A DNA stretch of 32,000 bases. Source: Megasphaera elsdenii DSM 20460 (GTDB lineage Bacteria; Bacillota; Negativicutes; Veillonellales; Megasphaeraceae). Position 1 is the first letter of the stretch. Every line of letters starts with the position of its first letter. The stretch is taken from positions 60,001 through 92,000 of the forward strand of contig NZ_CP027570.1 in NCBI RefSeq assembly GCF_003010495.1, written 5' to 3'. Positions 1 through 32,000 of this stretch are shown one piece after another. The notes below the pieces were generated by a model. That model was not told where the DNA came from. It saw only the letters and a list, made by a program, of their open reading frames with translations, and made no database searches. The translations under genes were made by a program, and so were the position numbers.

Positions 1-197
1 TGCTGGAGCTTGGCGGCCTTTTCGGCGTCTGCGCTGGCAGCTTCGTCTTTGGCATCCGGTGCCTTTTGATCGGCACTTTCATCTGCCGCAGCTTCCTTGG
101 CTTCGTCTGCCTTTTCTTTGGCAGCGTCTTCGACGACTTTTTCTGCGTCGTCTTTCAACACTGTGTCTTTTTCTTCTTTATTTTCTTTATTACTCAT
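1..197 (-). CDS. grpE: GrpE nucleotide exchange factor, N-terminal part only (gene continues beyond the left edge)
   Basis: ATG at 195-197 (minus) follows a GGAGGGG RBS 9 nt upstream and lies 17 nt after the hrcA stop. The hand translation MSNKENKEEKDTVLKDDAEKVVEDAAKEKADEAKE... is the acidic/lysine-rich low-complexity N-terminus typical of GrpE. Its position after hrcA matches the hrcA-grpE-dnaK operon. Confidence 0.65.
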   Translation of the reverse strand, partial: MSNKENKEEKDTVLKDDAEKVVEDAAKEKADEAKEAAADESADQKAPDAKDEAASADAEKAAKLQ

Positions 198-213
198 GTC
201 TGTGTACCCCTCC

Positions 214-1248
214 CTACTTATCGTCGTGGTAATGCGCCAGCATATGTGTCACATGCTGTTTCATGAAATCCAAGAGACCGATAATCTTAGCATACTCCAT
301 ACGGGCTGGTCCCAAGACGGCCAGCTTGCCGAGGACTACATCATGGTCGGTAAAGGTCGCTTCAATGATACTGCAATCATTGATAGGCGATAACTTCGCT
401 TCTTCGCCGATGCGGACCGTAACGGCCTCGCCTTCTCCTTCGTCGTGAAGAAGATTGGCGACGACATCCTGTTCTTCCAGCATGGTAAAGAGGCTCTTGG
501 CCTTGTCGACATCTTTAAATTCCGGCTTGTTCAAAAGTTCCATGGTCCCGCCTTTATAGAACTGCTGTCCCTTGTGGAAGGCCCGTCCCATGGACCGGAA
601 TGCCAGGCGGTATAATTCGACGTCATCGACGATGGTCTCGTGAAAGGCTTCGATGGCCTTTTCATCGATATGGTCTATGGCCATGCCGGCCAGGTAATTG
701 GTCAGCCGCTGGGCGATGATGTTCAAATCGTCCAGGCTGGCACCGGCCGGTCTGGGGTAAAGGCAGTTCTCTACCTGCCCCGTATCGGTGACGACAATCA
801 TGATGGCCCGGCGGTCATCAAGCGGTAAGAAGCGGATGTACTTCAGCTTGGAATTGAGCCGCTGTGACGCCATGACCAGGGTGACGTTGTGGGTGATCCT
901 GGCCAGTAACTTGGCCGTCGACTGAAAGATCTGGTCGACGCTGCTCACTTTATCCTGGAACCAGGCCCGGACGAATTGCTTTTCTGCGTCCGTGATCTTC
1001 GTCGGCTTGAGCAGGCAGTCGACGTAAAAGCGGTATCCCTTCAGCGACGGGATGCGGCCAGACGACGTGTGAGGCTGTTCCAGGTAGCCCATCATTTCCA
1101 AATCGAACATTTCGTTGCGGATCGTCGCGGCACTGACGCCTAAGTCATACTTGCGGGCAATCGTTCTCGACCCGACAGGTTCGGCAGAGGAGATGTAATC
1201 CTGAATAATGGCCTGCAGTATTTTTTGTTTTCGTGCATCCAAATCCAT
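214..1248 (-). CDS. hrcA: Heat-inducible transcription repressor HrcA
   Basis: The translation MDLDARKQKILQAIIQDYISSAEPVGSRTIARKYDLGVSAATIRNEMFDLEMMGYLEQPHTSSGRIPS matches the HrcA winged-helix N-terminus. The preferred start is ATG 1248 (GAAGGTGA RBS 5 nt upstream). The ORF-track start at 1257 is a GTG inside that RBS. Confidence 0.93.
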   Translation of the reverse strand: MDLDARKQKILQAIIQDYISSAEPVGSRTIARKYDLGVSAATIRNEMFDLEMMGYLEQPHTSSGRIPSLKGYRFYVDCLLKPTKITDAEKQFVRAWFQDKVSSVDQIFQSTAKLLARITHNVTLVMASQRLNSKLKYIRFLPLDDRRAIMIVVTDTGQVENCLYPRPAGASLDDLNIIAQRLTNYLAGMAIDHIDEKAIEAFHETIVDDVELYRLAFRSMGRAFHKGQQFYKGGTMELLNKPEFKDVDKAKSLFTMLEEQDVVANLLHDEGEGEAVTVRIGEEAKLSPINDCSIIEATFTDHDVVLGKLAVLGPARMEYAKIIGLLDFMKQHVTHMLAHYHDDK

Positions 1249-1278
1249 CGTACTCACCTTCTGCTCATTTGACTATTC

Positions 1279-1305
1279 TTAGCAGTCTGACTATTTGACC
1301 TCTAA
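1279..1305 (-). promoter_or_regulatory. CIRCE-like operator (HrcA binding site) between the promoter and hrcA
   Basis: The minus strand reads TTAGAGGTC-N9-GACTGCTAA, against the CIRCE consensus TTAGCACTC-N9-GAGTGCTAA (left arm 6/9, right arm 8/9). It lies just downstream of the -10 box. Confidence 0.7.
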
Positions 1306-1315
1306 GACTATATAT

Positions 1316-1344
1316 AAGATAGCATGGAGAATATGTTTTGTCAA
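1316..1344 (-). promoter_or_regulatory. Sigma-A type promoter of hrcA-grpE
   Basis: The minus strand has TTGACA (1339-1344), a 17-nt spacer and TATCTT (1316-1321). Confidence 0.6.
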
Positions 1345-1376
1345 GAGAATATAAGTCAAAAAGTCAAATTAATTGC

Positions 1377-1409
1377 AAAAAAAGACGCTGTCCCATAAAG
1401 ACAGCGCCC
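1377..1409 (-). terminator. Rho-independent terminator after the hydrolase gene
   Basis: The minus strand reads GGCGCTGTC-TTTATG-GGACAGCGTC followed by TTTTTTT. Confidence 0.75.
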
Positions 1410-1447
1410 TTTTACGTCGATTCTTCGTCGTATGGAATTAAAAAGGA

Positions 1448-3061
1448 TTAGCCCATCGCTTTCAGCGCTTCGATGGCGTCGAGATTACCTGTGGCAGCGG
1501 CTTTTTGATACCAGGCTTTGGCCTTGGCCGTATCGGCAGCTACACCCAGGCCGTACAAGTAGGCAATGCCCGTATTGAGCAGGGCTCGTCCGGCCGGGTT
1601 CCCCTTAGGACCATGGCCCTTTTCGCCCTGCTGGGCTGCCCCCTGGGTCGGAGCCGTCTGTTTCAGGACATCTTTGGCTTTTGTCTGAGCAAAGAGCCAA
1701 TCCCGGATGCCTTCGATATTGTAGGCAAAGGACCACGTGTACATATGGCTGCCGCCTTGGAAGACCGTATAGTTAATCGGTGCCTGCTGGTCTTCCATGA
1801 CCCGCATCATCTGTTCAAAGACAGGCGTCCCGCCAGTACTGTCCCACATACGGCTGCGGGCGACGACAGCGCCATCCTTTTCCCACAAGGCCGTCGCTTC
1901 ATTCATGCCGGGGAAGGCTTTCGTATCGCCTTGGCAGACCGTAATCCAAAGATTCTTGTCCTTCAGTTTTTCCATTTCCTGCGTATCCCACTGGCAGACG
2001 ACGAGATACTGACCAGCAAAGAGGTCCGGATACGCGTCGCTAATGGCAATGTTGGCCATGCCGCCCTGGGACTGGCCGGTCCCGTAGATGCGGTCCTTGT
2101 CGACACGGTACTTATGGGATACATCGAGGATAAGGTCCGTCACCAGCGTCAGTCCTTTCGTCCACTGGTGCGTATCCGTCGTCATCATGCCGATCGAGCG
2201 GATAAGGTCTTCCGTATACTGCGGTGCCAAGACGATGGCCGGATGCTTAGCCTGTTCTTCCGGCGTCGCCCAGACGATAGCCCCGTTGCCCTGATAAAGG
2301 ACCGCCTTAGGGTCATTGATATTGGCACTGGCATCGGCAATAAAGACGACCATAGGATACGTTTTGGTCTTGTCAGCGTCGTAACCTTTCGGCAAGTACA
2401 GATTATAAGGCATTTTATAGCCCGTAGCCGGGTCCTTATATAGATAAGTCTGAAAAGCATCCTTGACGGCATCGACCGTCTTATCCGCTGTCAGCGCAAC
2501 CGTCGTCGGGCCGTATGCCGTGCCGTCTGTGGCATAGACCGTCCCGGTCTGGCTGACGGAGACGCTCAGATCCGGTGCCTTACGGTCCGAATACATAGGC
2601 GCATCGCCGCCGTTCAGGGCATTAGCCCCTTCTTTACTCTTATCGCCTTGGTCCGCTTTGGGCTTGTTCTGGGAAGCTGCCGTCGGCAACGACGTAGCCG
2701 GATGAACCAGGCTGACGATGACGTAATCCCCTGTTTTCCCGGTCTGCGCCGTTTCCGGTACATCGTTGGTGTAGACCTTGTCAATGGTCTTGCCGGCGAC
2801 GGTGAAGTCCGACGTCTTCAGGCGGCTGGCATCTATCGGCTTGGGATAATGGAGGGCCACAGCCGAGACGCTTTCGCCATCGCCATAGACCGTGCTCAAA
2901 GCTGTCACATCGCGAATAGAAGACTGCGCTGCCGGCACGGCTGTCGTCGCCGTCACAGCAGATTGACTCAAGCCTTCAACTGCCGGTGCCGCCCAGACAG
3001 GGGCCGTCAGGCTGAGGGCACAGCACAATACAGCCAGCGCGGTAATATGTTTACCTTTCAT
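1448..3061 (-). CDS. Secreted alpha/beta hydrolase (esterase/peptidase-like, COG4099-like fold) with a C-terminal Sel1-like repeat
   Basis: There is a signal peptide, MKGKHITALAVLCCALSLTAPVWAAPA. The block YNLYLPKGYDADKTKTYPMVVFIADAS...LAPQY and the nucleophile elbow GQSQGG indicate the hydrolase fold. The tail AKAWYQKAAATGNLDAIEALKAMG resembles a Sel1/TPR-like repeat. The start is an ATG with a GAGGTGA RBS. Confidence 0.7.
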   Translation of the reverse strand: MKGKHITALAVLCCALSLTAPVWAAPAVEGLSQSAVTATTAVPAAQSSIRDVTALSTVYGDGESVSAVALHYPKPIDASRLKTSDFTVAGKTIDKVYTNDVPETAQTGKTGDYVIVSLVHPATSLPTAASQNKPKADQGDKSKEGANALNGGDAPMYSDRKAPDLSVSVSQTGTVYATDGTAYGPTTVALTADKTVDAVKDAFQTYLYKDPATGYKMPYNLYLPKGYDADKTKTYPMVVFIADASANINDPKAVLYQGNGAIVWATPEEQAKHPAIVLAPQYTEDLIRSIGMMTTDTHQWTKGLTLVTDLILDVSHKYRVDKDRIYGTGQSQGGMANIAISDAYPDLFAGQYLVVCQWDTQEMEKLKDKNLWITVCQGDTKAFPGMNEATALWEKDGAVVARSRMWDSTGGTPVFEQMMRVMEDQQAPINYTVFQGGSHMYTWSFAYNIEGIRDWLFAQTKAKDVLKQTAPTQGAAQQGEKGHGPKGNPAGRALLNTGIAYLYGLGVAADTAKAKAWYQKAAATGNLDAIEALKAMG

Positions 3062-3096
3062 GAAGAGGTCACCTCGAATTGAATTTTTTGCAATTC

Positions 3097-3105
3097 ATTA
3101 TACCA
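3097..3105 (-). promoter_or_regulatory. Extended -10 promoter element (TGGTATAAT) for the hydrolase gene
   Basis: The minus strand reads TGGTATAAT about 40 nt upstream of the start. It is followed by the inverted repeat GAATTG-N9-CAATTC. Confidence 0.4.
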
Positions 3106-3186
3106 CGCCTGGTTAGCCTTCTTGTGGCCGTTGTGACACAATTTGATGGAGACTCGTGGCTCGTGGTTCTCCTAGTCACGGACAAC

Positions 3187-3217
3187 GGAAAAGGACCTGC
3201 CGCACAGCGACAGGTCC
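3187..3217 (-). terminator. Rho-independent terminator after crt
   Basis: The minus strand reads GGACCTGTCGCTGTGCGGCAGGTCC followed by TTTTCC. Confidence 0.7.
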
Positions 3218-3245
3218 TTTCTCTATTAGGAGTCAAACAATGGAA

Positions 3246-4028
3246 TTATTTACCTTCAAACGTTGCTTTGCGTTTTTCGCAGAAAGCAGCCATGCCTTCC
3301 TTCTGGTCAGCCGTGGAGAAGCAGAGGCCGAAGACTTCAGCTTCATAAGCGATACCGGTTACGACGTCGCAGTTGATGCCGCGGTTGATGGCAGCTTTGG
3401 AGAGCTGTACTGCAATAGGAGCGTTCTTAGCGATCTTCTTAGCCAATTTAACAGCAGCCGGCATCAGTTCTTCCTGCGGGAAGACTTCATTGACCAAGCC
3501 GATAGCTTTTGCTTTTTCAGCGTCGATCATGCCGCCCGTGTAGATGAGTTCTTTCGCGTGGCCGCGGCCTACGACACGGGTCAGGCGCTGCGTGCCGCCA
3601 AAGCCCGGAGTGATGCCCAAGCCGACTTCCGGCTGGCCGAATTTAGCGTTTTCAGCTGCATAGCGGATATCGCAAGCGCAGGAGAGTTCGCAGCCGCCGC
3701 CGAGAGCGAAGCCGTTGATAGCTGCGATGACAGGCTGCGGCAGGTTTTCGATTTCCGTGAAGACGTTCTGACCGAACTGGCCCCATTCGCGGCCTTCAGC
3801 AGCGTTCTTGGAAGCCATTTCTTTGATGTCAGCGCCAGCGACGAAGGATTTAGCGCCTGCACCGGTGATGATGACGACTTTGATAGCTTTATCAGCTGCA
3901 ATCTTTTCAACGACGTCTTTCAATTCGCTGACCGTAGCCTGGTTCAAAGCGTTCAGAGCCTTCGGGCGATTGATCGTAATCGTTGCAATACCGTCTTCTA
4001 CAGCAAAAATAATGTTCTGGTAATCCAT
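3246..4028 (-). CDS. crt: Short-chain enoyl-CoA hydratase / 3-hydroxybutyryl-CoA dehydratase (crotonase)
   Basis: MDYQNIIFAVEDGIATITINRPKALNALN...GADIKEM...AAINGFALGGGCEL is a canonical crotonase-family pattern. The start has an AGGAGG RBS, and the gene is adjacent to hbd. Confidence 0.92.
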   Translation of the reverse strand: MDYQNIIFAVEDGIATITINRPKALNALNQATVSELKDVVEKIAADKAIKVVIITGAGAKSFVAGADIKEMASKNAAEGREWGQFGQNVFTEIENLPQPVIAAINGFALGGGCELSCACDIRYAAENAKFGQPEVGLGITPGFGGTQRLTRVVGRGHAKELIYTGGMIDAEKAKAIGLVNEVFPQEELMPAAVKLAKKIAKNAPIAVQLSKAAINRGINCDVVTGIAYEAEVFGLCFSTADQKEGMAAFCEKRKATFEGK

Positions 4029-4163
4029 GAGAAAAACCTCCTAAAACATATAATAGTATAGTAATAATATGTATAACAGGACGCCCCTCCCCTATGGGGA
4101 CCCAGCTTCCAGACCGCCCCTGTCGGCTGGGACAGACGTACTGCCGATACGCGTATGAGATTC

Positions 4164-4200
4164 TAAAAATAATACGGGGTGTGAAAGTCACGCCCCGTAT
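4164..4200 (-). terminator. Rho-independent terminator between hbd and crt
   Basis: The minus strand reads ATACGGGGCGTGA-CTT-TCACACCCCGTAT followed by TATTTTT. Confidence 0.7.
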
Positions 4201-4220
4201 TCGATTAGCAGATTGCTAAC

Positions 4221-5075
4221 TTATTTCGTGTAATCGTAGAAGCCTTTGCCAGTCTTACGGCCGAGGTAACCTGCCTGGACATATTTCTTGAGCAATGCGC
4301 AAGGACGATATTTCGGATCGCCGAAGCCATCATAGAGGACTTCCATGACATGGAGAACGACGTCGTTACCGATAAGGTCGCAGAGAGCCAGAGGTCCCAT
4401 CGGATGGTTGAAGCCGAGTTTGCAGACGTTATCGATATCTTCTTTGGAAGCAACACCTTCCATCAAAGCCTGGATAGCTTCGTTCAGCATCGGGATGACG
4501 ATACGGTTGCCAGCGAAGCCCGGGAAGTCGTTGACTTTAACCGGCGTTTTGCCGAGGTCTTTCGAGAGTTTGTCGATCTTGTCGTACGTTTCTTCGGAAG
4601 TAGCGATGCCGTTGATGACTTCGATCAATTTCATGACAGGAGCCGGGTTGAAGAAGTGCATGCCGATGACTTTGTCCGGGCGTTTCGTAGCTGCGCCGAT
4701 CTGAGTGATAGCCAGGGACGAAGTGTTGGATGCGAGGATCGTGTGTTCCGGGCAGAATTCGTCGAGTTCTTTGAAGATAGCCGATTTGATCTTCAAGTCT
4801 TCGATAGCTGCTTCGACGACGAGGTCGATGTCTTTCATGTTATCAGGGGTACGGGTTACGAAGCCAGAGATGCGAGCCATCGTTGCGTCTTTGTCTTCCT
4901 GGGTCATTTTGCCTTTGGAGACCTGTTTGGTCAACTGTTTTTCGATTTTAGCTTTGCCGCCAGCGATGAATTCGTCTTTAATATCGTTCAAGACGACGTC
5001 CCAGCCGTGCGTAGCGAAAACCTGGGCAATGCCCGAACCCATTGTACCTGCACCAATAACCATTACTTTACTCAT
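4221..5075 (-). CDS. hbd: 3-hydroxybutyryl-CoA dehydrogenase (NAD-dependent)
   Basis: [32 protein letters not shown] contains the Rossmann GxGxxG motif. Full-length similarity is to the 3-hydroxyacyl-CoA dehydrogenase family. The RBS is GAAGGAGG. Confidence 0.93.
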
Positions 5076-5084
5076 GTTTAACTC

Positions 5085-5177
5085 CTCCTTCGTCGCGTGA
5101 TTTTTTTCACTAGATTTCTCTAAAAAAAATCACGCACGTTCTAAATAAGATTCACTGCTTACACTGATAGTATACCA
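5085..5177 (-). promoter_or_regulatory. hbd promoter (extended -10, TGGTATACT at 5169-5177) and a 5' leader hairpin with A/T-run arms (5085-5125)
   Basis: The minus strand reads GTGTGGTATACT. The leader then contains GCGTGATTTTTTT-loop-AAAAAAATCACGC, ending 9 nt before the AGGAGG RBS. Confidence 0.45.
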
Positions 5178-5396
5178 CACTTCCCAAAAAAATCCACTAA
5201 AAAACGGCACTTTTTTCAATTTTTCACATTTATGGCATGCATTTTATGCAATAATCAAGAAGTCAAATTACTTCTCCGCATTATTCAATACAATTGCCTC
5301 ATAGGTGTATGTGACGTTATGAACTTACATCATAGGAGATACTTCTATTTTTCACAAAGTGCATGGATAGCGATTCCCTCCGGGAATCACAGGTCA

Positions 5397-5986
5397 CCGC
5401 GACATCAAAGATGTCGCTCCGCAGGGGCCGTCCCAAAGGGCGGTTTGCAGAGAAAACCTTCAAATTTAAAGCCATCCGCTAACAACTAACTGCTAGCCAC
5501 TAACAACTTTAAAGGGCTTGTCGTCGTGCGACAAGCCCTTTTTGAGTTTAAAGTTTGAAGTTAAGAGCAACCTCTCAGTCAGCTTCACTGACAGCTCTCC
5601 TATGAGGAGAGCCGGGCGCCGCCCTTCGGATTGCGTTGTTCACGGGATTCAGGCGGGCCGCCTTATCAGGACGGCCCCTACGAAAAGCCCCCAATCGGGA
5701 CCATTTTTACGAGTCGAGGGTCATCCAAGGCGATCTTGTCCCTTTGAGGCTCTGCCGTGCAACGGCCCCTACGACCTACGACCTACGAGCCACGAACCAC
5801 GAGCCACGAACCACGAGCCACGAACCTGCCGTGCAACGGCATCCGTAGGGGCCGTCCCAGAGGGCGGCCCGCTACGCGCTGAGGGTATCCCGAAGCGTCG
5901 TTTTCATTTTGAGTCTGTCGCGGCGGGCCGCCGCATCTGAGTCCGAAGCGGCCAGCGGCCTGCGAACTGCAGCCTGCGAAAATGGA
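5397..5986. repeat. Composite intergenic repeat block: GC-rich hairpin units, the 71-nt module (5468-5538), a heptamer array (5768-5823) and short perfect hairpins
   Basis: Hairpin units lie at 5421-5446, 5645-5683 and 5844-5872. Two copies of CTGCCGTGCAACGGC (5752-5766 and 5826-5840) flank eight tandem heptamers. Additional hairpins are GCGACAT-CAAAG-ATGTCGC (5397-5417) and CTCTCCT-ATG-AGGAGAG (~5596-5612). Confidence 0.8.
5514..5543 (+). terminator. Terminator-like hairpin (part of the 71-nt module), with no plus-strand gene upstream
   Basis: The sequence is GGGCTTGTCG-TCGTG-CGACAAGCCC followed by TTTTT. Confidence 0.5.
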
Positions 5987-7504
5987 TTACAACGCGCCGT
6001 TCAGGGCTTTGAGCAGGCCTTCGCGTTTTTCGTAGGCCTTGCGGTAGGTGGCGGTATTGTTTTCGTCCGGGACGTAGGTGGCCTTGACTTCCAGCTGGCG
6101 CTGGAGGGCCTGTTTGAGATCCGGAATGTCGCCTGCGGCATAAGCGGCGACGATGCAGTTGGTCGGGACGGCACCGCCGGCGACTTTCAGGGTCACGACT
6201 TTCGTATCCAGCATGTCGGCCTTGATCTGGTTCCACAGTTCGTCGCGGCTGCCGCCTTCGGTGATGGTCAGCTGGGTCAGGTCGATGCCAGCCTTACGGT
6301 AGCGGTCGGTGATTTCCATGTAGTCGTAGCCGATGCCTTCGAGGACGCAGCGCCACATAGCACCCTGGTCGGAATCGAGGGTCAGGCCCGTGAAGGTCCC
6401 GCGGACGTTGGGATAGTCCCCATTGCCGCCGGTCAGGTAGGGAATGAACATGGCCCCGTCGCAGCCGGGCTGATGGCGCTTGGCCAGTTCGTCCAGGGTC
6501 CCGTAGTAATCATCGCCTTCTTCGCGGGCGATGCTGTCCTTGAACCAGCGCAGGGCCAGGCCGCCCGTGCGGACCATGCCCCAGTAGAAATACGTCCCCG
6601 GCAGGGTGCCGGAGTTGAAAATGAGGTTGCTCCCCGGCACGGACAGTTCCGGGATGATGCCGTCGGTGGCGGCGCAGAACATGGCACACGTTCCGGCGAC
6701 GTCGACAGCGCGGCCCGCTTCCAGGATGCCGCTGCCCATCATGGATTCCATCGTATCACCGGCGCCGGCGCAGATGGGGATGCCTGCGGGGAAGCCCGTT
6801 TCCATGGCATCTTCTTCACAGAGCGTGCCGATGATGTCCCAGGGCTTGACAATGCGGGGCATATACGTTTCCGGGATGCCCAGGATTTCCAACTGCTCCG
6901 GCGACCATTTCTTCTGGACTACGTCGTAGCCCAGGCCCCAGCCGGACATGGCGCCCCAGTCGATGAAGGCGTCTTCCCCTTTGAGGCCGGCCAGGTGCAT
7001 GAGGACATACGGGCAGTTGTGGACGAACTTGACGCCCTTTTCCTGCCAGGCCGGGATGTTCTTCATGAACCAGCGGGCGAACATGGCCGGGAACATGATG
7101 TTCGGTTCGGCATTGCCTGTTTCTTTCCCCCAGATAGCGAGTTTCTTCGCCTTCAGGGCTTCCACGTCGTCGGCCGTGCGGCTGTCGAGGTAATTGACAT
7201 ACGGTGTGATAGCATGGCCGTCGGCGTCGATGCCGGCGATGCCGCAGATGATCCCGTCGCCCATAATGGCCCGGACCTTCTTTACGTCCCAGCCCTTTTC
7301 CTCCATCTGGCGGCTGCACGAAGCCATGCACTGCTTGATGAGGCGGTAATATTCATCGACGTCCATCTGGACCCAGCCCGGATGGGGATAGGCCAGATGC
7401 GTCTTGGCCGTGTCCATGGCCAGGCAGTGCTGGTCCTCGTCATAGACGGCGACTTTGACGCTCTGCGTGCCGGCGTCGAAACCGAGATAATACTTGTCAC
7501 TCAT
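5987..7504 (-). CDS. FGGY-family carbohydrate kinase (xylulokinase/glycerol-kinase-like; substrate not assignable)
   Basis: MSDKYYLGFDAGTQSVKVAVYDEDQ is the FGGY N-terminal phosphate-binding motif, and the length is about 505 aa. The preferred start is ATG 7504, with AAAGGA 10 nt upstream. The ORF-track start at 7528 is a GTG abutting the upstream gene's stop. Confidence 0.85.
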   Translation of the reverse strand: MSDKYYLGFDAGTQSVKVAVYDEDQHCLAMDTAKTHLAYPHPGWVQMDVDEYYRLIKQCMASCSRQMEEKGWDVKKVRAIMGDGIICGIAGIDADGHAITPYVNYLDSRTADDVEALKAKKLAIWGKETGNAEPNIMFPAMFARWFMKNIPAWQEKGVKFVHNCPYVLMHLAGLKGEDAFIDWGAMSGWGLGYDVVQKKWSPEQLEILGIPETYMPRIVKPWDIIGTLCEEDAMETGFPAGIPICAGAGDTMESMMGSGILEAGRAVDVAGTCAMFCAATDGIIPELSVPGSNLIFNSGTLPGTYFYWGMVRTGGLALRWFKDSIAREEGDDYYGTLDELAKRHQPGCDGAMFIPYLTGGNGDYPNVRGTFTGLTLDSDQGAMWRCVLEGIGYDYMEITDRYRKAGIDLTQLTITEGGSRDELWNQIKADMLDTKVVTLKVAGGAVPTNCIVAAYAAGDIPDLKQALQRQLEVKATYVPDENNTATYRKAYEKREGLLKALNGAL

Positions 7505-7524
7505 GGGTAACACATCCTTTCCGT

Positions 7525-8091
7525 TCACCCGCGGCAGTCCTTTACCATCCCGCCAAGGCGGCTCACGAGGCCCGTCGTCGATTCATTCGGCTTGGGAAAA
7601 CGGCGCAGGGCGGTCATGGCTTCGACATAACAGAAGAACTCTTCCATGGCCGTCTCGATCCGCCCCAGGGTCTGGCCGTCGATGTGCTCGATGAGGGCCA
7701 GGTCGTGCTGTTCATAGCGGTTGATGTAGCCGTAGAGCGAACAAAACGTACCGGGCCGCTTGGTGTAGGAACAGAAAAAGCAGTATTCCACCATGGCGTC
7801 GCATTTCTTGAGCGTATCCTGCCGTTCGACGCCGGCAAATTCCTGCCGTTCCTGGATGATCGTCTTGATCCAGTTGTTCAAGACGCCTTCGAAGAAAGCG
7901 AACAAGGAAAGGAGCGCCGCCCGGTAATAGCGCCGGGCCAGGAACGTCCCTTTCTTGGTTCCCTTCTCCTGCTGCATAGCAGCCCGTTTCTTAAATGTAC
8001 AATAATCCTTCCACAACTCTTCATAAATGGAAGCATGCAATATATCCATATCACCATTATGGAAAATAGTGACATCAATCTTAGCCTTCAT
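7525..8091 (-). CDS. Hypothetical protein, 188 aa, no family recognised
   Basis: This is a clean ORF with an AGGAGGG RBS overlapping the yerC stop. It is co-directional and tightly packed between the yerC-like gene and the kinase. It is Cys/Phe/Tyr-rich and has no signal peptide. Confidence 0.55.
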   Translation of the reverse strand: MKAKIDVTIFHNGDMDILHASIYEELWKDYCTFKKRAAMQQEKGTKKGTFLARRYYRAALLSLFAFFEGVLNNWIKTIIQERQEFAGVERQDTLKKCDAMVEYCFFCSYTKRPGTFCSLYGYINRYEQHDLALIEHIDGQTLGRIETAMEEFFCYVEAMTALRRFPKPNESTTGLVSRLGGMVKDCRG

Positions 8092-8107
8092 AAAAGCGGC
8101 TACCCTC

Positions 8108-8431
8108 CTACTTGGATAACTTCAGGAAATCCGGGTCCTTTTCGGCCATGCGCGTGAGGATTTTCTCATAGCCGCCGCTGCCGTAGACCAGGCAGCGCTT
8201 GATGCGGCTGATCGTCGCCGTGCTGGCACCGGTCTTCCGGACGATGTCTTCATAGATATCGCCGGCCTTGAGCATGCGGGCCACTTCCAGGCGGGCCGAA
8301 ATGGCCTTCATTTCCTGAATGGTACAAAGGTCTTCAAAAAATTCATAACATTCGTCGACACTTTTCAATTCCAAAATAGCACGAAACAGCTGATCGTGCA
8401 AATGATCTCGCAATTTTTCATTCACTGCCAT
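8108..8431 (-). CDS. yerC: YerC/YecD family TrpR-like DNA-binding protein
   Basis: MAVNEKLRDHLHDQLFRAILELKSVDECYEFFEDLCTIQEMKAISARLEVARMLKAGDIYEDIVRKTGASTATISRIKRCL is a characteristic YerC/YecD pattern. The start is ATG 8431 with an AGAGGGA RBS. The ORF-track extension to 8527 runs through the promoter. Confidence 0.85.
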   Translation of the reverse strand: MAVNEKLRDHLHDQLFRAILELKSVDECYEFFEDLCTIQEMKAISARLEVARMLKAGDIYEDIVRKTGASTATISRIKRCLVYGSGGYEKILTRMAEKDPDFLKLSK

Positions 8432-8483
8432 GACAATCCCTCTTTCTATGACCATTTCCTTTAGTTCGTTAAACACTAAAAAT

Positions 8484-8512
8484 ATTATACGGCATGACCA
8501 GGAATCTGTCGA
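8484..8512 (-). promoter_or_regulatory. Sigma-A type promoter for yerC-like gene
   Basis: The minus strand has TCGACA, a 17-nt spacer and TATAAT. Confidence 0.55.
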
Positions 8513-8566
8513 GGGCGTCTCTATCATTCATCCCAAATCATCCAAATACCCACCGGGATGTCTACA

Positions 8567-8634
8567 GGATTCGCGCGGGCTCGCCACATGCGAGCCCCTA
8601 CAGCCGCCTGCGGCTAACTGCGGCGCTGCAGGCG
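8567..8634 (+). repeat. GC-rich hairpin repeat unit (variant with compensatory stem) plus a second GC hairpin, just downstream of the polC stop
   Basis: GGATTCGCGCGGGCTCGC-CACAT-GCGAGCCCCTACA has the same architecture as the units at 5645 and 13807. Its stem is GGGCTCGC/GCGAGCCC instead of GGGCCG/CGGCCC. Confidence 0.7.
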
Positions 8635-8635
8635 T

Positions 8636-11600
8636 CTACATGGCAAAGAGGTCGATCTGTTCATCTTCGGGAAGATCGCCCAGGCAGCCTTCCTGGCTCA
8701 TGACGTCGACCAGGGACTGGGACACTTTGCCGCGCATCTTGAGGTCGGCCTTGGAACTGAACGGCGCCTGCTCGCGGGCCGATACGATCTGTTCGGCTAC
8801 GTTGGCGCCCAGGCCGTCGATGGCCGTAAAGGGCGGCAGGATCTTGCCGTCGCAGATGGTGAACTTCGTCGCCGCCGAGCGGTTGATATCGACGTTCATG
8901 AAGGAAAAACCGCGCAGGCTCATTTCCTTGGCCAGTTCCAGCGCCGAATAGAGGTCCTGCTCGATCTTCGATGCGCTCTTGCCCTTGGCGGCGATTTCCT
9001 TCATGGCCCGTTCCTGCCCTTCCAGGCCGTGGATCATAGCCGACAGCTTGAAGGCCTTGGCGCGAATCGTGAAGAAAGCGCAGTAGTAGGCCAACGGCTG
9101 GTTGATCTTATACCAGGCGATGCGGAAAGCCATCATGACGTAGGCCACGGCGTGGGCCCTCGGGAAGAGGTAGCCGATCTTATGGCACGAGTCGATGAAC
9201 CACTGCGGGATATGGCCGGCTTTCAGCTCCCCTTCGTAGTCCGTCGTCTTCTGGCCCAATTTATTGAGCTTGTCGATGCCCTTGCCCTTACGGACATTTT
9301 CCATGACCTTGAAACTCGTCTTGGGCTTGATGCCGTGCTGGATGAGATAGTTCATGATGTCGTCACGCGTCGAGACGGCTTCCTTCAGGGGAACCGTGCC
9401 CGACGTAATCAGGTCCTGGGCATTGTTCAGCCAGACGTCGGTGCCGTGGGAGAAACCGGAAATGCGGACCAATTCAGAAAAGGTCTTGGGCTTGGTGTCG
9501 ACGAGCATCTGGCGGACGAAAGACGTGCCAAATTCCGGGATGCCCAGGCTGCCGACTTTCGAGCCCAGCTCTTCCGGCGTCACGCCCAGGGCCTTGGTCG
9601 AACTGAACAGGCTCAAGGTGGCCGGGTCATCAAAGGGAATGGTCGTCGCCTTGATGCCGGTCATATCTTCGAGCATACGGATGACCGTCGGATCATCATG
9701 GCCGAGGATGTCGAGCTTGACCAGACGGCCTTCGATGGAGTGATAATCGAAATGGGTCGTAATGATGCCGCTGTCCTTCTTGTTGGCCGGGTACTGGACG
9801 GGCGTGAAATGATGGACGTCCATATCGCGGGGAATGACCATGACGCCGCCCGGATGCTGGCCTGTCGTATTCTTGATGCCCGTGCAACCGGCGACGAGGC
9901 TGTTGACGTAAGCGTCATTGACCTTGATGCCCTTGGCTTCGGCCCACTTCATGACATAGCCATAGGCCGTCTTGTCCTTCACAGCACCGATAGTCCCGGC
10001 GCGGAAAACGTTGTCCTTGCCGAACAGTTCTTCTGTATACTTATGGGCTTTCGGATGGTATTCGCCAGAGAAATTGAGGTCGATATCAGGGACCTTGTCG
10101 CCGTCGAAGCCCAAGAAGATAGCGAAAGGAATATTATGGCCGTTCTTATGAAGTGGCGTACCGCACTGTGGGCAGACCTTGTCCGGCAAGTCGAAACCGC
10201 CGCCCACTTCGCCGTGCGTAAAGAATTCGCTCCACTGGCATTTCGGGCAGACATAATGAGGCGGCAAAGGATTGACTTCGGTAATATCCGACATGGTCGC
10301 CACGAAGGACGAGCCGACAGACCCACGGGAGCCGACGAGGTAGCCGTCATCGTTGGAGTGCTTGACCAGCTTGTGTGCAATGTAATAGAGGACGCCGAAA
10401 CCATGGCCTAAAATGGACGTAAATTCTTCTTCCAGCCGGTCTTCGACGATTTTCGGCAGCGGGTCGCCGTAAATTTCATGAGCCTTTTTATAACACATGT
10501 TCTTCAGCGCTTCCGATGACCCGGCGATTTGCGGGAAATAGAGCGTTTCCTTCGGTACCGGCCGGCAGTCGGCAATCATATCGTTGATCTTATTGGGGTT
10601 GGTAATGACCACTTCCCGCGCCCGTTCTTCGCCGAGATAGGCAAATTCCGCCAGCATCTCGTCTGTCGTGCGCAGGTACAGATCCGGCTGAAATTCGGCA
10701 TCCTTGAAGCCCTTGCCGGTCATGAGGATTTCCCGGTAAATCTTGTCTTCCGGGTTCATGAAATGAGCATCACACGTGGCGACAGTCAATTTCCCCAAAT
10801 CATCGCCGAGCTTGAGAATCGTCCGGTTGATGTCGCGCAGGCCTTCTTCATCGGCGACGAAGCCTTCGCGGACGAGGAAGCCGTTGTTGGTGAGGGGCTG
10901 GATTTCCAGATAATCGTAGAACGACGCGATTTTCTTCAGCTCTTCATAAGGCAGCTTCTTCTGGACCATGGACCGCACCAGTTCGCCGGCTTCACAAGCC
11001 GAACCCAGGATGAGGCCTTCGCGGTATTCCGACAGGACCGCCCGGGGGATGCGCGGCCGGCCGCGGTAGATATATTTCAGATGGGAAATGCTGACCAGTT
11101 TATAGAGATTGCGGATGCCGATCTGGTTCTTGGCCAGGATGATGATGTGGTACGACTGGTCGATCTTATCGTCAAAGAGATAGCCTTCCATGCCGTAAAT
11201 GACCTTGACGTTGTTGGTCTTATCCGTCGAAATTTCCTGGAGCAGCGGGAACGACTGGACGACGCCGTGGTCGGTGACGGCGACGGCCGGATGGCCCCAC
11301 TTCTTGATAGTCTTGATGAGCTGCTTGACCGTGATCAGGGCGTCCATGTCGCTCATGACCGTATGCAGGTGGAGTTCGACGCGCGGCGTCGGATTGTGGT
11401 CTTCCCGTTCCACCGTGCCGCCGTCGGCTTCCATCATGTCGTAGGCCATGAGGACGTAGTCGTTCTGGTAATTATCATACTGGATATTGCCGTGGACCCG
11501 GACATAGACGCCGGGCTTGAGCTTCTTGACCAGGTTGTCGTATTCTTCCGGCGTCAGCGTATTCTTGCGGCGGTACTTGCCGCCACCGCCCTGATTGCTG

Positions 11601-12274
11601 ACGTCGAGGAACTTCTTGGCCGAAATACCGTTGGTGCTGTCGGCCATCTGGAAGGTCAGGAGGGTACGTTTCGACTTGAGCTCGCGGAACTCGACCTTGA
11701 CGACCTTGCCCTTGAGGATGACGTCGTTCTGTTCCTCGCCGAGGACGTCGTTGATGGAGACGGCATCGCCGCCAAAGGCCCGGCCCATCCAGACCCGGCT
11801 GTCACTGCCAGTCTTGGTGCCGCTGCCCTTGCTGCCCTTCTTGGCGCTGCTGTCGCCGCTCTGGGACGCCGACTGGCAGGCCTTCTTGTAATCGGCATCG
11901 TCGTACAATTCATCGTCGACGTCGTAAATGGCATCATAGCAGTCTTCGTGGGGAATCCCGTAGCCTTCCATATCGTCAGTGGAAATATCGGCGACCTGAC
12001 GCAGCGGGTCGTTGTCGGGTACGGCCAGGGACATGTCGCCGCCGTGGAAAACAGACGTCACGCGGTGTTCGACAGATACCGTCCCATCCAGGCCCAATTT
12101 GCGGCAGACCCGGTCGCGGAGCAGGTCCATGTCGCCGATAGCATAAGGCGACTCGGTCTTGACATGCCAGGCATGGCCGGCCAGATCCGCCGCAATCGAA
12201 GCGATGGTCACGGAACGCCCGCCATCGGCGGGAATCAAAATATCATTTTTAGGAACAATATGCCAGACTTTCAT
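8636..12274 (-). CDS. polC: DNA polymerase III alpha subunit, PolC type, lacking the internal 3'-5' exonuclease domain
   Basis: The OB fold is N-terminal to the PHP domain (VILKGKVVKVEFRELKSKRTLLTFQMADSTNGISAKKF). PHP motifs are present (RVELHLHTVMSDMDA, HPAVAVTDHGVVQSFP). The PolC zinc module is present (YVCPKCQWSEFF...CPQCGTPLHKNGHNIPFAIFLGFDGDKVPDIDLNFSGEY). The protein is 1212 aa, against about 1430 aa for classical PolC. Confidence 0.93.
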   Translation of the reverse strand: MKVWHIVPKNDILIPADGGRSVTIASIAADLAGHAWHVKTESPYAIGDMDLLRDRVCRKLGLDGTVSVEHRVTSVFHGGDMSLAVPDNDPLRQVADISTDDMEGYGIPHEDCYDAIYDVDDELYDDADYKKACQSASQSGDSSAKKGSKGSGTKTGSDSRVWMGRAFGGDAVSINDVLGEEQNDVILKGKVVKVEFRELKSKRTLLTFQMADSTNGISAKKFLDVSNQGGGGKYRRKNTLTPEEYDNLVKKLKPGVYVRVHGNIQYDNYQNDYVLMAYDMMEADGGTVEREDHNPTPRVELHLHTVMSDMDALITVKQLIKTIKKWGHPAVAVTDHGVVQSFPLLQEISTDKTNNVKVIYGMEGYLFDDKIDQSYHIIILAKNQIGIRNLYKLVSISHLKYIYRGRPRIPRAVLSEYREGLILGSACEAGELVRSMVQKKLPYEELKKIASFYDYLEIQPLTNNGFLVREGFVADEEGLRDINRTILKLGDDLGKLTVATCDAHFMNPEDKIYREILMTGKGFKDAEFQPDLYLRTTDEMLAEFAYLGEERAREVVITNPNKINDMIADCRPVPKETLYFPQIAGSSEALKNMCYKKAHEIYGDPLPKIVEDRLEEEFTSILGHGFGVLYYIAHKLVKHSNDDGYLVGSRGSVGSSFVATMSDITEVNPLPPHYVCPKCQWSEFFTHGEVGGGFDLPDKVCPQCGTPLHKNGHNIPFAIFLGFDGDKVPDIDLNFSGEYHPKAHKYTEELFGKDNVFRAGTIGAVKDKTAYGYVMKWAEAKGIKVNDAYVNSLVAGCTGIKNTTGQHPGGVMVIPRDMDVHHFTPVQYPANKKDSGIITTHFDYHSIEGRLVKLDILGHDDPTVIRMLEDMTGIKATTIPFDDPATLSLFSSTKALGVTPEELGSKVGSLGIPEFGTSFVRQMLVDTKPKTFSELVRISGFSHGTDVWLNNAQDLITSGTVPLKEAVSTRDDIMNYLIQHGIKPKTSFKVMENVRKGKGIDKLNKLGQKTTDYEGELKAGHIPQWFIDSCHKIGYLFPRAHAVAYVMMAFRIAWYKINQPLAYYCAFFTIRAKAFKLSAMIHGLEGQERAMKEIAAKGKSASKIEQDLYSALELAKEMSLRGFSFMNVDINRSAATKFTICDGKILPPFTAIDGLGANVAEQIVSAREQAPFSSKADLKMRGKVSQSLVDVMSQEGCLGDLPEDEQIDLFAM

Positions 12275-12275
12275 A

Positions 12276-12480
12276 TATTTTCCTTTCTATGTCAACTACT
12301 CCCGACTAAAGTCGGGAGCTTGTAGGTCGGAACTGCATAGGTACTAACGGCATCAAAAGATGTCTTCCTAAATCCGCCTACATCATCGGGTGGCTGACAA
12401 CACCCGCTTTGCTAAGGAGTTTACTCCGAAGCAGTTGTTATTCTTTCATAATGAGGATGGTTATCTCCGGAAATCCACAT
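12276..12480 (-). ncRNA. Predicted omega RNA (reRNA) of TnpB: scaffold from the tnpB 3' end through the right-end hairpin, guide in the flanking DNA
   Basis: By analogy with characterised TnpB systems, the RNA overlaps the tnpB 3' end and the right end of the element. Several stem-loops are visible here, for example GGTGTTGTCAGCCACC and the right-end hairpin. The boundaries are not determined. Confidence 0.4.
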
Positions 12481-13647
12481 AGTTCCGAGGAGTTGGATAT
12501 TCATAGCTCCGATACGGTCATCGTTAGATCTGTAACCACACTGACAACGATATAAGTGTTTGTGATGGTCACGGTTTTCTTTGTGGATAGTACCGCATTT
12601 GGGACAACGTTGAGAGGTATACTGAGCAGATACCATCAGAACTTCGGAACGATTTTCATGAGCCTTATAGGTCAAGAATTGCTCCAACTGATAGAACGCC
12701 CAGCTGCGCAGGTCGTAATTTTGTTTAGCCGTTTTTGAAAGATGGGACTCTTCGAAGCTAACACCGGTCAAATCTTCAAGCACAAACAGCGTATCTTTGC
12801 CGTATTTTTCAACGAGTGTCTTAGAAATCCGATGGTTTACATCAGACATCCAACGGTTCTCTCGTCCTGAAATGGCCTTGAGTCTATGCTTTGCTGATTT
12901 TGTGCCTTTAGACTGGAGCTGGCGGCGGACTTCCTGAAATTTATGGCGTTTAGTAGCCATCTTCTTACCAGAGACGAATTCAGTTTTGCCCTGTTCGTCG
13001 TAACTAACAGTAAGAAAACGTAATCCACGGTCAATACCGACAACGTGACGGACGTTTTCTTTCTGAAAATCTTCGACAGCTTGGGTTACGGGAATATGGA
13101 GATACCATAAACCTTTGAGTTCGACCAGTTTTGCTGTTCCAAGGTCATAAGCGCCATCAAGATATTCCGCAAAATGCTTGCCCTCAAAGGCGCATTTAGT
13201 TCTTTTCCCGAGCGTATTGATGGACAGAACCTGTCCGCTATCAACGAAGCTATAATCACGATTGCGAACCAAGTCCGCTTGTGGGCGGCTAAAGAACACA
13301 GGCTTCCAAAGCCATTCCCATGTCTTGGCGATGCGTTTCCAGTTGCCATTCTCATCCTTATATCTGTAAGGATTTTGGAAGAGCTGTTGTTTTACCGTCT
13401 TATATCTGGCAATCGTCGTCTTGATAGAAGACTGGGCCAGCTGCGATTTCAGACCGAACTGGCTGCGCAGGTCACTGTACAGCTCTCTGTTGAGACTTTG
13501 GTAGGTCATGTTAAATCGGTGGTCGAAGATGTACTGCGACACGAAGTTACAAGCCTGACGGTATTGTTCCGTCATCTGACGGAACAGCGTCTCTTGTTCG
13601 GGAGTAACGTGTATACGAAGTTTTATCGTTTTAGTTAGGCTAGACAT
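12421..13647 (-). CDS. tnpB: IS200/IS605-family RNA-guided endonuclease TnpB (OrfB), apparently intact
   Basis: RuvC-like motifs are present: VVGIDRG, FVLEDL and SNDDRIGAMNI. The zinc finger is CPKCG...CQCG. The N-terminus KLRIHVTPEQETLFRQMTEQYRQACNFVS is typical of OrfB/TnpB. Confidence 0.9.
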   Translation of the reverse strand: MSSLTKTIKLRIHVTPEQETLFRQMTEQYRQACNFVSQYIFDHRFNMTYQSLNRELYSDLRSQFGLKSQLAQSSIKTTIARYKTVKQQLFQNPYRYKDENGNWKRIAKTWEWLWKPVFFSRPQADLVRNRDYSFVDSGQVLSINTLGKRTKCAFEGKHFAEYLDGAYDLGTAKLVELKGLWYLHIPVTQAVEDFQKENVRHVVGIDRGLRFLTVSYDEQGKTEFVSGKKMATKRHKFQEVRRQLQSKGTKSAKHRLKAISGRENRWMSDVNHRISKTLVEKYGKDTLFVLEDLTGVSFEESHLSKTAKQNYDLRSWAFYQLEQFLTYKAHENRSEVLMVSAQYTSQRCPKCGTIHKENRDHHKHLYRCQCGYRSNDDRIGAMNIQLLGTMWISGDNHPHYERITTASE

Positions 13648-13691
13648 TTTTTCACCTGCCTTTCTAAAATCTATACTACTTCATTAAAATT

Positions 13692-13700
13692 ATTATATCA
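13692..13700 (-). promoter_or_regulatory. Extended -10 promoter element (TGATATAAT) for tnpB
   Basis: The minus strand reads TGATATAAT about 45 nt upstream of the tnpB ATG. The RBS is AAAGGCAGGTGA. Confidence 0.45.
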
Positions 13701-13806
13701 TAATTTTTTTGCTAAAAGTCTATTATTTATTATTGAAAGGAGGGGAGGTGCGGCTCCTCTCATGACTAAAGTCACGAGTCTCCGCCGCACCATGAAGATG
13801 AATAGG

Positions 13807-13898
13807 GGATTCAGGCGGGCCGCCCTTTGGGACGGCCCCTACGAAGCGGTCTGCGGGCCGCCTTAGCAGGACGGTCCCTACGAAGGACGGCTCCTACA
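13807..13898 (+). repeat. Two and a half tandem GC-rich hairpin repeat units between the VanW-family gene and the IS left end
   Basis: The units are GGATTCAGGCGGGCCGCCCTTTGGGACGGCCCCTACGA (13807-13844), CTGCGGGCCGCCTTAGCAGGACGGTCCCTACGA (13851-13883) and the partial AGGACGGCTCCTACA. Confidence 0.8.
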
Positions 13899-13910
13899 TT
13901 AACCGATGAG

Positions 13911-15455
13911 TTATTCCTCATCGGCCGTATCGGCCGTATCGGCTGTATCGGCTGTATCGGCCGCCGGGACATTGAAGTCCATCATGTCGTGGGGCGCGTT
14001 GAGAAGCGGGTCCTGCGGTTCCAGGTCGGCCGTGCTGACGACTTCTTCGCTGTCGTCGCCGGGCGTGAGGATAATTTCATCATTCGGGTCGTAATGTGAC
14101 TCGATGGTATCGACATGGCGGTCGCCGTCGCTGTAAGCCACGGTCCGGCGGATAGTCACGTCGTGGCCGTCATAGCCTTCCTGCTTGCGCTTATCTTCGG
14201 TCACACTATCATCGTGCTTCTTGATGACCTTATGGGGCAGGTTCTGGAGATGCGTCGTTTCAAAGGACACACTGCACGTATCGGCGTGATTGCCCAGGAT
14301 GTACGTCGTCACCGTATTCTTGCCGGCCACCGTATAGACACAGACCGGGTGCTGGAAAGGATTGGTAAAGGAGAAGTCCAGGCCGTCATCGGCGACGGTC
14401 GCATCCATGCCGACGGGCACATACGCGGCCGGAGCGAAATGCGGTTCCCGGCTGGCAATGAACAGACCGGCCCGCAGTGCGGCATTGAACAAAGTCGTGC
14501 TGACCTGGCAGACACCGCCGCCGGTGGACTGTTCCAATTTATTCTCGAAATACGACGGCGCCGGCTTATAGCCCTTGTCCGCCGTCCGCGTGCCGACATA
14601 CTTATTGAAAGAGAAATCCTTCTGAGCCATGACGACGGCGTGGTTCAGGCGCTGCTGGGCCAGGCGGATGTTGACGTTGCGGTCGGGATTGGTATCGTCA
14701 AAATGCGTCGTATAGTACGACAAGACTGTGTCGATATCCTTGAGGTCATCGGCCTTGATGTCCGCCCCTTCCCGGCTGTCTACGGGAACGTCCAGGGTAT
14801 CCGTCTTGCCCGTATGCAGTTCATCGGTCACGGCGTCCTTCAGCTTACCCGTATTGATGACGATGCGGTCCTTGGCGTCTTCGATAGCAACAGTCTTCTG
14901 GTCATCCTTGACATAGGCATAGGCATTCTGCGGGTCCTTATCGTACTTGTCGTGGACATCGGACAAGACCTTATCCAATTTATCGTCGTCGACGGCAATG
15001 GCCAAAGGCACATCCTTGCCATGGCGGAGCGTCGTCACCACATCGGCCACGCGCTGCCAGGGCAGGCCCCGGCGGCCGACGAGATGCAATTCATCGTCGA
15101 TATAGGCCCGATCCAATTTAGCCCCCAGTTCATCGAGATCCAGCGTCACATCGACACCGTCCGTCGCCAGGCGCAGCTTCTTATCTTCTACATCCTTCTC
15201 ATGGAGATCCAGATAATTGGTAATATCATCGGGCGTCATATCGGCAATGGATTGGCCGTTGAGGGTCACCATCTGTTCCGCCTTGCTCTGGGCCGCAAAA
15301 AAGCCGCCGAACCCAATCACACACAAAGCGACAATCACAGCCGCCCGCTTCTTCCAGGACGGCCTTTCCTTTTCCGGAGGCAGCCCGTGCTTTTCCCGGT
15401 ACCGCCGGCGATATTCCTTCATCCGTTCTTTCCGTGCTCGTTCTTCGTCAGTCAC
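13911..15455 (-). CDS. VanW-family protein with an N-terminal membrane anchor
   Basis: The VanW core is FSFNKYVGTRTADKGYKPAPSYFENKLEQSTGGGVCQVSTTLFNAALRAGLFIASREPHF...GMDATV. One TM helix is present (AAVIVALCVIGFGGFFAA). The start is GTG 15455 with an AAAGGCAGG RBS. Confidence 0.85.
   Translation of the reverse strand: MTDEERARKERMKEYRRRYREKHGLPPEKERPSWKKRAAVIVALCVIGFGGFFAAQSKAEQMVTLNGQSIADMTPDDITNYLDLHEKDVEDKKLRLATDGVDVTLDLDELGAKLDRAYIDDELHLVGRRGLPWQRVADVVTTLRHGKDVPLAIAVDDDKLDKVLSDVHDKYDKDPQNAYAYVKDDQKTVAIEDAKDRIVINTGKLKDAVTDELHTGKTDTLDVPVDSREGADIKADDLKDIDTVLSYYTTHFDDTNPDRNVNIRLAQQRLNHAVVMAQKDFSFNKYVGTRTADKGYKPAPSYFENKLEQSTGGGVCQVSTTLFNAALRAGLFIASREPHFAPAAYVPVGMDATVADDGLDFSFTNPFQHPVCVYTVAGKNTVTTYILGNHADTCSVSFETTHLQNLPHKVIKKHDDSVTEDKRKQEGYDGHDVTIRRTVAYSDGDRHVDTIESHYDPNDEIILTPGDDSEEVVSTADLEPQDPLLNAPHDMMDFNVPAADTADTADTADTADEE
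13920..13964 (-). repeat. In-frame 9-bp tandem repeat (5 units) encoding (ADT)n at the VanW-family C-terminus
   Basis: The plus strand reads ATCGGCCGT, ATCGGCCGT, ATCGGCTGT, ATCGGCTGT, ATCGGCCGC. It translates to ADTADTADTADTADEE. Confidence 0.9.
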
Positions 15456-15498
15456 ATTCTAACCTGCCTTTACTCATTATATTCATTTTATAGCTCAC

Positions 15499-15537
15499 GC
15501 GGCATTAAAATGCCGCTTCGTAGGGGCCGTCCCTACC
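15499..15537 (-). repeat. Small hairpin (GCGGCAT-TAAA-ATGCCGC) plus a partial GC-rich repeat unit overlapping the holA stop codon
   Basis: TCGTAGGGGCCGTCCC lies at 15518-15533. The holA TAG is at 15533-15535. Confidence 0.6.
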
Positions 15538-16552
15538 TGCAATACAGGCAAATGAGAGGGCCTATATCCTCGGGCGATGCCATACCGCGGCGGATATGGA
15601 GCTGGAGCGTAAAAATTTGGCAAATACAACTTTCCAACTCTTCTATTTTCCAATAAGATGCCACTTTTTGCAAGTGGTATAAGACATATTTTACACTGCG
15701 GCCCTTATTGATGGTCTGCAAAATCTGTTCACACTGGTGCTGTCCGGCGTGGGCCCGGCGCAACTCCTTATAGGCCAGGAGCAGGCGCAGGCGCGACAAC
15801 ATATAGCCGGTATTCTTCAAAAACGCATCTTGCCGGCTGAAGAGGCCTTCCAAAAAAGGCAGGGTCTTGTCCCCATTGCGCCGCAAAAATTCATCCATAA
15901 AAGTGAACAAATTCTTTTCCATCGTCCCGGCAAAGAGGTCCTGCAAATCGGGCACATCAACAGTCTGCCGGCTATCGGGCACGGTAATACACAATTTCTC
16001 CAGCTCCGAAAAGACATAGAGCAGGGAAATATCGCCCCAGGTCTGGAACAGAGCCCGCAAATAGGCTACCGCCCGGCTGGTCAGGCGCTTGCCTTTCCCT
16101 TTTAGGTAGTCCGTCACATAGGGCATGACCGTCTTTTCCGTCACCGCTTCAGCAGCTACGACATCGGCCATGGGCTTCAAGGCCTTAAAAAAAGCACTGC
16201 CCGTATCCATCTTGCCCTTAGTATAAAACAAAAGGCTGTTCTCGTCACTGAGCCGCCGGGCTTCGTCCAGGAACCACTGCTCTTCCTTGGTGAGCTTACT
16301 CCGCGACCGGCCGCCGCGCTTGAGCGGCAGAAAGGGACAGTCATACCAAATCGTGACTGTCCCACTGCTAAAGAGACTCGCCCCCTGGAAGGATTCGACG
16401 ACTGTCGCCGCTACCGCATCCTTCTGGAAAGACTGGACCTCGGCCTCGCCGCCGGCCCGCTTATTAGCAGCCGCCAGGAAACGCCGGCGCCCGTCTTCCA
16501 TGACATAAGGTTCTGTCCCATAAATAATCATTATATGTTTCTTATATTCCAT
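15533..16552 (-). CDS. holA: DNA polymerase III delta subunit
   Basis: The protein is 339 aa with an N-terminal IIYGTEPYVMEDG clamp-loader delta-like pattern. Its position directly after comEC is conserved in Firmicutes. The RBS is GAGGAA. It overlaps the comEC end by 22 nt. Confidence 0.8.
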   Translation of the reverse strand: MEYKKHIMIIYGTEPYVMEDGRRRFLAAANKRAGGEAEVQSFQKDAVAATVVESFQGASLFSSGTVTIWYDCPFLPLKRGGRSRSKLTKEEQWFLDEARRLSDENSLLFYTKGKMDTGSAFFKALKPMADVVAAEAVTEKTVMPYVTDYLKGKGKRLTSRAVAYLRALFQTWGDISLLYVFSELEKLCITVPDSRQTVDVPDLQDLFAGTMEKNLFTFMDEFLRRNGDKTLPFLEGLFSRQDAFLKNTGYMLSRLRLLLAYKELRRAHAGQHQCEQILQTINKGRSVKYVLYHLQKVASYWKIEELESCICQIFTLQLHIRRGMASPEDIGPLICLYCR

Positions 16553-18642
16553 GATTGTTCCTCATCAAAAGTAGCTACCTGCCACTGTCCCCGCCAGCGA
16601 TACAGCCGGATCTGACCGTCCCGGCCCGGAGTATAACAGGGCCTTCCATGAAATGCCGCCGTTTCGCCCCATTCCGTCAAGGCTTCATCGCCGCGGCGCG
16701 AAGCATAGACAATGGTCGCCATGGCCGATACGGGGAAATCCCGGCCATTCCAGCCCGCCAGGGACCGAAATTCCAGACACAACGGCCCGTCGGGAAAAGC
16801 CGACGACGCTGACGGCAGACAGCGAAAAGGCACGTCCTCCGCCCCTTGCTCCGGCAGGAAATCAAAATGGCGCCGCAGCAAGGCTAGCGTATAGCCTGCC
16901 CCGTCGCCATCGACACGACATTGGCGAAGACGAAAGACACCCTGAGCCCGCAAAGCCGGCGTCACGACGACAGCTGCCTGGTCGGGGTTGGCGAATCTCG
17001 ATTTATTATACCATATATCGGCCGATTTATCTTCATAAATGACCGCCGTCACCTGATCCCGGCCGGCATCGAGGACTAAGACTTCGGGCCCAGACAGCCG
17101 CAGGAACCATGCCGCTGCCAGACAAAGGGCCAGCCCGGAACCGATGCGCCTGCGAAAAGCCGGACAAAAGCCAAAAGCTACGACCAGATACCAGGCCAGC
17201 ACAGCCAAGACCGACGGCTGCCCGCCCCAGAAGCGGCTCCCCGGCAGGGCTGCGATGAAGGCGTTGCCCTTCAAAGCCAGAGCCAGCAAGGGCTTGATGA
17301 GCCACAACACCATATCGGCACCGACGCCCCACAAGAGGGACAGGACCGATGCCAAAAGCCCCAGGACCATGACCAGGTCCAAGGCCGGGGCTACCAGAAT
17401 ATTGGCAACCAGTGAATAGACTGGAAAGGAAAAGAAAGCCGAAAACAAGAGGGGCACGACTAAGATCTGCGCCGCCACGCAGACTGTCAGGCAATCCCGC
17501 AAAAAAGCAGGCAGTGCCGAAAGCCAGGCACTGACAGGACGCTGAAAGAGGATGATGCCGGCCGAGGCCCCGCAGGAAAGGCGAAAACTCAAATCAAAGA
17601 CCAGATAGGGACTGTAAATCAGCATAGCCGCCATGGCCAAAGCCAGGGCATGACCGGCCAAATACTCGCGCCGCACAGTCAGGCTCAAGGCACTAGCGGC
17701 ACCCATGAGAGAAGCCCGGACGACAGGCGACGAAAAATCCGAAAGCGCTCCGTACAGGAACAAAAAACTCACAGAAACCAGGCACAACCCGCGCGGGCGC
17801 AATCCCAGGGCGCGGCCCATGAGCTGGATGACAGCCAGCAACAATGCCACATGGGACCCGGACACGGAGAGGATGTGAATCAGTCCGGTCGTGCTGAACG
17901 ATTCCAGCAGGCCTGGCGGTAATTCATCGTAATGACCGCCGAAGAGCAGACTAGCAAGCACAGGCGCATAGGATTCGCCGAGGACAGCCTTATACCGCCC
18001 GGTCAGTGCCTGGCGCAAGGCCTGCAAAAAAGAGTCCCAGCGACCCAGTGGAGCCGTCACGGACACCTTTTTCCCATCATCGGCAAATAAACGCAGCCAA
18101 ATCGCCTTTTCCCGGTCGCGATGGAATGCATCATACATGCCGTCGTTCTTATAATATGTCAAAGGCCGGCTGTCGCCCGTGACGACGACTGTACTGCCCA
18201 GGATCTGCGGCTCAGGCAAAGTCACGTAGGCACAACCACTTCCCGGCTGTACGTCCTCTTCTCCGGCATAGGCATAGCGCCGGACTTGCATGACATACCT
18301 TCCGACAAGGCCCTTCTCCGTAGCATAAGTACTGCGCCGCTCTTGCAGCGTCCCTTCTACGGTCAACTTGGCCCCGACAGCCTGATGCGGCAGGGCTTCA
18401 TAACGATTCGCTTCCAGCTGGAGACGCCCCGCCCCCAAGACCAAAGCAACCAGAAACAGACAGACGGCTAGGACGACACGGCTTCGGGACCGGAAAAAGA
18501 AGATTCCCAACAGGGCCAGCCAAAAGATAAAAAGCCAAAGAATCAGGGGCAAAGTGAACGCATCGGCCAAGATCATCCCTGTCGCCAAGGCCAGGACCAG
18601 GGACAAGCTGACCCATTCAGGTTTAATGTTATGTCCCATCAT
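16531..18642 (-). CDS. comEC: DNA internalisation competence protein ComEC/Rec2
   Basis: It is a polytopic membrane protein with the competence-domain motif GLIHILSVSGSHVALLLAV. The start ATG 18642 overlaps the comEA TGA (ATGA); an alternative GTG lies at 18648. The C-terminal region lacks the metallo-beta-lactamase HxHxDH motif. Confidence 0.88.
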   Translation of the reverse strand: MMGHNIKPEWVSLSLVLALATGMILADAFTLPLILWLFIFWLALLGIFFFRSRSRVVLAVCLFLVALVLGAGRLQLEANRYEALPHQAVGAKLTVEGTLQERRSTYATEKGLVGRYVMQVRRYAYAGEEDVQPGSGCAYVTLPEPQILGSTVVVTGDSRPLTYYKNDGMYDAFHRDREKAIWLRLFADDGKKVSVTAPLGRWDSFLQALRQALTGRYKAVLGESYAPVLASLLFGGHYDELPPGLLESFSTTGLIHILSVSGSHVALLLAVIQLMGRALGLRPRGLCLVSVSFLFLYGALSDFSSPVVRASLMGAASALSLTVRREYLAGHALALAMAAMLIYSPYLVFDLSFRLSCGASAGIILFQRPVSAWLSALPAFLRDCLTVCVAAQILVVPLLFSAFFSFPVYSLVANILVAPALDLVMVLGLLASVLSLLWGVGADMVLWLIKPLLALALKGNAFIAALPGSRFWGGQPSVLAVLAWYLVVAFGFCPAFRRRIGSGLALCLAAAWFLRLSGPEVLVLDAGRDQVTAVIYEDKSADIWYNKSRFANPDQAAVVVTPALRAQGVFRLRQCRVDGDGAGYTLALLRRHFDFLPEQGAEDVPFRCLPSASSAFPDGPLCLEFRSLAGWNGRDFPVSAMATIVYASRRGDEALTEWGETAAFHGRPCYTPGRDGQIRLYRWRGQWQVATFDEEQSWNIRNI

Positions 18643-19163
18643 AAGCACACCTGGTCTTTCAGCTTGGCAAACTTCGCCGGGCCGATCCCTTTGACTTTCT
18701 GCAGCTCTTCGATACTGCCAAAAGAGCCATGTTCCTGACGATAAGCGATGATGTTGGCCGCCATAGCCGGTCCGATGCCAGGCAGCGCCGTAAGGGCCTT
18801 TTCATCGGCCCGGTTCAGAGATACCTTGCCGGCTTCTGCCGGATTTTCGGGAATCCCCTGGAAATCATAGGGCACGTGGATATGGGCACCGTCGTCAGCC
18901 CGGTCCGCTAAATTGACGGCTCTCGTATTGGCATAGGCGATCATGCCGCCAGCTGCTTCTACGGCTTCACCGGCCGTTTTTCCCGTTTCCAAGGCGTAGA
19001 GCCCGGGATTCTTGACAGCCCCCGTGACATAGACAAAGGCTTTTTCCGGCAGCGGTTCTTCCACAGCCGGCGGCGGCTCGCTAACAAGGGACTCAAAGAC
19101 AGGGGCAAACTGGAACAGGGCTACCCCCAATAAGACCAAAGCCAGGACTACCATTTTCTTCAT
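18639..19163 (-). CDS. comEA: Competence protein ComEA (DNA receptor, SLBB + helix-hairpin-helix)
   Basis: The C-terminal tandem HhH is LNRADEKALTALPGIGPAMAANIIAYRQEHGSFGSIEELQKVKGIGPAKFAKL. An N-terminal TM anchor is present. ATG 19163 has an AGGAG RBS 8 nt upstream; the ORF-track GTG is at 19172. Confidence 0.9.
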   Translation of the reverse strand: MKKMVVLALVLLGVALFQFAPVFESLVSEPPPAVEEPLPEKAFVYVTGAVKNPGLYALETGKTAGEAVEAAGGMIAYANTRAVNLADRADDGAHIHVPYDFQGIPENPAEAGKVSLNRADEKALTALPGIGPAMAANIIAYRQEHGSFGSIEELQKVKGIGPAKFAKLKDQVCL

Positions 19164-19175
19164 GCTTATCACTCC

Positions 19176-19275
19176 TATACATATAATTTATATATGTATA
19201 GTATGCCCCATTTTTCAGGTCTTCTTGGAAAATTTAATCGTCCTTTAATCGAATTGGGCAAAATTTAATCATTCT
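19176..19275 (-). promoter_or_regulatory. comEA upstream region: a perfect AT palindrome abutting the RBS (19176-19200) and three phased GATTAAA repeats (19227-19275) that include the shared 21-mer 19235-19255
   Basis: The palindrome is TATACATATA-ATTTA-TATATGTATA. The minus strand reads ATGATTAAATTTTGCCCAATTCGATTAAAGGACGATTAAATTTTCC, with repeat spacings of 20 and 11 nt. Confidence 0.45.
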
Positions 19276-19280
19276 CTCAT

Positions 19281-20732
19281 TTACCAGCTGCTCTTGGATT
19301 TCCAGAAACTCTTGCGCAGCATGACCAGGAGGGTGAAGATTTCCAGTCGTCCCAGGAGCATGGACAGGCAGAGGATGGATTTGGAGAAGACCGAGAGTTC
19401 GGCATAGGTACAGGTCGCGCCGGTGATGCCGAAGGCCGGTCCGATGCAGCCCATGGTGGAGACGCTGATGCCGATGGCGTCGAAGGCACCGATGCCGTCG
19501 AAGGTCAGCAGCAGGGCCCAGAGGGCGATGAACATGAGGTAGAGGAAGCAGAATTGGGCGACGCGGACGACCGTGTCGTCACCGATGCGGTGGCCGTTCA
19601 TGTTCAGGGCGACGACCTGGCGCGGATGGAGTTTGGCCTTGGCAGCCTGCCAGATGTAGCGCACCATAATGACGACGCGCGAGACTTTGAGGCCTGCCGC
19701 TGTTGATCCGGCACAGCCGCCGGAGATCATGAGCAAGAGCAGGATGCCTTTGGAGAAGGATGGCCAGCGGTCGTAGTCGGCCGAGACGAAGCCCGTCGTC
19801 GCGATGGACGCCGATTGGAACGACGAATAGCGCAAGGCTGTAGCAGCCGATACGTCAAAGCCATCCATGAGATTGATACCGATGAGGGCGGCCGCCACAG
19901 CGATGATCAGCAAATAGGCCTTAAATTCCGTATTGCGCCAGAGGACGTGCGCGCCTTTCTGCCAGGCTTGGTAATAGAGGCCGTAGTTGCCGCCGGTGAG
20001 GATCATGAAAAAGGTCATCCAGGCTTCGACGGCCGGGCTCTCGAAGTGAGCCGCACTGGCATTATACGTGGAAAAACCGCCGGCCGAGACCGTCGACAAG
20101 GCGTGGTTCAGAGCCCCGAGGAAGTCCATGCCGCAGAGGAAGAAGATGACGAAGGCCGTCGCCGTAAAGGCCATGTACATGCGAAACAGGACCTGGGTCA
20201 TGTCATGGAGCCTGGGCAGGACCCGTTCCCGCGTAGGCCCTGTCGATTCGGCATTGTACATGTAGACCGTCGACTGGCCCGCTTCCGGTAGCAGGGCGAT
20301 AAAGATGACGACGATACCCAGTCCGCCGAGCCAGTGGGTCAGGCTGCGCCAGAAAAGGAGGCTCTGCGGCAGGATCTCCAAATCGGGGATGACCGTCGCC
20401 CCGGTCCCGGTAAAGCCGGAGATGCTCTCGAACAGGCCGTCGAAATAGTTCAGGTAGCCGCCCAGGCAATAAGGCAGCATCCCCAAGAAGGTCGCCAGGA
20501 GCCAGCCCAGGCCGGTAATGGCGATGCCTTCGCGCATGGTCAGTTTTTTCGTCCGCACGTGGCCGTAACGCAGAAATCCCCAGCCCGCCAGGGCACAGGT
20601 CCCCATCGTGCCCAAAAAGGCCAGCCAGCTATCTTCGGCAAAGACCAGGGCCATCACCAGGGGCAGGGTCATGACGCCGGACTGGGCCCAGGCGATTCTT
20701 CCTAAAAATTGACAGATTACGTGTAAATCCAT
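19281..20732 (-). CDS. trkH: TrkH/KtrB-family potassium uptake membrane subunit
   Basis: It is a 483-aa polytopic protein with repeated pore-loop motifs (FTGTGATV, STVSAGGFST, ATTGFVSAD, STMGCIGPAFG) typical of Trk/Ktr/HKT transporters. The RBS is GAAGGGAAG. Confidence 0.88.
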   Translation of the reverse strand: MDLHVICQFLGRIAWAQSGVMTLPLVMALVFAEDSWLAFLGTMGTCALAGWGFLRYGHVRTKKLTMREGIAITGLGWLLATFLGMLPYCLGGYLNYFDGLFESISGFTGTGATVIPDLEILPQSLLFWRSLTHWLGGLGIVVIFIALLPEAGQSTVYMYNAESTGPTRERVLPRLHDMTQVLFRMYMAFTATAFVIFFLCGMDFLGALNHALSTVSAGGFSTYNASAAHFESPAVEAWMTFFMILTGGNYGLYYQAWQKGAHVLWRNTEFKAYLLIIAVAAALIGINLMDGFDVSAATALRYSSFQSASIATTGFVSADYDRWPSFSKGILLLLMISGGCAGSTAAGLKVSRVVIMVRYIWQAAKAKLHPRQVVALNMNGHRIGDDTVVRVAQFCFLYLMFIALWALLLTFDGIGAFDAIGISVSTMGCIGPAFGITGATCTYAELSVFSKSILCLSMLLGRLEIFTLLVMLRKSFWKSKSSW

Positions 20733-20764
20733 AAGCTTCCCTTCAAAAAAATAAAATCCTTTTT

Positions 20765-20773
20765 ATTATACCA
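20765..20773 (-). promoter_or_regulatory. Extended -10 promoter element (TGGTATAAT) for trkH
   Basis: The minus strand reads ATGGTATAAT about 30 nt upstream of the trkH ATG. Confidence 0.45.
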
Positions 20774-20877
20774 TGGCTGGCGAGAGAACCGCAAAAAAAC
20801 AATCATTCCATAGATTCTTGTATATATGTTATAATAAGAACTACTATTGAAATTAAAGACTTATCCTGTCAGAAAGG

Positions 20878-22173
20878 ATGACGCCCATGACTTATGACTA
20901 TACCCAAGATTTGTTGAAATTTATCCAGCGCAGCCCGTCGCCATACCATACGGTCCAGGCCAGCCGGACCTATCTCGATCAGGCCGGCTTCCAGGCCCTG
21001 GCCCTGTCCAAAACCTGGCACCTGGCCCCGAACAGCGCCTATTATGTACCCCTCTATGATTCGGGCCTGGTCGCCTTCCGCACGGGTTCCGATGTGCGCC
21101 GTCACCTGCGCCTCAGCGCGGCCCATACGGATTTCCCCTGTCTGCGCCTGAAATACCGGCCGGAACTGCGCCAGCACGGCTATCTCAAGCTGAACGCCGA
21201 AGTCTACGGCGGCCTGCTGCGCGAATCGTGGCTCGACCGCCCCTTGTCCCTGGCAGGTACCGTGGCCCTGCAAAGTAAGGATGCCTTCCGGCCGGAAGTC
21301 CGCCTCATCGACATCGGCCGGCCCGTCCTGACCATCCCCCGCCTGGCCATCCACATGAACCGCCAGGCCAACGACGGCGTCGCCCTCAATCCCCAGAAGG
21401 ACCTCCTGCCCGTCATGGGCCTCGATGACCAGGCCTTGACGAACCACTTCTTCCTGGATTTCCTGTCGGAAAAATGTCACTGCCTGCCGGAAGCCATCTT
21501 ATCGTATGACCTGACGGTCTATCCCTGTGAAACGGGCTGCTCCCTGGGCTGGCACGATGAATTTATCTCGTCGCCGCGGCTGGACAACCTGACGTCGGTC
21601 CTGGCCTGCCTGATGGGGCTGGTCAAGGAAGATAGGGCCGACGGCCTCAACGTGACGGCCCTCTTCGACAATGAAGAAGTCGGCAGCCAGACGAAACAGG
21701 GTGCGGACTCCCAGATCCTGCCGGGCATCCTGCGCCGCATCTACCACGCCTTCGGCTTCACCGACGACGACTTCTCGGCCGACCTGGGCCGGGCCTTCAT
21801 GCTCTCCGTCGACGTGGCCCACGCCATCCATCCCAACGTGCCGGAAAAATGCGACGTCACCAACCAGCCCGTCATGGGCCATGGCGTCGCCCTGAAGATT
21901 GCCAGCAGCCAGCGCTATGCCGGCGATGCCACAGCCGTGGCCGTCGTCAAGGCCTTGTGCCGGGAAAATGAAATTCCCTATCAGGTATTCATGAACCGGT
22001 CGGACATCCCCGGCGGCTCGACCCTGGGCTCGCTGCTCTCGGCCAATCTCCCCCTGCGGACCATGGATATCGGCATCCCCATTACGGCGATGCATTCCTG
22101 CCGGGAACTGATGGGCGCTGCTGACGAGGAAAGCCTGGTCCGCCTGATCCGCGCTTTTTTCGGCCATAAATAG
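20878..22173 (+). CDS. M18-family aminopeptidase (aspartyl aminopeptidase-like)
   Basis: TYDYTQDLLKFIQRSPSPYHTVQ and FDNEEVGS..., plus the C-terminal IPGGSTLG...GIPITAMHS, are typical of peptidase M18. The second ATG at 20887 has better RBS spacing (AAAGGA, 8 nt) and may be the true start. Confidence 0.88.
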   Translation: MTPMTYDYTQDLLKFIQRSPSPYHTVQASRTYLDQAGFQALALSKTWHLAPNSAYYVPLYDSGLVAFRTGSDVRRHLRLSAAHTDFPCLRLKYRPELRQHGYLKLNAEVYGGLLRESWLDRPLSLAGTVALQSKDAFRPEVRLIDIGRPVLTIPRLAIHMNRQANDGVALNPQKDLLPVMGLDDQALTNHFFLDFLSEKCHCLPEAILSYDLTVYPCETGCSLGWHDEFISSPRLDNLTSVLACLMGLVKEDRADGLNVTALFDNEEVGSQTKQGADSQILPGILRRIYHAFGFTDDDFSADLGRAFMLSVDVAHAIHPNVPEKCDVTNQPVMGHGVALKIASSQRYAGDATAVAVVKALCRENEIPYQVFMNRSDIPGGSTLGSLLSANLPLRTMDIGIPITAMHSCRELMGAADEESLVRLIRAFFGHK

Positions 22174-22230
22174 GTTTCCATCCCCCATGCTTCATAAATC
22201 TATTTGTTTTAAAAATGCGGTTTTATACGG

Positions 22231-22305
22231 TTGACGCTTTTGGCTATCCATATTATAATGACTAATGTATAGTACATTACGTTGTACACGGTACATGATA
22301 CTATA
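22231..22305 (+). promoter_or_regulatory. Strong sigma-A promoter (TTGACG-17-TATAAT, 22231-22259) followed by an operator-like repeat cluster upstream of the XRE regulator gene
   Basis: The imperfect inverted repeat is TATAGTACAT (22268-22277) / ATGATACTATA (22295-22305). Three GTACA(T) copies lie between the arms. Confidence 0.55.
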
Positions 22306-22359
22306 TCCCAAAAACCTTGCATAAAACAGAGATTTTGTATACAGAAAGAGTGAACGCGC

Positions 22360-22713
22360 ATGACTTTAGGACAAGAAATCAGGTATTATCGCAAAAAAAA
22401 GGGCTTAACCCAGACGGCTTTCGGTGCCCTCTTCGGCATGTCCAAACAGGCCGTCTATTCTTGGGAAACGGGCCTCTATTCGCCGGATATTTCCGTATTG
22501 CTGAAGATGGCAGACTTCTTCCAGATTCCCATCTGTATCCTCGTCGGCCGACCGGGTATGTACTGCAAAGGCAGTGAAGAACACGGCAATAACTGTGACT
22601 TCTGCGCTTCCATCACCGAAGACGACAGCCTCATCATCCGGGCTATCCACGCCTTACCGCCGGAAAAGCAGGAAGCCATCAAAACCTTATTGAATATCAA
22701 TGAGAAAAAATAA
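22360..22713 (+). CDS. XRE-family helix-turn-helix transcriptional regulator
   Basis: The HTH_3 pattern is LGQEIRYYRKKKGLTQTAFGALFGMSKQAVYSWETGLYSPDISVLLKMADFFQIPICILVG. Confidence 0.85.
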   Translation: MTLGQEIRYYRKKKGLTQTAFGALFGMSKQAVYSWETGLYSPDISVLLKMADFFQIPICILVGRPGMYCKGSEEHGNNCDFCASITEDDSLIIRAIHALPPEKQEAIKTLLNINEKK

Positions 22714-22728
22714 AGCATCACAAAAAGA

Positions 22729-22758
22729 GGCTGTCGCACATGCGACAGCCCTTTTTTT
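22729..22758 (+). terminator. Rho-independent terminator after the XRE gene
   Basis: The sequence is GGCTGTCGCA-CA-TGCGACAGCC followed by CTTTTTTT. Confidence 0.8.
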
Positions 22759-22840
22759 AGGGGTTAGTGGTTAGGGGATGCAGAAGCCTTCGTGCGACAG
22801 CCCCTACGAGCCACGAATCACTAGCCACGAGCCACGAATC
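22759..22840 (+). repeat. Mosaic repeat: TTAGTGG heptads (22763-22777), a CGACAGCCCCTACGA junction and a five-unit heptamer array (22803-22837)
   Basis: The array reads CCTACGA GCCACGA ATCACTA GCCACGA GCCACGA. It belongs to the same family as 5768-5823. Confidence 0.75.
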
Positions 22841-22878
22841 CATGGTATGATGATAAAAAAAGTAAAGGACGATGTGTT

Positions 22879-23514
22879 ATGGAATCTCTTATCCGCTCGG
22901 TCTATGGCCGGGCTGACGCTGAATATGTCATCAAGAAGTCCCGCTTCATCGCGACGGTCTGCGAAGTGAAGTCCGAAGATGAAGCATCTGCCTTCATCGA
23001 CGAAGTGAAAAAGAAATACTGGGATGCCCGCCACAACTGCTCGGCCTACCAGGTCGGACCGGGCGGCCGTTTCCAGCGGTCCAGCGATGACGGCGAACCG
23101 GCCGGCACGGCAGGACGGCCCATCCTGGAAGTCCTCAAGAAGCAGGGCCTGACCAATACGGCTATCGTCGTCACCCGTTACTTTGGCGGCATCAAGCTCG
23201 GTGCCAGTGGTCTCATCCGGGCTTACAGCCATACGGCCGCCCTGGGCCTGGAAGTCGCGGATATCGCCGTCTATACGCCGTTCACGATCCTCAAGGCGAC
23301 TGTCGCCTACCCCCTGGTCAGCACGATGGAACGCTTCGTCCCCGACCACGGCGGCACCATCACGGACCGCCAGTTCGCCGCTGACGTGACCTTCACCATG
23401 GAAGTCCCCCAGGACGAAGCCGCCCCCTTCGCCGCCGCCCTGACCGACACGACCAGCGGCCGCGTCACCTGCCAGAAAACCGGCACCCTCGTCAAGCCGG
23501 TGGTTAGTGGTTAA
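22879..23514 (+). CDS. yigZ: YigZ / IMPACT-family protein (UPF0029)
   Basis: KKSRFIATVCEVKSEDEASAFIDEVKKKYWDARHNCSAYQVG...SSDDGEPAGTAGRPILEVL...VVTRYFGGIKLG is a canonical YigZ N-terminal domain. Confidence 0.9.
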   Translation: MESLIRSVYGRADAEYVIKKSRFIATVCEVKSEDEASAFIDEVKKKYWDARHNCSAYQVGPGGRFQRSSDDGEPAGTAGRPILEVLKKQGLTNTAIVVTRYFGGIKLGASGLIRAYSHTAALGLEVADIAVYTPFTILKATVAYPLVSTMERFVPDHGGTITDRQFAADVTFTMEVPQDEAAPFAAALTDTTSGRVTCQKTGTLVKPVVSG

Positions 23515-23569
23515 GTGTTTCGTATGGGCGACCTAATGGCCCGCCGCGAACAGTTGGCGATATACAAAT

Positions 23570-23609
23570 GGGGCTGTCGCACGATGTTTTTTCCATCATG
23601 CGAGGCCCC
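23570..23609. terminator. Hairpin between the convergent yigZ and dehydrogenase genes (possible bidirectional terminator)
   Basis: The sequence is GGGGCTGTCGCACGATG-TTTTTTC-CATCATGCGAGGCCCC, with weak T-rich flanks on both strands. Confidence 0.5.
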
Positions 23610-23616
23610 GTTTATC

Positions 23617-24573
23617 CTACGCCTTATACCCGGTCATGAGGTCGACGATGTTTTCCAAGGGATCACCGGCCAGGTAGCGTTTGAGATTATCTGCGGCGAT
23701 GCGGACGATATAGTCGTGCGTCGCCTGGAGGTGATAGCCGCCGGAAATGTGCGGCGTAATGTAGATGCCTGGCGTCTTCCACAAGGGATCTGACGACGGC
23801 AGCGGTTCCGGGTCGGTCACATCCAAAGCAGCGCCGGCCAGATGGCCGGACACGACGGCATGGCGGAGGGCTTTCTGGTCGACGTTGGTCCCGCGGCCGA
23901 CGTTGACGAAGTACGCCCCTTTCTTCATAGCGCCAAAGCGCACCGCATCATAGAGGTGATACGTTTCCGGCGTATCGGGCAGGCACGAAGCGACAATGTC
24001 GGCCTGGGCCAGGTAATCGTTGAAATGGGCCATATCCCCCATTTCATCGGCTTCGGGCGGTACGGCTCCCTGACGGCGGCGCAGGCCGATGACGTGGGCC
24101 CCCATGGCCTTGACGCGCTGGCCGAAGTTACGGCCGATGTTGCCGAATCCGACGACGACGACGGTCGCGCCATAGAGAGACGTCACCGGCCCTTCATCGC
24201 GCCACAGGGCTTGATGCTGATTATCATAGTAGCGATAGAGTTTCTTCATCATCGCCAGTGTCTGGGCCAGCATGTGTTCCGACAACGCCAGGCCGTAGGC
24301 ACCGGTCGCATTGGTCAAGGTGACGCCAGCCTGCAGGATACCGGGCCGGCAGTATTCATTGGCACCGGCACTGTTGAGCTGGAGCCACTTCAACTGCGAC
24401 GCTTCTTTCACCAGGTCAGGAGCTATATTGCCAATGATGACATCTGCTTCTTCCAAGGCCTTGCCGGCCTGACTCCCATCACCGGGACAATAGCAAAAAT
24501 CCGCCTCCGGAGCGGCCATTTCCAGCCACTGTGTCTGTTTTGCATCGACATCCATGACAACTAAGATTTTCAA
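23617..24573 (-). CDS. D-isomer-specific 2-hydroxyacid dehydrogenase family protein (NAD-binding)
   Basis: The NAD-binding motif is VVGFGNIGRNFGQRVKAMGAHVIG. The catalytic region is VNVGRG...D...AALDV...EP...P...TPHISG. The likely start is TTG 24573 (AGGGAG RBS 7 nt upstream), giving MKILVV. The ORF-track GTG at 24582 overlaps that RBS. Confidence 0.88.
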   Translation of the reverse strand: MKILVVMDVDAKQTQWLEMAAPEADFCYCPGDGSQAGKALEEADVIIGNIAPDLVKEASQLKWLQLNSAGANEYCRPGILQAGVTLTNATGAYGLALSEHMLAQTLAMMKKLYRYYDNQHQALWRDEGPVTSLYGATVVVVGFGNIGRNFGQRVKAMGAHVIGLRRRQGAVPPEADEMGDMAHFNDYLAQADIVASCLPDTPETYHLYDAVRFGAMKKGAYFVNVGRGTNVDQKALRHAVVSGHLAGAALDVTDPEPLPSSDPLWKTPGIYITPHISGGYHLQATHDYIVRIAADNLKRYLAGDPLENIVDLMTGYKA

Positions 24574-24578
24574 ATGAA

Positions 24579-24743
24579 TCACTCCCTATTGCTTTTTTCT
24601 TTCGCGGCAATTTCCTTTACCGTTTTCAGCGGGCATTGGGCAACGTGTGCGATGAATTCATAGGTCACGTCCTCTTTCAAGAGGTTCCGCACAACCTGTT
24701 CGATACTGCACCGGTTTCCGTCCGCATCGACGAATGGGCCCAT
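24579..24743 (-). CDS. Small hypothetical protein (54 aa) directly upstream of the dehydrogenase gene
   Basis: ATG 24743 has a perfect AGGAGG RBS 8 nt upstream. The product is MGPFVDADGNRCSIEQVVRNLLKEDVTYEFIAHVAQCPLKTVKEIAAKEKSNRE. Its second half resembles the C-terminal module of the Rpn-type protein at 28240-29223. Confidence 0.5.
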   Translation of the reverse strand: MGPFVDADGNRCSIEQVVRNLLKEDVTYEFIAHVAQCPLKTVKEIAAKEKSNRE

Positions 24744-24942
24744 TTTTCCCGCCTCCTCTGCCATTATAACACAATCGAGAGTCCTGCATACATCTTGCAA
24801 CCAGAATCAGCCTTCTTTCCTGAGAATAGCTCTTTATTTCCATTTTATTATAGCTTCTCCCTGCCGAAAAAGATAGCATCCCGCCACAGCTGTGACAGAA
24901 CTGTGCCAGCCCGGCCATATTCGGCGGCTATATCTTCTTGGA

Positions 24943-24970
24943 TTGACAAGCGCTGTTTTTGTTCTATACT
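24943..24970 (+). promoter_or_regulatory. Sigma-A type promoter for the permease gene
   Basis: TTGACA (24943-24948), a 16-nt spacer and TATACT (24965-24970). Confidence 0.6.
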
Positions 24971-24995
24971 AATAGACAGAGTGTAATCGCAAAAC

Positions 24996-25049
24996 GACCG
25001 CACGAAGGGGTACACCACCTTGGGTGTAAACTTTCGTGCGGTCTTTTTT
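24996..25049 (+). terminator. Intrinsic terminator hairpin inside the permease 5' leader (attenuator candidate)
   Basis: The stem is GACCGCACGAAGG ... CTTTCGTGCGGTC, extended by the inner pairing TACACC/GGTGTA. It is followed by TTTTTT and then the AGGAGG RBS at 25054-25059. Confidence 0.6.
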
Positions 25050-25066
25050 GTCAGGAGGTCTTAATC

Positions 25067-26437
25067 GTGAAAGAAGCATCACAAATGCAGCGCGGCCTGA
25101 AAAACCGTCATCTCCAGATGATTGCCCTGGGCGGCGCTATTGGTACCGGGCTGTTTTACGGGTCGGCGTCGACCATTTCCCTGGGCGGGCCGTCAGTCAT
25201 CGCAGCCTATTTCATCTGTGGCATCGTCATTTTCCTCATCATGCGCATGTTAGGGGAAATGGCCGTCGAAGAACCGGTGTCCGGCTCCTTCAGCTATTAT
25301 GCCGACAAATATTGGGGCCCCTTCCCGGGGTTCATGCTGGGATGGAATTACTGGTTCTCTTACGTCATTATCAGCATGGCTGAATTGACAGCCGTCGGCA
25401 TCTACGTCCATTACTGGCTGCCGGACCTGCCGCAATGGGTAACGGCCCTGGTCTGCCTCATAGCCATCACCTGTCTCAACCTGGTCAATGTCCGGGCCTA
25501 CGGCGAAACGGAGTTCTGGATGTCCTTCATCAAGGTGGCGGCTATCCTGGGCATGATTGCCCTCGGCGCCTGGCTCATCTTGCAGGACAGCCGGCCGTTC
25601 CCGCAGAATTTCAGCAACCTCTGGGCCTACGACGGCATCCTGCCCAAGGGCATCTGGGGCTTCTGCCTGGCCATGGTGACAGTCATCTTTTCCTTCGGCG
25701 GCGTCGAACTCATCGGCATCACGGCAGGCGAAGCGGAAAATCCCGAACGGTCCCTGCCCAAGGCCATCAACCAGATTATCTGGCGTATCCTCGTCTTTTA
25801 CATCGGCACGATGGTCGTCATCATGACTTTGTGGCCGTGGAACCAGATTGGCACCCAGAACAGTCCTTTCGTCCAGATTTTCACCAACGTCGGCTTCCCG
25901 GCAGCGGCCAATCTCCTCAACTTCGTCGTCCTGGCTGCGGCCATTTCCGTCTATAACTCGGCCATTTACGGCAATTCCCGCATCGCCTTCGGCCTGGCAG
26001 AAGAAGGCAACGCGCCGCAATGGTTCAAGAAGCTGTCGTCCCGGGGCGTACCGGTCCACACGCTCTGCCTCTGCTCGGGCCTGACCTTGTTCGTCGTCGC
26101 CGTGACCTATTTCTTCCCGGGAAAAATCTTTATGTATTTCCTGTCCCTCACGGTCGGCGCGACCATCGTCAACTGGATCACCATCATCGTGACGCACTTA
26201 AAATTCAAGGCCTACTGCCGGAAGGCGGGCAAGACGACGAAATTCCCGTCCCTCTGGTACCCGGCAGCGGACTATTTCTGCCTGGCCTTCCTCTGCTTTA
26301 TCGTCCTCATGATGACCCAGATGCCGGACATGCTCACAGCCGTCCTCATCATGCCCGTCTGGCTGGCTATCCTCTGGTGTTGCTGGCGCCGCCTGACCCC
26401 TGCGCCAATGATGACACACACCATGCAAAAGCCTTAG
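25067..26437 (+). CDS. Amino acid permease, APC superfamily AAT family (ProY/AroP-like)
   Basis: MQRGLKNRHLQMIALGGAIGTGLFYGSASTISLGGPSVIAAYFICGIVIFLIMRMLGEMAVEEPVSGSFSYYA is a canonical AAT-family N-terminus, and the protein has 12 predicted TM helices. The start is GTG 25067, 8 nt after AGGAGG. The ORF-track extension to 24959 covers the promoter and leader. Confidence 0.88.
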   Translation: MKEASQMQRGLKNRHLQMIALGGAIGTGLFYGSASTISLGGPSVIAAYFICGIVIFLIMRMLGEMAVEEPVSGSFSYYADKYWGPFPGFMLGWNYWFSYVIISMAELTAVGIYVHYWLPDLPQWVTALVCLIAITCLNLVNVRAYGETEFWMSFIKVAAILGMIALGAWLILQDSRPFPQNFSNLWAYDGILPKGIWGFCLAMVTVIFSFGGVELIGITAGEAENPERSLPKAINQIIWRILVFYIGTMVVIMTLWPWNQIGTQNSPFVQIFTNVGFPAAANLLNFVVLAAAISVYNSAIYGNSRIAFGLAEEGNAPQWFKKLSSRGVPVHTLCLCSGLTLFVVAVTYFFPGKIFMYFLSLTVGATIVNWITIIVTHLKFKAYCRKAGKTTKFPSLWYPAADYFCLAFLCFIVLMMTQMPDMLTAVLIMPVWLAILWCCWRRLTPAPMMTHTMQKP

Positions 26438-26574
26438 CACAACGCTGCCCAGTCTGTTGAAAATGGTTGCCCTTATTCCATAAATCTCCTTTTCATCCGT
26501 ATAATATTTTTACTATAAAGGGGCTGTGCATGATAGCCTATGCTTTCACGCAACAGCCCCTTCTCTATTGGCTA

Positions 26575-26800
26575 AACATACTTAAAGTGAACGTACCCTC
26601 GCCTACAGAGGCGGGGGCTTCCTGCTTCAGCGAGAACAGCACCACTGACTCTGAAGAGTTATGGCGACTTACACTCTCTCCACAGGCGTAAGTTTCCGTG
26701 CGACCCACGGTACTCTATGCGTTACATTAGGCGGCGGATATGCGCCTAGCTTCCTCTCTAATATTTATAGCAGCGTTCTTATCTCTGTCATGATGACTGC
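26575..26800 (-). ncRNA. Predicted omega RNA of the second TnpB (tnpB 3' end through the right-end hairpin plus flanking guide)
   Basis: This is by analogy with characterised TnpB systems. About 110 nt of structured non-coding sequence lies between the tnpB stop (26727) and the right-end hairpin. The boundaries are not determined. Confidence 0.35.
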
Positions 26801-27839
26801 CACATTTCGGGCAATCCCATTCTCGTATAGACAAATCTTTCGTTTCATTGTTCTGGTAACCGCAAACATGGCATAGCTGACTACTAGGATACCATTTGTC
26901 TATCTTGATAAACTGTTTACCTTGCCAAGCCAGCTTATATTCCAACATGTTTGTGAACATATTCCAGCCATTGTCGGCTACAGATTTACCAAAACTGAAC
27001 TTACCACCTTTCTTGTGCTTCGCCATAGCTTTGACGCTGATATCCTCAATACCTATGGCATCATAGTGGTCTACCAAGTAGCGGGCTTTTTTGTGCAGGA
27101 AATCGCGGCGTTGATTGGCAATTTTTTCGTGGAGTTTAGCTACCCGTAACCTTTGTTTATCTCGGTTATGACTTCCGTTTTGCCGCTTAGAAAGTTTTCT
27201 TTGTGCCTTGGCTAATCTTTTCTCGGCTTTCCTCAAGAAATGGGGATAGTCCGCATCCTCTTCATCGGAAGCCACATATAGTCCGTGCATGGCAAAATCA
27301 AGTCCAAGAAATTTCTTCGGCATTATAGGGAGTATTTGGTTTTCGTACTCCACCAAAATACTGATGTAATATTTTCCTGATGATGTTTTGCTTATGGTTA
27401 CAGTCTTTATCGTGCTGTTTTCCATCAATGGACGATGCAGGCACAATTTCACCAAACCTATTTTTGGCAGCCTGACCTTGTTCCCCTCGATTCTTACAGA
27501 ACCGTGTTGGTTGTTCGTAGAATACGAAGCATGACCTGTCTTTTTCGATTTGAAGCGTGGCTTGCCAAAATGCTTTCGATTTCTAAAAAAGTTATTGTAT
27601 GCTTTGTTCAGGTTCATCTGTGCATTGGCAAGAGCAAGGCTGTCGACTTCTTTCAGCCAAGGGAATTCTTCCTTGTACTGTGCAGGAGTATTATTCAGTT
27701 TCTTACCGGTTTCCTTATAGTAATCAAGGCGGTCTCCAAGCATCTTGTTATAGATGAATCGGACACAGCCGAAAGTCTTGGCAAACATAATTTTTTGTTC
27801 AGTTGTTGGATAGAGCCTGTATCGGTATGCCTTATTCAC
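26727..27839 (-). CDS. tnpB: IS200/IS605-family RNA-guided endonuclease TnpB, apparently intact
   Basis: The N-terminus is NKAYRYRLYPTTEQKIMFAKTFGCVRFIYN. RuvC motifs are LGLDFA, IGIEDI and DRDKNAAINI. The zinc finger is CHVCG...CPKCG. The start is GTG 27839 after the RBS AGGCAGGTGA. The ORF-track extension to 27938 reads through tnpA remnant sequence. Confidence 0.9.
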   Translation of the reverse strand: MNKAYRYRLYPTTEQKIMFAKTFGCVRFIYNKMLGDRLDYYKETGKKLNNTPAQYKEEFPWLKEVDSLALANAQMNLNKAYNNFFRNRKHFGKPRFKSKKTGHASYSTNNQHGSVRIEGNKVRLPKIGLVKLCLHRPLMENSTIKTVTISKTSSGKYYISILVEYENQILPIMPKKFLGLDFAMHGLYVASDEEDADYPHFLRKAEKRLAKAQRKLSKRQNGSHNRDKQRLRVAKLHEKIANQRRDFLHKKARYLVDHYDAIGIEDISVKAMAKHKKGGKFSFGKSVADNGWNMFTNMLEYKLAWQGKQFIKIDKWYPSSQLCHVCGYQNNETKDLSIREWDCPKCGSHHDRDKNAAINIREEARRISAA

Positions 27840-27844
27840 TATAA

Positions 27845-28094
27845 TCACCTGCCTTGATTTTCTATGTATTTTCGTATTATGGGAGCGCCGCCTGTTGTCA
27901 GCAGGCAATAGCTTTTTGACCAAAACATTTCCTTTCAAAGCTTACATCTGACTTCCGGAAAATCTTTTTTCTATGTGGACAAATATACCTTTTGCATATT
28001 GGCTCATCTGATCAGAAAACACTTTGCGGCGGTATTTTACCACTAGAACCAGCTGGTAATAGAATAAGAATACTGAATAGTTATTACTATCCAA
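27845..28094 (-). pseudogene. tnpA: IS200/IS605 Y1 transposase TnpA remnant with an internal deletion and frameshift
   Basis: Hand translation gives an N-terminal piece, (L)DSNNYSVFLFYYQLVLVVKYRRKVFSDQMSQYAKGIFVHIEKRF, ending at a stop. A different frame gives a C-terminal piece, FWSKSYCLLTTGGAPIIRKYIENQGR*. The HUH-containing middle part is missing. Confidence 0.75.
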
Positions 28095-28239
28095 TTTCTT
28101 AGTATAATCAATTCTTTCTCATCTACGACTGATTATACTACAGAACTATCTACAGAGCAATGGTATGGCTCAATTACTTACGTAAATTCGCCATACCCGC
28201 CTTCATCCCCCACCTAAGAGGTGGAGGACTTCTGGCGGA

Positions 28240-29223
28240 TTAGGTTAATTTATTTTGCTTGGCAATGTCAGCAATAGCTTCTAAGGATAACTTAGTATAC
28301 TGAGCAATCTTTTCAAAAGGTACGCCATCTTTCAGCATTTCCAGTACGTCGTCTTGTTTTCCTAAATCCCAACCACGTTTTTCTCCTACTTCTTCCCCCA
28401 GTTTACGTCCGCGTTTTTCTCCTCGCCGTTCCCCGCGCCGTTCAATACCTTCGCTCAAGTTACACATTGTCGCCACTCCTTTCTCTAAGTGCGGTGTCAT
28501 TGTTACGTTAAATTCTTTCGCCAATACTTTCTGCTTTTCTTGAGGACTGATGTTATCCAAGAGCAGCATGTTTAGCAACCGCAAAATACCTTTTAACTGC
28601 CTATGGCTTTTGCTTCCCAGACAGACCAAGACGATACTGATCAAATCGTAATGACTCCGCTCGGCCTGGGTATGCCCGATTAGATGTTTCTCAGTCAGTT
28701 GGTAACGTGAAATATGGTACTCCCATTTTTTCGTTGGCATCGTGCAGATCCAGATGGAATAGACCTTCTGAATTTTTTCATAATGGGATTTTACGAAAAC
28801 CGTGCCATACTGACTGGAAATCATGCGACCGCAATAGTAGACGGCCCGCTTTAGCAGCGGATAGCCCGGGTTAAAATCGTTCTGCGCTTCCAGATTAATG
28901 ATGAGTTGAATCATTTTCCCATCCACGGGAGCTACGGCATGGAACCGGATGTCGTAATACACCGTTCCTTCCGCTCCAGATTTGTCTTCCGTCTGCTCAC
29001 TTTCGATGCGTGGTGAAATGGTTTCCGGTTCCACGGCAATGCGGCTGATACTCGGTTCGCCCTGGATATAGCGCCACGCAATATCCAGCAAACTACAATC
29101 CTTAAATTCTTCCGTGCAGGACTTGAGGATATGGGCCATGATTTCCCGTTCCGAAAGGACCCGCTTGCACGCCTCGTCATACGCTTTCTTTTGCGCTTTG
29201 GCCTGTTGTGCCGAATCGGACAT
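28240..29223 (-). CDS. Rpn-family recombination-promoting nuclease / putative transposase (PD-(D/E)XK, YhgA-like)
   Basis: The core is GTVYYDIRFHAVAPVDGKMIQLIINLEAQNDFNPGYPLLKRAVYYCGRMISSQY. The C-terminal arginine/glutamate repeats (ERRGERRGEKRGRKLGEEVGEKRG) and the tail LEMLKDGVPFEKIAQYTKLSLEAIADIAK are typical of this family. Confidence 0.75.
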   Translation of the reverse strand: MSDSAQQAKAQKKAYDEACKRVLSEREIMAHILKSCTEEFKDCSLLDIAWRYIQGEPSISRIAVEPETISPRIESEQTEDKSGAEGTVYYDIRFHAVAPVDGKMIQLIINLEAQNDFNPGYPLLKRAVYYCGRMISSQYGTVFVKSHYEKIQKVYSIWICTMPTKKWEYHISRYQLTEKHLIGHTQAERSHYDLISIVLVCLGSKSHRQLKGILRLLNMLLLDNISPQEKQKVLAKEFNVTMTPHLEKGVATMCNLSEGIERRGERRGEKRGRKLGEEVGEKRGWDLGKQDDVLEMLKDGVPFEKIAQYTKLSLEAIADIAKQNKLT

Positions 29224-29343
29224 GATGTCACACCTCCAGATTCACTTTTATTGTATAATAATCATTTCCGCTCCGCAATAGAACGGCTTCTGATTCTATC
29301 ATACACTACCAAACAGGGCCCGCCAGAAATTCTAATCGTCCTT

Positions 29344-29364
29344 TAATCGAATTCCCGAATATTT
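29344..29364 (-). promoter_or_regulatory. Second copy of the 21-mer TAATCGTCCTTTAATCGAATT, upstream of the Rpn gene
   Basis: It is identical to 19235-19255 and lies 121 nt upstream of the Rpn ATG. A candidate -10 (TATGAT/TAGAAT) lies about 30 nt downstream on the minus strand. Confidence 0.4.
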
Positions 29365-29379
29365 AAGGAACCGTTAATG

Positions 29380-29700
29380 TAGATTAGTGCCTATCGGCCG
29401 GGCGAAAAGTCGTTCATCGAATTTTAGAGTTGAGGGCCCCGCAGGCCGCATTCGTAGGGGACGGCCAAAGGGCGTCCAGCCACGGCTGTCCGTTTTGGCA
29501 GCCGTCCTGCACCTCCCGCTGTTCGGCACCTGACGGGCCAAAAAGGCCGCGTGAATCCTGGGCATAGCCGGAATTTATGACGAGTGGTACACGGTCGTAA
29601 TACAAAAATAAAAAACGGGCTTGTCGCACGACGACAAGCCCGTTAAAGTTGTTAGTGGCTAGCAGTTAGTTGTTGGCGGATGGCTTTAAGCGACAGCGCC
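29380..29700. repeat. Composite intergenic repeat block: GC-rich hairpin units and the second copy of the 71-nt module (29617-29687)
   Basis: TCGTAGGGGACGGCCAAAGGGCGTCC lies at 29452-29477. The hairpin ACGGCTG-N10-CAGCCGT lies at about 29482-29506. A GGATTCACGCGGCC unit on the minus strand lies at about 29528-29572. The 71-nt module matches the reverse complement of 5468-5538 at 69/71 positions. Confidence 0.8.
29605..29641 (-). terminator. Rho-independent terminator for the adhesin/relB transcription unit (part of the 71-nt module)
   Basis: The minus strand reads GGGCTTGTCG-TCGTG-CGACAAGCCC followed by GTTTTTTATTTTTG. Confidence 0.75.
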
Positions 29701-29709
29701 GTTTTTACT

Positions 29710-29889
29710 TTACGCTTTCTTTATATTGCTTCTAGCCGTAATCTCGAAGGGGATCCGTTGTTCCCCGACGGATTTCTTGATGAAAATGTTGATTGCCGTC
29801 GACATGCTCATGCCGATGGAGTCACAAAATTTCTCAAAGTCTTTTTTCAGATCCGCGTCGACGCGAATACAAATCGTTGTCTGTGCCAT
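29710..29889 (-). CDS. RelB/DinJ-family type II antitoxin (59 aa; below the ORF-track size cutoff)
   Basis: The hand translation is MAQTTICIRVDADLKKDFEKFCDSIGMSMSTAINIFIKKSVGEQRIPFEITARSNIKKA*. The pattern IRVDxxLKxxFexxcxxiGmsxSxAinxFikksvxexriPFe matches the ribbon-helix-helix RelB/DinJ N-terminal domain. The RBS is AGAGGGG, and the ATG lies 10 nt after the adhesin stop. Confidence 0.8.
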   Translation of the reverse strand: MAQTTICIRVDADLKKDFEKFCDSIGMSMSTAINIFIKKSVGEQRIPFEITARSNIKKA

Positions 29890-29898
29890 GATACCCCT

Positions 29899-32000
29899 CT
29901 ATTTCTTGCCGACGTACTGACGGATCATTTCTCCCTGTTCCTTGACCAGAGCTTCCAGTTCGGCAATCTTCTTATCCTGCTGATCCACCGTATTTTCCAG
30001 GCTTTCAATCTTCTTAGCCATGGCCGTCTTCGACGTCGTGATGCCGCTGCCACCTTGACCAATCTTGAAGCTCAAGCCGGCGTTAAACATATTTTCCCCG
30101 TTGCCGAAATTCGTACCCAGACTGAACATGGTATCTTCATTGGGACGATAGAAGGCACCCAAAGCGACACTGTTGGCATTGCGGTAATTGCCGTAACCAA
30201 CGGCGAAATCCCACTTATCATTAGGGTCGAAGTCCAATGGATGAAGCGCTGCCAAAGCAGCCGCACCAGCACCGACCTTGTTGACGCGGTTATCGAGGTC
30301 AGAAACGCGGTTGTTGATGTGGTAAATGGATTCCGTGTTGGCAGCGACCTGATGATCCAAAGCCGTTATGTTTTGGCCAGCTGTGTTAGCCTGTCTGATG
30401 AAGATTCCGTCCTTTTCGACTCTCGTTTCCTTGTAGACGGTCCCGGCATTGACGGCGTTCTTAGAGCCTTCCTCAATCGTGGTGTTGGCTACATTCTAGA
30501 TGGTCGTGTCTTCCCGCAGCGTAACGGTCTTGCTGTCGTCACCGTCATAGTTGACGGCGTTCTTGGTCGCAGCTTGCAACTGGTCTTCCGTAGCAGCCTG
30601 ACCGGACGTAATGTTCTTGGCGTCCCAGGTCTTGTTAGTCAATCCACCAATCGTGCCTTTGTCATCCTTGTTGATGGTGACCTTGCCAATGGCAGCGGAA
30701 CCTGTCACTTCGAGGTCTTTTGTTGTAATCTTATTAGCTGCTGTAACTGAATCGACATTCAGATCTTTATTCAGGGAAATCTGATAATTCGCTGCTTCTC
30801 CCTCTTTGGCAATATTTTCAACAGAAAGATTAGCATCTTCCGTTGATACAATAGTATGCTTGCCTGCAGCTTCTGACGCATATTTAATGGCTTCGTCAAG
30901 TTTTCCAATGGAAGTCGTGACGTCTTCACCTTTTTTAACGTACTTCGTGCTGCTGTAGTCAAGATTCCCCACTTTGTTATCTACATGATTGACAGCATCT
31001 ACTACGGTCGTTTTACCTTCAGCATTTTTAATATCTGCATTCAAATCCGTTACATTGCCTACATCACTGGCTTTGGCTACATCCGTAATCCGGACGGTAC
31101 CAACTTTTCCCGTCTTATCTACAACGTCTATCGATACGCCCTGCACTGACTGGCCATCCTTGTCTGTAATAGTACCAACGGCATAATCTCCAGCCGTGAT
31201 ATGTGTATCATTGGCATCGGCTGTGGCCTGTGTCATCGCTTCGTGGAGCTGAGCTTCCGTAGCAGCCTTTGTAGACTGAGAATAATCTTTCGTTTTATCC
31301 CAGGTCGTATTAGACAAACCTGTAATCACATTATGCTGACCGTCTACAGTCACATTACCAGAAGTAACAGTTGTGGCTTGCAGACTGTTGAGACCTGTAA
31401 TGTCTTTTGCAAGACGAATATTCAAGGTATCATCATCTTTTCTTACAACACCAATGTTAGCAGCGTCAACAGTTTCGGTCGCTCCTCCGACAATATTAAG
31501 TTGCTCATTCAACTTTCTCGATATGACTTTGCTATTATCTGACTTTCCGTCATCACCAGCAAATGTTAAACCATCCGTACTTTTAGCCAATCCGTCCGTA
31601 TTTAAGCCAATCGTATATTCGATACCCTTTCCTTTGTTAACGCCTGTGTTATCTACTGTAATACGACTGTTTGCAGCCGCTTTGACAGTCGCATGCTTGG
31701 CAGCCTCTATAGCTACGGCATAAAGTTCGCTCCCATTGACGGCATCCGTACTCGTAGGCGTAACACGTCCGGCGGCTACGTTCGTAATAGTCCGTACCAC
31801 TTTATCATTACCTACACTAACGATTCCGCTTGGCCACCCGCCGCTTACACTATAGTTGCTGTTAAGATTCGGAATCGTAAGAGACATGACATTGTAATCA
31901 TTCAAGTTTCCCGAAGCTTCCGAACCTTGGCCCAGGGCAACGGAATTTTCTACTGAAACCTTTGCATCTTTCCCAATGGCAACAGATTTTGCACCGGAAA
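29899..32000 (-). pseudogene. Trimeric autotransporter adhesin (YadA/Hia-like); 5' end outside the window; interrupted by one in-frame TAG at 30496-30498
   Basis: The YadA membrane anchor is AGAAALAALHPLDFDPNDKWDFAVGYGNYRNANSVALGAFYRPNEDTMFSLGTNFGNGENMFNAGLSFKIG. A coiled-coil tail follows (KKIESLENTVDQQDKKIAELEALVKEQ). Upstream stalk and head repeats are present (SVAIGKDAKVSVENSVALGQGSEASG). ORFs 30496-31905 and 29899-30360 are in the same frame, and the frame stays open to position 32000. Confidence 0.8.

Follow-up and report, generated by a model that had tools for sequence, protein, structure and literature searches.

Canonical PolC-type DNA polymerases III, such as those of Bacillus subtilis and Geobacillus kaustophilus and the full-length PolC 9qpc, carry a DnaQ-like exonuclease (Exo) of ~200 aa. 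Around 6% of PolCs, exclusively from Clostridia and Negativicutes, lack this domain (Timinskas et al. 2014, NAR, PMC3919608). These Exo-less PolCs display an OB-PHP-Pol3-HhH architecture with no Exo in the PHP domain and with a conserved PHP metal site, and all of them sit in PolC+DnaE1 systems (some Clostridia having DnaE1 only), which were explicitly termed uncharacterised (PMC3919608). Laboratory counterparts are the PolC-ΔN-ΔExo constructs (G. kaustophilus 3F2B; S. aureus, PMC3656037), which retain the PHP barrel and polymerase activity although Exo is gone, and engineered ΔExo PolCs indeed polymerise fast (kpol 330 per second; PMC3656037).

[quoted passage not shown] More generally, HHDHEH[C/H]DH is regarded as the 'active' PHP motif (PMC12926913). 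The PolC of G. kaustophilus has one mutated ligand and is without PHP exonuclease activity (PMC5636811). In Escherichia coli Pol III α, a polypeptide that like the one studied here is without a DEDDh domain, five of the nine PHP ligands are altered and proofreading depends on ε (DnaQ).

Identification of the polymerase

The polC ORF examined here lies in a 32-kb window of the Megasphaera elsdenii genome (the window being the whole stretch of DNA that was analysed), and encodes a PolC-type DNA polymerase III of 1212 aa, the features of which are collected in Table 1. The protein scored 1484.8 bits against NCBIfam model NF001688 (cut-off 873) and 1364.6 bits against TIGR01405 (cut-off 1043), whereas its scores against DnaE models remained far under their cut-offs, identifying it as a PolC equivalog. 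Its top PDB match was 3f2b (1198 bits), and Pfam returned the PHP, DNA_pol3_alpha, DNA_pol3_finger and HHH_6 families next to a weak OB match (tRNA_anti-codon, 24.5 bits, under the cut-off of 27). The OB fold is located upstream of the PHP domain, which is the PolC-type order, whereas DnaE enzymes carry their OB domain C-terminally. Moreover, the active-site motif contains two catalytic Asp residues and an Asn, and together with the zinc module this further marks the protein as a PolC. Such an Asn beside the catalytic Asp pair is PolC-specific (N970 in B. subtilis), its position being taken by Asp in all DnaE groups (PMC3919608). The polymerase thus shares its domain order, CPxC...CPxC module, DIDLN motif, HhH region and putative clamp motif with canonical PolC, in line with the earlier note, which had listed the OB fold, PHP motifs and zinc module as retained PolC hallmarks.

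Table 1. Features of the M. elsdenii polC locus, with positions in the window
Feature	Position	Strand	Basis
PolC ORF	8636..12274	-	NF001688, TIGR01405, 3f2b match
N-terminal region, aa 1-176	11747..12274	-	sequence: ~80 residues seemingly structured, then acidic Ser/Gly-rich low-complexity linker
OB fold, aa 177-280	11435..11746	-	aligned with 3f2b OB domain; upstream of PHP
PHP domain, aa 297-560, uninterrupted	10595..11386	-	Pfam PHP 108.9 bits
Junction loop, G364-Y375 (GYLFDDKIDQSY)	11150..11185	-	12 residues between ligands E363 and H376
Zinc module, CPKC 676-679 ... CPQC 701-704	10163..10249	-	aligned with CPNC...CPRC of G. kaustophilus PolC 3f2b
Polymerase active-site motif, D730-I-D732-L-N734	10073..10087	-	aligned with PDIDLNFSGEY of 3f2b
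Pol3 core (palm, thumb, fingers), aa 589-1009	9248..10510	-	Pfam DNA_pol3_alpha 188.3 bits, DNA_pol3_finger 87.1 bits
Tandem helix-hairpin-helix (HhH), aa 1124-1203	8666..8905	-	Pfam HHH_6 48 bits
Putative sliding-clamp-binding motif, QIDLF, aa 1206-1210	8645..8659	-	C-terminal sequence

At the C-terminus, QIDLF would constitute the clamp-binding motif, a reading that we presume from the known QL[SD]LF consensus; Q-x-x-L-type variants are kept at this position in homologues. In the N-terminal region, which differs from canonical PolC in this respect, the Pfam models of the PolC N-terminal domain (PF14480 and PF11490) found no match at E<=1, and about half of aa 1–176 consists of low-complexity sequence. 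The PolC N-terminal domain is described as two poorly conserved KH-like subdomains, and 7% of PolCs have no assignable one (PMC3919608). Pfam matches to PF14480/PF11490 do occur in some other Negativicutes homologues.

Comparison with other Megasphaera species yielded dN/dS values of 0.07–0.11 for polC and of 0.02–0.06 for its PHP part, so that the gene is under strong purifying selection and its PHP part even more so. An Rfam scan of the 32-kb window gave no match. The M. elsdenii enzyme is an ordinary chromosomal PolC replicase of the Exo-less variant.

Absence of the DnaQ-like exonuclease

The earlier note had claimed that this PolC is without the intrinsic DnaQ-like exonuclease, and had proposed a PF00929 (RNase_T) scan and an alignment to Geobacillus PolC as checks. 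PF00929 found no match in the PolC ORF at a threshold as loose as E<=1. The closest relative that carries Exo (P0126, 54% identity) served as positive control and scored 117 bits for RNase_T. An Exo HMM built from 95 PolC Exo inserts likewise revealed nothing in the six-frame translation of the 32-kb window (best E-value 0.77). Correspondingly, NF001688 matched the protein in two stretches, the second of which paired residues 373–1210 with profile positions 613–1444. The alignment with the full-length PolC 9qpc was split in the same way: residues 296–376 aligned with positions 360–438 of the chain and residues 373–559 with positions 638–824, leaving ~199 residues of 9qpc without counterpart in M. 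elsdenii PolC. The engineered Exo-deleted Geobacillus construct 3f2b, on the other hand, aligned as a single continuous stretch, and its GSGSG linker coincides with the M. elsdenii junction. The site of excision in the laboratory is thus also the natural junction, although the constructs are laboratory deletions with an already impaired PHP, whereas M. elsdenii PolC is natural, full-length and intact in its PHP site.

These data confirm a clean absence of the DnaQ-like Exo at the point where the G-x-E and H-x-x-L-A segments of the PHP domain meet. The segment in which both parts are joined directly (VIYGMEGYLFDDKIDQSYHIIILAKNQIGIRNLYKLVS) was found at aa 358–395, one residue off the ~357–394 noted before, and the nucleotides originally pointed out (11147–11175) cover F367–H376, at the junction loop. 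The loop between E363 and H376 spans 12 aa in M. elsdenii and 12–29 aa in close homologues, compared to about 200–220 aa at the same position in Exo-bearing PolCs. Because the DnaQ-like exonuclease insert of typical PolC was not found, we filed the protein as the described Exo-less variant of the PolC clade rather than as a canonical PolC; from the Exo-less PolCs of Clostridia and Negativicutes (PMC3919608) it shows no architectural difference.

A short PolC could also arise artefactually, from a collapse of ~600 bp in the assembly, from a frameshift hiding Exo or from pseudogenisation, and the earlier note had itself named an exonuclease HMM match in the ORF or such a collapse as observations that would overturn its claim. 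Neither was encountered: next to the negative HMM scans in all frames of the window, an identical 1212-aa product is encoded on the finished 2.47-Mb chromosome HE576794.1, and the identical protein recurs in many independent assemblies of isolates and metagenomes (149 index blocks). Moreover, dozens of species have orthologues of this length, and the ORF is uninterrupted with a dN/dS of about 0.07. An artefact is therefore already refuted and its probability negligible.

An intact PHP metal site

Alignments to Taq DnaE, G. kaustophilus PolC and 9qpc placed the nine PHP ligands of M. elsdenii PolC at H302, H304, D311, H336, E363, H376, C427, D502 and H504. The metal-binding residues, which the earlier note had suggested checking, are thus all intact, and the motif HHDHEHCDH is found both in this protein and in 119/119 homologues covering all nine ligand positions. 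The polymerase thereby carries the full ligand set of C-family polymerases with an active PHP. Specifically, ligand 8 is Asp (D502) in M. elsdenii PolC, as it is in Taq DnaE, whereas it is Asn in the PolCs of G. kaustophilus and 9qpc. The equivalent of D502 in Mtb DnaE1 is D226, and its mutation to Asn (D226N) abolishes activity (PMC5636811). The C669Y mutation in Clostridium thermocellum PolC, at the equivalent of C427, results in a ~30-fold mutator.

For a broader comparison, PHP ligands and loop lengths of diverse PolCs were read from MAFFT alignment columns. The sample comprised the 150 PolC clusters with the highest similarity to M. elsdenii PolC (aa 171–1212), 135 representatives of which were compared. 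The PHP site was intact in 30/31 clusters without recognisable Exo versus 62/104 with Exo (Fisher p = 4e-5, with clusters taken as independent and uncorrected for phylogeny). As a comparative argument, the PHP site is almost always kept by PolCs whose Exo is gone or degraded.

Distribution and history of Exo loss

PF00929 was absent in 120/120 closest homologues, the full-length members of which measure 1144–1293 aa, and the PolC matches in 80 species genomes (Megasphaera, Veillonella, Selenomonadales, Sporomusaceae, Pelosinus) were without an Exo-sized gap. Exo-less PolC is thus typical of the class Negativicutes, and the architecture has already been described since 2014 (PMC3919608), which answers two points that the earlier note had left open. 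The Exo-less variant also characterises several uncultured Clostridia lineages. Among the Exo-less clusters from metagenomes, the few for which a name was recovered are labelled Thermoclostridium sp., 'Clostridia bacterium' or 'Clostridiales bacterium'.

On a neighbour-joining tree of the 135 PolC clusters, Exo presence underwent 14 state changes by the Fitch method (13–20 in 60 bootstraps), indicating that Exo was lost many times independently, at least 13 times among these clusters. Intermediate forms with seemingly decayed inserts were also found among the PolC clusters: P0140, P0145, P0171, P0183, P0205, P0208 and P0237 carry non-DnaQ inserts of 142–291 aa, which may be decayed RNase_T folds. 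Ancestral absence of Exo was considered as well and rejected, since the tree places the Exo-less forms within clostridial PolCs that carry Exo; it is further disfavoured by the retained flanking linker residues that are typical of Exo-bearing PolCs (x-D-D before the insert and x-x-H after it). The exact junction residues, the intact PHP in 119/119 homologues, the at least 13 losses and the decayed-insert intermediates are additions to the earlier description (PMC3919608).

The Exo-less variant probably arose when the DnaQ-like exonuclease was cleanly deleted from a surface loop of the PHP domain, leaving a loop of 12 residues and a PHP barrel free of interruption. The enzyme retains all the parts required for polymerisation: the OB fold, the zinc module, the Pol3 core, the HhH region and a putative clamp motif.

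Candidate proofreading activities

The absence of Exo brings up the question of how such a PolC is proofread, which the earlier note had correctly framed as a choice between the PHP domain and a separate DnaQ. We consider it probable that this is an ordinary Negativicutes-type PolC from which Exo was cleanly deleted and in which proofreading is most likely performed by PHP in cis. From the intact ligand set we infer both the catalytic capacity of the PHP domain and its role as proofreader, and a PHP zinc exonuclease in cis would be the best-supported proofreading mechanism. PHP would then act as a metal-dependent (trinuclear zinc-type) 3′-5′ exonuclease for which Mtb DnaE1 and Thermus Pol III α may serve as model. 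We propose these enzymes, in which exonuclease activity is demonstrated rather than deduced, as functional analogues: like M. elsdenii PolC, they have an uninterrupted PHP with the HHDHEHCDH motif and the D226-equivalent Asp. They differ in being DnaE-type, with a C-terminal OB domain, no PolC zinc module and a longer loop. The equivalent of the E363–H376 loop counts 29 aa in Mtb DnaE1, where it lines the primer path to PHP, and 18 aa in Taq (PMC5636811), so that with only 12 aa in M. elsdenii PolC the route of the substrate to PHP could differ. In the Mtb enzyme, the 3′ end of the primer is led into the PHP site by the loop and β-hairpin residues S100, Y105, K136 and W137. Moreover, an intact site could instead have a structural or pyrophosphatase role, and PHP intactness alone is not proof of an operative proofreader because 62/104 Exo-bearing PolCs keep it too.

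Both these arguments can be turned in favour of a DnaQ-family (DEDDh) exonuclease with a gene of its own, which would bind PolC and proofread in trans, with PHP being structural only: the junction loop is short compared to the primer-guiding loop of Mtb DnaE1, and with an intact PHP in most Exo-bearing PolCs, intactness by itself is no sign of use. Candidates probably exist in M. elsdenii, given that bacterial proteomes hold >3 standalone DnaQ homologues on average (PMC12926913). However, no RNase_T/DnaQ-like ORF was present in the 32-kb window (20 neighbouring ORFs and the six-frame Exo HMM search), nor at a distance of up to 10 kb from polC in M. elsdenii, Pelosinus and Veillonella, and M. 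elsdenii PolC differs from ε-dependent E. coli α in having an intact PHP and no DnaQ gene nearby. The proofreaders listed for Clostridia-type PolC+DnaE1 systems are furthermore only the PolC PHP, the DnaE1 PHP and the PolC DnaQ domain (PMC12926913), and proofreading by a separate DnaQ does not predict that nine ligands are retained in 30/31 Exo-less PolCs. We regard a DnaQ acting in trans as quite unlikely. A literature search on dnaQ or on essentiality in Megasphaera, Veillonella or Negativicutes returned nothing relevant.

Alternatively, PolC itself might not be proofread, with DnaE1 (through a presumably intact PHP) synthesising most of the DNA or editing in trans and mismatch repair covering the rest, in which case Exo could be lost without replacement. 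DnaE1 is present in M. elsdenii according to Table 1 of PMC3919608, and Timinskas et al. raised this possibility for PolC+DnaE1 systems (PMC3919608). Among the clusters, one without Exo (P0231) also has a degenerate PHP (HRSLENSDQ), which implies that a PolC without recognisable proofreader can persist. Nevertheless, this scenario appears rather unlikely in view of the strong purifying selection on polC and on its PHP part, and of the invariance of the nine PHP ligands across Negativicutes, which is hard to explain for a functionless site (a structural role being possible). In addition, polC starts 4 bases after holA in Veillonella, a spacing that suggests a core replisome role for PolC.

Extending cis proofreading by PHP from M. 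elsdenii to all Exo-less PolCs calls for more reserve. We give equal weight to the view, and to its denial, that these enzymes proofread solely via the PHP metal site and that the clostridial-type DnaQ-like Exo is redundant with an active PHP. Such redundancy would explain the at least 13 cases of Exo decay or deletion, nearly all of them in lineages whose PHP is intact.

Implications

The impact on annotation is small, as this is a normal Negativicutes PolC and the missing Exo was already published in 2014; the fidelity of Exo-less PolCs and PolC+DnaE1 replisomes is likewise a question already posed in the literature. The structural divergence of PolC in gut Negativicutes also has a minor relevance for antibiotics that target PolC, such as ibezapolstat. 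Proofreading by PHP leads to the testable prediction that D311, C427 and D502 of Negativicutes PolC (M. elsdenii numbering) are needed for 3′-5′ exonuclease activity and a low mutation rate, and Veillonella parvula is genetically tractable. If PHP-only proofreading holds true, Negativicutes would offer the first experimental system for PHP proofreading in a PolC, and would show how two proofreaders are swapped within one polymerase.

Absence of the exonuclease domain from the M. elsdenii PolC

The 1212-aa PolC had been read in an earlier note as lacking the DnaQ-like 3′–5′ exonuclease domain (Exo) that is normally inserted within the PHP domain, and this was borne out by profile searches and alignments to PDB entries alike. 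Pfam revealed the PHP (residues 300–453), DNA_pol3_alpha, DNA_pol3_finger and HHH_6 domains, with OB remaining sub-threshold, while RNase_T (PF00929) yielded no match in PolC even with the E-value limit loosened to 1. The closest Exo-bearing relative (cluster representative P0126, 54% identity) served as positive control and scored 117 bits with RNase_T. An Exo HMM built from 95 PolC Exo inserts found no match when all frames of the 32-kb window were searched (best E-value 0.77), so that neither profile detected an exonuclease inside the polC ORF. Membership of the PolC family was firmly established by NCBIfam (NF001688, 1484.8 bits against a cut-off of 873; TIGR01405, 1364.6), with a profile match in two stretches, the second of which pairs residue 373 with profile position 613. 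The alignment to the full-length PolC 9qpc was also split (residues 296–376 with chain 360–438, and 373–559 with chain 638–824), leaving ~199 chain residues unmatched. The engineered PolC-ΔN-ΔExo construct of Geobacillus kaustophilus (Gka), 3f2b, aligned as a single continuous piece, with its GSGSG linker exactly at the Megasphaera junction.

The peptide quoted for this junction was located at aa 358–395, and positions 11147–11175 correspond to F367–H376, connecting both PHP segments. The other hallmarks named earlier (OB fold, PHP motifs and CPxC...CPxC zinc module) were all present and, judged from the sequence, the polymerase hallmarks of PolC are all in place. In aa 1–176 (11747–12274, minus strand), the N-terminal subdomains PF14480 and PF11490 were not detected, and aa ~85–170 are of low complexity, acidic and rich in Ser and Gly; such N-terminal matches are detectable in some other Negativicutes PolCs.

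Features of the PolC protein, the polC locus and the remainder of the window
Feature	Position	Strand	Remark
188-aa ORF	7525–8091	-	downstream of polC; no Pfam match
Trp-repressor-family small protein	8108–8527	-	directly downstream of polC
PolC, 1212 aa	8636–12274	-	ORF translation
OB	aa 177–280	-	upstream of PHP; Pfam sub-threshold
Nine PHP metal ligands	H302 H304 D311 H336 E363 H376 C427 D502 H504	-	alignments
CPxC...CPxC module	CPKC 676–679, CPQC 701–704	-	sequence
Catalytic DIDLN motif	Asn734	-	PolC-specific Asn; sequence
Pol3 core and HhH domain		-	both found; Pfam
C-terminal QIDLF	aa 1206–1210	-	fits clamp-binding consensus
Intergenic gap polC–TnpB	12275–12420		contains hairpin and polC ribosome-binding site
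Perfect 8-bp hairpin CTCCCGAC-TTTA-GTCGGGAG	~12299–12318		polC ribosome-binding site directly after
Solo TnpB (IS605 OrfB / Cas12f-like TNB), 408 aa	12421–13647	-	146 bp upstream of polC
VanW-domain gene	13911–15455	-	between holA and TnpB/polC
holA	15533–16552	-	separated from polC by VanW-domain gene and TnpB
Second, unrelated TnpB	26727–27938	-	HTH_OrfB_IS605 domain
Weak PD-(D/E)XK transposase-like ORF	28240–29223	-	
YadA-stalk adhesin-like ORF	30496–31905	-	

Distribution and loss of the exonuclease domain

That the short PolC is an artefact, for example of assembly collapse at the junction, is excluded. The identical 1212-aa protein is encoded by the finished 2,474,718-bp chromosome HE576794.1 (GCA_000283495.2) and recurs in 149 index blocks of independent assemblies. 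Moreover, tblastn reported no Exo-sized gap in the polC matches of 80 species genomes (Megasphaera, Veillonella, Selenomonadales, Sporomusaceae and Pelosinus), and the window itself holds no Exo similarity. In this genome scan M. elsdenii MSK.21.52 matched at 98% identity, which assigns the window to M. elsdenii. PF00929 was absent from 120/120 best homologues (Megasphaera, Colibacter, Veillonella, Propionispora, Pelosinus, Sporomusa and Anaeroselena), the full-length ones measuring 1144–1293 aa, and their alignment gave an E363–H376 loop of 12–29 residues. The Exo-less PolC is therefore real and typical of Negativicutes, and the earlier note, which had left open whether it was lineage-typical or previously described, interpreted it rightly. 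It was described before by Timinskas et al. (PMC3919608), who found Exo-less PolCs exclusively in Clostridia and Negativicutes, bar one extra copy in Thermotogae, and in every case alongside DnaE1 in the same genome.

On a neighbour-joining tree of 854 core columns, Fitch parsimony required 14 changes for the Exo-less state (13–20 in 60 bootstrap replicates), indicating that this state is derived and recurrent. Among the few clusters for which a name was recovered, Exo-less ones other than the query's belonged to Thermoclostridium and Clostridia, and nearest Exo-bearing ones to Christensenellales and Oscillospiraceae. The Exo-flanking linker residues of canonical PolC (x-D-D and x-x-H) are still present in the Exo-less form, which points to deletion of Exo and not to primitive absence.

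Integrity of the PHP metal site

All nine PHP metal ligands proved intact, and the HHDHEHCDH motif was kept in 119/119 homologues spanning all nine positions. This motif falls within the definition of an "active" PHP (HHDHEH[C/H]DH) in a 2026 survey of how PHP and DnaQ proofreaders are distributed across the bacterial tree (PMC12926913). At ligand 8 the protein shares Asp (ATCDAHF) with Taq DnaE (ATNDGHY; in 3e0d, Asn substitutes for the matching Asp), whereas the Exo-bearing Bacilli-type PolCs of 3f2b and 9qpc have Asn (ATGNVHY). Gka PolC, with one ligand mutated, is without PHP exonuclease activity, and the D226N mutation of Mycobacterium tuberculosis (Mtb) DnaE1, equivalent to D502 here, abolishes activity (Banos-Mateos et al., PMC5636811). 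In PolC, Exo is inserted into a loop that lines the route of the primer towards the PHP site; this loop has a length of 29 aa in Mtb, against 18 in Taq and 9 in E. coli (PMC5636811). Compared with four other Megasphaera species, dN/dS was 0.07–0.11 for polC and 0.02–0.06 for the PHP domain.

From 1.84 billion cluster representatives searched, we took the best 150 PolC clusters by similarity to the query. The query was added to the 134 that reached 1100 aa for alignment; the stretch separating the columns of ligands E and H was then taken as the insert, its length determined and its similarity to Exo scored with the Exo HMM. PHP was intact in 62 of the 104 clusters with a canonical DnaQ-like insert (and not intact in the other 42), in all seven with a 142–291-aa insert without DnaQ similarity, and in 23 of the 24 with no insert. 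An intact PHP was thus present in 30/31 PolCs without recognisable Exo but in 60% of the Exo-bearing ones (Fisher p = 4e-5, without phylogenetic correction).

The seven clusters with non-DnaQ inserts (P0140, P0145, P0171, P0183, P0205, P0208 and P0237, all outside the window) scored at most 26 bits with the Exo HMM, and RNase_T was absent from 5/5 of these inserts checked with Pfam; they may represent decaying Exo domains or replaced inserts. The exception without insert, P0231 (1178 aa; a 9-member cluster on contigs of up to 134 kb), combines an 11-aa loop with a PHP motif that is not intact (HRSLENSDQ), and therefore has no recognisable proofreader at all.

Genomic neighbourhood of polC

The TnpB next to polC was present in 6/6 M. 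elsdenii-type contigs inspected, one of which (L004) carried wholly different genes upstream of TnpB, indicating that the element marks a synteny breakpoint. Because the gap between the two genes showed no recognisable sigma-70 consensus promoter, polC transcription may start within or run through the IS remnant. In Veillonella (L088, 6022–13882), comEA-comEC-holA-polC are contiguous, with holA ending 4 bases before polC, whereas in M. elsdenii (13911–19172, minus strand) the VanW-domain gene and TnpB are inserted between holA and polC. Pelosinus (L087), unlike both, has a Bacillus-like polC-rimP-nusA-infB order. The positions of the two genes downstream of polC were conserved in all M. elsdenii contigs inspected. 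Elsewhere in the window, the segment 26727–32000 (GC 0.41–0.49 against ~0.55 elsewhere) was probably horizontally acquired.

Possible routes to proofreading with an Exo-less PolC

Proofreading for PolC could in principle be supplied in trans by a DnaQ homologue; however, no such gene occurs in the 32-kb window, nor in the 10 kb on either side of polC in M. elsdenii, Pelosinus or Veillonella. Alternatively, fidelity might be carried by DnaE1 with PolC left unedited, a possibility raised by Timinskas et al. (PMC3919608) and favoured by cluster P0231, which is devoid of both proofreaders.

The best-supported reading is that the PHP domain of PolC would act in cis as a metal-dependent proofreading exonuclease. 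Beside the sequence evidence, this is supported by the ~30-fold mutator phenotype of C. thermocellum PolC C669Y, which affects the ligand equivalent to C427 (bioRxiv 10.1101/2021.07.30.454558), and by engineered ΔExo PolCs still being fast polymerases (PMC3656037). Two points limit the case for proofreading by PHP in cis, namely the short loop beside the PHP site and the retention of PHP by many Exo-bearing PolCs.

Follow-up and report, generated by a model that had tools for sequence, protein, structure and literature searches.

How did a transposon-like segment come to lie directly ahead of polC, the gene of the replicative DNA polymerase, and what does its presence there mean for that gene? 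The question is raised by a stretch of 32,000 nucleotides from Megasphaera elsdenii DSM 20460 (contig NZ_CP027570.1, positions 60,001 to 92,000), which was analysed as a whole and is called the window here. Its minus strand carries, in this order, comEC, holA, vanW, a 408-aa open reading frame (tnpB) and a 1212-aa open reading frame (polC); coordinates are collected in Table 1. The original prediction, made from the letters of the window, described a TnpB-only IS200/IS605 element in front of polC, with the polC ribosome-binding region as its guide, and drew from this a possible influence on polC. It is largely right on the anatomy of the element and overstated on its meaning. Very probably, we are dealing with a non-autonomous, IS1341-like IS200/IS605 element, of a type widespread in gut Negativicutes, that was inserted in the vanW-polC spacer and then inherited. 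The element is a routine member of a known TnpB family; the unusual part is its position before polC.

Table 1. Features of the polC upstream region, in positions of the window
Feature	Position	Strand	Basis or remark
holA	16552-15533	minus	upstream of vanW
vanW-like gene	13911-15455	minus	Pfam VanW; co-oriented, upstream; ancestral polC neighbour
TTCAT target / transposon-adjacent motif (TAM)	13798-13802	minus	immediately 5' of left end; empty sites L009-L011
Complete TnpB-only IS200/IS605-family element, 1507 bp	12291-13797	minus	filled versus empty site comparison
Left-end compound hairpin	13747-13791	minus	outer stem GGTGCGGC/GCCGCACC; inner stem nested
Left inner stem CTCGTGAC-TTTA-GTCATGAG	13759-13778	minus	read from sequence
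Extended -10 box TGATATAAT, probable tnpB promoter	13692-13700	minus	conserved box; function predicted
tnpB, 408 aa, predicted RNA-guided nuclease	12421-13647	minus	Pfam and NCBIfam matches
omega-RNA scaffold, ~160 nt	12291-12451	minus	covariation and covariance model
Right-end hairpin CTCCCGAC-TTTA-GTCGGGAG	12299-12318	minus	also last helix of RNA scaffold
Predicted 16-nt guide, host flank ATAGAAAGGAAAATAT	12275-12290	minus	directly 3' of conserved right end
polC, PolC-type DNA polymerase III alpha, 1212 aa	8636-12274	minus	NCBIfam PolC equivalog; co-oriented with tnpB

The 1212-aa protein, a short form of PolC, matches the NCBIfam PolC equivalog at 1484.8 bits (cut-off 873). Its start codon is the ATG at 12274-12272, and both its N-terminus (MKVWHIVP) and the Shine-Dalgarno (SD) sequence GAAAGGA are kept across 17 Megasphaera loci. 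Over this region the window matches CP198969.1 at 100% identity and HE576794.1, the chromosome of DSM 20460, at 99.4%. We found the vanW-tnpB-polC arrangement in five M. elsdenii assemblies, DSM 20460 among them, and tnpB adjoins polC in all contigs with this exact PolC that reach upstream (8/8). Divergence of the element region between M. elsdenii isolate genomes is at most 0.6%. The GC content is ~45% within ~12290-13790 versus ~58% in the flanks.

The nature of the segment was settled by comparing the vanW-polC spacer in related genomes, a check proposed at the outset. A search with the PolC N-terminus against one genome per species returned 17 Megasphaera-type loci of other species; tnpB is absent from all 17, and vanW is directly followed by polC in the 16 that reach vanW (16/16). 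In three sister species (L009, L010 and L011) the site is empty and reads ...CCTGAATCCCCTATTCAT/ATAGAAAGGAAA..ATG, whereas in the window ...CCTATTCAT is followed by the element, CTTCATGGTGCGG......GGGAGTAGTTGAC, and then by ATAGAAAGGAAAATATATG. Isogenic-like relatives that keep the site empty are M. intestinihominis, Megasphaera sp. WILCCON 0056 and MGYG-HGUT-02555. Reduced to the junctions, ...TTCAT (element) ATAGAAAGG at the filled site stands against ...TTCAT directly joined to ATAGAAAGG at the empty one. Because sister species keep the empty site, both junctions are fixed to the base. The segment 12291-13797 is a genuine insertion, a TnpB-only element of the IS200/IS605 family, placed 3' of TTCAT without target-site duplication. 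The originally proposed span of 12275-13805 does contain the element, but is too wide: it also took in the flank or guide (12275-12290), TTCAT (13798-13802) and three more bases. In a MAG contig with a different right flank (L002), divergence starts exactly after ...TTGAC. Terminal inverted repeats are absent, as neither of the ends (CTTCATGG... and ...GTAGTTGAC) repeats the other in inverted form. The right end lies 16 nt ahead of the polC ATG, and the conserved SD (GAAAGGA, 12281-12287) lies 5 nt past it.

A gene for a Y1 (HUH) TnpA is not found in the element, which measures 1507 bp in total and has 150 nt between its left end and tnpB. This lack of tnpA, noticed from the start, fits the non-autonomous IS1341 subgroup; mobility would need TnpA in trans. 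The 408-aa protein is indeed a TnpB with intact RuvC and zinc-finger motifs: the RuvC triad (D206, E291, D377) and the zinc finger (C348/C351/C368/C370) are both complete. It matches OrfB_IS605 (PF01385) and Cas12f1-like_TNB (PF07282) in Pfam, and scores 208.7 bits against NCBIfam guided_TnpB (NF040570, RNA-guided endonuclease TnpB family; cut-off 100). When compared by phmmer with PDB chains, its GIDRG, LEDLTG and NDDRIGAMNI align with the RuvC motifs of Cas12f/TnpB, and CPKCG...CQCG with their zinc finger. Activity as a nuclease is suggested by this conservation.

Two related 20-nt hairpins lie near the ends, where the original prediction had placed them; a pattern search expects 0 such matches by chance. 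It had also noted that they differ at paired stem positions. This holds for their four differing bases, which make up two stem pairs, but only one pair is fully compensatory (T-A vs C-G), the other being G.T vs C-G. A counterpart of the left hairpin is present in related copies. The spacer from the right-end hairpin to the polC ATG is 24 nt, as first measured.

The ends were further studied in relatives of the element. TnpB homologues number thousands at 86-96% identity, with Dialister, Phascolarctobacterium, Acidaminococcus, Mitsuokella and Megasphaera named as sources, and we analysed 80 metagenome loci. Probes of 50 nt taken from the ends missed most relatives' ends because the hairpins differ between subfamilies; alignment from the start and stop of tnpB succeeded. 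About 47 distinct insertion sites share the right end ...G(T)(A/C)GTTGAC, beyond which the flanks are unrelated, and of 49 distinct sites 40 have TTCAT ahead of the left end. Nearly all copies are ~1470-1550 bp long, so that no copy carries tnpA. In an M. elsdenii isolate, a copy with the same hairpins occupies a second locus, flanked by nadC and a mutY-like gene. Among plasmids and phages, Megablast returned nothing for the element, and in the literature we found nothing specific on this TnpB family in Megasphaera or on insertion at an SD/start codon. A very abundant gut TnpB family now has a well-defined TAM (TTCAT), defined ends and an RNA model.

This RNA model rests on an alignment of 44 non-identical copies over their final 230 nt. 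In the RNAalifold consensus, 19 of the 41 pairs show compensatory changes. The share of paired cells is 97.4% and drops to 34-50% on sliding the partners by 1-3 columns, and the observed covariation was reached by 0/500 shuffles. In the right-end hairpin (helix 7), six of six pairs show compensatory changes across the family. The scaffold consists of a hairpin over the tnpB stop codon, a CGGGUG/CACCCG hairpin, a multi-branch stem UGUAGGCGG/CCGACCUACA, the terminal hairpin and a GUAGUUGAC tail. A covariance-model search of the region had been recommended. We used a model (R1) from which this copy was left out and which drew solely on subfamilies whose hairpin sequences differ, and it matches the window at 12451-12291 with 177.5 bits (E 2e-43), stopping at the base that we infer to be the last of the element. 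A second R1 match, at 30829-30931 (13.9 bits, E 0.048), lies within a long open reading frame and was taken as chance. Rfam, run on the whole window at gathering score, gave no omega-RNA, intron or other family, and at E<=5 over 12100-14000 returned only two sub-threshold sRNA look-alikes over the hairpins. The covariation supports the view that the last ~160 nt are a structured RNA, which would form an OMEGA-type module with TnpB.

Characterised systems take their guide from the flank past the right end (Meers et al.; Nety et al., PMC10278001). Here, 12275-12290 would be used in this way, and this stretch is unique in the window. It had been claimed that the SD/start region of polC adjoins the right end on its outer side, and the 16-nt flank does hold GAAAGGA, at guide positions 4-10; a guide of 20 nt would also take in the polC ATG, ATAGAAAGGAAAATAT(ATGA). 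The weight given to this identity is not supported. The guide equals the polC region because the element landed there, as every IS200/IS605 guide equals its flank, and the identity is a by-product of the landing place, not a special adaptation. At the occupied locus, moreover, the guide match is preceded by TTGAC rather than TTCAT, so that no binding by the nuclease is expected at this place; homologues that were tested recognise their TAM strictly (Meers et al.). The guide has the sense of the polC mRNA and therefore cannot work as an antisense RNA. As for the suggestion that TnpB-mediated 3' processing cuts the polC leader, it conflicts with processing on the 5' side only: TnpB trims the 5' side of the guide RNA, keeps a 59-nt 3' extension intact, and still uses RNAs with such extensions attached (Nety et al., PMC10278001).

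The question arises as to how polC is transcribed behind such an insertion. Most copies have a TATAAT-type box upstream of tnpB, usually with a TG extension (aTGaTATAAT); the extended -10 reported earlier is confirmed, since the reverse complement of 13692-13700 reads TGATATAAT. The box in the window lacks a good -35, and the consensus promoter scan gave it no score. On the minus strand from 13647 to 12274, the consensus promoter/terminator scan gave nothing above shuffle expectation, in agreement with the earlier failure to see a terminator or a convincing promoter between tnpB and polC. We also considered a hybrid promoter created by the junction TTGAC/A (TTGACA), and rejected it: a -10 is lacking 16-18 nt further on, and transcription would begin within polC itself. 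With 5 nt between the element and the SD, too few to hold a promoter, and neither a terminator nor a promoter consensus, the polC mRNA must start in or upstream of the element. In more distant species (L013-L016) the vanW-polC gap is only ~35 nt, which implies that polC was ancestrally co-transcribed with vanW. The vanW-element spacer holds GC-rich hairpins without a U tract, and the same GC-rich hairpin is found just ahead of polC in empty-site relatives. Judging by these features, transcription of polC has to pass through at least the element's right end, and the transcripts so carry the guide-RNA scaffold in their leader; the promoter feeding them would be that of tnpB, read-through from vanW, or both. 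This would be a natural, fixed case in which the only transcripts of an essential gene run through a guide-RNA scaffold, and the location, which lends itself to experiments, opens questions on the making of guide-RNA 3' ends, on TnpB acting on long read-through transcripts, and on the cost or gain for the host.

In two metagenome contigs (L107 and L110), the polC-proximal right end is joined to left flanks with opposite-strand genes. These joins may mean, if real, that polC is driven from inside the element; otherwise they may be repeat-induced chimeras. The element in these contigs shows a mosaic divergence of 2-4%, and the polC DNA is not different at all (0/3639). Gene conversion as the cause of this mosaic was rejected, being inseparable from repeat mis-assembly; isolates differ by at most 0.6%.

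The scenario that we favour runs as follows. The element would have inserted in the M. elsdenii lineage by the usual single-strand mechanism of its family, just 3' of TTCAT, and would have been inherited in that lineage at the vanW-polC spacer. With it came a probable extended -10 promoter, an intact tnpB and a structured scaffold of ~160 nt that stops at the right end; the host DNA that follows, ~16 nt of the polC ribosome-binding region, would become the guide. By analogy with ISDra2 and the ISGst elements, the TnpB-RNA complex would recognise TTCAT followed by ATAGAAAGGAAAATAT. This combination exists only at the vacant site, which would be cut after excision, and recombination would restore the element. 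Transcripts reading through from the comEC-holA-vanW operon, from the tnpB promoter or from both would express polC.

Alternatively, polC may have a non-consensus promoter of its own within the right-end scaffold DNA (~12300-12450), which would make it independent of the tnpB promoter and of vanW read-through, the element merely lengthening the leader. Guide RNAs of other TnpB systems are sometimes thought to have internal promoters, and the two contigs with opposite-strand genes upstream (L107 and L110), if real, would mean that polC can be expressed from within the element. We consider this promoter rather unlikely, however, since the scan detected no sigma-70-like site in this stretch of the minus strand, no properly spaced pair of hexamers was seen on manual reading, and the TTGACA of the junction has no usable -10 and would place the start inside polC. 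A more direct coupling in cis is also conceivable, in which TnpB, bound to the scaffold in the polC leader, would hold the SD and start codon in its guide channel; polC translation would be lowered, or the leader exposed to host RNases, and the level of TnpB would tune that of PolC. The place of the SD at guide positions 4-10, the retention and continued use of RNAs with 3' extensions by TnpB (PMC10278001), and the common orientation of tnpB and polC with no terminator between them are all compatible with this. The proposal is purely inferential, though; an insertion fixed in a healthy species implies that any repression must be mild, and read-through transcripts probably outnumber TnpB molecules, so that we judge it improbable. 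If it were true, a transposon nuclease would be the post-transcriptional governor of a replicative polymerase, and the element would be anchored too, since its imprecise loss would remove the polC ribosome-binding site 5 nt away.

Domestication would be another way to tie the element to polC, with a TldR-like TnpB using its guide to bind and regulate the polC promoter/ribosome-binding DNA. TldRs are domesticated TnpB transcription factors whose guides match the 5' regulatory region of a gene (PMC10705468). Here likewise the guide equals a regulatory region, and in every M. elsdenii s.s. assembly seen the element is fixed beside the same gene. Unlike in TldR, the nuclease residues (RuvC triad) and both transposon ends are intact, near-identical copies sit at many unrelated sites, and at the occupied site the guide match follows TTGAC instead of the target motif TTCAT, TAM recognition being strict in tested homologues (Meers et al.). 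The element is not a member of the TldR group, and a regulatory role of this kind is very unlikely. We give hardly any credence to the idea of an IStron-like element splicing itself out of the vanW-polC transcript. A Megasphaera IStron is described (PMC4227781), and IStrons (CdISt1 and relatives; PMC4227781, PMC10690162), too, carry TnpB in sense orientation within a host transcription unit, host mRNA and guide RNA coming from one precursor and possibly competing (PMC10690162). But the present element contains no group I intron or other Rfam family, leaves no space for an intron in the 150 nt between its left end and tnpB, and has 1507 bp versus 1.8-2.2 kb for IStrons (PMC4227781). Unlike in IStrons, the host transcript would then not be repaired by splicing, and the insertion lies in a spacer, not in coding sequence.

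The preferred reading, that of a non-autonomous element inherited at its landing place, agrees with what is known of its nearest counterparts. In the ISfinder classification, the IS1341 group comprises the TnpB-only members of IS200/IS605, and the element resembles this group in carrying only tnpB, in its length of ~1.5 kb and in having multiple copies at different sites in several genera. ISDra2-type TnpB with an omega RNA was reportedly described by Karvelis in 2021. With IS200/IS605 elements of the ISDra2/ISGst2 type, which combine TnpB and omega RNA (Meers et al. 2023), the element shares a duplication-free insertion 3' of a 5-nt motif, subterminal hairpins, a tnpB followed by structured RNA up to the right end, a flank-derived guide and an intact RuvC nuclease. 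In contrast to them, it is without tnpA (IS1341-like), and its cleavage activity is predicted from sequence. Its target motif also sets it apart from the TnpB of these elements: TTCAT is the motif of the ISGst5 IscB, not of a TnpB (Meers et al. 2023).

A last observation concerns this motif. TTCAT is the reverse complement of ATGAA, and at 18 of the 40 distinct TTCAT sites an opposite-strand open reading frame starts at that very ATG, with the complement of an SD just past the right end; the element there separates the SD from the start codon like a wedge. Among control ATGAA sites, the same SD/ATG criteria hold for only 7-12%. Less common (about 4/47) are insertions like that at polC, in sense orientation and shortly ahead of a gene start.

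The target motif of the element family, TTCAT, reads ATGAA on the complementary strand, and the family is found at gene starts more often than control sites are. Among the 40 distinct TTCAT sites in the 80 metagenome loci with related elements (L024-L103), 18 have an opposite-strand gene whose Shine-Dalgarno sequence and start codon are separated by the element, versus 7 to 12% of control ATGAA sites judged by the same criteria. The genes at these 18 sites would be uncoupled from their own ribosome-binding site. Candidate causes of the excess are target accessibility, an extended motif or selection. At the vanW-polC locus, the TTCAT target is the tail (CCTGAATCCCCTATTCAT) of one unit of a GC-rich REP-like repeat that recurs in several intergenic spacers, and the number of such units in the vanW-polC spacer differs among sister species.

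At the polC junction, the conserved terminal TTGAC of the right end is followed by A as the first flanking base, which completes a perfect -35 hexamer, TTGACA. Since the TTGAC terminus is common to all copies, the family could form hybrid outward promoters wherever a -10 lies 17 nt from TTGACA; at the polC junction, no -10 was found at this distance.

Element ends vary within the family. In the same 80 loci, the right-end hairpin occurs in at least four types and the left-end hairpin in several, the TnpBs carrying them being 85 to 96% identical, and left and right hairpin sequences are shuffled between subfamilies. This suggests either that ends have been exchanged as modules or that the family has more than one TnpA partner. 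Variation of another kind is seen in the comparison contigs (L002, L107, L110, L104-L111): where polC is 100% identical, some elements show 2 to 4% mosaic divergence, and some are joined to different left or right flanks (thioredoxin/DsbA, GH18 or DBI_PRT). Such mosaics and differing flanks reflect either recombination among paralogous M. elsdenii copies or mis-assembly of repeats.

Features of the window
Feature	Position	Strand	Detail
-35 hexamer TTGACA	12290-12295	-	right end plus first flank base
Weak omega-RNA model match	30829-30931	-	13.9 bits, E 0.048
polC	8636-12274	-	
REP-like repeats GTAGGGGCCGTCC...GGCGGCCC	13803-13910, ~5677-5870, ~15520	both	intergenic spacers
9-nt tandem repeat ATCGGCCGT/ATCGGCTGT	13920-13955		3' end of vanW

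The omega-RNA model also gave a second, weak match in the window, which falls within a 469-aa ORF; a chance match is probable.

Megasphaera PolC is short, 1204 to 1216 aa across 12 species (window copy and L007-L023, Megasphaera-type loci), with a continuous PHP domain; the PolC profile is left without a match at about 230 positions, and no RNase_T/DEDD exonuclease motif was found in these 12 species. Judged from these sequences, the genus as a whole appears to lack the proofreading domain that PolC normally carries as an insertion. VanW differs between strains, from 494 to 514 aa, a range consistent with copy-number variation of the 9-nt tandem repeat.
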